Made by a program: the position numbers and the translations under genes. The notes under the pieces were generated by a model. It was not told the DNA's origin, ran no database searches, and was given only the letters and a program-made list of their open reading frames with translations. A stretch of 54,618 bases of DNA from a virus (taxonomy: Duplodnaviria > Caudoviricetes): IMG/VR virus record IMGVR_UViG_3300025759_000009, positions 1 through 54,618 of that record. One strand, 5' to 3'. Shown here piece after piece: positions 1 through 54,618 of this stretch. Positions within the stretch are counted from its first letter, which is position 1, and each line of letters begins with the position of its first letter.

Positions 1-127
1 GCCGCTGCCAGTCGTCGTATAATCAACATCCGCAGCATAATCACTGTCCGTCAAATTAATCCCACCAGCAGCGTCAATAGCCGCGTTTAACTCATCAGAC
101 GTAGGCGTGTAATCCTCGTCGTCAAAA
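1..127. repeat. Terminal direct repeat, copy 1 (circular assembly overlap)
   Basis: 1-127 is identical to 54492-54618. 127 is a typical assembler k-mer length, and an ORF reads through the junction. Confidence 0.97.
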
Positions 128-927
128 TCAAGCGGAGTGTAAACGTCAGGAGTATCTGGCCCCTCAAAAGAATACCCTTCAAGATACCCACCAGATTCAC
201 CATCGTAAATTCCGCCATTTTTATTTGTAACTGTGCCATCACCGTTGTCTGTCCAGCCGTGGAGGGAAACAAGATTTTTTTCAACAGCATTTAACTCAGT
301 ATTAGTAGGAACCTCATCGTAAGTGCTGCCGAGGTTTGTGCCTTCTGTAACAAATATTGGAGTGTAATCAACACCAGAAGCATCAGAAATCCCCTGTATG
401 TTGGAAGTGTCAACGTAACTGTAATCATTGTCATTATCGCTGTAATCAACAGTATTGCCATAATTTACAGTGCTGGCACCCGGAGTCGATTCCGTGTAAA
501 TATTACCTGTGCCAAACGTATCATCAACGTAACTGTCATTAGCCGTATAACCACTGCCAGTATAACCGTCAGCCGTTTCAGCTAAAACATTCTGACCTCC
601 AATGCTAACCTCCTGACCTCCATAACCAGCATCAATCGCGTCATAGTAAGTATCAAATTCTGGTATGTCAGTCGTCGTGGTCGTAGTAGTGTTGTTGTCG
701 TCGTTGTCGGTGCTGTGCCCACCAACTGTACTAACCTGCGTACCCGGCGTGTTCGGGTCGGTGTCTAACTTAGGGCTGTTCGGATCACTGTAATCGTTTT
801 CATAAACCGTGGGAGGAGGTGCAGGGCTCGGGCTGTCGTCATTGTTACCCGTTTCGCCGCCGTTACTTTCAAAAGCAGCCATTTCCCAAAAGTTCAAATG
901 GCGCAAAGGCCCAAATAAATGTCTCAT
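1..927 (-). CDS. N-terminal part of a 1079-aa acidic Asp/Gly/Thr-rich putative virion protein spanning the circular junction (join 927..1 + 54491..52179)
   Basis: Manual translation from ATG at 927 (ATGA overlap with the upstream stop) gives MRHLFGPLRHLNFWEMAAFESNGG... It is open to position 1 and in frame with the 52179..54545 ORF (LTDSDYAADVDY). The ORF track misses it. Confidence 0.9.
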   Translation of the reverse strand, partial: MRHLFGPLRHLNFWEMAAFESNGGETGNNDDSPSPAPPPTVYENDYSDPNSPKLDTDPNTPGTQVSTVGGHSTDNDDNNTTTTTTTDIPEFDTYYDAIDAGYGGQEVSIGGQNVLAETADGYTGSGYTANDSYVDDTFGTGNIYTESTPGASTVNYGNTVDYSDNDNDYSYVDTSNIQGISDASGVDYTPIFVTEGTNLGSTYDEVPTNTELNAVEKNLVSLHGWTDNGDGTVTNKNGGIYDGESGGYLEGYSFEGPDTPDVYTPLDFDDEDYTPTSDELNAAIDAAGGINLTDSDYAADVDYTTTGSG

Positions 928-1346
928 GCTACCTTCCTATGCCACTTCTCATCGCGCTTACTGCCATCAGGATATAACCTTAAACCCTCAGCAGTAGCAA
1001 TCTCAGGGTGATTATCCCACATAAATTGCTGAATGTCCCGTATGAACTTAATCACATCCCTGCGACCAGCACGGCACTGAAACTTCGGAAAGAACAAAAT
1101 CAAGTCCTCAGACCAATCGCGCGCAAAAACCTCAGAACCATCCCAAGAATCATCGTCTATCTCGCTACGAGTGAAAAATCCCCATGTGCAATAACCAACA
1201 ACCTCACCGTCAACCCTATGAACAAAACACTTGTCATGCTCAATAGCACGGTAAACAGAATTGCGCGTAGCCCAAGAAGGAGTCTTGGCGTAAAAATTGT
1301 CGTTCAAAACCAACGACATAACTCTGCCAAGAAGATCGTAGTCCAT
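924..1346 (-). CDS. RTX-toxin-activating acyltransferase (HlyC/TAAT)-like protein, divergent
   Basis: The pattern LLGxVxxL...AI....VGYCTW....DW....LFF..F...G parallels HlyC ILGHVSWL...PAI...VAYCSW...EDW...WFIDWIAPFG. The catalytic His/Asp positions appear substituted. Confidence 0.65.
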   Translation of the reverse strand: MDYDLLGRVMSLVLNDNFYAKTPSWATRNSVYRAIEHDKCFVHRVDGEVVGYCTWGFFTRSEIDDDSWDGSEVFARDWSEDLILFFPKFQCRAGRRDVIKFIRDIQQFMWDNHPEIATAEGLRLYPDGSKRDEKWHRKVA

Positions 1347-1837
1347 CAGTAACGACCTAACCCATTAAACAAAGGAACAACACCGCCGCTCATCATCTGA
1401 ACCGGAGCACTCCCAACACTCGTATTGTCACCAACCATCCGACCCGGACCAGCAACACCCATCGGAGGACCCCCCATAGGCTGCATCGGAGGTGGAGGAC
1501 GCATCGCACCAATAGGAGCACCGCCAACTTGACCAAAACTCGCGCCCGGACCCTGTGGAGGCATAGCCTGTGGTGGCATAGGAACCTGCGGCATCTGAGG
1601 CATCTGCATCTGCCGTTGCTGAAACTGCTCCTTGCGATTGCGCAACGATGCCTTAAAACCAGCACGGCCCTTCGCACTGCCGCCAAAACCAGAAACAACA
1701 GAAGAATTGCTACCCTGTGAACCAGACACAGGAGGAGCCATCCCACCCAAGTTGGGCATCACTGGAGGTGCAGCGGGTGGAGGACCCATCGGACCACCCA
1801 TAGGAGGTCCCATCGGTGCAGTCATAACAGCGGCCAT
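1346..1837 (-). CDS. Pro/Met/Gly/Gln-rich low-complexity protein with C-terminal MSGGVV motif
   Basis: ORF track 1346..1873. More likely ATG at 1837 after AGGAG. Its stop overlaps the start of the next gene. Confidence 0.75.
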   Translation of the reverse strand: MAAVMTAPMGPPMGGPMGPPPAAPPVMPNLGGMAPPVSGSQGSNSSVVSGFGGSAKGRAGFKASLRNRKEQFQQRQMQMPQMPQVPMPPQAMPPQGPGASFGQVGGAPIGAMRPPPPMQPMGGPPMGVAGPGRMVGDNTSVGSAPVQMMSGGVVPLFNGLGRY

Positions 1838-1884
1838 GTAAAAATCTCCTGAATTACAAAGTAACCATAACAAGAACAGAAAAT

Positions 1885-2124
1885 TTAATCAATAACCTCC
1901 AACAATCCACTCCGCAACATGCTGCCAGCTAAAGCATCACGACTGTGAAAGTAATAATTATCACCGCTCCACTCACACATCTCAATCGCAGCACGCCGCA
2001 TGAAATCACGCTCGTTATGACCAAAACCAATACGATGACGACCCTGCATAACAGGTACAACCTCACCAGCACCCTGAGCGTCAAACTCAAAACTCTCGCC
2101 GTAATTTAACCTGTATCTAGGCAT
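1885..2124 (-). CDS. Hypothetical protein
   Basis: ORF in a tightly packed minus-strand operon; ATG at 2124 overlaps the upstream gene end. Confidence 0.7.
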   Translation of the reverse strand: MPRYRLNYGESFEFDAQGAGEVVPVMQGRHRIGFGHNERDFMRRAAIEMCEWSGDNYYFHSRDALAGSMLRSGLLEVID

Positions 2125-2689
2125 CAACAGCCCCCACAAATGAATTCGGAAAATGCTCCTCTAAACGAGCCGCATCACGCCACGTCAAATCACTCTTAAC
2201 CTCAGCATCTCCATCCCTAACACCATCCAAATGATCAGAACCCATAACAACACCATCGTAATCATGCGCAACACTGTGAGGCTCAACGCCATTCAACCAA
2301 CGCTGAATAGACATGAAAACACCACCACGAGGACCAAAAACACCACCGTGCAAATCGTCAGTCGCAACCTTAATCAAAGCGCCGCGAAAATCATCAGAAC
2401 CTCGAACCCGCAACAAATCATCGTCGCCAACCCAACGACCAGAATGCGAAAACAAAATGTCCCCGCCTAAATACATCTCGTAACTCTCAACATTCGGATG
2501 AGTGTGCTCAGGAATTATATAATTCGGTGGAACGATAAACAACTCAACCTGAAACGGGCCCTTGCGATACCAAACAACGCCAGTAACATCCTGAATCTTG
2601 TAACTCGTAACAATACCCGGAGGAATGTAACCAAAAACCTTCGCATTAGACGCAAAACCAAAAGCAAAACGATCAAGCTCTTTAGACAT
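2117..2689 (-). CDS. Cupin-fold metal-binding protein
   Basis: PEHTHPNVESYE (HxH...E) plus downstream LHGG cupin motif 2; GGAGG SD upstream. Confidence 0.75.
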   Translation of the reverse strand: MSKELDRFAFGFASNAKVFGYIPPGIVTSYKIQDVTGVVWYRKGPFQVELFIVPPNYIIPEHTHPNVESYEMYLGGDILFSHSGRWVGDDDLLRVRGSDDFRGALIKVATDDLHGGVFGPRGGVFMSIQRWLNGVEPHSVAHDYDGVVMGSDHLDGVRDGDAEVKSDLTWRDAARLEEHFPNSFVGAVDA

Positions 2690-2713
2690 ACAAAACCCTC
2701 CAACTCAGATGGT

Positions 2714-2742
2714 ACGGTATGGGAAGATACGGGAGGGGTCAA
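2714..2742 (-). promoter_or_regulatory. Candidate sigma70-type promoter at the head of the long minus-strand operon
   Basis: TTGACC-N17-TACCGT upstream of the cupin gene. Confidence 0.4.
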
Positions 2743-2897
2743 TGGAATTTTTTGTAAAAAATTTTTTGACGGCCCATGGGTCCCATACGGACTAAAAAGG
2801 TTTTTACTGGTGATTGTAGGTGGGGAACACTGTGTGGGGCTGCTGTCCGATTGTCCGAATATAAGGGGGGGTGCACAGGCCCCATATACCCCGATTT

Positions 2898-2913
2898 CCG
2901 AACAATTGTTCGG
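2898..2913. promoter_or_regulatory. Perfect 16-bp palindrome CCGAACAATTGTTCGG (member of the dispersed operator-like motif)
   Basis: Read directly. Near-identical sites occur at 3667, 4462, 5167, 5288 and 11895. Confidence 0.7.
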
Positions 2914-2932
2914 GTTGCCTAGGGTACCTTAG

Positions 2933-2962
2933 AAAAGCAAAAAGCCCGCGCTTGGCGGGCTT
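2933..2962 (-). terminator. Rho-independent terminator
   Basis: AAGCCCGC-loop-GCGGGCTT stem followed by a T-tract on the minus strand, downstream of 2984..3226. Confidence 0.75.
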
Positions 2963-2983
2963 CTCTGTCGGTGTGAGATATAT

Positions 2984-3226
2984 TTAAAAGTCTCGATACC
3001 TATGCCTAACTCTGTCGCTGTCATTGTCAGAGTATTGGCGCGGCGTATCGTGCCCCTTGTCACCAAAAACCACGCAATCAGTTTTTGGATCAATTGGAAA
3101 ACCTGTATCACCATACATTCTATGATCGTGAATACTATGGACGAAATCCGGCTGTCCAAATACGCGAACAGCGTTGGTGAATTGTTGCTTTGTTCTGAAG
3201 CCCACAAAGTGAATATATCTTTTCAT
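2984..3226 (-). CDS. Hypothetical early protein
   Basis: 80-aa ORF with SD (AGGA) and TCTAGCAAA leader. Confidence 0.7.
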   Translation of the reverse strand: MKRYIHFVGFRTKQQFTNAVRVFGQPDFVHSIHDHRMYGDTGFPIDPKTDCVVFGDKGHDTPRQYSDNDSDRVRHRYRDF

Positions 3227-3251
3227 TGTCCTGTTTCCTTTTTGCTAGATT

Positions 3252-3275
3252 AGGCGGCGCGTTATTGCGCCGCCT
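3252..3275. promoter_or_regulatory. GC-rich hairpin between the amidoligase and the next gene
   Basis: AGGCGGCGC-gttatt-GCGCCGCCT inverted repeat. Confidence 0.55.
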
Positions 3276-3282
3276 GTTGTTT

Positions 3283-4356
3283 TTATCGCGTCAATGTTTC
3301 AACGCGGTTGTGCCACCATTCGAACAATTCATCTGACAAGCCCGCCCATATTGACGGGTTGCCTATGCGGTGCTCTGGCAACAGTGTCGCGCCGTCTGTT
3401 GTGGTCTCAAAAGAAAACAAAACGGTGTATGATGTGTGATGCGTGCCGTCACCATAGCGCGCGCCGTTCGCTTGTTGTGTGTTGGTGACCACGGCGGCGT
3501 CACCAACGCGCGCTCTGATTTCAGAGACGGCGGCGCGAACACGTTGCTCTGAGCATCCGGTTGCATCCATGATTTCTTGCGTGGTTGCGCCACCATCTGA
3601 GCGCATCATGGAATATTGAACGCCAACGCGCGCGCCGCGTCTGAATGGCTGTTCGGGTGTATCGGTAACAATTGTTCGGGTGCCACCCTCAACGCGTGCC
3701 GTGTTGGTGTGTTCGACTAGGTTCAACAGGAATTTCACCCAATTGATAATCTTGTCGGCTTCAACGGTGCCGGACGCTTGGCGGAATTCAATTGTGCCGC
3801 GTGACCATGTTTCCAAATTAACGGCGGTGAATTTGCCGAACGTCAATTCGCGGATTGTTGTGGCGCGCTCAATGCGTGCAAGCGATAGCGGCGCGCAATA
3901 GCGGTTGTCGGTGCGTGAGCGCGGGAACATTGTGTTAATTGTCGATTGTTGCCGCGTATAGCGGTACATAATATCTTGAACCGCGACAAAATCCATAGGG
4001 TCAGCATATGCGCCTGTGATATAGCGGCCAGTTCTATGGCGCTCTAAAATGCTATCGCCACAAAAGCGAACGGCGTGCGTGTCGTCATTCAACGGCGCGT
4101 TGCCAATGTGAACGTGTAAACCGCACTTTGAATTGACGCGCGCGCCAACGCGGTCCAACACGCGGCAAATTTTCTTGATATAATCGAATGCGAAATCGCA
4201 CGCGGCCAATGGTGGCAACACGATTTCGGCGTCAACGCTTGGCGTGCCGTCCGGTTTAACGTCACAGCCGCGGATTTCGGCGTTGCTTAATGCGCTTTTG
4301 ATTGCGCTGATGCTAGCGCCGCTTGTTTCGATTTCTATTCCAAAGGTGTAAGTCAT
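3283..4356 (-). CDS. Putative amidoligase (Amidoligase_2 / COOH-NH2 ligase) with C-terminal winged-HTH (DUF3489-like)
   Basis: Motifs TFGIEIE, DGT..EIVLPPL, CGLHVHIG and TIEFRQ. The C-terminal GATTQEIMDATGCSEQRVRAAVS is HTH-like. Confidence 0.85.
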   Translation of the reverse strand: MTYTFGIEIETSGASISAIKSALSNAEIRGCDVKPDGTPSVDAEIVLPPLAACDFAFDYIKKICRVLDRVGARVNSKCGLHVHIGNAPLNDDTHAVRFCGDSILERHRTGRYITGAYADPMDFVAVQDIMYRYTRQQSTINTMFPRSRTDNRYCAPLSLARIERATTIRELTFGKFTAVNLETWSRGTIEFRQASGTVEADKIINWVKFLLNLVEHTNTARVEGGTRTIVTDTPEQPFRRGARVGVQYSMMRSDGGATTQEIMDATGCSEQRVRAAVSEIRARVGDAAVVTNTQQANGARYGDGTHHTSYTVLFSFETTTDGATLLPEHRIGNPSIWAGLSDELFEWWHNRVETLTR

Positions 4357-4552
4357 TGTTTTTCCTATCTTTTCTAGAGTTAGTAGGGCAAAGCTGTCGC
4401 CCTATACCTAGTAATATAAGCATATTTTCCCATATGACAAGGGGTTTTGTGGGATTAATTAGAACAATTGTTCGGGTTAGCGTTGGATGCCAACGCGCGG
4501 CGCTATTCAATCGGCACAAAAAAACGCGACATTCAGAAGGAATGCGCGCGAT

Positions 4553-4662
4553 CATGTGTGTATATGTGTGTATATATGTGTGTATATATTTATGTATATA
4601 TACTATACCCCGACCCCGAACCCCGAACCCGAAAGCCCGAAGCCCGAAGCCCGAAGCCCGAT
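4553..4662. repeat. (TG/TA)n microsatellite followed by tandem CCCGAA(C/G) heptamer repeats
   Basis: tgtgtgtatatgtgtgtatatatgtgtgtatata... then ccccgaaccccgaacccgaaagcccgaagcccgaagcccgaagcccga. Confidence 0.85.
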
Positions 4663-4665
4663 TAA

Positions 4666-4872
4666 TTAGTAATGAGTCCACCCATAGTCATCGAACCTTG
4701 ACCTATAGTCTGTCCCACTCTCCCGAATCGCGATGTGATCATATCCCGATTTCTTGAGTCCATCAAACCGAACATATCCTACGACCCATGATTTTGCCTC
4801 GTCGTAATTGTCTGACTCGTGCAATGTAATCCGATCAAATTCAGTCTCACACCCTAAAACTTGATACTTCAT
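4666..4872 (-). CDS. Hypothetical protein
   Basis: 68 aa, ATGA-coupled to the upstream gene. Confidence 0.7.
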   Translation of the reverse strand: MKYQVLGCETEFDRITLHESDNYDEAKSWVVGYVRFDGLKKSGYDHIAIRESGTDYRSRFDDYGWTHY

Positions 4873-5063
4873 GCCGCTTCCTCCTGCTCTAATACTTCCA
4901 TAGCGTGCTCAAGTGCCTCTTGCTCGCTGTCGATTCCGTAACAAGTGAAGCAATGGTAATCGACCCACTGCCCTCCGATTGGCGTTTGCAAGTTAAAGTT
5001 GCTGGTTCCGTTCCACTCGATACGCAAGTGCTGCTCGTTGTGCTCTACTTCCCAATACTTCAT
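4869..5063 (-). CDS. Hypothetical protein
   Basis: 64 aa, GAGGA SD, own promoter. Confidence 0.75.
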   Translation of the reverse strand: MKYWEVEHNEQHLRIEWNGTSNFNLQTPIGGQWVDYHCFTCYGIDSEQEALEHAMEVLEQEEAA

Positions 5064-5091
5064 TTTCTTTCCTCTCTACTAGAATAATCCC

Positions 5092-5120
5092 ACACTATCC
5101 CACACTGTATAGTATGTCAA
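5092..5120 (-). promoter_or_regulatory. Sigma70-type early promoter
   Basis: TTGACA-N17-TAGTGT followed by the TCTAG leader motif. Confidence 0.65.
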
Positions 5121-5179
5121 CAGGAAAAATCGCACCGGGTTGAATTTTCTTCCGGGCGCGATTCGTGAACAATTGTTCG

Positions 5180-5276
5180 GGTTACGCTGCCGGGCAAAAC
5201 CACTGGCGCACAAAACACTGCTGTAGGTTACGCTGCCGGGTAACACCACTGGATACAATAACACTGCTGTAGGTTA
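5180..5276. repeat. Imperfect 46-bp tandem repeat (2 units plus a partial third) between two palindromic motif copies
   Basis: GGTTACGCTGCCGGG...ACCACTGG...AACACTGCTGTA at 5180 and 5226; GGTTA again at 5272. Confidence 0.85.
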
Positions 5277-5500
5277 TCCGACGTAGTAACCCGAACAATT
5301 ACTCGGGTTGACCCCGACGCTGGCGAATCCCGAACCCCGAACCCCGAATATTGGTGATTTATCTGAGAGGCGCTGAGAGGCCCGTAGAATAACCCGAACA
5401 ATTTTCAGCACCCCGAACCCGAAAAAACCCGAATCGGCGCTGAGGGGGGCGTTTCTGTGGCTCTACGACCCCGCCAGCCGCCCCGCATGGAGCGCAGGCG

Positions 5501-6025
5501 CTATTCGTCGGCTTCGCCGCTATAATCCGTTATAGGGATATGTTCGGGTTTTGTGGGATTTTGTTCAGGTGTTACGTCAATCATTCGATCTTTAGCACGC
5601 TGCATGAATTCTTGGAGTTGTTCAACGATTTGATCACGCGACAGGTTATCGACTGTTTCGTGCGTTACATGGCTACGAGCGACCATTAGGCCCGTCACTT
5701 TCAGGCGCAGTTCTTCTGCTTTGATTGCTGCACCGAAGTTCCCTGCTTCCCATGCTTCGTCCCGAAGTCTCTGCATATCCCGAACAGATTTCGTTATTGT
5801 GACCCCGTATTTGCTTTCGAGTTCTTGGCGCATTTCTTCCATGCGTTCTTTGACGCGCGGATTGTTTAGAAGCTGCACTGCTGATACGTTCGGGTTTTTG
5901 TATCCTGCTGCTCTGGCTGCTGCGGTCTGCGTCATATCTTTATGAATGTAGTTATCCAGAAACTTCTGCTGCGGTGGCGTTATTCGCTTTCCGCCTTTTT
6001 CGATTTGCTCCCCGACTTTCGGCAC
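5501..6025 (-). CDS. terS: Terminase small subunit
   Basis: ITPPQQKFLDNY...TQTAAARAAGYK...AVQLLNNPRV HTH signature and AAIKAEEL helix. Probable GTG start at 6025 (track start 6127). Confidence 0.8.
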   Translation of the reverse strand: MPKVGEQIEKGGKRITPPQQKFLDNYIHKDMTQTAAARAAGYKNPNVSAVQLLNNPRVKERMEEMRQELESKYGVTITKSVRDMQRLRDEAWEAGNFGAAIKAEELRLKVTGLMVARSHVTHETVDNLSRDQIVEQLQEFMQRAKDRMIDVTPEQNPTKPEHIPITDYSGEADE

Positions 6026-6135
6026 AACACTTTCCCCGCTTGATTTCCTGCCACACTCTACCGCGCGGCTTCGCCCCATGCAAGCCCAATAGTTCCCATA
6101 CTTCACATCAACATCATCAATCAACAATTACATCA

Positions 6136-6331
6136 GGGGGGGTAAGGTATATACCCCCCCCTATAGGGGGGTGACGTAGTTGACGTAAAATAACTCTTTG
6201 ATTTTATTAAACTATTTACGTCAAAACGGTTTTTTGACGTAGTTGACGTAAACTAATAAACCATTGGTTTTGTTTACAATTCTACGTTACGTCAACTACG
6301 TCAACTTTTGACGTGAATTTTTCTGACGTAA
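6136..6331. repeat. Iteron-like TGACGTA/TACGTCA array (about 10 copies) in AT-rich DNA with G7/C8/G6 hairpins; candidate replication origin
   Basis: Copies at about 6172, 6181, 6217, 6235, 6244, 6283, 6288, 6297, 6309 and 6324, in both orientations, between divergent genes. Confidence 0.7.
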
Positions 6332-6375
6332 ATAATGTAATGAAATCAACGCATAATTTTTTTTACCTTTTATGC

Positions 6376-6420
6376 TTGACGTGCCTATATGGCATGGGTA
6401 TATATGGGACATCTAGTAAA
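6376..6420 (+). promoter_or_regulatory. Sigma70-type early promoter with TCTAGTAAA leader
   Basis: TTGACG-N17-TATATA, then TCTAGTAAA-GGAG-ATG(6435). Confidence 0.7.
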
Positions 6421-6434
6421 ACGGAGTATATGAC

Positions 6435-6860
6435 ATGACCAACGAAAACATCAGAACCCGCATCTTGCGCGACTTAGATGGTGACTTAACCACGGACAGC
6501 AACCACGCGACACGCCGTATGTTTCGCTGCTGGTTGGATGGTTCTTATTTGGGCGAGGATCACTACCGCTCTAATGTAGAATTCATCAAGGGTAATAGCC
6601 ATGACCGCAAAGCCATGCGGCGTTTTATTATTAGTGAGTTCGTGAAGTACATTGCACACGATGCACATTGTTCAGCAAGTTACGCGCAAAAAGTTATCGT
6701 TGAGCGGTTCAGCAAGGACTATCTGAATATGCTAAACGATGTCTTGATTGATGAGGCGATTGAGTTTGGCGCGGAGCATAGTTCGCAGTCTATGGATGAT
6801 CTGCGAGCTTTGGGCGTTGTCAAAGTTATTTTTACTCCTGTTAATACGGGGGCCGCGTGA
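6435..6860 (+). CDS. Hypothetical early protein
   Basis: 141 aa, GGAG SD. Confidence 0.8.
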   Translation: MTNENIRTRILRDLDGDLTTDSNHATRRMFRCWLDGSYLGEDHYRSNVEFIKGNSHDRKAMRRFIISEFVKYIAHDAHCSASYAQKVIVERFSKDYLNMLNDVLIDEAIEFGAEHSSQSMDDLRALGVVKVIFTPVNTGAA

Positions 6861-7087
6861 TGCTGAAGGATAGACGCAAGCAATGGCAGAAAGACTGCAT
6901 CAACTATAGCTGGTCCCGTTGTGGCACTGTTGCGACTGAGCGTGGTTATAGCACTGATCTACGTTTAAAGCGCGTTAATGCGATGCTTGAGGCTGACGAT
7001 CACCAAGCCTCATTCACTTGGTACAATGAGGAGCTTTCGGCGCGTCACGTTGATCGCCCCGCGTCTGAATATAAGGAGGCTGCATGA
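6857..7087 (+). CDS. Hypothetical early protein
   Basis: GTGA-coupled 76-aa ORF. Confidence 0.7.
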   Translation: MMLKDRRKQWQKDCINYSWSRCGTVATERGYSTDLRLKRVNAMLEADDHQASFTWYNEELSARHVDRPASEYKEAA

Positions 7088-7488
7088 TGCTTTACATGGC
7101 ATATGGAATGAACACGAACAGGGACGCGATGGCAAATCGCTGCCCGAAGGCCAAACCATTGGGCGGGTTTTACCTGCCCGACACGCGGCTAGTCTTTCGA
7201 GGCGTTGCTGATATTGTGCCCGATCCAGATTATATCTGCCCCGTTGTTTTGTGGGAGATCACGCACGATTGTTTGCGTGCTCTTGACAGGTTGGAGGGTT
7301 ATCCGACTTTATACAATCGGCGCAAAGTTAACTGTGGCTGGCTTGTATATGAGATTAATGACAAAACCCGAACAAGTCCCCCGACTGGTGGGTATTACAA
7401 GATGATCGAGGACGGCTACAAAGAGTTCGGGTTAGACGACTATTGTTTGCGCCGTGCTTTATCCGAAGCTGAGGAGGTTGCGGCATGA
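7084..7488 (+). CDS. Gamma-glutamylcyclotransferase (GGCT/AIG2-like)
   Basis: YMAYGMN...RCP.A, VLWEIT, ALDRLEGYP..Y motifs; AAGGAGG SD. Confidence 0.9.
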   Translation: MMLYMAYGMNTNRDAMANRCPKAKPLGGFYLPDTRLVFRGVADIVPDPDYICPVVLWEITHDCLRALDRLEGYPTLYNRRKVNCGWLVYEINDKTRTSPPTGGYYKMIEDGYKEFGLDDYCLRRALSEAEEVAA

Positions 7489-7787
7489 GTTACACAGCAA
7501 GAGTTTTAGGAATTACTGTTCACGAGTGGGGAGAAGAAGGACAAGGCGCTCTTGTTTGCAACAAGGGCGGCTATCGTATCGGGGAGTTCCCGACATTACA
7601 GGCCGCGCTTTTCGAGGTTCGCGACCAATTCGAAGACTATGTGGTCAACGAGAATGGTTTTATTCAAACGTCATTGATTGAGGACGCTGATTCATACCCC
7701 GACCCGAAGGGCGACTATATCGCTGACTATGACATTATCATTGAGCGCGTGGAGCGTGTAGGAGCAGAGGAGCTAGAAGCGGCATGA
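7485..7787 (+). CDS. Hypothetical acidic protein
   Basis: ATGA-coupled, GAGGAGG SD. Confidence 0.8.
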   Translation: MSYTARVLGITVHEWGEEGQGALVCNKGGYRIGEFPTLQAALFEVRDQFEDYVVNENGFIQTSLIEDADSYPDPKGDYIADYDIIIERVERVGAEELEAA

Positions 7788-7972
7788 GGTTTTTACAACA
7801 AACTGACATTGACGGCGGGGTGTATTTACTCCCTGCCGCGCAAGTGTCGATTACCGAAACTGAGCTTGAGTGGCTGATTGAGGGCTTAGATGCGCTTATT
7901 CTGCCCGATAGATCGAAACGCATTAAGCGTGCGCTTAAACGTGCGCTTGGTGAAATTGAAGGGGCGGCGTGA
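7784..7972 (+). CDS. Hypothetical protein
   Basis: ATGA-coupled, 62 aa. Confidence 0.7.
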   Translation: MRFLQQTDIDGGVYLLPAAQVSITETELEWLIEGLDALILPDRSKRIKRALKRALGEIEGAA

Positions 7973-8118
7973 TGGATAAGAAAGATTTATTTATTGCGAT
8001 GCTTGAGGAGATGGATCGCGATTTAAAGAGCATTGATTGGCAGGATGTTTTCATTGCTATTGCTTGCTTTGCTCTTGTTGGTCTTTGGATTGCTGGCGTT
8101 TCTGCTGGCTGGTTTTAG
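7972..8118 (+). CDS. Small membrane protein (48 aa), not in the ORF track
   Basis: MDKKDLFIAMLEEMDRDLKSIDWQDVFIAIACFALVGLWIAGVSAGWF; TGATG coupling; C-terminal TM helix. Confidence 0.65.
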   Translation: MDKKDLFIAMLEEMDRDLKSIDWQDVFIAIACFALVGLWIAGVSAGWF

Positions 8119-8128
8119 GAGAGATAGC

Positions 8129-8338
8129 ATGACTAAAAAAAGAACATATAAAGTTTGGACTGAGTACGATGACAAGACCCTTGATGATTTGAGGCGCAAG
8201 AATGTTTCTATTCGGCATATTGCTGGGATTTTAGGGAGGACTGAATCTTCTATCAACAATCGCCTTGCTTTTTTCAAGCCTCTTGATCCGCCCGAGGTTA
8301 AAAAGAAATCTTGGCTTGATTGGATTATGGGCAGATAA
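8129..8338 (+). CDS. GcrA-like/Myb-type HTH DNA-binding protein
   Basis: WTEYDDKTL..LRRKNVSIRHIAGILGRTESSINNRL; ATG 8129 after AGGAG. Confidence 0.65.
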   Translation: MTKKRTYKVWTEYDDKTLDDLRRKNVSIRHIAGILGRTESSINNRLAFFKPLDPPEVKKKSWLDWIMGR

Positions 8339-8367
8339 AAGAGGGGCGGTTTTTCCGCCCTTCTTTA
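8337..8367 (+). terminator. Rho-independent terminator
   Basis: AAGAGGGGCGG-tttt-CCGCCCTTCTTT hairpin after the gene stop. Confidence 0.7.
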
Positions 8368-8401
8368 TGTTTGCAACCCGAACAAGTGTGCGATATGTAT
8401 A

Positions 8402-8494
8402 AGGGGCAGGTATCGCTGAGTCTGTGCGTATTCTTGGCGATAAACTCCCCCCCCGCCCGGCTAGGATTCGCACTGCAACGGCGGGGGTTTTTTT
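8402..8494 (+). ncRNA. Candidate ~90-nt structured sRNA with two stem-loops and loop-loop complementarity
   Basis: Promoter-like TTGCAA-N17-TATGTA (8371-8399). Stem UAUCGCUGAG/CUUGGCGAUA; stem CCCCCGCC/GGCGGGGG plus U7. The loops carry GUGCG and CGCAC. Confidence 0.55.
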
Positions 8495-8567
8495 GTGCGT
8501 TCTATGACAAAACGGATTTAAATCCCGATTATAATCCGCCCCGAACATAATTTTTCTTATTTAACTA

Positions 8568-8611
8568 TTGACCCAAATCATAAGATTTGTTATGTAGGGT
8601 TATCTAGTAAA
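8568..8611 (+). promoter_or_regulatory. Sigma70-type early promoter with TCTAGTAAA leader
   Basis: TTGACC-N17-TATGTA, TCTAGTAAA, GGAG, ATG 8627. Confidence 0.65.
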
Positions 8612-8626
8612 CAATGGAGAATTATC

Positions 8627-9028
8627 ATGGGATTAGATATGTATCTGACGGGCGACAAGTACACGCCTTCTTTTGGTGACAACAAGCGCGAGGTTGTTGA
8701 TGGCTATGAGGTTGAGGGCTTGCGTCTAAAGCTGGCTTACTGGCGTAAGCACTGGGCTTTGCACAATTACATTGAGGATCATTACGACTCCAACGACGAC
8801 CACAGGTTTTATCTTGAGAGTGATGACTTGCGGGACATTGCCAACGCTGTTGAGGGTGGCAAGTTGGTTGACCCGAATGATCTTGATGAGATGCCGAGCT
8901 ACCGCAGCGTTTATGCTCATTGGCGCGAACCCGAACAAGTTCGTGAAACTGTCAATGCGCTGCGCAAAGCTGCTGACTGGGTTGATGGCGGGGATTGGCG
9001 TTCTGTTGAATATGTAGGGAGTTGGTAG
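8627..9028 (+). CDS. Conserved phage hypothetical protein (MGLDMYL...YWRK family)
   Basis: N-terminal MGLDMYL, YWRKHWALH and C-terminal Y.GSW motifs, recalled as common in phage early regions. Confidence 0.85.
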   Translation: MGLDMYLTGDKYTPSFGDNKREVVDGYEVEGLRLKLAYWRKHWALHNYIEDHYDSNDDHRFYLESDDLRDIANAVEGGKLVDPNDLDEMPSYRSVYAHWREPEQVRETVNALRKAADWVDGGDWRSVEYVGSW

Positions 9029-9029
9029 G

Positions 9030-9236
9030 ATGAGTAAGATGGGAAATTATGTTGTGAGTTTGCAAGAAAGCGCGATGATGCCGTGCCCCGACTGCGATGG
9101 TGATGGCGTTGTGGCTGTTGAAGTCCCGAAGCCACATTCACCGAGCCGCGATATTGGCGAGCTTTACGAGGAGTTGCATCATTGTGAGCTTTGCGATGGC
9201 TTGGGAGAGATTGAGCGGGAGGACGAAGATGAGTGA
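9030..9236 (+). CDS. DnaJ-type zinc-finger protein
   Basis: CPDCDGDG ... CELCDGLG. Confidence 0.8.
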   Translation: MSKMGNYVVSLQESAMMPCPDCDGDGVVAVEVPKPHSPSRDIGELYEELHHCELCDGLGEIEREDEDE

Positions 9237-9297
9237 GCGTGAGATGGACAAGATGTTGGACGATGTTTTTCGCAAGGTATTTGGAGAGCTATGGTGA
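9229..9297 (+). CDS. Micro-ORF (22 aa) MSEREMDKMLDDVFRKVFGELW
   Basis: GGAGG SD; fills the gap between coupled genes. Confidence 0.5.
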   Translation: MSEREMDKMLDDVFRKVFGELW

Positions 9298-9584
9298 TGG
9301 AGAAACCGACATTCCGCTACTTGCTGGATCGTTTGGACGAGGTGAAAACGCAGTCTGATCTGGACAGGATTAAGGACGAGGTTGAGGGTCTTTTGCCCCT
9401 TGATCGTTTCGAGGGTGAAGAGAAGGGCTTTGATGTGCTGGGCGCGATTGACGATGTTAAGCGCGATTACATTAGTAGAGCCTTGAAGAAAGCCCCGACA
9501 TTGCACGAGGCGGCAGATTTGCTTGGGCTAAAGAGCTATCAGGTTCTTGTAAATTGGATGAAGAAGCTAGGGGTAAGCAAGTGA
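9291..9584 (+). CDS. Fis-like HTH protein
   Basis: YISRALKKAPTLHEAADLLGL.SYQVL..WMKKLG resembles the Fis/NtrC C-terminal HTH. Confidence 0.7.
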   Translation: MVMEKPTFRYLLDRLDEVKTQSDLDRIKDEVEGLLPLDRFEGEEKGFDVLGAIDDVKRDYISRALKKAPTLHEAADLLGLKSYQVLVNWMKKLGVSK

Positions 9585-9823
9585 TTGAGTTCTTTACTGC
9601 GTTGCTTATTGATTACACCTTGCAGGGCAACAAGATGAGGACAACTGTTTGGTTTGAAACTGAGCGCCATTGTCAGGAGGTCATGGATCGGAACATTGCA
9701 GAGCCTTTGTACAATTACTTGTACGCGCTTTATGGAAATGACATGATGATGACGTGTTATGTATCGGAGGAAGTATCTCATGATTTGGTTAGGCCAAAAC
9801 TTAGACCGAAGGGTTTGAAATGA
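9581..9823 (+). CDS. Hypothetical protein
   Basis: Track 9554..9823; probable GTG start at 9581 coupled to the upstream stop. Confidence 0.65.
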   Translation: MIEFFTALLIDYTLQGNKMRTTVWFETERHCQEVMDRNIAEPLYNYLYALYGNDMMMTCYVSEEVSHDLVRPKLRPKGLK

Positions 9824-10029
9824 GCTTGAGTCCAGAAAAAACGGAGAGGATCATTAGTGATCTTCTCCAAGAGTTGCCCGAGAAGTTTTCTTTGTCTGAC
9901 TCGCGCAACTTAGTTTGCGAACTTTTGTTCGGGTTAGGTATAAATCCAGATGATTTGCCTGTCTTTTTGCTGCTTGTTGTTGATGCTTACATGGGAGACC
10001 GCGCAGTTGATCGGATGAAAGAAAGGTGA
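9820..10029 (+). CDS. Hypothetical protein
   Basis: ATGA-coupled, 69 aa. Confidence 0.7.
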   Translation: MSLSPEKTERIISDLLQELPEKFSLSDSRNLVCELLFGLGINPDDLPVFLLLVVDAYMGDRAVDRMKER

Positions 10030-10061
10030 TATAACCCGAATAAGTTTACTTGGAGATCGTC

Positions 10062-10817
10062 ATGACCCCTTCCCCATTCGCAAATTCGATTCGGCCTCTT
10101 CAGGCTCGAACTATGGAAGTTAGAGCGGGTGACTCTGCTTATGATCCACGAAATCAGGGAATTATGGGGTCACTGATGTCGCAATTTTCTCGACCCGCTC
10201 CAGTTGCGGCGCAACCCATCAACCCATTCGAGGGCAACGAGCAGTATCAGGCGTTGATGGAGTATCAGAAGTCTATATCCCCACAGCAGGAGCAGCTTGA
10301 TCGTTTGAACGAGTTACGCACATCATTTGAGGGCACTGGTGGATACAAGGATTATCGCATTCAGCAGATGGAACAGCAGATGCAACGTATGCGTCAGCAA
10401 CCCCGAATGGGAATGGGGCTTGGCGGTATGCGCCCGACTGGCATGGGAATGTTTGGCGGGTTTCCACAGCAACCACAGCGCCAATTTGGTCAGATGCCGA
10501 TGCTTCAGCCTATGGTAACACCGCGTGGTGGATACAATCAGTATCAAAACCAGTTCGGCGCTATGGGATACAACCAGCCACAGCAAAATCCATATCAGCA
10601 GCAACCGTATCAGCAGCAGCAGTATGGCATGATGGGCGGTTATCAGCAGAATCCGTATCAACAGATGCGTCCGCAGCCACAGCAGTTTGGCGGTTACGGC
10701 ATGGGTCAAAGCATGGGTGGATATGGCGGCTATGGCGGTATGCAAAATTATTACGCGCCGCAGCAATACGGTCAACAAAACATGGGTCAACCCCAACAAT
10801 TCGGTAGAATGTATTAA
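10062..10817 (+). CDS. Gln/Gly/Tyr/Met-rich prion-like low-complexity protein
   Basis: The C-terminal half is built of QQPYQQQQYGMMGGYQQNPYQQ-type repeats. GGAG SD, ATG 10062, promoter TTGATC-N17-TATAAC at 10007-10035. Confidence 0.8.
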   Translation: MTPSPFANSIRPLQARTMEVRAGDSAYDPRNQGIMGSLMSQFSRPAPVAAQPINPFEGNEQYQALMEYQKSISPQQEQLDRLNELRTSFEGTGGYKDYRIQQMEQQMQRMRQQPRMGMGLGGMRPTGMGMFGGFPQQPQRQFGQMPMLQPMVTPRGGYNQYQNQFGAMGYNQPQQNPYQQQPYQQQQYGMMGGYQQNPYQQMRPQPQQFGGYGMGQSMGGYGGYGGMQNYYAPQQYGQQNMGQPQQFGRMY

Positions 10818-10837
10818 ATTTTTTTGTTAAAGTTTTT

Positions 10838-10940
10838 GCGCGGATGACTTTATATTAACAATCGCTTACACGGGGTGTAGTTGTTGTTGGTTCGTGCTAC
10901 CAAATTGCGCCACCAGTTTAACTGTCACGGTCATCCGCAC
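10838..10940 (-). ncRNA. Candidate ~100-nt multibranch structured RNA
   Basis: An 11-bp closing stem GUGCGGAUGAC/GUCAUCCGCGC encloses hairpins CAGUU/AACUG, UUGGU/ACCAA and UACAC/GUGUA. TATAAT lies at 10950-10945. Confidence 0.45.
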
Positions 10941-10945
10941 GATAA

Positions 10946-11098
10946 TTATATTACAGTAAGTTTACAGACCGCGCATTTCTGCACGATCTTTTTTTCTTCT
11001 ATTAGCAAGTCTTGCAGAGGTAGAGCGCATTTAGGGCATAGGTTTTGTTCCAAAAGTTTTTGAAACATTCCCTCTTCCTGTAGCTCTATCTTTTTCAT
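10946..11098 (-). CDS. Zinc-ribbon protein (50 aa), not in the ORF track
   Basis: MKKIEL...CPKC...CAVCKLTVI; ATGA-coupled to 11095..11424. Confidence 0.7.
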   Translation of the reverse strand: MKKIELQEEGMFQKLLEQNLCPKCALPLQDLLIEEKKIVQKCAVCKLTVI

Positions 11099-11424
11099 TT
11101 CTCTGTTTCTCTTGGCAGATTATATCTGTTTTTTACCTGCGTTACAGCTTGGTGAGATTTGCCAAGTATGTCAGAGATTTCTGCTACGGTCATGCCTTTT
11201 ATGAGCATTTTGTTTATAACTTTGGCATTTTCGGATAGAGCCAGCTTTGGTGCTCCACCCATCTTTCCGAATTTTCCTGCATTATGTCCGTTTTTTGCTT
11301 GAGGTGATGGCATAATTTTTGGGTTTGCAATTCTGTCGATTTTGTTTTGTCGATCCCAAGCCCTTTTGTATATGTCTTGATACTTATCTATTTGCCACTG
11401 TTTAGGTTTCTGATTCATTTTCAT
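11095..11424 (-). CDS. HTH DNA-binding protein
   Basis: KGMTVAEISDILGKSHQAVTQV HTH. Confidence 0.75.
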   Translation of the reverse strand: MKMNQKPKQWQIDKYQDIYKRAWDRQNKIDRIANPKIMPSPQAKNGHNAGKFGKMGGAPKLALSENAKVINKMLIKGMTVAEISDILGKSHQAVTQVKNRYNLPRETEK

Positions 11425-11581
11425 CTACCTTTTCAAGTTTTCTTTCTAGTATGTCGATCAGAGCCTCTATTTCTTCCATTTGCTGTTTAACCATATGGTT
11501 ATTGTTATTTAAGGCTCTGACCTTAGATGTGTTTACGCACCGCTTTATGCGGTTAAGCACTGTAATGGCGTCTACGTCCAT
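11402..11581 (-). CDS. Hypothetical coiled-coil protein (59 aa), not in the ORF track
   Basis: MDVDAITVLNRIKRC...EALIDILERKLEKV; fills the operon gap. Confidence 0.6.
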   Translation of the reverse strand: MDVDAITVLNRIKRCVNTSKVRALNNNNHMVKQQMEEIEALIDILERKLEKVDENESET

Positions 11582-11799
11582 TTCGCAGACCCTTTTAGAA
11601 TCACAACGTCACCAACAATCCCAGTGCCGCATAGTTCTGTAGCCTCTTTGTTGAAGGGCATTCCTCTAAGCAATCCCTCTTCATTAACAAGGACTTGAAT
11701 TTCTGTGTCAATTGGCGACCGAACCATTTCGACCAAGCCACCGACCAGTTCTTGCGCCTTTTCGAGTGTCGGCGCTTCTTTTTCAAATACATGAATCAT
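11572..11799 (-). CDS. DUF3846-like protein
   Basis: PTLEKAQELVGGLVE...VNEEGLL...PFN..AT...IVGDVVI motif; AGGAG SD. Confidence 0.75.
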   Translation of the reverse strand: MIHVFEKEAPTLEKAQELVGGLVEMVRSPIDTEIQVLVNEEGLLRGMPFNKEATELCGTGIVGDVVILKGSAKWT

Positions 11800-11914
11800 G
11801 TTGTTCTCCTTTTTGTAGATATGGGATTATTACCATTTAGTCCCAGAGTAATCAAGCGAAAAGTTAACCGGGTACATAATCCAATTAACTTTTTAACCCG
11901 AACAAATTGTCGGG

Positions 11915-14155
11915 TTATATGTTATCCCGCCCGGTCTGTCGTTCGTATTCGCCGCGAGCGAGTGGGCCATCCATAGCTCCGAGCCATTTCTCTGTTCCGC
12001 CTGCTGTCAGCGTGTACCTACGAATTAGTCCAGCCGATATTGCGGCGGTGATAGCGGCTTTGATTGTTGACTCTCTTCCTGCGCCTTTAAGGAATATAAC
12101 GCACGGCTCACCTGAATTTGATTCGTGTACGGCAGGATATAGGCCATCATCTTTCCCACCGAAAGACACTGCACGACCTTCGTTTTCTCGCATACGCACG
12201 AACTCAGCAATGTGTTCTAGGCGCTGACGAACTGTTGTGGACATTGCCAATGAGCGAATATCTGCCGAGCGGTCTTCGAGCAAGCCTGTGTTCGGGTTAC
12301 GAATGAAGTGTCTGATGTCTCGATTAGCTGGGCCGTTTGATTTAACGACCGCGCCATCGAACACGCCATTGCGTGTGTATTCTATGTTCAGGTCTCTACA
12401 CCGTTGCTTGCCTGTGCTTTCGTCCACTGACCAAACTGAGAACGCGCAGCGCACGCCATCAACGATAGCTGATGTACCGCGAATAAGGTTCCGCGCTTGC
12501 TCTGGCGTCTTGACAGGTTCGTTGTCCTTAATCTTAGCCATGTGGTGATTAACCATGACCGTTGCGCCTGTTTCGGTTGCCATCTGAGCAAGTAGGCCCA
12601 TGAATGCAGCCCCAGCGGCGGGATCAGCGTTTACATCTGCGTGTACGAATGATGCCATAGGGTCAATGACGATGAGCTTGAGGTTATCCATTTCCAGCAT
12701 TTGATCGTAGATGCGTTCGAACTCTGCACCCATGAGATAGCTATTGTCGAACTTCTGCATAATAGGGAACACGCCACCGAGGTTGGGCAGGGGGAGGATG
12801 CGGAGCTTATGATCGTAATGCTCACGGTATCGCTTTGGATCGAGGCGTGAGATACGTCTGTGCATCTCTCCCTTATCGTCTTCTGCCGTGATTAGGATCA
12901 CATCGCCGTGTTCTGCTACGAGGCCACCGAATGCGCTTTGCATAGATGCGCCTGATGCGACCTTCATCGCGAGATCGAGTGTCATCATGCCTTTACCGCT
13001 ATCGCCTGCTGCGGCAAATACTGTGGGCACTCCGAGCGGAATTGTATCGCCAATGAGGAACTTTTGCTCTGGCGGCGATCCAACGAAATACTGGTCAATT
13101 AGCAGGCTTTCGTCTAGCAGGGAGATCGGCTTTTTGATTTTGCTTTCTTGCGACTTGATAAACTTGTTAATATCAAAGCCTTCATCAATCGCGTCTGCGG
13201 CATCCCACTTCTCTTCTTTTGTAGCGGGGATTTGCAAAATCAGTGTACTTTTGGCTCCTGCTTCTTTAGCTTGCGCTTCCACAATGCGAGCGAGCTTTTT
13301 TCCAGCTTCGTCATTGTCAGGCCATAAGATTAATTCTTTGTTGCGCAGTTGCGTAAATTCAAACTTATGGGCTGTGTTTTCGGACAGCATACCCGCACCA
13401 CCGATGGTGCATGTTGCAGCGTATCCTAAATCATTTAAAGCGTTGGCGCACTTTTCGCCTTCGACCCATATAACTTTATCCGCACCTAAAATGTTCGGGA
13501 TGTTATACAAGGGGCGCGGTTCTGGCACGCCTTGGCGACCATTCATGAACTGGCGGAATTGTTTCTTTGGCTTACCGGAACTATCCCGAACAATTTCTCC
13601 GGTTACGTCCCGATCAAAGTATTTGCGCACAGTAACGAGAACTACACCATCCTCATCTGTATAGGCATATTCCTCTTCGAACGGCGTACTTGGGTTAATA
13701 GTTTGCTTTTGTTCGGTTTGTTGTGGAACCTGCGGCGGTGGGGATGATGCCATTACAGAGAAGTTAATGGGATTGTTCGGCTTAACAATATTTTCTGGCG
13801 GAGCAACGTAGTCTGTGGGCAGATGATGCTTGAAGTAATCTAGGCATTCTGTGAGCGAATATCCGCGACCTTCTTTAAACACCTTGCAGATACCACCGAT
13901 GCCATCGCCTGATTCGAAATCTTTGCCAGTCATAAACCACGGACTGCTTGTGTCGATGTTAATGCGGAGTGATTGACCCGCTTCGCCACGCAACGAACCT
14001 AGAAAGAATTCCTTACCGCGCTGCACCCCTTGGGGGTATGTTTCGAAAAGTGCGGACAATTGGACACTACGGGGAACTTCTTCCGAAATTCTCTTTGCTA
14101 CCTCTTGTGGTGTCTTGCCATATCTTAATAGATTCATTATCTTGTCCCTGTTCAC
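11915..14155 (-). CDS. Primase (TOPRIM)-AAA helicase (RepA/AAA_25-like) fusion
   Basis: PLYN...VIWVEGEKCA, WPDNDEAG and KWDAAD toprim motifs; Walker A AAGDSGKG, Walker B IVIDP, NHHMAK, RGTSAIVD. Confidence 0.9.
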   Translation of the reverse strand: MNRDKIMNLLRYGKTPQEVAKRISEEVPRSVQLSALFETYPQGVQRGKEFFLGSLRGEAGQSLRINIDTSSPWFMTGKDFESGDGIGGICKVFKEGRGYSLTECLDYFKHHLPTDYVAPPENIVKPNNPINFSVMASSPPPQVPQQTEQKQTINPSTPFEEEYAYTDEDGVVLVTVRKYFDRDVTGEIVRDSSGKPKKQFRQFMNGRQGVPEPRPLYNIPNILGADKVIWVEGEKCANALNDLGYAATCTIGGAGMLSENTAHKFEFTQLRNKELILWPDNDEAGKKLARIVEAQAKEAGAKSTLILQIPATKEEKWDAADAIDEGFDINKFIKSQESKIKKPISLLDESLLIDQYFVGSPPEQKFLIGDTIPLGVPTVFAAAGDSGKGMMTLDLAMKVASGASMQSAFGGLVAEHGDVILITAEDDKGEMHRRISRLDPKRYREHYDHKLRILPLPNLGGVFPIMQKFDNSYLMGAEFERIYDQMLEMDNLKLIVIDPMASFVHADVNADPAAGAAFMGLLAQMATETGATVMVNHHMAKIKDNEPVKTPEQARNLIRGTSAIVDGVRCAFSVWSVDESTGKQRCRDLNIEYTRNGVFDGAVVKSNGPANRDIRHFIRNPNTGLLEDRSADIRSLAMSTTVRQRLEHIAEFVRMRENEGRAVSFGGKDDGLYPAVHESNSGEPCVIFLKGAGRESTIKAAITAAISAGLIRRYTLTAGGTEKWLGAMDGPLARGEYERQTGRDNI

Positions 14156-14167
14156 AACTTAACTACT

Positions 14168-14205
14168 AAATATGGGATGCCGCCGACCAAGCGCGTCCCA
14201 TATTT
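14168..14205. promoter_or_regulatory. Long hairpin upstream of the primase gene (terminator or processing site)
   Basis: AAATATGGGATGC...GCGTCCCATATTT inverted repeat. Confidence 0.5.
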
Positions 14206-14209
14206 TTTA

Positions 14210-14989
14210 CTAATTCCAGCATGTTTCACAAAACTCGCAGAACTTGCACAGAAAAAAATCTTTACTTTGCGCAACACGCGGTAGAATGTCACCAGCTTTT
14301 GATGCCGTCAAGATATTCACGGCTCGATCACTTGCCTCTTGAGCCAAGGCTTTATTGTAAGGCACTAGCTCATAATAGACCTCTGAGGTGTTTTTATTGA
14401 TAACGGTAAACAGCGCAGGGTTTTCAGTTAACTCCATATAGGTCTGGTACAGAGCCAACTGAGTTGCGTATGTTTTGTTCGCTTTTTCGACGCCATGACG
14501 TACAAACCCTTTGAACTTGCTATCGTTGGCTGACTTGCACTCCCACAGCGCAGGGTAGCCCATAGCTACAGGGCCATCGCATATCACGCCGTCTATGTGA
14601 CCGCGTATCTCGCCGTCAGCGATAGAGAAGCCAAATTGCTTATTGTCTTTGTCTTCTGTGCGCAGATCGAAACCAGCGTCTTTGAGCCACTTTGCAGCAA
14701 AGTCCTCAATCTCGTGGCCGAACTGGAATATACGCAGTGTACGGGCGCTAAATGCCTTGTCAGCATCTATGGGGTAGTTGAGGTATCTGTACTGTATTTT
14801 GCGCGAACACTCGTCGCCAATACTTGATGCCCCGATGTATTTACGGCGCTCTCTTTTTTGCTCACCCGCAACGACTGCTTTATCCACAGCTTCTTTGATG
14901 CTTTCCGCTACAGGATCGACCCTAGAACGGGATTGAAGTAGAGGGCCAAGTGCCTGTTGACTTAAAGTAGGTGTCTTCGAGTTGCCCAA
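14210..14989 (-). CDS. Cas4-like PD-(D/E)XK exonuclease with Fe-S cysteines
   Basis: YIGASSIGDEC.R, GHIDG, WECKS, QLALYQ and C-terminal CKFCEFCETCW; AGGAG SD before TTG. Confidence 0.85.
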   Translation of the reverse strand: MGNSKTPTLSQQALGPLLQSRSRVDPVAESIKEAVDKAVVAGEQKRERRKYIGASSIGDECSRKIQYRYLNYPIDADKAFSARTLRIFQFGHEIEDFAAKWLKDAGFDLRTEDKDNKQFGFSIADGEIRGHIDGVICDGPVAMGYPALWECKSANDSKFKGFVRHGVEKANKTYATQLALYQTYMELTENPALFTVINKNTSEVYYELVPYNKALAQEASDRAVNILTASKAGDILPRVAQSKDFFLCKFCEFCETCWN

Positions 14990-15149
14990 TGTTAATCTCC
15001 TGATCTAATCTTTTTGCTTCTTGGATACCGAATATCAGCGTATGTACTTGCTCTTCTGTTAAATCAGAAAACCTTGTGTTCCAGCCGAATACTCCAAGTA
15101 TGTGTGCCAATTCTTTCATTGGCTCTGGTGCTGTTGAATTATCGCTCAA
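14922..15149 (-). CDS. Hypothetical protein (DUF6511-like)
   Basis: GWNTRFSDLTEEQVHTLI motif; sits between the helicase and the exonuclease. Confidence 0.7.
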   Translation of the reverse strand: MSDNSTAPEPMKELAHILGVFGWNTRFSDLTEEQVHTLIFGIQEAKRLDQEINIGQLEDTYFKSTGTWPSTSIPF

Positions 15150-15451
15150 TGCTCAATTTCCTCTCCTGTCGAAATAAGGTCTATTACCTCGTCAATTTTA
15201 TCGGGGTCAATTTCGTTGTTTCTGAATCCTAGATTCATAACCTCTTCCCCTCTAACCATTATGCTTGCGGTTCCAAACATAACTGTGTTTTCAGCTTCTT
15301 CTATGTGGGTGTTGATTACATCATTCGCCACTGACTGAATTTCATTAAGGTCTTCGCTATTTTTTACCCAACAGATCAATTCATATTCAGAGCTTTCTAT
15401 CGTCTGTTTTTCTGATTCGACCATAAATAGGTACATTTCAAAGCGAGCCAT
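15146..15451 (-). CDS. Acidic hypothetical protein
   Basis: Probable ATG 15451 after AAGGA. Confidence 0.75.
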   Translation of the reverse strand: MARFEMYLFMVESEKQTIESSEYELICWVKNSEDLNEIQSVANDVINTHIEEAENTVMFGTASIMVRGEEVMNLGFRNNEIDPDKIDEVIDLISTGEEIEH

Positions 15452-15453
15452 TT

Positions 15454-15720
15454 TTATTCCTTGCTGGACAATTCGTTGCCACACGCCAAGTAACCACAGC
15501 CGTCGATCCAGTTGTCTGCATTTTGGGGATTGGATTTTATGCGAGCAATTTTGAGCATAGCCATCATAGCCCCTACGTCATGCGGCTTGATTAACGTGTC
15601 TAAGTAAATCGACCATAGGTTTGCTATAGTTGTCAGGTTTGACTCCATATCACCATGCGTAGCGGCACGATCCTTGGTGACATATTCCTTAGCCGTATCT
15701 AATGTTTCAGATCGTTCCAT
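15454..15720 (-). CDS. DUF6378-like protein
   Basis: VTKDRAATHGD...IANLWS.YL...DVGAMMAMLKIAR...DNWIDGCGY. Confidence 0.85.
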   Translation of the reverse strand: MERSETLDTAKEYVTKDRAATHGDMESNLTTIANLWSIYLDTLIKPHDVGAMMAMLKIARIKSNPQNADNWIDGCGYLACGNELSSKE

Positions 15721-17401
15721 GTTCTTCTCCCGTTAGTCTTTCCCAGTTATCTGCAATCAGTCTATCAATTTGTGTTCGATTAAAATAGTATCCCAAACAA
15801 CATGCAGCTTTGTACTTTGTCCAAGAGAAATCCATTTCGCTGATCTGCACGCCTTTATTGCGCAGAATTTCTTTTTGCTTTGGCGTAGCGGCTTGGTTAA
15901 GCCACCGCTTTGACTTGTTTGCTGCGCTACTATCTTCAATCTCGCGCAAGAAATCATCCGCTGCGGCCATCGCTTGCACCTTCTCACCGATAGATACCAC
16001 TCTAACGCGCCCTGTCTGCGGCTTTACAATCGCCATCCAGTAGTTTCCGACCTTCGCCACCATAGTAAAGCCTTGGAAGCCTGTAGCCATCATTGCAGTG
16101 CCAAGACCATATGGATCAATCCACATGAATGGTGACATTTCCATGAGATCGTATTCGGTCATGACGAAGTTGTGCAATTCGTCTTTTTGCTTTTGCTGGA
16201 ACTCGTGTTCACAGATTGGGCAGACGCGCGTATTTGTTGCGACTTCGCTTTCGCACTCTGGGCAAACCTTAGTGGGAGCTTCCTCTCCTTCGCGCTTCTC
16301 TGCACCGTCTAGGTTTGCTGTTTCATCTAGCGTACCATGCGTGATGATTGATGTGCCAAAGTCCATGACGATGCAATCGGTCTTGATGGTATTTGGATAT
16401 AGCTCAGGATCAACGATGCGCAGTCCACGACCGATCATCTGCACCATTGTGCCCTTCTGAGAGCATGGGCGTGTCAAGACAACACACGAGACTGGGGGTG
16501 CATCAAAACCCTCTGTCAGCACCATTACGTTGACGATCACTTGCAGATCACCGAACTCAAGATCGTGCAGCATTTCGGCGCGTTTGTCTTTGGGCGTTTC
16601 TCCCGTAACAAAATTGGCTTTGATGCCAGCGCGAAGGTAGGCTTCGCAAACGTGTTCGGCATGTAAGACGGTTGAGCAAAACACTACTGTCTTGCGATCA
16701 CCAGCTTTCTCCATCCACTCATCCACGATACGTTCGTTGATGACTTGGCGATCCATAATCGCTGCGACCTCTTCCATGTCGTACTCTTTGCCACGGCGCG
16801 TCACATTATCCAGTTGGTCATTAACGCCCAGATCAACGACATAAGATGTAGGGCGCACAAGAAATCCTTCGCGGATTAGTGTCGCCATTTCGATCTGGTG
16901 TGCGCAGTTGTTGAATACATCGCGCAGACCCTTGCCATCCCCCCGGTTTGGAGTGGCTGTAAATCCCACAATCTCTGCGTCTTCGTTGTCTTCGATCACA
17001 GCGTCGATCACCTTGCGATAGGTGTCTGCGGCGGCGTGGTGGCTTTCGTCGATAACTACCATGTCAAACTTCGGGCGTTTGCGCAGGTTATTATCTCGCG
17101 ACATTGTTTGAACCATTGAGAATACAGCTTCGCCGTCCCAATGCTTTACAGTGCCGTTCACAATGCTTGTTGTGATGTATGGGTTAACGCGCTCGAACTT
17201 CTCTTTGTTCTGCTCAACTAGCTCATCCCTATGCTGGATGATTAGAACGCGCTTTCCCTTTTTGTATCTCTTGCCAACAAGGGCGGATAACATGATCGTT
17301 TTGCCTGCACCTGTGGGCGCGACTACGAGTGTGTTTTTGTGTTTGTCTAACGCTGTGCAAGCGTCAGATACAGCAACTTCTTGATAAGGTCTAAGTAACA
17401 T
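15707..17401 (-). CDS. SF2 DEAD/DEAH-box helicase with C-terminal Zn ribbon
   Basis: LRPYQ, PTGAGKT, DESHH, TATP, LTEGFD, QMIGRGLR, CPEC...CPIC. Confidence 0.95.
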   Translation of the reverse strand: MLLRPYQEVAVSDACTALDKHKNTLVVAPTGAGKTIMLSALVGKRYKKGKRVLIIQHRDELVEQNKEKFERVNPYITTSIVNGTVKHWDGEAVFSMVQTMSRDNNLRKRPKFDMVVIDESHHAAADTYRKVIDAVIEDNEDAEIVGFTATPNRGDGKGLRDVFNNCAHQIEMATLIREGFLVRPTSYVVDLGVNDQLDNVTRRGKEYDMEEVAAIMDRQVINERIVDEWMEKAGDRKTVVFCSTVLHAEHVCEAYLRAGIKANFVTGETPKDKRAEMLHDLEFGDLQVIVNVMVLTEGFDAPPVSCVVLTRPCSQKGTMVQMIGRGLRIVDPELYPNTIKTDCIVMDFGTSIITHGTLDETANLDGAEKREGEEAPTKVCPECESEVATNTRVCPICEHEFQQKQKDELHNFVMTEYDLMEMSPFMWIDPYGLGTAMMATGFQGFTMVAKVGNYWMAIVKPQTGRVRVVSIGEKVQAMAAADDFLREIEDSSAANKSKRWLNQAATPKQKEILRNKGVQISEMDFSWTKYKAACCLGYYFNRTQIDRLIADNWERLTGEEHGTI

Positions 17402-17404
17402 AGC

Positions 17405-17824
17405 TCAATCCAAATACTTAAAATCAGACAAAGGAATATGGACAACAGGTTCTACATCCTGCCAATCTCCACGATCAGTGCGACCACCAACAAGTACAGG
17501 CCAACCATAATTGAACGATGTATAACCTGTTCGGTCTTTCCACTTTACAACAAGAACACTAGATAATCCGCAAGCGTCCTGTAAGTTTTTAGCCGCTGAT
17601 ACTTTCGCTAAAGAAAGAATATATGTCCTGTATTTATCGTGAGTATTTTTTCGAATTTTTACTTCGCAAAATCCTGTGACTGCTTCACCAACCATTAGGC
17701 AGTAATCAAGGTGATATTGTTTAGGCATTTTTTCAAAACGTAACGGCGACCAGTAATTACAAAAACTTGAAATTACACTTTGCTCATTAATCAAATCTTG
17801 ACTTGTCTCATACGTTGGACGCAT
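17405..17824 (-). CDS. Putative PD-(D/E)XK-fold nuclease
   Basis: LDY...FCEVKIR motif; AGGAG SD. Confidence 0.6.
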   Translation of the reverse strand: MRPTYETSQDLINEQSVISSFCNYWSPLRFEKMPKQYHLDYCLMVGEAVTGFCEVKIRKNTHDKYRTYILSLAKVSAAKNLQDACGLSSVLVVKWKDRTGYTSFNYGWPVLVGGRTDRGDWQDVEPVVHIPLSDFKYLD

Positions 17825-17856
17825 GTGATTTCTCCTATTTGCTAGAATAGTAAGTT

Positions 17857-17923
17857 GGGGGGTTCGCGGCCCACGGCCCCCCTATCCGTGGTCTAGCAGG
17901 CGCGGAATGGCCCTGCCGCTAGA
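17857..17923 (-). ncRNA. Intergenic structured RNA: hairpin plus H-type pseudoknot
   Basis: UCUAG.GCAGG/CCUGCUAGA hairpin, then CCACGG-AUAGGGGGG-CCGUGG-GCCGCGAA-CCCCCC. Confidence 0.55.
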
Positions 17924-18538
17924 TTACCTTTGCGCCCAAGAAGGAACTGCACCGCTATTTTGTGCAGGAGCTTGTGGTGCAGCATTCGGAGCAATTGTGG
18001 TTTGTTGCATTGGAATACTGCCTTGGGGCAAAAATTCTGAGTTATCCGGCGTGAGAGCAGCCATAAGTTGGTTATTGTCTTTATAACCGTTGGTGCCCTT
18101 CTTAATGCCAACCTTAGCGCAAATCTCCATACCGCTCAAGTCCATCATACTGCTGATGTTGCGGTTTTGTTGCGCTTGTGGAGATACGTCCGCTGGGCTG
18201 ATGTTTCGTGCGCTTTCGACAATAGACTTCAACGTGCGCAGACCAATCTCTTTAGCAAGAGGCATACCGCTTGGGCCAATCTTATCGCCATCTACGAATA
18301 CGCTGTGCCAAAACTTGCGGCGGTCATACTCGCCACCGATGATTGTGAACTCAAGGTTCATCCACTTAGCGGATGTGCTTTGTGATTTCTTGAACCATGC
18401 GCCTTGACCGAATTCAGGCAATTCGATGTCGCCCTGTTGAACAAGAACTACTGCGCGAACCACAGAGCCACTAGGAATCAGAGAAAATTCTTGGTTATTT
18501 GGGTTTTCGTCTGCGGGTACATTATTAAAATTAAGCAT
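17924..18538 (-). CDS. Putative single-stranded DNA-binding protein (DUF669-like)
   Basis: FSLIP.G, LEFTII.GEY..RKFW, and a low-complexity tail ending VPSWAQR; located next to a Sak4-like ATPase. Confidence 0.75.
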   Translation of the reverse strand: MLNFNNVPADENPNNQEFSLIPSGSVVRAVVLVQQGDIELPEFGQGAWFKKSQSTSAKWMNLEFTIIGGEYDRRKFWHSVFVDGDKIGPSGMPLAKEIGLRTLKSIVESARNISPADVSPQAQQNRNISSMMDLSGMEICAKVGIKKGTNGYKDNNQLMAALTPDNSEFLPQGSIPMQQTTIAPNAAPQAPAQNSGAVPSWAQR

Positions 18539-19401
18539 TATACTTCTCCTTCGCTAGAAGTTTGAGTTGTAGGATCGACAAACGTAAGATCGTTGTCGGT
18601 TAATGGTGAGCCACTATTCATCTTTTCAATCAGCTTGCCAAGATGCGGCTCTTCTAATACGTCGAGACGCCCAGAACGGTCCTTGGCTGGGTAGCCCCAT
18701 TCGTTTAGCGGCTGACATACAAAGGCGCGATACTGACCATGATCTCCTGAGAGAACTGCCATTGTGATAACTTCGTCCACAATTCCCGGCAATTCACGAC
18801 CAGTCTTTGCGCCTTCGATCTGCATGTTGTATTGCTTGCGACCGTAATCGTCTGTGACTTCATCCAAGATGCCGACAAAGATCACGTTCTTTGTGCGGAT
18901 GTGCTGAATGTGTGTAAGCCACGACATCATCTCACGACCGTGCATTCCGTAAACAGCGCGAGTATCGACCTTGCCAGAACGCTCAGAGCGCGCTTCAGGC
19001 TGTTGTAAGCACCACTGGAAGCACAAACGTCCTGCTACGGTGATTGAGTCCACAAACAGCGTATCGTACTTCTGCCATACGTCTGAGGAGTCGCCATACA
19101 TCTGCGCCACATAGTCGTAGTGCGACTGACCATATGGCTGGTCTTCTGATAAGGATGGGTTTGCACCGCCCAAGAAGCACGCAAGGTCACGACATTCTAC
19201 CCATGTGCGAGGACGCACAACATCGATAGGATGTCCTTCGATTGCTGTATCACCAGCTTCCAAGTCCATAAACAAGGTAGTTGCTGGATTGAGCGTGCGA
19301 GCCAGTGTGGTTTTACCCACACCGCTTGATCCACACACCACAATCTTGTGGCCCTTTTTCTCAGCTAAACGCTGATCTGCTGTGATAATCTGCAAAGCCA
19401 T
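18538..19401 (-). CDS. Sak4-like/AAA_24 ATPase (recombination, single-strand annealing)
   Basis: GSSGVGKT, DLEAG, VDSIT and AKDRSGRL motifs; ATG 19401. Confidence 0.85.
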   Translation of the reverse strand: MALQIITADQRLAEKKGHKIVVCGSSGVGKTTLARTLNPATTLFMDLEAGDTAIEGHPIDVVRPRTWVECRDLACFLGGANPSLSEDQPYGQSHYDYVAQMYGDSSDVWQKYDTLFVDSITVAGRLCFQWCLQQPEARSERSGKVDTRAVYGMHGREMMSWLTHIQHIRTKNVIFVGILDEVTDDYGRKQYNMQIEGAKTGRELPGIVDEVITMAVLSGDHGQYRAFVCQPLNEWGYPAKDRSGRLDVLEEPHLGKLIEKMNSGSPLTDNDLTFVDPTTQTSSEGEV

Positions 19402-19799
19402 TATTCTACCTCCTCGACTGTAACGCGGCCTGTCTCTACTGTACGGCACTCTTCAAGCTCACTTCTGATAGCTGGAGGTGCGGCTGTGAATTTGCGCTCT
19501 TCTACGGCAAACGTCAGCTTTCCGTAGTGATGTGCATCTTCTGGAGACATAGCGTTCAACTTGTCACGCAGCTTGTCTTGATCCCATGATACTTTCTTAC
19601 CAACAGTTACCTTGAGCCTTTGGTTGCCCTCTGTGATTTGGGCAGTGCCAAAGTCTTTACCGTTGGAGCGCAGCACATCTTTTGCTACAGGTAGAAATAT
19701 ATCTGAGAGTTGTTCTTCAACGTCTTTGAGTTCAAGGCGCATCTCACTGATGACGTACTTGAGTTCGTCTCGACGCTCGAATAGCTCACGACTGTTCAT
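19401..19799 (-). CDS. Conserved hypothetical protein of the recombination module
   Basis: KDFGT...KKVSWDQDKL...V.ERKF.A.P; ATG 19799 after AAGGA; promoter TTGACG at 19865. Confidence 0.8.
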   Translation of the reverse strand: MNSRELFERRDELKYVISEMRLELKDVEEQLSDIFLPVAKDVLRSNGKDFGTAQITEGNQRLKVTVGKKVSWDQDKLRDKLNAMSPEDAHHYGKLTFAVEERKFTAAPPAIRSELEECRTVETGRVTVEEVE

Positions 19800-19861
19800 G
19801 TCGTTTCCTTTCCGCTTTAAGTTACTAGAGTCCCAAACATAACCATATGGCGTGGGGTACG

Positions 19862-20236
19862 TCAAGCACTTTTTTTAGAAAGAAATATTTCTATGCCCAG
19901 ACAGGCCTTCATGAGCTTCTTTTTTAGTTTAAATTCAGGAGTTTCAACGCCCTTGGCATCTTCAACAATTTCGTGCCACTCGCCGTCCTTGTCTTCGCGC
20001 TTGTAGCGGAAGTCAGCAATATAGGCGCATATCTTTTGTTCGTTAACGATCAGGTTGTAGCGCACTTGTAGCTCTAAGTCTTTAACACGCCCAGCGCGTT
20101 CGAGCGACTTGATGTACAGATAGCGTTCGCCTTCCCACTTAGAATCGAACTTGATGCCATCTATCGTGACCTTCTTATTTCCATACTTGGGTCTTGACCC
20201 ACGCCGCTTGGGATTATATACAGTTGAAAAGGTCAT
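19862..20236 (-). CDS. DUF1064-family endonuclease
   Basis: KYGNKKV.IDGIKFDSK.E, YIADF.Y, VEDAKG, F.LKKKL. Confidence 0.85.
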   Translation of the reverse strand: MTFSTVYNPKRRGSRPKYGNKKVTIDGIKFDSKWEGERYLYIKSLERAGRVKDLELQVRYNLIVNEQKICAYIADFRYKREDKDGEWHEIVEDAKGVETPEFKLKKKLMKACLGIEIFLSKKSA

Positions 20237-20255
20237 TTATGGGAAGGAATCTCCA

Positions 20256-20471
20256 ATGCCAAACCCCGGTAAGTACAAATCCGTAGGTGTTTCTATAGAC
20301 GCTTATGACAAGTTGGTAGCCATTGCGGATCACGAGGATCGTGCGATTGGCCGTCAGCTTTCGCGTATGATTGAAGAAACATACGAAAACATTCGGCTTG
20401 ATGTCAAGCCGTCCTATACGATCCCAGCCGCTTCGGGAATTGGTGGGATCGCGTCAGTCATTGAAGACTAG
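20256..20471 (+). CDS. Ribbon-helix-helix DNA-binding protein (71 aa)
   Basis: YKSVGVSIDAYDKLVAIADHEDRAIGRQLSRMIEE beta-alpha-alpha pattern; AAGGA SD; lone plus-strand gene here. Confidence 0.7.
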   Translation: MPNPGKYKSVGVSIDAYDKLVAIADHEDRAIGRQLSRMIEETYENIRLDVKPSYTIPAASGIGGIASVIED

Positions 20472-23400
20472 AGTAAACCAGCGTTACCTAATCCACCTAG
20501 TAAAGTCGATGCAATGTACGGGTTAGATTTCGCTCTTTCCCGTAAGTTCATTTGCTGTCTAATGACTTCTGGATTTATTGACTGAGTTATTTGCATGTCA
20601 TCAATAGAGACTGGCATTGCAACTTCTGGAACACTTGTTCGGGTTGGAGCGGGTGCGGGGCCAACAGCCTCTTGATCTGCCAGTAACGCTCTTGCGCCAC
20701 CTTGACGAATCGCAGTCTTTCCACGGTTAGCGGCTTGCAATCCTGCGAGTAAACCTTGCCCAGCACCAGTTGCTCGCTCTGTAAGAGAGGCACCAGAGCC
20801 TGTGACCTGAGCAAATGATTCATTCAGCACTTGTGATAAACTTTGCGCGGTGGCTTGTGGGCTTGTGCGGCCAGCCTTTAATTCTATTGCCGCTCTTATG
20901 GTTTGTGGGTTGTTGAGAACATAGTTCAATGCTTTGAACCTAATTCCCTTTTTGAAGTTCTTAGCTGGGTTTGTGACCATACCTGTGCGAATAGCGTCTG
21001 CTGCAAGAGAGCCTGCGCCAGTTTTACCCGTATCGCTGAGAAGAACTAACATGTCAGAAAGCTCTTTAATGTCTGCAACTTGCTGCTTACCCAAAACTTT
21101 GTTTAACATGTCTGGCTTGTAAGCCTCTAAAGCCTTTCGTAGCGAAGACGCTGCTGCTTCATTTACAAATATATCTTCATCTACTGAGCCAAGAATATCA
21201 CTTATAATTGTTCGTTTTATTGTTTCTTTGGCTGCGTCATTGCCGTCAAAGAACTTCATAACTCTGTCCATTTGTGAGGCAGAGGTGTTTTTGTTTAGGA
21301 GAATAGTAGCTGCCTCTTCAGGCTGTATGGTTCCGTCAGCCAAATCCTTCAAGGCTTTGGAGGACAGTGCTTTTTCAAGACCGATCTGAGCATCCTGAAC
21401 GCTACGCAATGTTGTAATGATGTCATCGCTAGGATTCTGAGCCACAATCCTTTGCATCATTTGGTCGTCAATTTTCTTGACGCCATTAAAAGAAAGAGCT
21501 TTAGCCAGATTCTGAACTTCGCCCCACTGATCTTCAAACAACAGCTTGCCAGACTTGCCCAGCTTCTTAATCTTGTTGTTAAACTGAACACCATTGAAGG
21601 CTAATGGATCACCGAAGTCTTTGTTCGCTACCAGCAATGCGTCATCGAGATAGCTCTTCGCCAATGTCTGGCGTAGCTCATCACGACTTATTTGTGATAT
21701 AGAGCTATCGGCAGCATTCAAGACTGCGGCTATTCTTTTAGGGCTATCAGTAATTCTGTCAAAAAGACGACCTGCCGTTAGCTTTACGTTCTCACCTGAA
21801 TCACCAAGATTCCGAATGATCCCTAAAGTCTCTAGCTCGTTAAACAGCTTGATCTCACTTCGGTAAGCATCGCGAGCATCTAGCAATTGACCCATCGCTT
21901 TTTTGACTGTTTTTGCGTTTTGAGGCCCACCTACACCTGTGAGCTTCAGGCCACCAGATTTATAATTACTAGGGTCCATCATGCGATCAATGTCGCCCTT
22001 CAAGCTATTTAACAGGCGTCTAGGTGTGGTGTCTTTGATTCCCAGTGCTGGGTCCATCAGTGTGTCGTTTATATTTTTGCGAAGCTCTTTCAGGCCGTTG
22101 AAGGTTGTGAACCCTTCCTTAGCACCAGATGAATTCAACTGATCTATCTGACGGCCTATCTCCAAAAACTCATCAGGCGCAACTTTGTTCGCACCCGCGT
22201 ACTGACTGTCTATAATGTCTCCGAATCTGGTCTGCATTGCCTTTATATCAAAAATAGGCAATTCTCCGCCGACAACTTCTCTTGTAACGCCATTGAGTGT
22301 TACAGGGCCTTTCACTTCGGACAAAGTGTCGTCAACCAACTTGAACTGTTGCTTGCTTTGTTTCATGAACTCTTCGTAGTTCTTAACAAGGGACTCAAGA
22401 ACGAAATCGTCTATCTCTCCACCAGTCTTTGTGGTTTTGGTGAGCATAGATATTGTGTCATCAATAGCTTTCATGTGAGCGTCTTGTGCAGACTTCAATC
22501 CAGATTCAAGCTGTTTAGCCTTTTGCGGAACTGAGTCTTTTATTACTCTAGCCAAGTCATCAATGGTAGAAATGCCAGCTTCCCCAAGCAATTTATCACG
22601 CTCGTTTAGGGCAAATCTAATATTCGTCATGGCTCTTTTTTGTTCGTTGCCGCCTATAGCCCCTGCGATCTGTGATGTCTTTGATAGGCCAGCGGGAAGA
22701 CCTGCCGCGCCATAGCTAGGCAAGCCCGGAACATCCGCGTCCATAATTTTTAAAGCAAGGTTAGCCTGATCTGCACCTAGCTCGCGTTCGACTTGGCCCA
22801 TAGCACGAGCGCCTGCGTTTACGCCTTTACCAGCCGCACCTATTGCAGCTTTGCCAAGTTTAAAGATAGCGTTACCCGCGAAGTCCAAAGTACCCGCAAG
22901 GGCAGCTTCTCTTGCTACATCAACACCAATTTCGCCTAAAGACTGTCTTTGAATGCCCAATAGGCTTTCAATACCTTCTTCAGCCGCTTGACCTAAGCCT
23001 GCGCCAGCGGCTGCACCAGCCGCGCCTGTCACCAAGCCCGGAGCGCCTAAGATGCCACCAATAACCGCGCCAATTGTTTCGGGGGCAATACCTGCTAAAT
23101 CTGATACGTCCCGAAAGCTAAGACCTTCTTCCTCAAGAATAAGGTTTTGACCAATAGGCTCCATGCCTTGACTAACCTGACCAGCCTCAGTCAGTGCGAG
23201 ACGACCTTTTGAGTCTTTTGTGTAGCCTTCTTCACCCACCATTTTACGCAGAATAAGTTCTTTTTCTTCTGGGGTTTCTCCAAAAGAAACTAGAGAACGT
23301 ATCTTGCCACCAGCGCCAGTTTCGTAATCAAAACCTTCGTCTCTTCCTGAAAGTGACTGGTCTAAATCGGCAAAACTTTTAGGGCGGCTCATGCCAAGAG

Positions 23401-23500
23401 AACTGCCTTGAGACGCTCGAAACTCTTTCAACAAGTCTTGAGGAGACCGTTCTGCTTTTTGACTATCTCTAAATTGACGCAGTTGCTCTTGAGGGGTCAT
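20468..23500 (-). CDS. Large internal virion (ejection) protein
   Basis: 1010 aa, helical and Ala/Gly-rich, with a hydrophobic GAVIGGILGAPG segment; last gene of the morphogenesis operon. Confidence 0.7.
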   Translation of the reverse strand: MTPQEQLRQFRDSQKAERSPQDLLKEFRASQGSSLGMSRPKSFADLDQSLSGRDEGFDYETGAGGKIRSLVSFGETPEEKELILRKMVGEEGYTKDSKGRLALTEAGQVSQGMEPIGQNLILEEEGLSFRDVSDLAGIAPETIGAVIGGILGAPGLVTGAAGAAAGAGLGQAAEEGIESLLGIQRQSLGEIGVDVAREAALAGTLDFAGNAIFKLGKAAIGAAGKGVNAGARAMGQVERELGADQANLALKIMDADVPGLPSYGAAGLPAGLSKTSQIAGAIGGNEQKRAMTNIRFALNERDKLLGEAGISTIDDLARVIKDSVPQKAKQLESGLKSAQDAHMKAIDDTISMLTKTTKTGGEIDDFVLESLVKNYEEFMKQSKQQFKLVDDTLSEVKGPVTLNGVTREVVGGELPIFDIKAMQTRFGDIIDSQYAGANKVAPDEFLEIGRQIDQLNSSGAKEGFTTFNGLKELRKNINDTLMDPALGIKDTTPRRLLNSLKGDIDRMMDPSNYKSGGLKLTGVGGPQNAKTVKKAMGQLLDARDAYRSEIKLFNELETLGIIRNLGDSGENVKLTAGRLFDRITDSPKRIAAVLNAADSSISQISRDELRQTLAKSYLDDALLVANKDFGDPLAFNGVQFNNKIKKLGKSGKLLFEDQWGEVQNLAKALSFNGVKKIDDQMMQRIVAQNPSDDIITTLRSVQDAQIGLEKALSSKALKDLADGTIQPEEAATILLNKNTSASQMDRVMKFFDGNDAAKETIKRTIISDILGSVDEDIFVNEAAASSLRKALEAYKPDMLNKVLGKQQVADIKELSDMLVLLSDTGKTGAGSLAADAIRTGMVTNPAKNFKKGIRFKALNYVLNNPQTIRAAIELKAGRTSPQATAQSLSQVLNESFAQVTGSGASLTERATGAGQGLLAGLQAANRGKTAIRQGGARALLADQEAVGPAPAPTRTSVPEVAMPVSIDDMQITQSINPEVIRQQMNLRERAKSNPYIASTLLGGLGNAGLL

Positions 23501-23514
23501 TTCAAATCTCCACG

Positions 23515-25278
23515 CTATTTAAAGTCATCTAATGTATAATTAGTACCATAAGTTTTGTTCATTGCGTCAAGTTCAGCTTGAGTAGGCACGTCTGAAACAT
23601 TTCCGCCAAACTTAATTCCTGCGTTTTGCTCCAGCCACCCTACAGCACGATCAAGGTTTCTTTGAGGCTTCAAGACAGTCAAGTCATAAATTTCATCAAG
23701 TTGCTTTTTAATCAACTCAACGTCACCACTTGTCCAAGAAATCTTGCCAATACGATCTTTAACAAGTTGTCGATCAGTATCCGAGAGGGTTTTTCCAGAC
23801 TCTTTTAAAATGTTTGTAGCCTCATCAATCGCTAGATTGTTCAACATACGCTTGGCGTCTGATACTGTGCTTGGCATATCCCCCGCAGCAATACCAAAAT
23901 TTCTTAATGTTTGCTTCATTCCACCCAAAATTTGTTTTGGAACAGATATGCCCTCATTTAAATTAGCTATCAAAACTTCAAACTTTTTTGCGCCTGAGTT
24001 AATACTGTCTTGGTACTCTATAAAGCGTTGAGCGATTGTTTCGGGGGTTTCAGCCAACTTAAACGAAGTTGGCGTAATTCCTTTGTAGTTTGATGCGGCA
24101 GGCGCAGCTAATACTTGAAGTTCAGGTGGAACATCATCAGCTTTTCCTCCGATCAAAGATACTCGTTCATATGAATCCCATTGGTCCCCAAGGTCAACGC
24201 CTTCTGCACGTTTCTCTAAAATAGCCATGCGATCAGAGCCATTAACAAAATCAAACTGCTTTTCAAAGTTTGGGTCCATGATTAGCTTGTTAAGCTCATA
24301 TTTATTAAGATCAACAAACTGACCCTGATCGAAGCCTTCAAACTCAGAACCTTCAGCGCCTTTTTTGTAAACCCAATACTTGCCACGATCCATAGCCTTT
24401 TCGCGCGCGGCTGCTCGCTTTGCAGTATCCGCAGACTCCATCTCTAGGGCATACTTGCCACCAGCCAGAGCGCCCTGTCTAGCGCGCTCCTTCGCTCGCT
24501 GTAACGCAGGCATTGCCTTGTCGCCAGCTTCGCCAACAGACTGTAGCATCTTGCCAACATTGAATTTCTTGCCTGCCTTGTTTTGCATAAGAGCAAGACC
24601 AAACGCCATAAGAGCGTCTTTCTTGTCTACTTTGCCGCTAGTATTAATGCCCGTAGCTTCTGAGAATGCCTTTTTGTACTCTTCAATAGTCCGCTTTTTA
24701 GGGGCATCTGGACCCGCACCACGAGCAGCTTCAAAAAAATCATCCATAGCCGCAAGGAAGCCTTCATCGGCTTGCTCTTGAGTGACCGCAGCTTCAGAAA
24801 TACCCATAGAGTTTAAGCCACCTTGCGAACCTGCAAGTTTTGCCTCATTTGCTCTAAATGCTTCTGCGGCTTCGCCTTGTGCTTTTTTCTTAGCGGCTTG
24901 CTCCATTTGGTATTCTACGTCTAAACCAGACATATCTATTTCTGGCAATTCTAGTGCTTGATCCGTAGCAGAATCTAATGGAAGACCAAGACCTCCAAAC
25001 TCACCTTCACGGTTGGCTAGTTCAGCGGCGGCAAGTGCGTTTCCAGCTTCGGCTTGATTTGCGAGAACGCTAGGATCAATTCCTTTATAAGCACCTTTTG
25101 CCCTGTCTTCGAAAAAAGAATCTATGCCTCCTATGTCGGAAAAGTCACTGCCCAAACCGGGAAACTCAGTGCTAACAGGCATTCTACCCAAACCTTGCCC
25201 TTGAGCCATCTGTAAAAATTCTTCTGGCGTCATGTTGGCAAATGGGTCTGCGCCGTAAATTCCTGATAGTTCAGCCAT
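23515..25278 (-). CDS. Internal virion (ejection) protein
   Basis: 587 aa; ALMAFGLALM segment; position in the ejection-protein cluster. Confidence 0.65.
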   Translation of the reverse strand: MAELSGIYGADPFANMTPEEFLQMAQGQGLGRMPVSTEFPGLGSDFSDIGGIDSFFEDRAKGAYKGIDPSVLANQAEAGNALAAAELANREGEFGGLGLPLDSATDQALELPEIDMSGLDVEYQMEQAAKKKAQGEAAEAFRANEAKLAGSQGGLNSMGISEAAVTQEQADEGFLAAMDDFFEAARGAGPDAPKKRTIEEYKKAFSEATGINTSGKVDKKDALMAFGLALMQNKAGKKFNVGKMLQSVGEAGDKAMPALQRAKERARQGALAGGKYALEMESADTAKRAAAREKAMDRGKYWVYKKGAEGSEFEGFDQGQFVDLNKYELNKLIMDPNFEKQFDFVNGSDRMAILEKRAEGVDLGDQWDSYERVSLIGGKADDVPPELQVLAAPAASNYKGITPTSFKLAETPETIAQRFIEYQDSINSGAKKFEVLIANLNEGISVPKQILGGMKQTLRNFGIAAGDMPSTVSDAKRMLNNLAIDEATNILKESGKTLSDTDRQLVKDRIGKISWTSGDVELIKKQLDEIYDLTVLKPQRNLDRAVGWLEQNAGIKFGGNVSDVPTQAELDAMNKTYGTNYTLDDFK

Positions 25279-25289
25279 GATTTACCTCT

Positions 25290-27263
25290 TTATTGTGCGC
25301 CTTGGTAGGTAGCATACATGCCTACACCTTGAAGGAATGGGTTAGGAGACTGTGACGGTTGCTGCGTATAAGCTCCGTACATTGAGGCAGATGGAGCGCC
25401 AGTCAGGAAGTTCTGAGCGTAGCTATAAGGCGCAAGAACCTCTTGAGTGTATCCAAGCTGGTTCTGACGCTTGAACTCTTCAGCTTGCTGATCGTACTCA
25501 CGCTGTTTGCCACCAATGCCGTACATGTAGCTAAGGTCAGCGGGAGCCATGCCAGCGTAGGCAGTACCAATGTCAGCGGAAGTTCCAGCCAACGCGCCGT
25601 AGCCCTTACCGATATTAGCCTCTGCCGTACCGAGATTGCCAACTGCCGATCCCAAACCACCAGTCAAACGGCCTGCTTCAAGGTTGCGTTTGTTTTCGTC
25701 TTCTTCCGCACGAGCTTCTGCTTCTGCACTAGATAGCCCCATGCTGCGATACATATCAGCGGCTTTCAGCATACGGTTTTCAGCGTCTTGGAACGCACCC
25801 ACTTCAGCAGAAAGCTGTGATCCAGCCAAAGAGCCAAGTGCTGTACCAGCGGTTTGTTGCCGCTTTTCGCCAGACTCAAATGCGCTTTGACGGGCGTTCT
25901 CAACTGCCTGAGCAATTGAAGTTTCAAGCTGCGCACCTGTAAGGCCACGCGCTTTGCCATCTTCAAAGGCTTTTTGTCTTGCGCTGTTGATCATTTGTTC
26001 GGCATTCATAGTGCGTGATGCACCTGACTCGAATGCTTTCTGACGAAGCTGCTCTTCTGTCTGTGACAGGCCAGCAGACGTTCCAGCCGCAGCCAATCCA
26101 CGGCTTGCCGCATCTTCAAACGCCTTTTGCTCAATAGTTGTGCCACGAGCGCCTAGCTCTCCTGTGAGGCCAGATGCTTGTAGCGCACGTTTGCGAGCGG
26201 CTTCATCTGTTGCCATCGCACTTGCCAACGCTTTGTCATATCCTTGCGACATCAAGTTAGCTATTGTGTTTTGCTTTGTTTCTTCGATAGCGCGTTCTGT
26301 TTCAGCAGCTTGTACGCCTGCACGAGAGCCACCAAATGCGCCTGCGCTTATTGCTTTTGCTGCGTCACCTTGACGACGCTTTGCGCCCTCACGGTTGATT
26401 CTATCCATTGCCGCATCAACGACTTGAGCCTTGTAAGGGTCCATGAATGCTTGCGTTGCGGATGATGGGTCAAATGATCCAAGCCCCTGCTCTGCGAGTT
26501 CAAATGCACGACCTGTTCCACGCTCAAATGCTTCACGCGCTCCAAATTCACCTTCGCCAGCTTTTTTCAGGGCGTCACGAGCTTCGCCTAAACCACCGCT
26601 AAGTTGATAGTCACCTGTGCCTTTACGGAGATTTGCCTCATCAACACCAAACGTCCCTTGCGCACCCGTGATGCCTGATCGTGCTGTATCATAAGCATTT
26701 TTATCCACGCCGAACACATCACGCCCGCCTTCGATAGATAAGCGAGCATCGCCGTATAGATCATCGGCTCTTGTCTTGGCGTCGAATGCTTGGGTTCCTG
26801 CGTCTGCCTTGGTTCTCGCGCTTGTAAGCGCAGTGTCGTATATGCTTTTTGCGTCTACACTGCCCGTGCCAGCATCAATGTAAGTCTGGGCATCTGGAAA
26901 GTAATCAGTAAGGGCATCCGCAATGGTGGTTGCACCAGTTTTGAACTGATCAGCGGCATCTGGAAGATAACGAGCTTTGCCCTCTGCATCCATGAAGTAT
27001 GGGTTGGCGCGATCCATAAACGCTTGACGCTCTTCAGGAGTGTCAAATGTTTCGTAAACAGCACTTTGAAGCGGGTCTTCACTAGCTTGAACGTAATCAG
27101 GAACTTTGAATAAGTCTGGATACGCTTCCGCATCCATAATACCGCCCTGAAGAACGCCGTCCTCGTCTGGTACACCAAATATCTGAGACAGCAACGCCTC
27201 ATCGTATTCTTGCATGTACGCAGGGAGTTGGCGTATGGCTATACTTGTGGTTGGGTCGCTCAT
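25290..27263 (-). CDS. Internal virion (DNA transfer/ejection) protein
   Basis: FMDPY...V, AGAFGGSR.GV..AE and L.SQGY..A motifs recalled from podovirus DNA-transfer proteins; Ala/Gln-rich. Confidence 0.75.
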   Translation of the reverse strand: MSDPTTSIAIRQLPAYMQEYDEALLSQIFGVPDEDGVLQGGIMDAEAYPDLFKVPDYVQASEDPLQSAVYETFDTPEERQAFMDRANPYFMDAEGKARYLPDAADQFKTGATTIADALTDYFPDAQTYIDAGTGSVDAKSIYDTALTSARTKADAGTQAFDAKTRADDLYGDARLSIEGGRDVFGVDKNAYDTARSGITGAQGTFGVDEANLRKGTGDYQLSGGLGEARDALKKAGEGEFGAREAFERGTGRAFELAEQGLGSFDPSSATQAFMDPYKAQVVDAAMDRINREGAKRRQGDAAKAISAGAFGGSRAGVQAAETERAIEETKQNTIANLMSQGYDKALASAMATDEAARKRALQASGLTGELGARGTTIEQKAFEDAASRGLAAAGTSAGLSQTEEQLRQKAFESGASRTMNAEQMINSARQKAFEDGKARGLTGAQLETSIAQAVENARQSAFESGEKRQQTAGTALGSLAGSQLSAEVGAFQDAENRMLKAADMYRSMGLSSAEAEARAEEDENKRNLEAGRLTGGLGSAVGNLGTAEANIGKGYGALAGTSADIGTAYAGMAPADLSYMYGIGGKQREYDQQAEEFKRQNQLGYTQEVLAPYSYAQNFLTGAPSASMYGAYTQQPSQSPNPFLQGVGMYATYQGAQ

Positions 27264-28273
27264 TACGCTTTCCTCTCTAGTCGGTCCATCATGCCGTACA
27301 TTTTGTTGATACCGCTATTTAAGTTGCCGTTTCCAGCACCTTTTACCGCATCGCGGGTCATTACAAACTCTCCAGCGGTTAGCATCGCTGGGACATCATC
27401 TTTTGTCCCAGAACCCTCGCTTGGCATAATGCCACCGTTTCTGCGAGGGAAGTATGCCACTCCACCGTCAGCGTATTGTGGAACACGACGATCAGGAAGT
27501 GGACGTGGCTTTAAGCTAATTGGCCCTTCTCCAGCGCCACGCTCGAAACGCGCTCTGTTGCCATACGGATCAGGGTCCACATCTTCGCTGAACAGACTGT
27601 CTAATAGCTGAGAGCCAAGCCCCATTGCTATAGATTCACCAAACTTTGTGTTTAGCATTTTACCTATAACGCTATCAGGGTTAGTGCCAAAAAACTCACC
27701 AATGCCCATAAGACCTTCAGCGCGCTTAGGACCTGCTGCATCTTTTAGATTATTGGCGATTATTTGTTCTGCCGCTTTGCTTCCTTCTTTACCGCCAAAA
27801 GCGGTTAAGGGATTAGAACCACCTGTTAACTGGTTCACAACTCCGGGGTCAGCATCCATCATGCTATCTAAAAACGGAATTCCAGTTCCACGGCCTGACA
27901 TAGCTCCAAGTCCACCACCTACAGCAGCACCAAGAAGCGCGTCACGCAATGACACGTCTTTGCCCTGCAACTTACGCAGAGCGGCATTACCAATGGCCCC
28001 TTGAACCGCAGGGTTAGAAGCGGCTTTGGTCAAGAATGGAATTAATTTATCAAGAAAAAACTCAGGCTTTCCAGTCATAGGATTTATGCTGTTTTGACCT
28101 GACCCAACGACATAACGCCGAGGGTCAGCGCCTACATCTTGAAACGCACGACCAAGGCCGCGAGCCACTTGAGGGTTTCTCTGCAATACTTCGCGAGGAA
28201 CAACTGTCTCACCGGGGGTGAGGTGCGCCATCGCCGTGTCGCCGTTTCTCCCGTAGCGTTCCATGTTTTGCAT
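27263..28273 (-). CDS. Internal virion protein with YADGG...GSGTKDDVPAMLTAGEFV motif
   Basis: GR.GDT..AHLTPGE.V, NSINP.TG.PEFF, and the C-terminal GTxDDVPAML..GEFV motif. Confidence 0.8.
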   Translation of the reverse strand: MQNMERYGRNGDTAMAHLTPGETVVPREVLQRNPQVARGLGRAFQDVGADPRRYVVGSGQNSINPMTGKPEFFLDKLIPFLTKAASNPAVQGAIGNAALRKLQGKDVSLRDALLGAAVGGGLGAMSGRGTGIPFLDSMMDADPGVVNQLTGGSNPLTAFGGKEGSKAAEQIIANNLKDAAGPKRAEGLMGIGEFFGTNPDSVIGKMLNTKFGESIAMGLGSQLLDSLFSEDVDPDPYGNRARFERGAGEGPISLKPRPLPDRRVPQYADGGVAYFPRRNGGIMPSEGSGTKDDVPAMLTAGEFVMTRDAVKGAGNGNLNSGINKMYGMMDRLERKA

Positions 28274-28326
28274 TGTGCTAACCTCGTCGTTACTTATCTA
28301 AAACTACCAAATATTCCTGAAAAATA

Positions 28327-28557
28327 CTAGAGTGTTGATCCAGAAATTGCTTCAGGCATCGTAACCTGAACATTTGTACTTCTTTTTTCTGATCCTGTCC
28401 AATTTTGACCGCAATTTGGGCAGTTTCCTTCTGGATAGGATGCTATTTCTTCTGGCGTATCTACCGCATTTTCGCAGTTTGCGCAATGAACCGTGTCCAC
28501 GCTACCAGATGGACGCCATGTAGAGCCGTTAGACATTGTAATAATTGTATCATTCAT
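28327..28557 (-). CDS. Small zinc-binding protein
   Basis: CANC...CPNC. Confidence 0.7.
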   Translation of the reverse strand: MNDTIITMSNGSTWRPSGSVDTVHCANCENAVDTPEEIASYPEGNCPNCGQNWTGSEKRSTNVQVTMPEAISGSTL

Positions 28558-28850
28558 GAGATTGTCACCGTCACTGTTCCTACTGTTCCTGTTGCTTGAG
28601 AGCCTCTGACATACGGAGAATAAGCCAAAGGCACACGAAGTTGCCCATTATGCTCAAACACCGCGCCAGCTTCCAAACCGCTGTCGTCTGTTTGCAAGTT
28701 TGTAAATACTGTAAACGTGTTACGCCCTTCGCCGGGGTTTTGCATGTTCTGCAAGTACGTTGAGTAAGACCGCAGAACCTCCGCAAAATACTCTTGGTTG
28801 TAAACATCAGGAGGTATGGGGAAGTATGGGAGGTTTAGATTCCTCGACAT
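28554..28850 (-). CDS. Putative tail needle/plug-associated protein
   Basis: Immediately after the nozzle gene; C-terminal QATGTVGTVTV shared with other tail proteins. Confidence 0.6.
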   Translation of the reverse strand: MSRNLNLPYFPIPPDVYNQEYFAEVLRSYSTYLQNMQNPGEGRNTFTVFTNLQTDDSGLEAGAVFEHNGQLRVPLAYSPYVRGSQATGTVGTVTVTIS

Positions 28851-30973
28851 TAACGTCTCCCGTCAGGTCTGATTTCCACTCTTGGAGAACCAAGCCTCCA
28901 GCCAACACCCGTGTCATCTGTTTCGATTCTAAACGCAAACGATCTACCTCTAAGCCGAACAAATATCTGTTCTGTAAATTGCTCAACCGGGACAGATGCA
29001 GTTTTTGCAACCGAACCATTGTTCGTGTTAGTGTAATTACCACCGGGGAAGTTACGCACCTTGAGAGTCATAACGGCGCTAGGTGTAGGGTTGGACGAAT
29101 TTCGGAACGTCATGTCTGGGATCATCCGCCTCATAAAGACAAATTGTTCGCCTTCGCCCAAGTCCATCTGGCTACTTTCGATATACGATGTTATCGCTGT
29201 CGCAGGTGAAGTGCTGCCGTCATCAAAGCCGATTTCCTGCAAGTAAAGATAGTGATCAGAACCAGCAGCAATTGGGTCAGAATTAACACCACGATCCAGC
29301 CAAACTGTACGGTTTAGCGTTCCATAGTACCATATTTTTTGATCGTAGTTGTACGTTACATAACTGTCGTTTTCGTTGCTAGAAGCAGACGGATAGAACC
29401 ATGTGACTTCAGAAAATGCAGTGTTTGTTGACGCAGTAACTTTTTGCAACTGATCGTTGTTGATGTTGGAAAAGACGTAATCGCGTACTGAACAGGGCAA
29501 ACGCTGAACTGCACCACCGTAGACGTAGAACTCTTCAGCACCCATCCAGAACACATTATCCTCAACAGCGATAGCCGAAAGCGGTCCAGCTATTGTAAGG
29601 TTTGTAGAAATTTCATTAATACCGAAAGTAAACGGCGGCCCTAAATACTGCATCGCGTGTAGCGATACATCTGTAAATACAAGAACTTGTTGGCGTGTCT
29701 CAATCGCTGTAACGATTTCAGAACCGGAGCCAATACGCAAATCACCAGCAGTGTTTGTGACCGTAGACTGCCATTCCAATATGTTTTCTTGATCAGAAAA
29801 CCTAATCAACAAAGGGTCTTGAACTCCGGGTTCCAACTCTGAATCACACCCAAAGGCAATAACATGACGATCTCGGTCTGAAACCAAGACCTGCTTTGCA
29901 ATCGTTGGAACCTTGTTAGCCCCTGCAATCGAAGCTAATTCTACGGCTCGACCCATTGGATTAACAGCTTTCGTGCTTTTATCCCAATAGTATATATCTG
30001 CATTTCGCACGTTGATGATTAAATCCTCACCAAAATTGTCATGCGACCAAATACGAAGCGTTTGACCAGATGCAGACAAAGACGTACTGGAACCCCAAGC
30101 GCCACGGCTCCAAACCCCCGCACCCCAGCCATTACCAGATATTGTTGTATCAAGACCTGTATTGATTTGGTAAGTTCCAACAACAGAAGACCCTCCGTTT
30201 CCTAAATCAGTTGCTGTGGCAAAAACATAGATTGGGCTTAGTCCCGTTGTTGTCGTAATGCTAGGTATTGTAGAAACCTCACGAACCTCGACTTGGTAAC
30301 TATCATCACTAATAATTGAAGTTATTTGATATTCTTGATTCAAAACATTAGCTGCAACTGCGTCACCCAATGTTACAGCACCAGAAAATGTCACGAAGTC
30401 GTTGTCTAAGGCCCCATGGTCTGTGTCAAAAACAATTATTGTTGCGCAATCAACCGCATCTCCAGACGTATGCGCAGCAGGTGTTGTCCCGTTTTGTCCG
30501 CGAACACATCCTGTCAAATCATTTCCTGAAACAGAAGCATAAGTAATAATTTCACTGTTAATCTTAATGCGACCAGACTCGGGAAAGCCTGATGCAGACG
30601 ATAGCGTTATCGTTGAATCAATTATTTCTACGTTTGCACTCAAGGTGTTTGCACTTGCAGAAAATGTTACATCTCCCGCTGCTGTGGTAGATCGAATAGG
30701 TGTAATGTCGCTATATCCACCACCTTCATTGATATAATACTTGAGATGCGTTCCAACACCTAAATAGTTTGATCCATCGAGCGCGATCCAAGGATGCAAT
30801 GCCCGACAAGTCCCTAAAAAAGCGTTGCTGGATTGCTTGATCCAACCGCCAATCTTTTCAGGGTAGCCAAAGCGAAACCTCACTTTGTCCATGTCAAACC
30901 AACCACCTTCATTGCTATATGAGGTAGTTTCGCGGTTGATACCGGGGCGGAATTGAAGTTTCTGTAACGGCAT
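28850..30973 (-). CDS. Tail nozzle / packaged-DNA stabilization protein (P22 gp10 / tail tubular B-like)
   Basis: MPLQKLQFRPGI...GWFD.DKVRFR.G.PEKIGGW start; beta-rich; C-terminal R.RGR...WRLG..R....PDGRR. Confidence 0.8.
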   Translation of the reverse strand: MPLQKLQFRPGINRETTSYSNEGGWFDMDKVRFRFGYPEKIGGWIKQSSNAFLGTCRALHPWIALDGSNYLGVGTHLKYYINEGGGYSDITPIRSTTAAGDVTFSASANTLSANVEIIDSTITLSSASGFPESGRIKINSEIITYASVSGNDLTGCVRGQNGTTPAAHTSGDAVDCATIIVFDTDHGALDNDFVTFSGAVTLGDAVAANVLNQEYQITSIISDDSYQVEVREVSTIPSITTTTGLSPIYVFATATDLGNGGSSVVGTYQINTGLDTTISGNGWGAGVWSRGAWGSSTSLSASGQTLRIWSHDNFGEDLIINVRNADIYYWDKSTKAVNPMGRAVELASIAGANKVPTIAKQVLVSDRDRHVIAFGCDSELEPGVQDPLLIRFSDQENILEWQSTVTNTAGDLRIGSGSEIVTAIETRQQVLVFTDVSLHAMQYLGPPFTFGINEISTNLTIAGPLSAIAVEDNVFWMGAEEFYVYGGAVQRLPCSVRDYVFSNINNDQLQKVTASTNTAFSEVTWFYPSASSNENDSYVTYNYDQKIWYYGTLNRTVWLDRGVNSDPIAAGSDHYLYLQEIGFDDGSTSPATAITSYIESSQMDLGEGEQFVFMRRMIPDMTFRNSSNPTPSAVMTLKVRNFPGGNYTNTNNGSVAKTASVPVEQFTEQIFVRLRGRSFAFRIETDDTGVGWRLGSPRVEIRPDGRR

Positions 30974-31030
30974 CAGCAATCTCCTATTAAGGCGATTATA
31001 CACAAAAGTTAAATTTACACCAGTGTTCGG

Positions 31031-31486
31031 TTAGTCGATTAGTTCAAAGTGTGGGCCGTCGATAAATGGGGATTTTCCTTGGCTGCGGCGCAAGTCAACG
31101 TAGGCATTGTACGCTTCTTCCATTGTTCCATCCCACTCTCGAATGTCGTTGATATGCCAAGAAGCGCCCCATCGCACAGCCACGCCCACGTCAATAGCTC
31201 CCTGCTTCACAGCATCCGCAATGTCAAAATACAACTTTATTTCCCACGATGCCCGAGAACCGACATAAGCCATGAGGTCGAGAGCGTTGCCGTCAATGTG
31301 CTTAGACTTCATAGTTTTTGACGCACCTTTGTTATAAAGCTCACGCTGCTCTTCAATGGTTCTTAGTCCACAAATTACACCAAAGTCGGTATTTGTGTGG
31401 CCTATAGCTGCTTTTGCAACGGCTACTAGCCGCTCGTCTACGCCTTCCATTCGGTCAAGACTGCGTTGTGATAGTTTGTATGTCAT
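31031..31486 (-). CDS. Endolysin, peptidase M15 (L-Ala-D-Glu peptidase-like)
   Basis: LSQRS..R.EGV..RL, GLRT.EEQ, SKH..G.A.D, WG..W, DGPHFEL. Confidence 0.9.
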   Translation of the reverse strand: MTYKLSQRSLDRMEGVDERLVAVAKAAIGHTNTDFGVICGLRTIEEQRELYNKGASKTMKSKHIDGNALDLMAYVGSRASWEIKLYFDIADAVKQGAIDVGVAVRWGASWHINDIREWDGTMEEAYNAYVDLRRSQGKSPFIDGPHFELID

Positions 31487-31487
31487 T

Positions 31488-31877
31488 TCATTTCCTCTTA
31501 AACAAAGCCTGCGCACCCCGAACGCCAAAGCTGGCGCTTATCGCGATACCTAAGCTGTAAAAATACCAGTCCGGCGCTTTGGAAAGTTGCTCAAACCCAC
31601 GATCTACCCACCCTTCTGCACCGGGAATGAAGGCTAAAATCAACGGGATTGACAGCACAATTACAAACCATTCGTCTTTCCAGCTTGATTTTGCGCCCTC
31701 GGCCATGATGCGCTCCCAGTCGGCAACGCTAGTCTTCTCAGAAAGAAGTATCTGTGCCTTGGCTTTAGCCTCGGTCAACTTTAACTCGGCAGCGGCAGCG
31801 TTTTTATCAGCTTTACCTTGCAGCCAAGAGCCCGCGAGGTTGGCTATCGGTCCTAGTGCGGCAGTGAATATACTCAT
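31488..31877 (-). CDS. Holin (3TM-type)
   Basis: SWKDEW...TM...PDWY...SASFGVR; adjacent to the endolysin. Confidence 0.75.
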   Translation of the reverse strand: MSIFTAALGPIANLAGSWLQGKADKNAAAAELKLTEAKAKAQILLSEKTSVADWERIMAEGAKSSWKDEWFVIVLSIPLILAFIPGAEGWVDRGFEQLSKAPDWYFYSLGIAISASFGVRGAQALFKRK

Positions 31878-32188
31878 TTTCTACCCATCCATGCTGTTGC
31901 GCCCATAAATGCACCGACGATTCCTGCGCCGCTAATATAAAAAAGGTTGCTTATGTCGCTAAGTGCCGTGACACGGTCCAAAGGTATAAAGAACATTGTA
32001 ACCGTAAAGACGCCCATGCCTATCAGTGTCCAACGGGCCATGCGCAGTTGAGCTAGGTGTTTGCGCAGCGCATCTTCAGTCTCTCTAATCTCTTTGGCCT
32101 TCATCATCTCCGCGTCAGAAACAATTCCATCGCCATCCATATCGTAAGCATCGTACTTACTTTGGTCTTCTAACTTTTTTGCCGCCAT
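31874..32188 (-). CDS. Membrane protein with EF-hand-like loop (lysis cassette)
   Basis: DMDGDGIVSDAE plus two TM segments. Confidence 0.7.
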   Translation of the reverse strand: MAAKKLEDQSKYDAYDMDGDGIVSDAEMMKAKEIRETEDALRKHLAQLRMARWTLIGMGVFTVTMFFIPLDRVTALSDISNLFYISGAGIVGAFMGATAWMGRK

Positions 32189-32283
32189 CTTCTATACTCC
32201 TTGCAGATGTCTCTGCTACTCTCTTGTTTGACGTTATTATAACGATATTTCCTGATTTGTCATATACAACGTACTTTCCATGT

Positions 32284-32448
32284 TTATTCTGGTATAACCT
32301 CAAAGCAATACACCACCGTGGTACTGTTTGTTATCAACACTTTAGCCCTCTCAAGCTCTTCTTGGCACTCCAACTCTGTTGGAAATTGCTCAAGCTGGTA
32401 ATGCTCTAACTTATTGTTTGTAAACATGAACCACACTAAGAACCACAT
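32284..32448 (-). CDS. Small hypothetical protein
   Basis: MWFLVWFMF...FPTELECQE...YCFEV; TAATG coupling. Confidence 0.6.
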   Translation of the reverse strand: MWFLVWFMFTNNKLEHYQLEQFPTELECQEELERAKVLITNSTTVVYCFEVIPE

Positions 32449-32921
32449 TACCACTTCCCCTGTTGTTTTCCGAGAAAGTACCCAACGACAACAAGACCCG
32501 CTATTCCAGATAAACCAACTAGAATACCTACAGTCCACTCTATTAGGGCGCGTTTGAGTTCTGCCTTGCGGTAAACCTCTTCTTTACGCTGCTTTCGCAT
32601 CTGCGCCTCAATGTGCAGCACTTCCTCCCAAGCGGACGGTCCGTACTGAAAACTGATGAAGTTTTTGATTTCCTTGCGCATTTCGGACATCTTTTTCTTC
32701 TGCGCAAATATCTCAATGGCGCTGTGCGTGTCCGACCCCCTGAATGAATACCACGGAGGGTTCTTAACCTGCTCTTCGGCAAAGGAAAAATCGCTGTAAG
32801 CCTTGCCCCACTTACCAAGCTGCCCTGTAATATCTTGCAATTCACGGCCTACGGCAACGCCCTGCTTGATGGCGTTATAAGCAGATGTGGCGAGGCCAAC
32901 GGCTGTGATAGGATCAATCAT
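32448..32921 (-). CDS. Hypothetical membrane-anchored protein
   Basis: MIDPIT..., coiled coil, C-terminal TM. Confidence 0.8.
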   Translation of the reverse strand: MIDPITAVGLATSAYNAIKQGVAVGRELQDITGQLGKWGKAYSDFSFAEEQVKNPPWYSFRGSDTHSAIEIFAQKKKMSEMRKEIKNFISFQYGPSAWEEVLHIEAQMRKQRKEEVYRKAELKRALIEWTVGILVGLSGIAGLVVVGYFLGKQQGKW

Positions 32922-33100
32922 GTGTCCATGTACCTCTCAGGGCAGTAAGCGTCTGAATGGACAACGTGCCGTTTATCGTACCATTGACCGTTCTTTCCGC
33001 CCGGTGCACCACAGTCGTAGTAGCAAGCCTTATAAAACTTTGTGCCGTAGTTGTTTACGAAAGTGTGTCCGTACCCGACAAATACAAGAACACACCACAT
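32918..33100 (-). CDS. Small Cys-containing protein
   Basis: 60 aa, ATGA-coupled. Confidence 0.6.
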   Translation of the reverse strand: MWCVLVFVGYGHTFVNNYGTKFYKACYYDCGAPGGKNGQWYDKRHVVHSDAYCPERYMDT

Positions 33101-33101
33101 T

Positions 33102-33335
33102 TCACCGCTCCATCAAGCGGTCTATTTTCTCTTCAAGGCGGTCAAACTTATTCATAATTTGCGAGAGAACTTCAGAACTGTCAGACTTAGTGACGTATTC
33201 TTTAGCCATCTCTTCGCGGGTTCTGTTGAGCAGAATGGTGACGCGCTTTATCTCATCGTGCTGGGATTTAATCCACCACCCTAAACCGCTGATTACTGCG
33301 GCAAATACTAGGTTCAAAAGCGCGTCCATTTCCAT
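33102..33335 (-). CDS. Membrane protein with coiled coil
   Basis: N-terminal TM; FDRLEEKIDRL. Confidence 0.75.
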   Translation of the reverse strand: MEMDALLNLVFAAVISGLGWWIKSQHDEIKRVTILLNRTREEMAKEYVTKSDSSEVLSQIMNKFDRLEEKIDRLMER

Positions 33336-33568
33336 TAGTTTACAACTTCTGCTTCCTCGACTTCCTCTGGGTTCTCCAGAGATTCAGCCAAGAGTTCTAC
33401 GAACTTCTGACGCCCAATAGACAGTTGGTCCAAGTTGAACTGAGCGTTGCCCAGCTTGCGGTCCAAATCCTGAACGTGGTTGAGCAGAGCTTTCTGCTCA
33501 TCCGTAAAGTCGTTTACATCATACTCAACGTCATTGACTGTGATGGGGGTCTTTTCATTTTTTCCCAT
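33335..33568 (-). CDS. Small coiled-coil protein downstream of the tail fibre
   Basis: AGGAG SD; 77 aa. Confidence 0.75.
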   Translation of the reverse strand: MGKNEKTPITVNDVEYDVNDFTDEQKALLNHVQDLDRKLGNAQFNLDQLSIGRQKFVELLAESLENPEEVEEAEVVN

Positions 33569-33590
33569 GCTAGTCTCCTATGTTAAAGTT

Positions 33591-33812
33591 TTACGAGTTC
33601 GCTGCGATTGCAGCGTTTACCGCAGTCATATCTTCCGTTGTCCAGAAGTCTTTTGCAACCATTAGCTGTAGATGCTCTACGTTGCGTGACACAGTGTCAG
33701 TCCAATCGGCGTCTTCCATGTCCTCTGGTTGCCCAGCGTTTAGCAAGTCAACAGAGTGACCCATTGCTGTGTAGTGTTGTGCGATTTCTTCCGCAGTTGG
33801 TGTATCAGTCAT
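33591..33812 (-). CDS. Putative tail-fibre assembly/accessory protein
   Basis: AGGAG SD; directly after the fibre gene. Confidence 0.7.
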   Translation of the reverse strand: MTDTPTAEEIAQHYTAMGHSVDLLNAGQPEDMEDADWTDTVSRNVEHLQLMVAKDFWTTEDMTAVNAAIAANS

Positions 33813-33840
33813 GTCTTTCTCCTTTTCTGACTGGTTACGG

Positions 33841-36800
33841 TTAACAGGCCATCAGCACACATGGCACACAGTATGAACCATCGTCATATGTGCAGGTAAC
33901 GTGCGTTGATGTAACTTTAGCGATAGTCTTGCTGCGAACAATGTCATCACCTTGAGGTTTGGCTGTGCCATCACCCGCTGACATTAGCAGATCACCACGA
34001 GAAACTGTTGTGCCTTGAGCAATTCGGATGATTAAATCACCAGTCATAGCTACGTTCATGTCTGTGGTGTAATCTTCACGCTCATCCCAATTTACAAATA
34101 CACCCGCAACATTTGTATCACCTTCGACAGATGACACAGCCATGCAGTTAAGCTGTTCGTTATCTTCATCACCCCACACAGCCATTTGATCCAAGTTGGT
34201 CATAACTGTACCTTTAAGAAGGCCATCAATACGAGTGTTGTCTGCGGTCTGCGACCAGCGAGATAAGTGTCCACCGTTATAAGATACGGTTGTGCCTGAA
34301 ACGCTAATGGAACCTTCTTCGGTACCAGCACTACGCAGAGACAGGATAACACCATCTGCAAATCTATTAAACCCGTGATCGGCTCTACCCGAAGCCCAAA
34401 ACCTTGCGGTAGTTTCTACGCCATCAGAAGCAAAACCAACGCCTGAAACATTAGAGCCATTACCCGGAGTGGATGACGGCGTAGAGATGCTAGCTTCACC
34501 AAAATAAAAGTCCCCTCCAGAGGAGACACGCATTCTAGGAACCCCAGACCCATCCGACAGCACGATGTTGTTGCTTGAGGTGCGGAGGTCCAAGCCGCTT
34601 TGGTTGCCGTTGTAGCGTCCAAGGAAGGTGTTCCTTTCTCCAGTTTCAACAAGATATCCAGAGACTTCACCAATAAATGTGTTTTGCGCTCCTGTTGAAT
34701 ATTGACCAGCGTAAGCCCCCACAAAAGTGTTATAGGCACCTGTGCTGTTTGTAAATCCAGCAATATAACCCAAACTAGTGTTGCGGGTACCTGTGGTGTT
34801 GTTAGCTATTGCCTGATAGCCCACCCCTGTGTTCTTGTCTGCGGTGGTGTTGGATTGAAGTGCCTGACGACCCAACGCCGTGTTATAAGTGCCTGTCGTA
34901 TTTGCATACAACGAAACAGATCCGACCGATGTATTTTCGCTGCCTGTAGTAGTGCTACGGAGAGCGTCTCGACCAATAGCAACCATTTCTGCGCCACCGT
35001 TTGCGCTTTTAGCAGCACTACTCCCAATAGCTATATTGTTGTTTTGACTGGTATTTGACTGTAGTGCATAGCTTCCTATAGCAATATTTTGCACACCAGT
35101 GGTAGTGCCTTCTGCGGAAGCATACCCAATAGCCACATTGTCACCACCAGTGGAGCAAGTTTGCAAAGCAAATGCAGCAGCAGCGAAATTTCGGTATCCT
35201 GTTGTGATGTTTTGACCTGCTCTATGCCCAATACCTGTGTTGTAAGTACCCGTGCTAACATCATACAATGCTTGATAGCCAACGGCGGTGGTGCCAGTTG
35301 CAGTGGTATTACTGTATGCCGCCTGATACCCCACAGCCGTGTTGTTGCTGGCGGTGGTGTTGTTAGCTAAAGAATATGTACCCACAGACGTATTACTAGA
35401 ACCAGTGGTGTTTTGTAAGAAACTTTCTGCACCTACAGTTACGTTCTCTTGACCACTAGTATTATCCTCAAGCGCCCTATACCCGACTGCCGTGTTGTAG
35501 GATGCGGTGGTGTTGGCTTGGAGCGCAGACATACCAAGAGCCGTGTTGTAGGAGCCTGTTGTGTTCGAAACTAAGGAACTTTGCCCACTTGCCATATTAT
35601 TGATGCCAGAAGTATTGTTGTATAAAGCTGACATACCTAGTGCTACATTATTATAACCAGTAGTGTTGCTCCTTAGAGATCCATGACCAAATGCCGATAA
35701 GTTTACCCCTGTAGTATTAGTATAAGCAGCCTGATAACCAACCGCTGTGTTGTTGCCAGCGGTGGTGTTGGAACGAAGTGCATCCTTCCCCATTGCTGTA
35801 TTATAAGCACCCGTAGAGTTGCTTTGCAGAGAATCGTACCCGTAGGCTGAGTTGTTGCTGGCGGTGGTGTTGGAACCTAAAGCAGTCTGACCAAAACCAG
35901 AGTTGTTTTCTCCTGTCGTGTTATTAGACAATGTACCATAACCAACGGCTGTGTTTCTTGACCCCGATGTGTTGTCCCTCAGGGCTTCGTAACCAACGGA
36001 TGTCACAGCCTGACCTGACGTATTTGCAAAAAGAGCCTTATGCCCTACCGCAGTGTTTAAAGTGGTGGCGTTGTTATATAAGGCCTGATAACCGATTGCA
36101 GTTATTGAACTTTGGTTATTACTATAAGCAGCCTGATACCCAACAGCTGTGTTGTTACTGGCGGTGGTGTTGGTTTCAAGTGAGCTTTGCCCTAAAGCGG
36201 TGTTATAATTACCCGTTGTCGTGCTTTGCAAAGCATTTGTGCCAACACCTGTATTGGCGCTTCCTGTGGTGTTACTTAAAAGAGCCGTCCTGCCAACTGC
36301 AACAATCCCAGAACCAGTAGTATTAGCATTCCCCGCTTGATACCCAACAGCGGTGCTGTTGCTGGCGGTGGTGTTGTTTTCTAATGCTTCTGCCCCAAAA
36401 GCCGTGTTGTTGGCACCTGTGGTATTGTCGTATAACGCACTATATCCAACTGCGGTATTATAGCTTGCATTTGAGTTAGTATAAAGTGCCCGCCAACCCA
36501 ACGCAGAATTATAATACCCAGTTTCGTTAGAGAATAATGCAGTATGACCAACCGCTGTGTTGTAGTACGCTGTAGTGTTTGAGCCTAACGCCCCTCCACC
36601 AACGGCTACGTTGCTCCCACCTGTAGTATTTGCATCTAAAGCTGTGCTGCCAACGGCAGTGTTATTCAAGCCTGTTTCATTGGAAAGCATGGCATTGTAA
36701 CCAATAGCCGTGTTTTCATACCCTGAAGTGTTTGCGGTTAGAGCAGATGTGCCTACCGCTGTGTTAAAATTACCGCCAGTGATTATTGCATCTAATGCAT

Positions 36801-37806
36801 TATTACCCAACGCCACGTTATTGGAACCCGTAGGATAATTCCCGTCCAGCTTGATCGTGCCGCCATCGACTGACAGGTTGCCAGCTACAGTTAAACCGTC
36901 CGTGACGGCTGTGCCTGTGATGTCTACGCCAGAAGTCGTTGTAATTATTTTTTCAGCGTTATCGTAGTATAAAGAAACACCCGCATCGACCTCCGCTAAA
37001 ATCATTCTTTCAGTGTTACCTGTGTTTCGTAATTCAAAGTTACCTGCGAGGATACGCAGGTTACCCTGACCCACGTCACCCACATAACTATGAGTCCCAT
37101 CATGGTAAAGCTGTAGGTCAGACCCTGCGCCGAAGATGGCTTTGTCGTCGTCACCGAACAGGATGTCATTACCACCTGTCGTGTTGCCGTTAGCAAGAAC
37201 CTCGGACAGTTCGTTGTTTGCACCAACCTGCGCGTCAACGTAAGCCTTGATGGACTCAGATGTCGCAATGTTCGTCGCAGTCGCCGTACCCATTGTATCG
37301 TCGTCAATAATCGCGGTCACAGACACTCCGCCCAAGCGCAGGCTGTCAAAGTACGCATTGTTAAAGACGTTCGCAGCTACAGCACCAGAACCAGCGCCGT
37401 CAAAGTAAACAACCGCAGTCGTCCCCGCGGGAACCTCATAATCGTTGCTCGCGTTGTACGTCCCTTGAAACAGGATAATGCTGCGCGATCCTGCCAGATT
37501 GTTGCGCACATAAATGATCTTTTCAGAGTCGTTCGGCGTCAACTGCACAAAAGCCGTCGCGCCCAAGTCGCCGCCGTCGGCAAATGTAACCATGCGGTTT
37601 CGGCCATCGGACGCCTCACCGTCTGTAATCGCTAGAGGGTTCGGAGAACCAGATGTCCCCGCACTCGGCAATGTGACAGTAACCTGACCGTCAAGAGCCG
37701 TATCCAAAAGACTTAGGTTTGTGTTCGTTGTATCGCCCCATGTACCGGACTGTTCGCCTGTGCCGATAAGCTCGATACCGTTGTTTAATGTATATGTACT
37801 AGGCAT
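33841..37806 (-). CDS. Tail fibre / receptor-binding protein with many 14-aa NTAVG..AL..NTTG beta-roll repeats and C-terminal chaperone-like domain
   Basis: N-terminal virion anchor (GEQSGTWG.TTNTNL); YadA-head-like repeats; C-terminal GDLL.S.GDG.AK.Q.DD..RSKTIAKV...VPC.L.C. Confidence 0.85.
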   Translation of the reverse strand: MPSTYTLNNGIELIGTGEQSGTWGDTTNTNLSLLDTALDGQVTVTLPSAGTSGSPNPLAITDGEASDGRNRMVTFADGGDLGATAFVQLTPNDSEKIIYVRNNLAGSRSIILFQGTYNASNDYEVPAGTTAVVYFDGAGSGAVAANVFNNAYFDSLRLGGVSVTAIIDDDTMGTATATNIATSESIKAYVDAQVGANNELSEVLANGNTTGGNDILFGDDDKAIFGAGSDLQLYHDGTHSYVGDVGQGNLRILAGNFELRNTGNTERMILAEVDAGVSLYYDNAEKIITTTSGVDITGTAVTDGLTVAGNLSVDGGTIKLDGNYPTGSNNVALGNNALDAIITGGNFNTAVGTSALTANTSGYENTAIGYNAMLSNETGLNNTAVGSTALDANTTGGSNVAVGGGALGSNTTAYYNTAVGHTALFSNETGYYNSALGWRALYTNSNASYNTAVGYSALYDNTTGANNTAFGAEALENNTTASNSTAVGYQAGNANTTGSGIVAVGRTALLSNTTGSANTGVGTNALQSTTTGNYNTALGQSSLETNTTASNNTAVGYQAAYSNNQSSITAIGYQALYNNATTLNTAVGHKALFANTSGQAVTSVGYEALRDNTSGSRNTAVGYGTLSNNTTGENNSGFGQTALGSNTTASNNSAYGYDSLQSNSTGAYNTAMGKDALRSNTTAGNNTAVGYQAAYTNTTGVNLSAFGHGSLRSNTTGYNNVALGMSALYNNTSGINNMASGQSSLVSNTTGSYNTALGMSALQANTTASYNTAVGYRALEDNTSGQENVTVGAESFLQNTTGSSNTSVGTYSLANNTTASNNTAVGYQAAYSNTTATGTTAVGYQALYDVSTGTYNTGIGHRAGQNITTGYRNFAAAAFALQTCSTGGDNVAIGYASAEGTTTGVQNIAIGSYALQSNTSQNNNIAIGSSAAKSANGGAEMVAIGRDALRSTTTGSENTSVGSVSLYANTTGTYNTALGRQALQSNTTADKNTGVGYQAIANNTTGTRNTSLGYIAGFTNSTGAYNTFVGAYAGQYSTGAQNTFIGEVSGYLVETGERNTFLGRYNGNQSGLDLRTSSNNIVLSDGSGVPRMRVSSGGDFYFGEASISTPSSTPGNGSNVSGVGFASDGVETTARFWASGRADHGFNRFADGVILSLRSAGTEEGSISVSGTTVSYNGGHLSRWSQTADNTRIDGLLKGTVMTNLDQMAVWGDEDNEQLNCMAVSSVEGDTNVAGVFVNWDEREDYTTDMNVAMTGDLIIRIAQGTTVSRGDLLMSAGDGTAKPQGDDIVRSKTIAKVTSTHVTCTYDDGSYCVPCVLMAC

Positions 37807-37815
37807 TTTTCGATC

Positions 37816-38601
37816 CTATGCTGCTATGTCATCCCAGCTTGGAGTTTGAGACGGTGTTTCGTCACTCCACGCAGGGGTAGAAGATGGTGTTACGGGACTA
37901 TAACCCGGATTTTGATTTGGAACAATACGTCCCCATACAAGAACTTGACCTGCCTCGCCAGTTCCTTCGACGCCAATTACAAGAACATCTGAGTTTGCTG
38001 TGATTGAAACTTCGCCAACTTCACCTGTGCCTTCAACACCAGTGACATTAACATTGACAACAATTTCCACGATAACGGAGCCAACAGTGCCTGTCGCCTC
38101 TAATCCTGTAACAGGCGCATTAGCGCCCGCAATAACCTCAATAAAGCCGCCGTAGACAAAACCTTGAGCCTGTAGTCCGCTTGGTATCTCTACAGTTGCG
38201 TCTGCCTCAACAACAACGCCGCCCTCTGCTGTTGTTGCTTCAAGTCCAGTAACAGGAACATTCGCTCCACCCACAACAGCAGCAGTGCCAACCTCACCCG
38301 TAGCCTCAACACCTGTTGGGAATACATTAGCCTCGGCAACAACCGAAACACTGCCAACGCCGCCAACGGCTTCAAGCCCCGTTACCGGGACATTGGCCTG
38401 ACCAGTCGCCGTTACTGTGCCAACGCCGCCTGTCGCCTCTAAGCCCGTTACGTCAACATTGGCCTCGGCAATAACCGAAACAGACCCCACCGCTCCTGTG
38501 GCGGAAACACCGTCCACAAAAACCTTGAGGATAGGAGTGCCAAAAGAACCATCACTCCAAGTGGATCGACCCCACCCTTCATATAGAGTTGACGAGGCCA
38601 T
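37816..38601 (-). CDS. Tail-associated protein with ~20-aa VTGLEATGxVGxV repeats
   Basis: Tandem Val/Gly/Thr/Glu repeats; located in the tail module. Confidence 0.75.
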   Translation of the reverse strand: MASSTLYEGWGRSTWSDGSFGTPILKVFVDGVSATGAVGSVSVIAEANVDVTGLEATGGVGTVTATGQANVPVTGLEAVGGVGSVSVVAEANVFPTGVEATGEVGTAAVVGGANVPVTGLEATTAEGGVVVEADATVEIPSGLQAQGFVYGGFIEVIAGANAPVTGLEATGTVGSVIVEIVVNVNVTGVEGTGEVGEVSITANSDVLVIGVEGTGEAGQVLVWGRIVPNQNPGYSPVTPSSTPAWSDETPSQTPSWDDIAA

Positions 38602-38611
38602 AAACTAGACC

Positions 38612-39040
38612 TTACGCGATACGAATGATGGCGTTAGATGCGTCCGCTGTTGGGAATACGATTGTGAAGTCACCAGCCGTTGACGTTTTGTCAGCACCAA
38701 AATCAAGTACAACAACCGCACGGTTGCCGTTTGTAGAATTGTAAATCAGTGCCCCACGCGCTGTGATCGTTGCTGTTGTAAAGGTAAAATCAGCAAAGTC
38801 AGAAAACGCAGTCGTTCCAGAAGTTGTAGGATCAATGTTTGTTAGCGTCCCGCCACCCGCAGAATAGCCTGTGCCGCTAATCTCACCGGAAGTTGTATAT
38901 ACCGTCGTAGAAGCATCAAGCGTTGCGGTGTTGTCGTACAACGCAATTTTGTAGGCATTCGCGCCTACGTTAAAGTCGTGCAAACCTTCCAAGATTTCTT
39001 GCTTGAAAGATGTGCACATATAGTTACCTGTAAATGCCAT
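38612..39040 (-). CDS. Tail/virion structural protein
   Basis: CTSFK.E.L.G.HDF...ITARGALIYN...VLDFG.DK...GDFTI.FP conserved pattern. Confidence 0.8.
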   Translation of the reverse strand: MAFTGNYMCTSFKQEILEGLHDFNVGANAYKIALYDNTATLDASTTVYTTSGEISGTGYSAGGGTLTNIDPTTSGTTAFSDFADFTFTTATITARGALIYNSTNGNRAVVVLDFGADKTSTAGDFTIVFPTADASNAIIRIA

Positions 39041-39051
39041 TTCTAGTCTCC

Positions 39052-39699
39052 TTATGTTTTCTCTCTCAAGATTAGCCCAGTGCGGTACGCATCTGTAACT
39101 TCTTGTGACTCACCAAAGTTTTTAACACGAGATAGAGCCTCAGTAAATCTCTGGGTATAGTTCTGCACCAAGTCAGCCTCACCCTTCATAAAGGTGTAAG
39201 CCTCGATCAGACTGCCGTAAAGCAACGCTACAGAAGCATTTGTGCTCAACCATGTAGTTCCACTATCACCCCCAGATGTTAGGCTTGCAGGGCGATAGAA
39301 ATAATGAAGCTCAACGTCATACGCTGCGTCAGGCGTGGGACCCAATATGAAGTTTTCTATATCGAACTGGGCGTAGTATCGAGGTGCGCCAGTCGAAGAA
39401 TTGTTCGGGTTAAATGACTGAACAAAGTTAACATCTTTAAACAAGACGAACTCTTTGTTGCCATTCGATGTAAATGAAAGGCTAAATGGAGCCAAATAAT
39501 CGCTAGGAAGTGCCAAATACTGGTTTCCAAGAGTCATATTGCCCGTCTGGTTCTTTCGAAACACTTCTAACTGAGCAATCTTCAAGATACGCTCTTCAGT
39601 ATTCTTGATAAAAACATCTAAGTTATTCACAAAGGTTGTCTCTGTGTTCTCAGTGTAATCCTGAATCGCTGTCTTCAGTTCTGCGTATGTAAAGCTCAT
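39052..39699 (-). CDS. Head-tail adaptor-like protein
   Basis: TYAELKTAIQDY.E, G.PRYYA, PTPD..Y..ELHY, LLYG.L.EA. Confidence 0.8.
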   Translation of the reverse strand: MSFTYAELKTAIQDYTENTETTFVNNLDVFIKNTEERILKIAQLEVFRKNQTGNMTLGNQYLALPSDYLAPFSLSFTSNGNKEFVLFKDVNFVQSFNPNNSSTGAPRYYAQFDIENFILGPTPDAAYDVELHYFYRPASLTSGGDSGTTWLSTNASVALLYGSLIEAYTFMKGEADLVQNYTQRFTEALSRVKNFGESQEVTDAYRTGLILREKT

Positions 39700-40022
39700 G
39701 TTATGCTCACCGTCACACTACCAACAGAGCCAGTAGCTACCAAATTATTAGGCGTTAGCCCACCATCATACGTCAATCCTACAGGATTCCATCCCCATTG
39801 TATATTGTCTTGCTGAGGCACGTTCTGTTCAGGACGCGGATTTCGCAATGCTTGGGGATCAGGAGTGGCTCGAAGAGGCTCAAGCTGTGGTTGCTTGGCT
39901 TCCCACTCATCTTTGCCCACAAGAAGTCCATTCCATTCCTTGCGCATGTCTTTTAGGCGGTATCTGAAGCCAGATCGGTCAGATATGCCATATGCCCACT
40001 TTCCTGTGGCATACTTAGACAT
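39696..40022 (-). CDS. Conserved virion-module protein
   Basis: YA.GK.A.GISDRSGFRY...EWNGLLV...E.KQPQL. Confidence 0.8.
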   Translation of the reverse strand: MSKYATGKWAYGISDRSGFRYRLKDMRKEWNGLLVGKDEWEAKQPQLEPLRATPDPQALRNPRPEQNVPQQDNIQWGWNPVGLTYDGGLTPNNLVATGSVGSVTVSIT

Positions 40023-40683
40023 AACGATAATTCCTTAAATCTGGTGCAACGCGGAACGATGCACGGTCACGGTCTTCGTCCATAGCGCGCCCAATTTCCT
40101 CTTCATACACTGATTTTAGCATCTGAGAGCGGTCTGGAGCGCGTTTTATACTGATATAATAAGCTAAACCAGCCGCTAAAGCAGGGTAAAATCGAAACGG
40201 AACTTGCAGTGTATTTGTGTAATTATCGGCGTCATCTAGCCGTATTAGAGAGTCATAATACACTACATCAGTGCTATTATCGGGCAAAGGCCACAATTTT
40301 AAGACAGGATTGATCTGTCTGTCGATAAAATACTGAGTAGGGCGACCAGTTGTCGATTTAGTAGGAATATTAAGGTATTCGTCACGACTAATGCGGTCTA
40401 AGGCGTAATCTGTGCCGTCTCGGCGCACCACAAGCGAAAGAACGTCAATTGTGGACGTTCCAAGGTCATATTCTCCATCACCAGAGACCAAAGCCAAGTT
40501 TCTTTGAGATATAGTCCACTGATTAAGGCCACGGTTGGCCCAGTCAGCAAACATTAGGTTCATAGAACGCTTGGCGGTCTTGAGATCGTATCCTGTACGA
40601 ACTTCTAGCCCACAACGCTCAAACGCCTCTTCGACGTAATCGGCAACATCTAATTCAAAGTCTGTTGATCCAGATACAGTCAT
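40015..40683 (-). CDS. Head-tail adaptor / tail tubular A-like protein
   Basis: EEAFERCG, GYDL.TA.RS.N, WANRG.N.W, GRP.QY, PFRF.P.L.AGLAYY. Confidence 0.8.
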   Translation of the reverse strand: MTVSGSTDFELDVADYVEEAFERCGLEVRTGYDLKTAKRSMNLMFADWANRGLNQWTISQRNLALVSGDGEYDLGTSTIDVLSLVVRRDGTDYALDRISRDEYLNIPTKSTTGRPTQYFIDRQINPVLKLWPLPDNSTDVVYYDSLIRLDDADNYTNTLQVPFRFYPALAAGLAYYISIKRAPDRSQMLKSVYEEEIGRAMDEDRDRASFRVAPDLRNYRYV

Positions 40684-40958
40684 TTCTTTTTCCTTTTAAG
40701 AGACTTAACTCTTTTTGGCTTGCCAGCAGGCTGTCCAAGTCGCTTCTTTTGTGCCACTCTACTACGCTTTTCGCTCGTTGTCATCTCTGAAGCGGTCTTG
40801 GGTGTCTTTGAGTTAACGCGCTTGCTTGGTCGGCAGTAAGGAGTTCCTCGCTTTTCGCCTTCTTTGCGACCACAGGCTTTACCAGTGCGGACATCTTTCC
40901 AGTCCTCTTTGAACCATCTCTTTAAAGCAGCGCCTTTTTTCGTTTTTCTAACAGCCAT
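40680..40958 (-). CDS. Small Lys/Arg-rich protein (DUF5872-like)
   Basis: LKRWFKE.W.DV.TGK.CGR...PYCRP.KRV..KTPKT. Confidence 0.75.
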   Translation of the reverse strand: MAVRKTKKGAALKRWFKEDWKDVRTGKACGRKEGEKRGTPYCRPSKRVNSKTPKTASEMTTSEKRSRVAQKKRLGQPAGKPKRVKSLKRKKK

Positions 40959-41236
40959 TAGCTCATCTTCGTTACTTTACGGCGATTTGAGGCAACCTTA
41001 CCGCATCCATTCGCGATAACCTCTCCACCAGCCATCATACGACGCACTGGACGCTTACGATACTCGTTAGATGGCCCAATAGCGCCACCCATAGCCTTCT
41101 TTACAGGCTTTTTCTTGCTGTTTCCCCAGTTTTTAGCACCTACTTTACGACACTTTGCGATTGCGCCGCTTGCGTATGCGCTTGGGAACACTTTGTACCT
41201 TGCTTTTACCTTTTTGTAGCACGCGTCCTTTGGCAT
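40958..41236 (-). CDS. Small basic protein with MxxGG motifs
   Basis: KDACY.KVK.RYKVFPSAYASGA; AMGGAI, MMAGGEV. Confidence 0.75.
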   Translation of the reverse strand: MPKDACYKKVKARYKVFPSAYASGAIAKCRKVGAKNWGNSKKKPVKKAMGGAIGPSNEYRKRPVRRMMAGGEVIANGCGKVASNRRKVTKMS

Positions 41237-41300
41237 TTTTCTTCCTCTTCATAGGCGGCTTGGTCACTTGCTGCGCCATCTGTGAGCGGCCTATAGCCAT
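41145..41300 (-). CDS. Overlapping basic micro-ORF (51 aa) starting MAIGRSQMAQQV
   Basis: ATG 1 nt after the upstream stop; N-terminus resembles the MCP N-terminus; not in the track. Confidence 0.45.
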   Translation of the reverse strand: MAIGRSQMAQQVTKPPMKRKKNAKGRVLQKGKSKVQSVPKRIRKRRNRKVS

Positions 41301-41301
41301 A

Positions 41302-41595
41302 TTAACACTTCCAACGCTTACGCGCCTGCCTCAAGCGACTATTAGGGTCCTTTGCCGCTTTTGGGAACTTCTTCATTTGACCTGCCGAACGAGCGCAGTA
41401 GGATTTACGCCGCTTGGCATCCTTGCTGCCCTTTTTGACCTTACCAGTCACAGCAGTTTTTAATTTTGAACCGGGATTAGCTTTTTTGTAGGCTTCCACA
41501 CCTTTTTTGGTCATACCCGCGCCAGACTTGGTTTTGCGGTAATTACCGCCTTTACCAGTGGTTTTGCGTATTGGATTCTCTTTTTTACGAGCCAT
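41302..41595 (-). CDS. Small Lys/Arg-rich protein (DUF6321-like)
   Basis: GMT.KGV.AY...NPGSKLKTAVTG...RRKSYCARS...DPNSR..QAR.RWKC. Confidence 0.8.
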   Translation of the reverse strand: MARKKENPIRKTTGKGGNYRKTKSGAGMTKKGVEAYKKANPGSKLKTAVTGKVKKGSKDAKRRKSYCARSAGQMKKFPKAAKDPNSRLRQARKRWKC

Positions 41596-42338
41596 CAGGA
41601 CCAATCCTCGTTTTTAATCAATACACCCTGAAAGACCGCACTAATCGCATTGTTTTGGTTTTTGCTACACTTAGCTCTAACTTCTACATCGGTCTTTTCT
41701 TCAATTTTCAAAGGCTGCGTGAAGGGGAAAATTAATTCACCGCCAATAATATCCACTTTAACGCTAGTTCTGAAAACACCGTTATTTCTACGAGTCAAAA
41801 AACGCACAGTCATAAACGCACCAGAAGTATCTGTCCCGTGAGTAGCTATGCCCTCTGTGACGTACAAAGTATGCCCAGCAGGCACAGTGTAAACAGCCAT
41901 TAAGGTTTGATTTTCACCTAACGTAATTTGTGCATACGTCGTGCTAGAATTGGCAATCGTGACGTTTCCAGTCGGTGCCTGCGATCCAGAAACAAAAGCT
42001 CTATAGAGGCGCAAGAAAAACGTATCAGATTCTGCGAATCCAGTTCCATCCAAAACCACGACTTCGCTTACTTCGTTATAGTCCGCGTCGAGTCCCACCA
42101 TGGTAATTTCAACGAACTCATCGTCAGCACCACCCGCAGAAGTTGCTGTCATTTTTACCGCAGAAGTTGGATATGCGTAGATTCCACCAACATCCCATAT
42201 AGTTTCTTCTACGTTAACAATCAGTGGATTGTAGCCGTACTTAAACAGCGCAGTATGGCCCGTAATATCACCACGGGCCACCTGTAGCTCAAATGGCTCA
42301 GATGTTCCAATCTGTGTTATGGAACGATAATTAGCCAT
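41595..42338 (-). CDS. Putative virion structural protein
   Basis: EPFELQVARG.I.GH, KYGYN, QTLMA.YTVPAG, EKTD.EVRA; beta-rich. Confidence 0.75.
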   Translation of the reverse strand: MANYRSITQIGTSEPFELQVARGDITGHTALFKYGYNPLIVNVEETIWDVGGIYAYPTSAVKMTATSAGGADDEFVEITMVGLDADYNEVSEVVVLDGTGFAESDTFFLRLYRAFVSGSQAPTGNVTIANSSTTYAQITLGENQTLMAVYTVPAGHTLYVTEGIATHGTDTSGAFMTVRFLTRRNNGVFRTSVKVDIIGGELIFPFTQPLKIEEKTDVEVRAKCSKNQNNAISAVFQGVLIKNEDWS

Positions 42339-42348
42339 CCAACCCTCT

Positions 42349-42630
42349 TTATGACAAAAAGATTGTCAATTGGTTGCTTGCACCTGTGAACGCACTTATA
42401 TAAGCGCCATTCGTCGCAAGAATGCCATCATCTGGAATGTTCAAATGATGAATCCCTGTTGGGAATGTCTGTGTAATCAGCGTATCACCAGACGCGCTAC
42501 CGTTCTTGATTGTGAATGCGCCAGCCGCAGCCGCGTAAATTACAATCTGACGGATACGCGAACGTGAGTCGCCAACAACAGCAGCAGTAGTGCCCTGCGT
42601 CCAATTATATGCTTTTACTGGACCTGCCAT
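42349..42630 (-). CDS. Small beta-rich virion protein
   Basis: IPDDGIL...G.Y motif; AGGAGG SD. Confidence 0.75.
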   Translation of the reverse strand: MAGPVKAYNWTQGTTAAVVGDSRSRIRQIVIYAAAAGAFTIKNGSASGDTLITQTFPTGIHHLNIPDDGILATNGAYISAFTGASNQLTIFLS

Positions 42631-42642
42631 AAACGCCTCCTA

Positions 42643-42852
42643 TTATGTTAGAGCAGCGCCAACAGCAGTAACCCAAGCGGCTCCTGTATTGATTACTAAA
42701 CAGTATTCGTTGTTGCCTGCGCCATTGTCGCTGACAATGTAAACAGTACCAACAGTAGTATCTGCAAAAGCAGGTAAGTTAGCAGTTGTTACAACTGGAA
42801 CCTCAAAGCCATTGGTTGACTGTACTGGGCCTGAAAAATGTGTAGTTGCCAT
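42643..42852 (-). CDS. Small virion protein (TTHFSGPV.S.NGF N-terminus)
   Basis: GAGGAG SD; follows the MCP terminator. Confidence 0.75.
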   Translation of the reverse strand: MATTHFSGPVQSTNGFEVPVVTTANLPAFADTTVGTVYIVSDNGAGNNEYCLVINTGAAWVTAVGAALT

Positions 42853-42944
42853 GTTTTTCTCCTCTCGTGTCCGAGGTCAACTCCATATGCGTGCAAAACA
42901 TATGGATATATACCGAGCATTATTACTCAAGTTCAGAATAACAC

Positions 42945-42986
42945 AAAGAAAGAAAAAAGAAAGGGGCCACCGAAGCAGCCCCTTTC
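42945..42986 (-). terminator. Rho-independent terminator after the major capsid gene
   Basis: GAAAGGGGCTGC-TTCG-GTGGCCCCTTTC plus T-tract. Confidence 0.9.
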
Positions 42987-43005
42987 AAATGACGTTTCAA
43001 CCGAA

Positions 43006-43914
43006 TTAGGCTCCGGGTGAACCAAATACTGCGCGTGGATCGGAATAGCCGAAGCTATAACGCTCACGAGCTTTAAAGCGCATGTTGCCTGTGTCGAAGT
43101 CAGCTTCCATGTTTGTCCGCATTGGCGAACGCTCAAAGTGCTTGAATCCGTTAGGCGCGTCAGTCTTGATGAAGAACGCATCTGGGTCTGTCAAGAAGTG
43201 GTTAACAGTGTAACCCTCTGGAAGCATACCCATGTTACGAATTGCGTTTACATCATTATCGGCTGTGCCAACACGCAATGTTGATTCCAACAAACGATCT
43301 GCAACGAATTGCAGTTGTGGTGGAATGATCATTTTTGTGCCGCGCAAAGCGATAATCATGTTACGCTCATCTACGAAGGTCGAGATGTCAATCAACGCAT
43401 TTTCCAACGATGTTTCGTTGAGATCAGCCGCTGTTGATGGCTCGTTGCGGAAAGTGCCGCCACCTGCAAGTGGGTGAGCAGTCGAGCAAAGCTCAACGCC
43501 GTCACCACCAGCGAAGCTAGAGTTGAACGCGTTGTTCAATACTGCCGCCGCTTTAACCTGCTTAGTGTGTGCCATAGAACGCGCAAGCGCCTTCGTATAG
43601 CGAGCACCAAGACGGTCATACAGGTTGTCTTCGATTGCTTCTTCGGTCAATGCGAAAGCTAATGCAACGGTCTCATGTGAGTAACGTGCAGTATATGCTT
43701 CGTTTGCATTGTCGAACTCAACCCCAGAACCCTCTGATTTTGTTGGAGCATTTCCAAATCCGACGAGCATAACTTCTTCTTCGAATGCACGGTCTGATGT
43801 TTCCGTATCAAAGATTTCAGCGTGCTCGCCTTCATAGCGATCATACTCCATGCCGAACAAAGCGTTGAGGCCCGGTTCTAGCTCTTTGACCAGTTGTGAA
43901 CGTGAAATAGCCAT
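43006..43914 (-). CDS. Major capsid protein
   Basis: MAISRSQLVKELEPGLNALFG.EY, FALTEEAIEDNLY, F.TGN.RFKARERYSFG.SDPR; strong SD and terminator. Confidence 0.93.
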   Translation of the reverse strand: MAISRSQLVKELEPGLNALFGMEYDRYEGEHAEIFDTETSDRAFEEEVMLVGFGNAPTKSEGSGVEFDNANEAYTARYSHETVALAFALTEEAIEDNLYDRLGARYTKALARSMAHTKQVKAAAVLNNAFNSSFAGGDGVELCSTAHPLAGGGTFRNEPSTAADLNETSLENALIDISTFVDERNMIIALRGTKMIIPPQLQFVADRLLESTLRVGTADNDVNAIRNMGMLPEGYTVNHFLTDPDAFFIKTDAPNGFKHFERSPMRTNMEADFDTGNMRFKARERYSFGYSDPRAVFGSPGA

Positions 43915-43926
43915 AACTCAGTCTCC

Positions 43927-44505
43927 TTATGCCAGACCCGCAGTGCCAGCACTGAACAGGTGATTGTTGATTTTTACGATCACGTTAGTGTTCGCAGACG
44001 AAACATCGCTGTTCTCAGGGTCTTGAGAAATGTCGATGGCTTTCAACGGCAATGTTGCCGTCACAGCGCCAGTAGACACAGCCAATTCCAAGCGAGAAGT
44101 ACCAGATGTGGTATCTCCTACTGGGGATTGGTCAACGATGTCAAAGTTACCAGCCAAATCAGCTACTGGGAAAGCAGCGTTGGCTTGTACTTCGAATGTT
44201 GCACCCGGATCATCAATAACATTTGCCATGATGTCGGAAGCAGCAACGCCACCGGGGTAGCTGTTTGCATATGTTGGCTTGCCAGTTGTTGGATCAGTAT
44301 AGAAGCAACCGTTGAATACGCCAAGGATCAAACCTGATCCTCCTGCTGCAACACGCTCAATACCACCACCTGTTACCATTGCGACAAGATCGCCTTGGAA
44401 AATGGCAGTTGCGTAGCTTGAAGCAATGCGGTAGCGATTCTGCTGCTGCGAACTAATACTTGTACGAACTGGACGAAGGCCAAAAGAAGCGTCTTGATTA
44501 GACAT
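43927..44505 (-). CDS. Capsid-associated (cement/decoration) protein
   Basis: N.DA.FGLRP, IFQGDLV, GVFNGC.YTDPTT.KP; directly upstream of the MCP. Confidence 0.75.
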   Translation of the reverse strand: MSNQDASFGLRPVRTSISSQQQNRYRIASSYATAIFQGDLVAMVTGGGIERVAAGGSGLILGVFNGCFYTDPTTGKPTYANSYPGGVAASDIMANVIDDPGATFEVQANAAFPVADLAGNFDIVDQSPVGDTTSGTSRLELAVSTGAVTATLPLKAIDISQDPENSDVSSANTNVIVKINNHLFSAGTAGLA

Positions 44506-44511
44506 AGCTTA

Positions 44512-44979
44512 TTATCCTTCAGATGATCTGCCCTTGGCAGCGCCAAAAGAGACAGAAGATTTACGTTGCGGACTCAGCTTCGGCATAGCTGGATTGTTTT
44601 CACGCATCCAGTCACGATCCACTGCGTCCAATTGGTTTTTAGAAACACCTTGATAGTGTTTATTCCGCTGTTCAGCCATTTCGTTGGGGATGCGTGCGAG
44701 AACAAGTCCACCAACACCAATGATGCCAGCGTTGCGTCCCTCATCTACTACAGGCCCTACATATTCGGGATATTCCTCAGCGCGAACGAGGTCCCAGCCT
44801 TCTTGCCGTTTCTTGTGTACGTTAGTTTTGTCATCGAATTCCATTACAGATTCTCGAATCCAGCGGTGCTTATAACCGATTGGTGGTTCAGGAGCTTCCA
44901 AAGCAGAACCGGGTCGCCATTCTTGAACGCGCTCTGCGCGCTCCCGCGTGTTTGTTTCGCGTGGTGTACGATCTGCCAT
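44512..44979 (-). CDS. Conserved head-module protein
   Basis: W.P.S.L.APEPP.GY.HRWIR, EGW.LVRA.EYP, GVGGL.LARIP. Confidence 0.8.
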   Translation of the reverse strand: MADRTPRETNTRERAERVQEWRPGSALEAPEPPIGYKHRWIRESVMEFDDKTNVHKKRQEGWDLVRAEEYPEYVGPVVDEGRNAGIIGVGGLVLARIPNEMAEQRNKHYQGVSKNQLDAVDRDWMRENNPAMPKLSPQRKSSVSFGAAKGRSSEG

Positions 44980-44980
44980 T

Positions 44981-45922
44981 TTAATCTCTCCGACTACTAA
45001 TTTTAGCGACTTCTTTTGCGTACTTTTCAAGAGGAATCCTCATCTTTTTCGCAAATGCCACTTGTCCCGGTGTTAATTCCACCGCCTTCTTCCGCCCTGA
45101 TTTTACTGACCGTCCACTGGACGCAGGAGCAACAGTCTGAGCGTTGGACCGCTTCTCCCGATTAAATTTCTGAGGCATTTCTCTGCGCATACGAGAGTCG
45201 ATTTCTTTGTAGTAATCGTCTGACGTAGGGTCAAAGTCCTCTTCAAGAACAAGCTGTTCATGAATAGCCTGAGCAGCGCGCGTCATGATGCGGTCACTGC
45301 CAAACCAAGAATTCTTTTCCAACCAGCCTTCGAGCTTAGGATCACGAGGCGGTGGTGCTTGAGGCGCAGGCTGTCGCGGAAGAGCTTGCTGCGCTTGTTG
45401 TTGCTGTTGTTGAGCAATTTGTTGATTGCGCTGAAGTTTTGCCTTCTGCGCACGAACTTTTTCCTTAGCTACGGCAATTTGAGACAACGCTTGCTGCGCT
45501 TTTGCAGCTTTTTCGTAATCTCCAGCCTCACTAGCTTCGGCGTATGCGCGAGTAGCTTGAACTTCCTGAGCTTTCAAACGGTTTTCAGTTTCAGAATTAT
45601 AACCAACACTCATTTGCTGCAAACGCTGCTTCATTTGAGCGTTTTCTTGCTGCATGTTTTGAGCATACTGAACCGCAGCCTGAGCCTCTTCAGCCGCCTG
45701 CTTACGTTTTGCTGTTAGTTGGTTAATACGGCGCTGGACAGACTCGCTATAATTTTCAAGCTCATCATCGCCATTAGATTTTTTACGAACATTTGTTCGG
45801 GTTTCTTCGCTATCCTCATCAGATGCGGCAACCTCGTACTCATCAGATGGGTCCTCTTCGACCTCAACAGATGCGCCGTTTTCAAATTCGTCGTCTTCAC
45901 GAATATCTTCAGCCATAGCCAT
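44981..45922 (-). CDS. Capsid scaffolding protein
   Basis: Acidic N-terminus, coiled coil, W..KN.WFG, YY.EID.RMR, and C-terminal V.LTP.QVA.AKK..IPLE.YAK. Confidence 0.8.
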   Translation of the reverse strand: MAMAEDIREDDEFENGASVEVEEDPSDEYEVAASDEDSEETRTNVRKKSNGDDELENYSESVQRRINQLTAKRKQAAEEAQAAVQYAQNMQQENAQMKQRLQQMSVGYNSETENRLKAQEVQATRAYAEASEAGDYEKAAKAQQALSQIAVAKEKVRAQKAKLQRNQQIAQQQQQQAQQALPRQPAPQAPPPRDPKLEGWLEKNSWFGSDRIMTRAAQAIHEQLVLEEDFDPTSDDYYKEIDSRMRREMPQKFNREKRSNAQTVAPASSGRSVKSGRKKAVELTPGQVAFAKKMRIPLEKYAKEVAKISSRRD

Positions 45923-45942
45923 GTTCCTTGTTCTCCCCTACA

Positions 45943-46431
45943 TTATACATATGAAATGTCTTTTGGGTCAAGAATCGTGGCGATAATATTATCGTCATTT
46001 ATGATACGAACCTCAAGACCTTCCACTTTGAACCTATTTCCACTATATCTTCCTATAAGAACCCAATCTTTCTCATTACACCAAGGACCATTTGGGAACT
46101 TCTGGGCGTCCGCATAGGCATCTGGACCTAGCTTGACAACATAAGCCGCTACTGTTGCGAACGACTCACGCTCACGCACGGCGTCAGGAACAATAATTCC
46201 GCCCTTTGTGCGCTCACTTGGATAATAGGGAATAATTAAAACGCGGTATCCTGTAGGTTGTGGTAGCCGCGCCAGTGCAGAAGTATCCATAGTCGATGGG
46301 TCTTCTGCGTTTTTGTCTTCGCCACTTTTACCAAACGCATTATCAAGCGGTTTTGGTATTGATGTGTTTTCTTGTATTGCCTTTTTTGCTGCTTTAGCAA
46401 CGTGATCAGGCACAAATAACTTGCTAGTCAT
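45943..46431 (-). CDS. groES: Co-chaperonin GroES-like protein
   Basis: P.PTGYRVLI, T.GGII.PD, V.LGP.AY, D.V...RY.G, RIINDD.I.A. Confidence 0.9.
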   Translation of the reverse strand: MTSKLFVPDHVAKAAKKAIQENTSIPKPLDNAFGKSGEDKNAEDPSTMDTSALARLPQPTGYRVLIIPYYPSERTKGGIIVPDAVRERESFATVAAYVVKLGPDAYADAQKFPNGPWCNEKDWVLIGRYSGNRFKVEGLEVRIINDDNIIATILDPKDISYV

Positions 46432-46621
46432 CTGCGTACTCCATACCTTTCATCGCGGTTTTAATTTCGTCTTCGACGTAGGCCATTCCGCGTATTTCGC
46501 CTACTATATACCGATACTCTTCAAAGGTTTGTATCGAACCATCCGCGAGCTTGTCCTTCAGACGCGCATCACGCTCTCTTATGCTTTTCAGCAAATAATC
46601 TACTAAGTGTATAGCATCCAT
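46424..46621 (-). CDS. Small hypothetical protein
   Basis: EEYRY.VGEIRG motif; ATG 46621. Confidence 0.75.
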   Translation of the reverse strand: MDAIHLVDYLLKSIRERDARLKDKLADGSIQTFEEYRYIVGEIRGMAYVEDEIKTAMKGMEYADD

Positions 46622-46673
46622 GCCACATATAGTATGGCAATGTGCGGGAAACACAAGTACAAATACCAGAAAG

Positions 46674-46799
46674 TCAGAATATTCCTCGGAATATCTGGGG
46701 TCTGGCTATTTTGCTAAACCTACTTATTTTTTTTGGCTGCGGCTTTTTTCTTTGCGGCAGGCTTTTTCTTGGCTTTTGGCTTTTCAACCCACGCCTCAT
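46674..46799 (-). CDS. Overlapping basic micro-ORF (41 aa) ending SRFSKIARPQIFRGIF
   Basis: +1 frame inside 46720..46950; its C-terminal FxGxx tag resembles neighbouring small proteins. Confidence 0.45.
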   Translation of the reverse strand: MRRGLKSQKPRKSLPQRKKPQPKKISRFSKIARPQIFRGIF

Positions 46800-46950
46800 T
46801 TTCTGGCGTGCTTGGGTCGTCCTTGACGAAGTGCCCTGAGTCATTACGCGCCCTCACCATTTCTATTGCTACAGGATTTTCAGATGCGCGTTGAGCCACC
46901 TTTTTTTCTTTTTCCTGTTGCGCCATTTTTTCTCTAACAGAAGATGCCAT
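46720..46950 (-). CDS. Small protein with histone-like Lys/Ala tail
   Basis: RARND.GHFV.DDP.TPENEAW, KKPAAKKK. Confidence 0.75.
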   Translation of the reverse strand: MASSVREKMAQQEKEKKVAQRASENPVAIEMVRARNDSGHFVKDDPSTPENEAWVEKPKAKKKPAAKKKAAAKKNK

Positions 46951-46951
46951 A

Positions 46952-49468
46952 TCACTGACCTTTCATTGAAGCGTTAAGAGCGGCAATCTCGCGTTGAGAT
47001 TGAATGCGCTCTTCGGCAATTCTAGTCTTGTCTTCTAGAGCGGCTTCAGAAACATCAATGCGCTGCTGCGCTACCAATACATCGTTACGCTCTTTTTCTT
47101 CGTTGAACGCCTGCTTTGCATCAAACTCAAATTGTTTGCGCTGCAAATCTGCGGCCTTCAGTTGAAGCTCTTGATTGCGAATGTCCACCAAAGGATCACT
47201 TTCTGGTGCTTCAGGCTCCATAGCCTGCACAAGCTCTTCAGTAAGATCAGCAATAATCTGAGCCGCCAAAGCGTCAATCTGAGGCTGAATTTGCTGCATC
47301 ATCATTTGCTGTGGGTCCATCTGAGGTTGACCCGGTGGTGGGGGTGGCTGCATCATTGCCTGTTGCTGCATCATCTGCATTTGCTCAGGCGGAATCTGGC
47401 TCATAACCTCTTGCTGGGCCTGCGCCTCAGCCAATAGCCCTATGTGCTCCTGTATGTGACCTTGCAGCGCCATAATGGCGTTAGGGTTAAGCTGCATAGC
47501 AGGAGAGGACATCACAGCCATGTGAGCCTCTATGTGAGCCTCGTGGTCTTGCTGTGGGAAAGCCTGCAAAGGAGCGCCCATAATAGCGTTCTGGTTTTCC
47601 TTAGATGGGTTCACAGGAGGTGGTGGAGGCGGGGGTGGTGGCAAGATGCCATCAATGTTGTTTACGCCCAAAGCCTCGTACATCTTGCGGTATGCTTGAT
47701 ACAAGCCTTGAGGTCCGCCATGAATCTCTGGATTAGACTGAACCATCTGCAACTCTGTCTGTGCCAAAGCAATGCGCTGGGACATAGAAAAGATGTTAGG
47801 ATCGGATACAGGCAGTACATCAATGCGCTGGTCAAAATCCTGCACAAAGATTTCTGGACCCATCTGCATGTCCGCAGGGTACGGGTAAGCCTGAACTGTC
47901 TCTGCAAAAATCTTGGAAAGCAGCTTAAACTCAATCTTTTGAGAATAATGCAAACGCTTGTGAATCGCGGACATAACCTTCGTGCCACGTTCCATGATTG
48001 CCATCGTGGTGCCTACGGGCGTCTCACCGCTCATTTCACCGACCTTCATGTCAGCCATAGACGCAAACCTGCGGCCAGCATCAACAAGCGTGCCTAGCAG
48101 GTTGTAAAGCGTCCCTGAAGGCTCCTTGAAGGGGAGTGGCATCAAAGAGCCTTGCAGGGTGCCCCCAACCACATCAATGTCTCGGAATTCACCCGGTTGA
48201 AGTGGGTTGTCTTCATCACGAATGCGAGCACCGCGAGCCTTAAAGCCTGCGGGAAGGTTGGAGAGCGTGCCTGCATCAATCAACTGACGCAAGATAGACG
48301 TAGATGCCTGAGCCAAGCCACCAATCATGTGAGTTAAGCCAAGCCCATAGAACCCAAGACCCGGAAGAAACTTGTAATGCACAAAGTATTGCTTCGCACG
48401 TTTCATTGGGTCAATCGGATCATAGTTTCTACGAACAGATAAAACATCGCCGCTGTCAGCGATAACCGTAACGATATAAGGCAACTTCAAGCCTGTAGGC
48501 TCTCCATCAGCGCCCATATCTTCAAAGCCCTCGATGTCTAAAGACGTATGAACTTCGTAAAGCGTAATTTCTTCAGACGGGCCAGACGGGTGAATACCCT
48601 GAATATCATCAATTGACTCTTCAACTTCCCCCATGCTCGCTTCGTCGTAGCCAGCGGCATCAGGCAAGTCTATGTCTTTATAAAACCCAACAAGCTGCAA
48701 CTTGCGGATGTCATTCGAATCCATAGTTAAGCGGTGCGTAATGCGAGGAGACGAAATCAAGTCAGTCGCGCCGTAAGGCACAATTACATCCTCAGCATGA
48801 ATAAACTTGCTAACCGCACGACCCTTCAAAGGATCGAAGTAAACTTTCTTGAACGTAGAACCAATCACAGGCAAATAAAACAGCATCTGATCCAACTCAG
48901 GATCGTACTCTTCCATTTCGTAAGTGATCATGTAATTCATGTAGTCTTTAACACGCTCAGACTGGCGAGCCAAAATGTCATTCTGTGCGCCGACAACAGC
49001 CGTGCGAACAGGCCCAGTCGCTGGCAATAATTCACGATACGCTTGCGCTTGGAACTGTGTAACACTCTCAGCCAAAAGCGGATGAATAACGCCAGAAGAA
49101 CCCTCGAAAGGCTCAGAACGCTCTTCAGTCTTCATGCCTAAAAACTCAAGACCCTTTTTGTAAGTGTCTTCCCAGTCCTGACGTGCTGCAAAATCATCTT
49201 CAATCGAGCTAACAAGATCAGATGAAATAGACATTAAAACATCTTCATCAACCACATCAGCCAAGTTGCCGTCAAACGGAATATCTTGTACAGGCTCTGC
49301 CTCTTCTTCATACTCGCCAACAACAGCACTGCCGTCATCAAACTCAGTAATGCCCGGAGTTTCTGGAAGTTCAGGTATTTCCTGCATACGCGTAGTGTCC
49401 TCAACAGACGCCTCTATTAAAAGGTCCTCTGGAGCACCACCCGCGCCTAGTCCACGCTCAATCGCCAT
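46952..49468 (-). CDS. Portal protein (P22-like) with Pro/Gln/Met-rich C-terminal extension
   Basis: W...Y..GL..LG, HPLLAE.V.QFQAQAY.ELLP..GPV, GSTFKKVY.D, PGEFRD.D; follows TerL. Confidence 0.9.
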   Translation of the reverse strand: MAIERGLGAGGAPEDLLIEASVEDTTRMQEIPELPETPGITEFDDGSAVVGEYEEEAEPVQDIPFDGNLADVVDEDVLMSISSDLVSSIEDDFAARQDWEDTYKKGLEFLGMKTEERSEPFEGSSGVIHPLLAESVTQFQAQAYRELLPATGPVRTAVVGAQNDILARQSERVKDYMNYMITYEMEEYDPELDQMLFYLPVIGSTFKKVYFDPLKGRAVSKFIHAEDVIVPYGATDLISSPRITHRLTMDSNDIRKLQLVGFYKDIDLPDAAGYDEASMGEVEESIDDIQGIHPSGPSEEITLYEVHTSLDIEGFEDMGADGEPTGLKLPYIVTVIADSGDVLSVRRNYDPIDPMKRAKQYFVHYKFLPGLGFYGLGLTHMIGGLAQASTSILRQLIDAGTLSNLPAGFKARGARIRDEDNPLQPGEFRDIDVVGGTLQGSLMPLPFKEPSGTLYNLLGTLVDAGRRFASMADMKVGEMSGETPVGTTMAIMERGTKVMSAIHKRLHYSQKIEFKLLSKIFAETVQAYPYPADMQMGPEIFVQDFDQRIDVLPVSDPNIFSMSQRIALAQTELQMVQSNPEIHGGPQGLYQAYRKMYEALGVNNIDGILPPPPPPPPPVNPSKENQNAIMGAPLQAFPQQDHEAHIEAHMAVMSSPAMQLNPNAIMALQGHIQEHIGLLAEAQAQQEVMSQIPPEQMQMMQQQAMMQPPPPPGQPQMDPQQMMMQQIQPQIDALAAQIIADLTEELVQAMEPEAPESDPLVDIRNQELQLKAADLQRKQFEFDAKQAFNEEKERNDVLVAQQRIDVSEAALEDKTRIAEERIQSQREIAALNASMKGQ

Positions 49469-49911
49469 TAGAAAATATCCTTTTCGTTCCCCTCAAGCGG
49501 CTCATAAATGTCAACGTCATCGAAATCGGTGATAGGGCCACCCTTTTCCCAATCGTTACACACATTCTCCGCCATGCAGGTGAAGTCTAACTTTTCGCAG
49601 TACCCAACTTCATCGCCATCTTCCATGCCAATGCCACTTTGCACACAGTCCAGCATCTTAGAGCGAATGTTGTAATATTCGCAAGTGCCGCATATCTGCT
49701 TCTTCTTTTCCCAGTTTTTAACTGAGTGGCCGTAACCATTGTCCTGAATAGCAGCTTCACGATTCTCATCGTTGATTTTCGAATCTTGAGTGGAAAGAGG
49801 ACAAATGAAGTCCTCCTCCGTTTCATCGCCCTCAAAAACCTCGTCATCAACAACTTGGTTAATGCCAGACGTAAGCTCGTCCATGTCGATGTTGATAACG
49901 ATTTTAGCCAT
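49468..49911 (-). CDS. Acidic Cys-rich protein (HiPIP-like CxxC...C...CxxW spacing)
   Basis: CGTCEYY...GYCEKLDFTC....VCNDW. Confidence 0.7.
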   Translation of the reverse strand: MAKIVINIDMDELTSGINQVVDDEVFEGDETEEDFICPLSTQDSKINDENREAAIQDNGYGHSVKNWEKKKQICGTCEYYNIRSKMLDCVQSGIGMEDGDEVGYCEKLDFTCMAENVCNDWEKGGPITDFDDVDIYEPLEGNEKDIF

Positions 49912-50303
49912 TACTTTACTCCAGAAAACTTAGTGCCACTAACAGCAGCGCCACCGCCACGGCATACGCCGCCACCGTCTTTGTAGCCACGGACTTTACC
50001 GCCGCCCATATACTTCTTGACAGCCCCGCCCTCCATGTACTTCATGGCGGCGTCATTTCCGTAACTTCGAGCAATCATATCTCCATAAGTGTATGCTGAA
50101 GTTTTGCCACTCTCTTCGGGAGTTATTTTCCCTTCTTTTCTCCTATTCTTAATAGAACGGTCAATTAACCTTTCTATTTCCGCGCCTCGGGACGGGCGAT
50201 TGAGCATCTGTTCTTTTGCCTCGTCGGACATAAAAAGTTGAGCACCAGAACGGGCCTTTGAAGTCTTGAGCTTCTTTTTTCTCTTATCTGCATAATTAGC
50301 CAT
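49911..50303 (-). CDS. Small basic protein with repeated YxxGGxV motifs
   Basis: KYMEGGAV KKYMGGGKV RGYKDGGGV...GTKFSGVK. Confidence 0.75.
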   Translation of the reverse strand: MANYADKRKKKLKTSKARSGAQLFMSDEAKEQMLNRPSRGAEIERLIDRSIKNRRKEGKITPEESGKTSAYTYGDMIARSYGNDAAMKYMEGGAVKKYMGGGKVRGYKDGGGVCRGGGAAVSGTKFSGVK

Positions 50304-50683
50304 TAGCTTTGTCCTTTGTATTTTCCGCCGCGTCCCTTCATGACACAGCCCATCTTTGGTTTTTTCGTGCGCTTAGTCCTAACAGCACCGCCGCTCTCAA
50401 AGCCCATAGGCTTCTTCATGCCGCCACTTTTCTTCCGCAGCATATTCATGACTCGCATCTTATCAGCGTCAGAAATAGTCTTACCGGACTCACCCATGCC
50501 CTGATTGAGCAAACGCATTAAACCTTCTGGGCTATAGTTCTCAGCAGGGTCAATGCCGCGTGTACCACCGCTGGGACTGGCACCAATCATATTCGGACGC
50601 GCCATAGGACGCCTTGATTTCATAGGGGCAGAACTGCCCATCGCCTCTTGCAAGGCCCTCATGATTGCTTGTTTATCTGCCAT
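50303..50683 (-). CDS. Small Met/Lys-rich protein with FESGGAV motif
   Basis: AGGAGG SD; ends GGKYKGQS. Confidence 0.75.
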   Translation of the reverse strand: MADKQAIMRALQEAMGSSAPMKSRRPMARPNMIGASPSGGTRGIDPAENYSPEGLMRLLNQGMGESGKTISDADKMRVMNMLRKKSGGMKKPMGFESGGAVRTKRTKKPKMGCVMKGRGGKYKGQS

Positions 50684-50692
50684 AACAGCCTC

Positions 50693-52174
50693 CTAATAAT
50701 ACTCGCGCTTGCGCCGCATAAACGCAGCCTCTTCTTCGTCATCATAGTCGGATGGAGTCATGATAAACCCACCCTGTCTAAAACGTAGTATAGCCTGTGT
50801 CATCGAATCCGCCAAGTCATCATGTTCACCATTGGGAAAAGCAGCACATTCTTCCATAACTTCATCAGAAAAATTAGTCTCAGGTGCCCAAACCATACCA
50901 CTCTCAAACACAGGCGCACACGCGTGCATACGCGTAAACTTATCAGCACCACGGCTCGGAGTAAACGGCGTCACGGGAATTCCCATACGGCGCAATTCCT
51001 GCGTCAAAGGCATACCACTCGCCTTCTGCTCAACCAAAACCATGTCAGGCTCATAGAGCTTATAAGACTCTAAAGCCGCTTCTTTTAGCTCAGGAAACTC
51101 CCAGCGACCACGCTCCGCGTCCAAAAGGATAATATCATCCTGACGCGTCTCCTCATTGTGAAATATACCCCAAGTCGTAATCGCACTGTAGTCAGCACGG
51201 TCACTCTTACTAAACGCAGTATCATAACTCTGAATGATATAGCTACACGCAGGAGGGTCTTCCTTCTGCCACATCTGCCACCACTCACGCTTGATAATCG
51301 CACCCTCTTCAGCAGTAGGGTTCTGCATGTACTGAGCATTCCACTTGCCAACAGGAATAGAAGCCTTAACACCCTCTAACTCATCAAGCGTCCAATACTC
51401 AGGCCACAAAGGCTCACCAGAGGGCATGATCGCAGGAAACTCCACAACCTCCCACTTGTCAGCACCCTTTTCACCCTGCTTACTTAAAACCTTTGCTGTC
51501 AAATCACGAATCGACCAACGAGTCATAACAATGATAATCGAGCCACCGGGCTGTAAACGCTGACGTGGGCCAGATGTGTACCAATCGTAAATGTGGTCTA
51601 AAGCCGTTACACTTAACGCATCTTGTTCCGAAACAGGGTCGTCAATGATAGCCAAATCCGCACCACGGCCAGCAAGAGCGCCCCCCACGCCCACAGCATA
51701 ATACTCACCACCGCCGTTAGTGCTCCAACGACCACTCGCCTTAGCGTCACTAGCCAAGCTGACATTCGGGAAAACATCTTTAAAATCCTCACTCTCGATT
51801 AAGTTCTTGATCTTGCGACCAAAACCAACAGCCAACTCAGCCGTGTGAGTCGCCTGAATAATTTTCAAATCAGGACGACGACCCATCAACCAAGTTGGAA
51901 ACAAATAACTCGCAAACTCAGACTTCGTATGTCTCGGAGGCATGTTAACAATAAGCCGCTTTAACTTACCGTCAGCCACATCTTGCAGCTTCTGTGCATA
52001 AATCTTGTGATGCCTGCCCTCAATAAACTGAGGCCAAACATGCTTCACAAAATCCATAAAACCGCCCTGCTTCGTATTGCGGTCGTCAAGCGTCTTTAAA
52101 CGCTCCAACATAGGAGCAACCTTAGCTAACTCCTCGTCAGTTAGAAACTTGGAAAAGTCGCTAAGGTCATTCAT
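50693..52174 (-). CDS. terL: Terminase large subunit
   Basis: NMPPRHTKS Walker A, GRGADLAIIDDP Walker B, VMTRW, SYDTA, VEQKASG, FPNG.HDDL.DS nuclease motifs. Confidence 0.96.
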   Translation of the reverse strand: MNDLSDFSKFLTDEELAKVAPMLERLKTLDDRNTKQGGFMDFVKHVWPQFIEGRHHKIYAQKLQDVADGKLKRLIVNMPPRHTKSEFASYLFPTWLMGRRPDLKIIQATHTAELAVGFGRKIKNLIESEDFKDVFPNVSLASDAKASGRWSTNGGGEYYAVGVGGALAGRGADLAIIDDPVSEQDALSVTALDHIYDWYTSGPRQRLQPGGSIIIVMTRWSIRDLTAKVLSKQGEKGADKWEVVEFPAIMPSGEPLWPEYWTLDELEGVKASIPVGKWNAQYMQNPTAEEGAIIKREWWQMWQKEDPPACSYIIQSYDTAFSKSDRADYSAITTWGIFHNEETRQDDIILLDAERGRWEFPELKEAALESYKLYEPDMVLVEQKASGMPLTQELRRMGIPVTPFTPSRGADKFTRMHACAPVFESGMVWAPETNFSDEVMEECAAFPNGEHDDLADSMTQAILRFRQGGFIMTPSDYDDEEEAAFMRRKREYY

Positions 52175-52178
52175 CCTA

Positions 52179-54618
52179 TTATCTCATGCCACTCATGAAG
52201 TTGTCTATATTGGGAGTCACAACACCGCCATTAGCAAACTTATCAATGTTACGCGTTACAACTCCGCCCTTGTTAAAGCTCGGGCGACGAATGGTTAGTC
52301 CACCCACTTTAGGCAGAGACGTTTCAGGCGGAGCAGGGTCGTCTATCACCGGCAATGGTATTCGCGGCTTGAGTTTAACTTTGCCTGTGCCGTCACCTAT
52401 TTCATCAATAGGCATACAAATGCCCTCTACTGGATCAAATTCAAAGCCCTCTTCACAAATCGGAATGTTATCGTCGTTGTCATTATCAACTCCTACTGTA
52501 GACGTTGTTGTAACCACGCCGTCCTCAGTGTTTGTGTAGCCACGATCAGAATCTACAATATCAATGTCAAACTCTTCACCGTCAGCATTCGCATTAGATG
52601 TTTTCACATCATCTACACCAATAGCGTCGCCAGTAACCTGAATTTTTCCATCTTCGTCGTAAAGAACTACCGTGTCGTTCTGACCATCGTTATCAGCGTC
52701 ATAGTTAGCTTCCGCAATGCCAACAACAGTCTTGCCATCATCGTCGTAAACAAACGTGCCGCCATTCTTGTAAGCATCAAGCTGCTCTTGAACATACTTC
52801 TTGTTTTGACCAACAATCGTAAAGTCCTCGCCAAAGACGCTCAATGGATTAATAAACAGATCAAAAGCACTAGCCGCAAAATCACCTAGCTTGTCGCCAA
52901 AGCTCTGCGCCGTCACATAATCACCAGCCTTGTAAATCGGCTCCCCGTCAGCACCAATTATTTCGCTGTCCTTCGCGTGACGCGCATTACTCAACAAGTC
53001 ATTTAGATAAGCCGTCTCAGCCGCATTCGGTGTCTGGCCGCGAGCACCATACAAAGCACGCTGCTCTTCGTCACTTAGTCTGACTGTAGAGTTTGGATCA
53101 TTAGGATCGTAGTTAGGATCAGATACCTTCGCCATAGCCGACAAATACAAGTCAGTACCACTCTGACCAGTCTCAGTAGACGCAGCCTGATTGATCTCTT
53201 GCTCGGTAGGTATGTCGGTAGTTGTAGCTGCTCCAGTGTCTTCCTGATTGTTCTGATCAGATAAGATGTCCAAGCCGCTCATGTCAGCTTCAGCGCGAGC
53301 TAGAGCCTCGTCAGAAGACACTGAAGTCTCAACGGGACTCATGCCTAAATCCATTCTGTAATCACGAAGGGCTTCAGCGCCTTCATTTTGGAAAATATCC
53401 GCCGCATCTTCGATGGCTTCAATATCACTGGTTGTCTTATCAACAAGGAAGTCAGGAACAACATCGCTTTGTTCATCATTGTATAAATCTTGCTCAAACG
53501 CCTCTAAGCCAGTTAGGGAAGGGTCAGTGAAGTCCGTATCAACCAAGCTATCAAGGTAATTCTGAAACGCTAAGTCTTTGCCAGCCTCAGCTAAAGTCTC
53601 ATTCGGCACAAGTGATTCCTCTAAAGCATCCCTTTCATTAATCAAAGCCTCTAGTTCAACATTGCCGTCAGTAGAAACCGTACTAAAGTCAGTAGATAGG
53701 TCATCGTCCGTAGCTCCAACCCCAGTAGGAATCGCACTAAAGTCTGTGGCAAGATCGTCGTCTGTAGCTCCAACACCAGTATTAACAAAATCTAAAGCAT
53801 CGTCAGGCAAGTCATCAACATAGTCATAACGACCAGTATCTAATCCACCAGAAGCACCCAACGCCTGATCGCCATCGTAAGTAATCGGAGCATCATCACC
53901 ACCAAGAGCCATGTCAGTTATAGCCGAAGGTGTTTTATTAGCACCCTCAAGATTAATACCCGTATCACCAACCTTGGTCAAAGCATCAACATCAATTGGA
54001 GCGACGCCAAGCTCGCCTAAAAGCTCATTCGTTTCATCCAAGAAACTAAAGTCCAAAGGCTCTAAATCATAATCAGTGTCACCAGTCAGTATGTTCTCAC
54101 GCATACTGTCAATCTCTTCATCAGAAACACCAGCACTACTTAAAATATCCGCGTAACTTATTTCAGAACCAGTCGGATCAGGAACCGCCGAAGAAACAGG
54201 CTGTGACATGACCGTGTATTCGTCTTCGTCATACGCCTCGCGCTGGGCCGCAGCATTTGCCGCTGCTATCTCAGCAGCCGTAGGCTCATCAAAAGCCGCC
54301 GCCATATTAGCCGCCGCTTGCGCCGCAGCCTGTTCAGCCGCCGCATCAGCCGCAGCCGCTTCAGCTTGCGAGCCATAAGGGTTTCCAAGAGCGTCATAAT
54401 AAACAGAAGGTGGAGCAGGAGGATCAAGATCAGGAATAGGAGCTACATAAAGATCATCATCATCCGCAGTGGCAGTAGACGTGTAATCAGAGCCGCTGCC
54501 AGTCGTCGTATAATCAACATCCGCAGCATAATCACTGTCCGTCAAATTAATCCCACCAGCAGCGTCAATAGCCGCGTTTAACTCATCAGACGTAGGCGTG
54601 TAATCCTCGTCGTCAAAA
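52179..54618 (-). CDS. C-terminal part of the 1079-aa acidic putative virion protein (continues from 927..1)
   Basis: Very Asp-rich; duplicated TGVGATDDDL.TDFS; CEEGFEFDPVEGICMP Cys motif; two terminal FxxGGVV repeats. Confidence 0.9.
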   Translation of the reverse strand, partial: FDDEDYTPTSDELNAAIDAAGGINLTDSDYAADVDYTTTGSGSDYTSTATADDDDLYVAPIPDLDPPAPPSVYYDALGNPYGSQAEAAAADAAAEQAAAQAAANMAAAFDEPTAAEIAAANAAAQREAYDEDEYTVMSQPVSSAVPDPTGSEISYADILSSAGVSDEEIDSMRENILTGDTDYDLEPLDFSFLDETNELLGELGVAPIDVDALTKVGDTGINLEGANKTPSAITDMALGGDDAPITYDGDQALGASGGLDTGRYDYVDDLPDDALDFVNTGVGATDDDLATDFSAIPTGVGATDDDLSTDFSTVSTDGNVELEALINERDALEESLVPNETLAEAGKDLAFQNYLDSLVDTDFTDPSLTGLEAFEQDLYNDEQSDVVPDFLVDKTTSDIEAIEDAADIFQNEGAEALRDYRMDLGMSPVETSVSSDEALARAEADMSGLDILSDQNNQEDTGAATTTDIPTEQEINQAASTETGQSGTDLYLSAMAKVSDPNYDPNDPNSTVRLSDEEQRALYGARGQTPNAAETAYLNDLLSNARHAKDSEIIGADGEPIYKAGDYVTAQSFGDKLGDFAASAFDLFINPLSVFGEDFTIVGQNKKYVQEQLDAYKNGGTFVYDDDGKTVVGIAEANYDADNDGQNDTVVLYDEDGKIQVTGDAIGVDDVKTSNANADGEEFDIDIVDSDRGYTNTEDGVVTTTSTVGVDNDNDDNIPICEEGFEFDPVEGICMPIDEIGDGTGKVKLKPRIPLPVIDDPAPPETSLPKVGGLTIRRPSFNKGGVVTRNIDKFANGGVVTPNIDNFMSGMR
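54492..54618. repeat. Terminal direct repeat, copy 2 (circular assembly overlap)
   Basis: Identical to 1-127. Confidence 0.97.

What the first reader, a model, noticed from the sequence alone, without database searches (positions are those of the whole stretch)
1..1346. HlyC-like acyltransferase translationally coupled to a giant acidic protein: a candidate phage virion-protein acylation system
Seen: the 140-aa ORF (924..1346) overlaps by ATGA the start of a 1079-aa Asp/Gly/Thr-rich protein hidden by the circular junction. The pair sits directly upstream of terL in the morphogenesis operon. The large protein has a short basic/aromatic leader (MRHLFGPLRHLNFWEMAAF-ESNGG), few lysines (some in GK contexts such as DGKTVV, DGKIQV, TGKVK) and Ca-loop-like DADNDGQND. 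Established: in RTX systems hlyC precedes hlyA and acylates internal Lys using acyl-ACP, and TAATs have a GNAT-like fold. In P22, ejection protein gp7 has a cleaved N-terminal leader and is preceded by gene 14. Inference: this phage may lipidate a packaged or ejected protein to target the host membrane. By eye the canonical catalytic His and Asp are replaced (NFY, FPKF), so the chemistry may be altered or the protein may act as a binder or chaperone.
Basis: partly seen in the sequence, partly recalled or inferred. Interest (0 to 1): 0.8.

Follow-up and report, generated by a model that had tools for sequence, protein, structure and literature searches.

The report
Phage HlyC-like protein paired with giant acidic protein
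A marine phage carries a degenerate relative of the enzymes that attach fatty acids to bacterial toxins, always encoded just ahead of a giant, highly acidic protein that is probably injected into the host, and the pair seems to work through a short conserved segment at the start of the giant protein.

Summary
The window is a complete, terminally redundant 54.5-kb podophage genome. ORF 924..1346 (-) overlaps by ATGA a 1079-aa protein (pI 4.05, net charge -180) that runs across the junction and ends 4 nt before terL.

The 140-aa protein is a true but divergent TAAT/HlyC homologue. A family profile hits ApxC (4WHN) at E 1.6e-10. ApxC's catalytic His24 and Asp93 align with Tyr19 and Lys88, and a new invariant Cys91 follows.

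The pair is conserved. In 33 of 33 main-clade IMG/VR loci with downstream DNA the same ATGA junction leads into a hypervariable acidic ORF. These ORFs share only an N-terminal leader (..VF[DE][ST]xGG plus polyGly/Ser) and a C-terminal module.

A survey seeded on the C-terminal motif gave a sharp split. A TAAT-like gene sits upstream in 17 of 17 leader-type proteins and in 0 of 9 with other N-termini.

No lysine is conserved, so RTX-style Lys acylation is unsupported. Eight of 64 homologues carry lysozyme or amidase domains, which points to an ejected virion protein.

Best reading: a TAAT-derived partner of the leader, either binder or remodelled enzyme. No fold could be predicted.

The parts
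924..1346 (-). TAAT/HlyC-like gene, 140 aa. ApxC His24 aligns with Tyr19 and Asp93 with Lys88. Cys91 is invariant within the motif FFPKFQCRAGRR.
932..938 (-). Shine-Dalgarno-like AGGAAGG for the giant ORF, lying inside the end of the TAAT-like gene. The ATGA overlap is at 927-924.
856..927 (-). Codons for the conserved N-terminal leader of the giant protein (MRHLFGPLRHLNFWEMAAFESNGG), followed by a Gly/Ser/Asp/Asn-rich linker.
1..927 (-). 5' part of the giant acidic ORF (residues 1-309). Bases 1-127 repeat 54492-54618.
52179..54491 (-). 3' part of the giant acidic ORF (residues 310-1079 plus the stop codon).
52179..52511 (-). Conserved C-terminal module: C-x-EG-[FY]-x-x-D-x(4)-C-MPI, a Pro-rich stretch, then F-x-x-GG-x-VTPNID-x-F-x-x-MR.
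1346..1873 (-). Upstream Pro/Gly/Met-rich basic protein (175 aa by the longest ORF; true start uncertain) ending ..GSAPVQMMSGGVVPLFNGLGRY. Its stop overlaps the TAAT-like start. In other phages this module is fused to the giant protein.
50693..52174 (-). Large terminase subunit, starting 4 nt after the stop of the giant ORF.
54492..54618 (.). 127-nt terminal direct repeat, identical to 1-127. This is the junction that hides the giant ORF.

Best explanation
The 140-aa protein is a phage-specific, strongly diverged member of the toxin-activating acyltransferase (TAAT/HlyC) superfamily. It is dedicated to the protein encoded right after it.

That partner is a modular, 114-kDa polyanionic protein made late with the head and packaging genes. 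It is most likely carried in the virion and expelled into the host envelope.

The functional link runs through the partner's N-terminal module: a 20-25-residue aromatic/hydrophobic leader ending in F-[D/E]-[S/T]-x-G-G, followed by an oligo-Gly/Ser linker.

In this clade the TAAT catalytic dyad is gone (His to Tyr/Phe/Trp, Asp to Lys). I therefore think the protein most likely no longer transfers an acyl chain to a lysine. Instead it holds the leader in the remodelled former active-site cleft (FFPKFQCRAGRR, with Lys88 facing the leader's Asp/Glu). In that role it would act as a stoichiometric chaperone or adaptor that keeps the membrane-active N-terminus masked, or targets it during assembly.

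It would descend from an ancestral phage system in which a catalytically intact TAAT acts on a free N-terminal oligoglycine.

Shown: homology, residue replacements, conserved coupling, and co-occurrence of TAAT with the leader.

Inferred: virion/ejection role, binding, the contact at Lys88, and the ancestral N-terminal acylation.
For: Homology:
- A profile of 31 family members hits ApxC 4whn_A at E 1.6e-10 over profile positions 5-133.
- hhalign of the window clade against the Asp-bearing clade gives 99.75% probability and E 2.8e-27.
- 26 of 27 distant representatives hit only PF02794, 16 of them above the cut-off.

Dyad loss: Tyr19 and Lys88 align with ApxC His24 and Asp93. The same holds in all 37 Lys-type loci where the position could be read. 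According to PMC8510554 (discussion passages), the Asp is the base that activates the acceptor lysine, and dyad substitutions mimic a null.

Coupling: 33 of 33 main-clade loci with downstream DNA have the ATGA junction into an acidic ORF.

Specificity for the N-terminal module: a survey seeded on the C-terminal motif returned 29 complete giant ORFs.
- 17 of 17 assessable leader-type ORFs have a TAAT-like gene directly upstream.
- 0 of 9 with other N-termini have one anywhere in the locus, in six frames.

Only the leader and the C-terminus are conserved, while length runs from 534 to more than 2006 aa.

No conserved lysine.

Charge pattern: Lys/Gln-type TAATs pair with leaders that have Asp/Glu after the conserved aromatic (27 distinct leaders). 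Asp-type TAATs pair with Gly there (7 distinct leaders) or with a free N-terminal Gly.

Ejection role: GH24 or Amidase_2 domains occur in 8 of 64 homologues and in L138 and L145. The gene sits in an operon with terL and has no strong terminator before it.
Against: - The most conserved stretch of the protein is the former active-site strand and loop (FFPKFQCRAGRR), with the polar residues Lys88, Gln90, Cys91 and Arg92. Asn29 (next to ApxC Asn35 in the alignment) and Arg123 (ApxC Arg121) are kept. This fits a remodelled enzyme as well as a binding cleft. The roles of Asn35 and Arg121 in ApxC are recalled, not read here.
- Twelve leader-type loci have TAAT-likes that keep the Asp, so a leader does not by itself imply lost catalysis.
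- The charge-swap pattern rests on a single evolutionary change on the TAAT tree: 1 change each for Asp, Cys and His. It carries no statistical weight.
- No structure could be predicted and no binding evidence exists.
- The window's own giant protein has no hydrolase domain and no transmembrane-like segment (maximum 19-residue hydropathy 1.19).
- No virion proteomics exists for any carrier.
Confidence: 0.45

Rival explanations
1. The 140-aa protein is still an acyltransferase with a remodelled active site, for example Cys91 as acyl carrier, Lys88/His43 as helpers, and perhaps acyl-CoA as donor. It would lipidate the giant protein at or near its N-terminal module, possibly on the oligoglycine N-terminus after the leader is removed. 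The lipid would then anchor the ejected protein in the host membrane.
For: - The former active-site region is the best conserved part of the protein and holds an invariant Cys plus Lys, Gln and Arg.
- Asn29 and Arg123 align at or next to ApxC Asn35 and Arg121.
- ApxC His24Ala keeps residual activity (PMC8510554 passage).
- Phage TAATs with an intact dyad (Roseobacter phage CRP-235 type, 57.5 bits to PF02794) are followed at +1 or +2 nt by an acidic protein that starts M-[G/S]-G-G in 34 of 34 loci. No lysine is conserved in these proteins. This makes an N-terminal Gly/Ser the only conserved candidate acceptor.
- The P22 gp7 leader is removed before assembly, so leader removal has precedent.
- CdiC lipidation of CdiA shows that TAATs are used outside RTX toxins to aid binding to target cells.
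Against: - Both dyad residues are replaced, and Asp is the key base.
- In the sister group the Asp position varies (Q, T, H, S, L, M, N), and Cys is F or Y in 2 of 10 members. That is unlike a catalytic residue.
- The leader blocks the N-terminal Gly unless it is cleaved, and no protease is evident.
- Neither Lys nor Ser/Thr is universally conserved in the leader; one lineage has FDVGG.
- No chemistry was tested.
Confidence: 0.3
2. The protein has a different catalytic activity on the leader. Examples are Cys91-dependent removal of the leader at the ..F-[D/E]-[S/T]-x | G-G junction, or transfer of a non-lipid group (aminoacyl, peptidyl).
For: - Cys was gained exactly in the clade that lost Asp: 1 change each on the tree.
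- All 51 Cys-type loci in the Lys and Gln groups that have a downstream ORF have leader-bearing partners.
- Whether by Met removal in MG-start forms or by leader removal here, the mature N-terminus would be the same oligo-Gly in every clade.
- GNAT-fold enzymes include aminoacyl and peptidyl transferases (recalled).
Against: - No known protease has this fold (recalled).
- Asp-type TAAT-likes without the Cys also pair with leader-bearing partners (12 loci).
- No conserved His/Asp partner for a Cys triad is shared across the whole Cys-bearing clade.
Confidence: 0.1
3. The adjacency is only operon packing. The TAAT-like protein would act on something else: a host protein, or the small basic Gly-Lys-rich proteins encoded after terL (49911..50683).
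For: - Phage late operons are tightly packed and ATGA overlaps are common.
- The two basic proteins after terL hold several G-K motifs.
- In 4 loci (L040-L043) the TAAT-like gene lies between terL and portal and is followed by a different small acidic protein.
- Marine virome work has read phage hlyC as a host-directed 'virulence gene' (PMC7003362 passages).
Against: - The 17 of 17 against 0 of 9 split links TAAT presence to the N-terminal type of the giant protein. These proteins otherwise share the C-terminal domain, and the two types interleave in identity to the window (33-78% against 35-55%).
- The same pairing recurs in three TAAT clades and in two unrelated genome contexts: before terL, and in the CRP-235 tail/lysis region.
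Confidence: 0.1

Closest known systems
RTX toxin-activating acyltransferases (HlyC, ApxC, CyaC; Pfam PF02794; structure 4WHN)
   Same: Homologous over almost the whole length (profile hit to ApxC at E 1.6e-10). Small protein of about 140-170 aa. Encoded directly before a very large, acidic, Gly/Asp-rich partner. Arg123 matches ApxC Arg121.
   Different: The catalytic His and Asp are replaced by Tyr and Lys, and a new invariant Cys appears. The protein's own Pfam score is below the cut-off (21.4 against 25 bits). The partner has no conserved Gly-Lys site, no RTX nonapeptide repeats and no type I secretion genes. The context is a phage packaging/head operon.
CdiC-CdiA (class IV contact-dependent inhibition; PMC8510554)
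   Same: A TAAT recruited outside RTX toxins to modify a giant delivery protein so that it engages the target-cell envelope. The gene lies within the delivery locus.
   Different: CdiC keeps the His/Asp dyad and acylates one conserved Lys in the receptor-binding domain. Here the dyad is lost and no Lys is conserved.
Phage TAATs with an intact dyad (Roseobacter phage CRP-235 gp30 and gp29; MZ892989)
   Same: Same superfamily, sharing a motif absent from ApxC (G-x-E-V-[FYW]-x-R). The gene is followed at once by a variable-length acidic protein (pI 4.1) with an oligo-Gly N-terminal region.
   Different: CRP-235 gp30 keeps His and Asp (57.5 bits to PF02794). Its partner starts MGGGGG with no leader, belongs to another protein family and lies among tail and lysis genes. 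It is annotated only as 'putative toxin-activating lysine-acyltransferase' and 'hypothetical protein'.
Podovirus ejection (internal virion) proteins: T7 gp14/15/16, P22 gp7/16/20
   Same: Large late proteins in the structural operon. A peptidoglycan-hydrolase domain is present mosaically (T7 gp16; here 8 of 64 homologues). P22 gp7 loses a 20-aa N-terminal leader before assembly.
   Different: No sequence similarity was found. The protein is extremely acidic and of low complexity, and has no transmembrane-like segment. The gene lies before terL rather than after the tail genes. Presence in virions is not shown.
N-myristoylated penetration proteins of non-enveloped eukaryotic viruses (picornavirus VP4, reovirus mu1N); recalled, not read here
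   Same: Conceptual parallel for the ancestral MG-start systems: a glycine N-terminus on an internal capsid protein that is released at entry to act on a membrane.
   Different: Those viruses use the host N-myristoyltransferase. Here the phage would bring its own TAAT-type enzyme. No acylation has been shown, and the window's protein has a leader in front of the glycines.

Membership tests
TAAT / HlyC family (PF02794) | Sequence or profile homology to characterised TAATs | tested here: met
   The protein's own Pfam hit is sub-threshold (E 2.4e-4, 21.4 bits against 25). 21 of 34 clade members hit HlyC and nothing else. A wider profile hits ApxC 4whn_A at E 1.6e-10. hhalign to the clade that passes the Pfam cut-off gives 99.75%.
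TAAT / HlyC family (PF02794) | Catalytic His (ApxC His24, CdiC His37) | tested here: not met
   It aligns with Tyr19. The position is Y, F or W across the clade.
TAAT / HlyC family (PF02794) | Catalytic Asp (ApxC Asp93, CdiC Asp107) | tested here: not met
   It aligns with Lys88, which is nearly invariant in the clade. The sister group has Q, T, H, S, L, M or N.
TAAT / HlyC family (PF02794) | GNAT-like fold shown by a structural match to ApxC | not tested
The ESM Atlas holds no model.
TAAT / HlyC family (PF02794) | Encoded next to its large protein substrate | tested here: met
   An ATGA-coupled acidic ORF follows in 33 of 33 main-clade loci with downstream DNA. TAAT is present in 17 of 17 leader-type and 0 of 9 other giant proteins.
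TAAT / HlyC family (PF02794) | Conserved internal acceptor lysine (Gly-Lys context) in the substrate | tested here: not met
   Lys896 and Lys925 are found in 1 of 8 aligned homologues and Lys1013 in 3 of 8. In the intact-dyad phage clade one partner has a single Lys, in an unconserved place.
TAAT / HlyC family (PF02794) | Acyl-ACP-dependent acyl transfer | not testable with these tools
   Needs biochemistry or mass spectrometry.
Podovirus ejection / internal virion proteins | Late structural-operon gene for a large protein, with a mosaic peptidoglycan-hydrolase domain in the family | tested here: met
   Same strand and 4 nt from terL. PF00959 in 6 and PF01510 in 2 of 64 homologues, all above the cut-off, and also in L138 and L145. 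The window's own protein has no such domain.
Podovirus ejection / internal virion proteins | Membrane-spanning segments (as in gp14 and gp16 homologues) | tested here: not met
   The maximum 19-residue Kyte-Doolittle mean is 1.19.
Podovirus ejection / internal virion proteins | Physical presence in virions and release at infection | not testable with these tools
   No cultured phage carries the protein. tblastn of its last 300 residues against 50,697 phage records found nothing.

The most novel reading that the evidence does not exclude
Abundant marine podophages carry their own TAAT-derived system that caps the N-terminus of giant, DNA-like polyanionic ejection proteins. In lineages with an intact dyad it would fatty-acylate a free N-terminal oligoglycine. 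That would be a phage-encoded counterpart of the myristoylated penetration proteins of eukaryotic viruses, and a TAAT acting on an alpha-amine rather than a lysine. In the window's lineage the enzyme would have become a pseudo-acyltransferase that clamps a peptide leader which replaced the lipid.
Probability: 0.25. Interest if true: 0.85.

Novelty: new variant of a known kind. Interest (0 to 1): 0.68.

Why it matters
Genes called 'hlyC' are among the most abundant 'virulence genes' reported from marine viromes (PMC7003362). In pelagiphage and roseophage genomes they are annotated in passing.

This analysis shows that they are not toxin activators. They sit in the morphogenesis or tail module and are tied to one class of giant acidic proteins, probably ejected, through a defined N-terminal module.

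That gives a concrete, testable hypothesis for how short-tailed phages of oligotrophic marine bacteria get an entry protein to the host membrane. It also offers a natural series running from an intact enzyme to a probable pseudoenzyme.

A cultured phage with the intact-dyad version exists (CRP-235), so a simple virion mass-spectrometry experiment could settle whether phages lipidate their own proteins.

Tried and rejected
No fold search was therefore run.
- Complex prediction of the TAAT-like alignment with the 50-residue leader alignment returned 'no answer' (score 0.02). It counts neither for nor against binding.
- The clade-only profile against PDB sequences found only chance-level hits and no ApxC. 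The wider profile was needed.
- tblastn against 50,697 phage records found nothing for the 140-aa protein, for the sister-group member P0066, or for the giant protein's last 300 residues. P0085 and CRP-235 gp30 each found only CRP-235.
- The nearest cultured relatives by terL (HTVC027P and DSL-LC04, about 60%) lack the pair. Their pre-terL proteins are unrelated.
- No longer, fused form of the window's TAAT-like protein was found (weak evidence, as the tool itself says).
- Alignment-seeded locus searches with A3 and A4 failed for lack of a conserved stretch. Single proteins were used instead.
- Double-glycine bacteriocin leader: considered and rejected. The recalled consensus has hydrophobic residues at -4 and -7, whereas here -4 is Asp/Glu.
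- Sec or lipoprotein signal: rejected. The leader has no hydrophobic core, and a Cys replaces the Phe in only a few variants.
- Lys acylation at the GK sites: rejected for lack of conservation.
- Link to the amidoligase and cupin-like genes upstream: they accompany the pair only in the closest clade, and a terminator-like hairpin separates the amidoligase. Not pursued.
- Promoter-like sites were not above the shuffled expectation.
Full report
**What is in the window**

The window is one complete phage genome. Bases 1-127 repeat at 54492-54618. The record is an IMG/VR virus record with direct terminal repeats, rated 100% complete.

On the minus strand the gene order is:
- small terminase (5501..6127; Terminase_2, E 1.9e-10)
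- an Amidoligase_2 protein (3283..4356)
- a cupin-like protein (2117..2689)
- an 84-aa ORF
- a Pro/Gly/Met-rich basic protein (1346..1873)
- the 140-aa ORF (924..1346)
- a large ORF that runs off the left end and re-enters at the right end
- terL (50693..52174; phrog_38, E 4e-114)
- three small proteins, a portal protein, a GroES-like protein, the major capsid protein, tail genes and a 1321-aa tail spike

By terL the nearest cultured phages are Pelagibacter phages HTVC027P and HTVC023P and phage DSL-LC04, at about 56-60% identity.

With the repeat removed, the large ORF is 1079 aa. It starts at an ATG that overlaps the stop of the 140-aa ORF (ATGA) and is preceded by AGGAAGG. It ends 4 nt before terL.

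The protein is 114 kDa with 150 Asp, 72 Glu, 23 Lys and 19 Arg, net charge -180 and pI 4.05. It has no transmembrane-like segment. It matches no Pfam or PHROG family.

**The 140-aa protein is a real but divergent TAAT**

- Its own Pfam hit to HlyC is sub-threshold (E 2.4e-4, 21.4 bits against 25).
- A search of 5.8 billion proteins returned 60 relatives among 63 candidates. All are about 140 aa. Six are named 'hemolysin-activating ACP:hemolysin acyltransferase' by JGI, and 11 have a precomputed PF02794 hit.
- 21 of 34 aligned members hit HlyC and no other family.
- A profile search of 1.84 billion cluster representatives found only 45 proteins at E up to 0.001.
- Of 27 of those scanned, 26 hit only PF02794, 16 above the cut-off.
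- The clade-only profile did not reach ApxC in the PDB. A profile that includes the distant members did: 4whn_A at E 1.6e-10, profile positions 5-133 against chain residues 19-141.
- hhalign between the window clade and the clade that passes Pfam's cut-off gives 99.75% probability.
- The ESM Atlas neighbours are all viral clusters, with HlyC on 38-43% of members.

No fold test could be run.

**Catalytic residues**

In the ApxC alignment (read together), ApxC His24 falls on Tyr19. That position is Y, F or W in the clade. ApxC Asp93 falls on Lys88, inside the most conserved motif of the family, FFPKFQCRAGRR, which also holds an invariant Cys91. Arg123 matches ApxC Arg121, and Asn29 lies next to the column of ApxC Asn35.

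According to passages of PMC8510554:
- TAAT catalysis rests on the His/Asp dyad.
- The Asp deprotonates the acceptor lysine, and the His protonates the ACP thiolate.
- His24Ala ApxC keeps residual activity.

**Conserved pairing**

A pattern scan of IMG/VR with the family alignment gave 41 loci.
- Four end before any downstream DNA.
- Four (L040-L043) are a separate lineage. There the gene lies between terL and portal and is followed by a 168-215-aa acidic protein.
- In the other 33 the stop of the TAAT-like gene overlaps, as ATGA, the start of an acidic ORF with pI 4.05-4.6. Thirty show this by the longest-ORF rule. L034 and L035 show it from the ATG at the junction. L032 shows it as seen.

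That ORF ranges from 534 to more than 2006 aa and evolves very fast. Where terL is 93% identical, only 83 residues (L006) or 625 residues at 31% identity (L005) of the large protein can be aligned. In 17 of the 22 loci with a complete ORF, terL follows within 10 nt.

**What is conserved in the large protein**

Only its ends are conserved.

- N-terminus: 26 distinct sequences share a 20-25-residue leader of the form M-[KRST]..F..L....[IVA][VA]-[FR]-[DE]-[STV]-x-G-G, followed by poly-Gly/Ser/Asp.
- C-terminus: a two-Cys motif (C-[PE]-[ED]-G-[YFM]-x-x-D...C-MPI), a Pro-rich stretch, and F-x-x-GG-x-VTPNID-x-F-x-x-MR.

Lys896 and Lys925 occur in 1 of 8 aligned homologues, and Lys1013 in 3 of 8.

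**The wider phage TAAT family and its partners**

Three further groups were followed.

(a) The Tyr/Asp group keeps the Asp, has an invariant Tyr at the His position, and scores 46-57 bits to PF02794. In loci L045-L053 it precedes a 700-1055-aa acidic protein with the same two-Cys C-terminal motif, followed by terL. The partner starts either with a leader or directly with MGAGNQGG. The latter start has a clear AGGAG ribosome-binding site.

(b) The Gln/Cys group (L054-L059) precedes a 654-667-aa acidic protein that starts MSRLYNPF..LLRDxDGGG.

(c) The intact-dyad group is represented by Roseobacter phage CRP-235 gp30, which is annotated 'putative toxin-activating lysine-acyltransferase' and scores 57.5 bits. 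In 34 of 34 IMG/VR loci with downstream DNA, an acidic ORF of 424 to more than 998 aa follows at +1 or +2 nt. It starts MGG (30 loci) or MSGG (4 loci) and always has an AGGAG site. In that group no lysine is conserved; one partner has a single Lys in an unconserved place.

Across the 107 loci with a TAAT-like hit:

| TAAT type | Partner N-terminus |
|---|---|
| His + Asp/Glu | 34 start M[GS]G |
| Tyr + Asp | 12 with a leader, 6 start MG |
| Lys/Gln + Cys | 45 with a leader |
| Met/Asn + Cys (L040-L043) | 4 'other' |

The remaining 6 loci had no downstream DNA. One search's automatic label for L074 ('leader') is a misclassification, since that protein starts MGGSKK.

**The decisive co-occurrence test**

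I searched IMG/VR with the C-terminal motif alone, which is independent of the TAAT gene. This gave 65 loci.
- In 36 loci the large ORF runs off the 5' end. These were dropped.
- Of the 29 complete ORFs, 20 have a leader-type N-terminus. Three of those have less than 140 nt of upstream DNA and cannot be judged.
- The other 17 all have a TAAT-like gene directly upstream (HMM E from 5.6e-37 to 1e-54).
- The 9 with other N-termini have none anywhere in the locus in six frames. Their N-termini are: a Pro/Gly/Met-rich start (4); an 'MNQDLMNRI...GQPHMLAYINPEE' type (2); 'MARSEAEVQ' (2); and one short 240-aa form.

Some of the 17 loci lie on contigs already seen (L007 and L010 themselves, plus L099, L101, L128, L131 and L140). 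The two classes interleave in their C-terminal identity to the window: 33-78% for TAAT-positive loci and 35-55% for TAAT-negative loci. The N-terminal module has therefore been exchanged repeatedly.

So the TAAT-like gene goes with the leader, not with the rest of the protein.

In the Pro/Gly/Met-rich class, the window's separate upstream 175-aa protein is in effect fused to the large protein. L138 shows ..GSAPVQLNMGGMVP.. followed by a GQPHYLAYINPEE module and then GGGGSSSS.

**What the large protein is**

Of 64 homologues of its C-terminal region, six carry a GH24 lysozyme domain and two an Amidase_2 domain in the variable middle. All are above the Pfam cut-offs, and two of the lysozyme carriers have leader-type N-termini. 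L138 and L145 carry a lysozyme domain as well.

A peptidoglycan hydrolase that moves between large late structural proteins is a described trait of podovirus ejection proteins (PMC8954989 passages). P22 gp7 loses a 20-aa N-terminal leader before assembly (PMC4992974, table footnote).

The gene shares an operon with terL. The only strong terminator-like hairpin nearby lies upstream, at 2965-2939.

I therefore infer a virion-borne, ejected protein. This is an inference. The window's own copy has no hydrolase domain, and no proteomics exists.

**Mechanism**

The conserved partner feature is the N-terminal module, not a lysine. This rules against RTX-style Lys acylation as the conserved function.

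In the intact-dyad clade the only conserved candidate acceptor is the N-terminal Gly/Ser that is exposed after Met removal. (Removal of the initiator Met before Gly or Ser is established.)

In the window's clade both dyad residues are gone and the glycines sit behind a leader. Lys/Gln-type TAATs always face a leader with Asp/Glu after the conserved aromatic residue (27 distinct leaders). Asp-type TAATs face Gly at that place (7 distinct leaders) or a free amine. This suggests a direct contact at position 88 with reversed polarity.

On a tree of 69 distinct TAAT-likes, the loss of Asp, the gain of Cys and the loss of His are one change each. For that tree, 13 of 107 rows were dropped as fragments and identical rows were merged. 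The charge pattern therefore reflects a single event and has no statistical weight.

I favour a leader-binding pseudo-acyltransferase, acting as chaperone or adaptor (0.45), over a remodelled active acyltransferase (0.30). The second cannot be dismissed because the former active-site loop is the best conserved part of the protein. Less likely are another chemistry such as leader processing (0.10) and no functional link (0.10).

**Literature**

- A pelagiphage preprint lists 'HlyC, toxin-activating lysine-acyltransferase' only in a figure legend (passages).
- PMC7003362 counts hlyC among abundant phage 'virulence genes' (passages).
- PMC9599517 and PMC9038755 contain none of the terms hemolysin, HlyC or acyltransferase in their main texts (term searches).
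- Full-text searches found no study of a phage TAAT or of an acylated phage virion protein. The searches were 'toxin-activating acyltransferase' with 'bacteriophage' (3 papers); lysine-acyltransferase/phage/HlyC (149 papers with at least 2 terms, 15 seen as a listing only); and bacteriophage/acylated/virion protein/myristoylated/ejection protein (1 paper).
- Supplements were not opened. They may hold gene tables that name these ORFs.

**Verdict**

This is a new variant of a known kind: a TAAT paired with its large partner protein, moved into a phage packaging operon, with a lost dyad and an N-terminal rather than a lysine target.

Noticed in passing
window 1346..1873, 52179..52260, 50303..50683, 49911..50303, 40958..41236 (all minus strand): A short motif [MFY]-x-x-GG-[AVKE]-V lies near the C-terminus of five head-module proteins. 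Examples are MMSGGVV, FNKGGVV, FANGGVV, FESGGAV, YMEGGAV, YMGGGKV and MMAGGEV. One database protein (P0097, 393 aa) has three such motifs fused in front of a TAAT-like domain. It may be a shared docking or processing signal.
   Followed up: partly
window 1346..1873 (-) compared with loci L138, L152, L154, L157: The separate 175-aa Pro/Gly/Met-rich protein upstream of the TAAT-like gene corresponds to the N-terminal part of single 1393-1503-aa proteins in TAAT-less relatives. In those relatives a GQPH[MY]LAYINPEE..GGIP module stands where the window has the TAAT-like gene plus the leader.
   Followed up: partly
window 2117..4356 (-): An Amidoligase_2 protein (E 3.9e-20, with a DUF3489/HTH-like tail) and a cupin-like protein (weak PCO_ADO hit) lie between terS and the TAAT cluster. 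Together with the TAAT-like gene they might form a protein-modification set. They accompany the pair only in the closest clade, and a terminator-like hairpin (2965-2939) follows the amidoligase.
   Followed up: partly
window 4554..4661 and 5180..5276: The intergenic region upstream of terS holds simple repeats: TGTGTATATATG x3.9 and ACCCCGA x8. It also holds a 46-nt tandem repeat x2.1 (GGTTACGCTGCCGGGCAAAACCACTGG...). This could be a packaging or regulatory site.
   Followed up: no
window 33841..37806 (-) and 37816..38601 (-): The 1321-aa tail-spike-like protein is built from 51-nt-periodic repeats, with 13 copies of a 46-nt core. The next gene has 66- to 141-nt-spaced repeats.
   Followed up: no
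L044 (Roseobacter phage CRP-235, MZ892989) 7905-9804: This cultured phage has an intact-dyad TAAT (gp30) followed by gp29, which starts MGGGGGD, and then by a lysozyme gene. It is the most practical system for testing whether phages acylate an N-terminal glycine.
   Followed up: partly
L152:1912-6189: A TAAT-less homologue of the giant protein gives weak EF-hand and dockerin-like hits, below the cut-offs. This agrees with the DxDxDG-type loop (DADNDG at residue 907) in the window's protein and hints at calcium binding.
   Followed up: no
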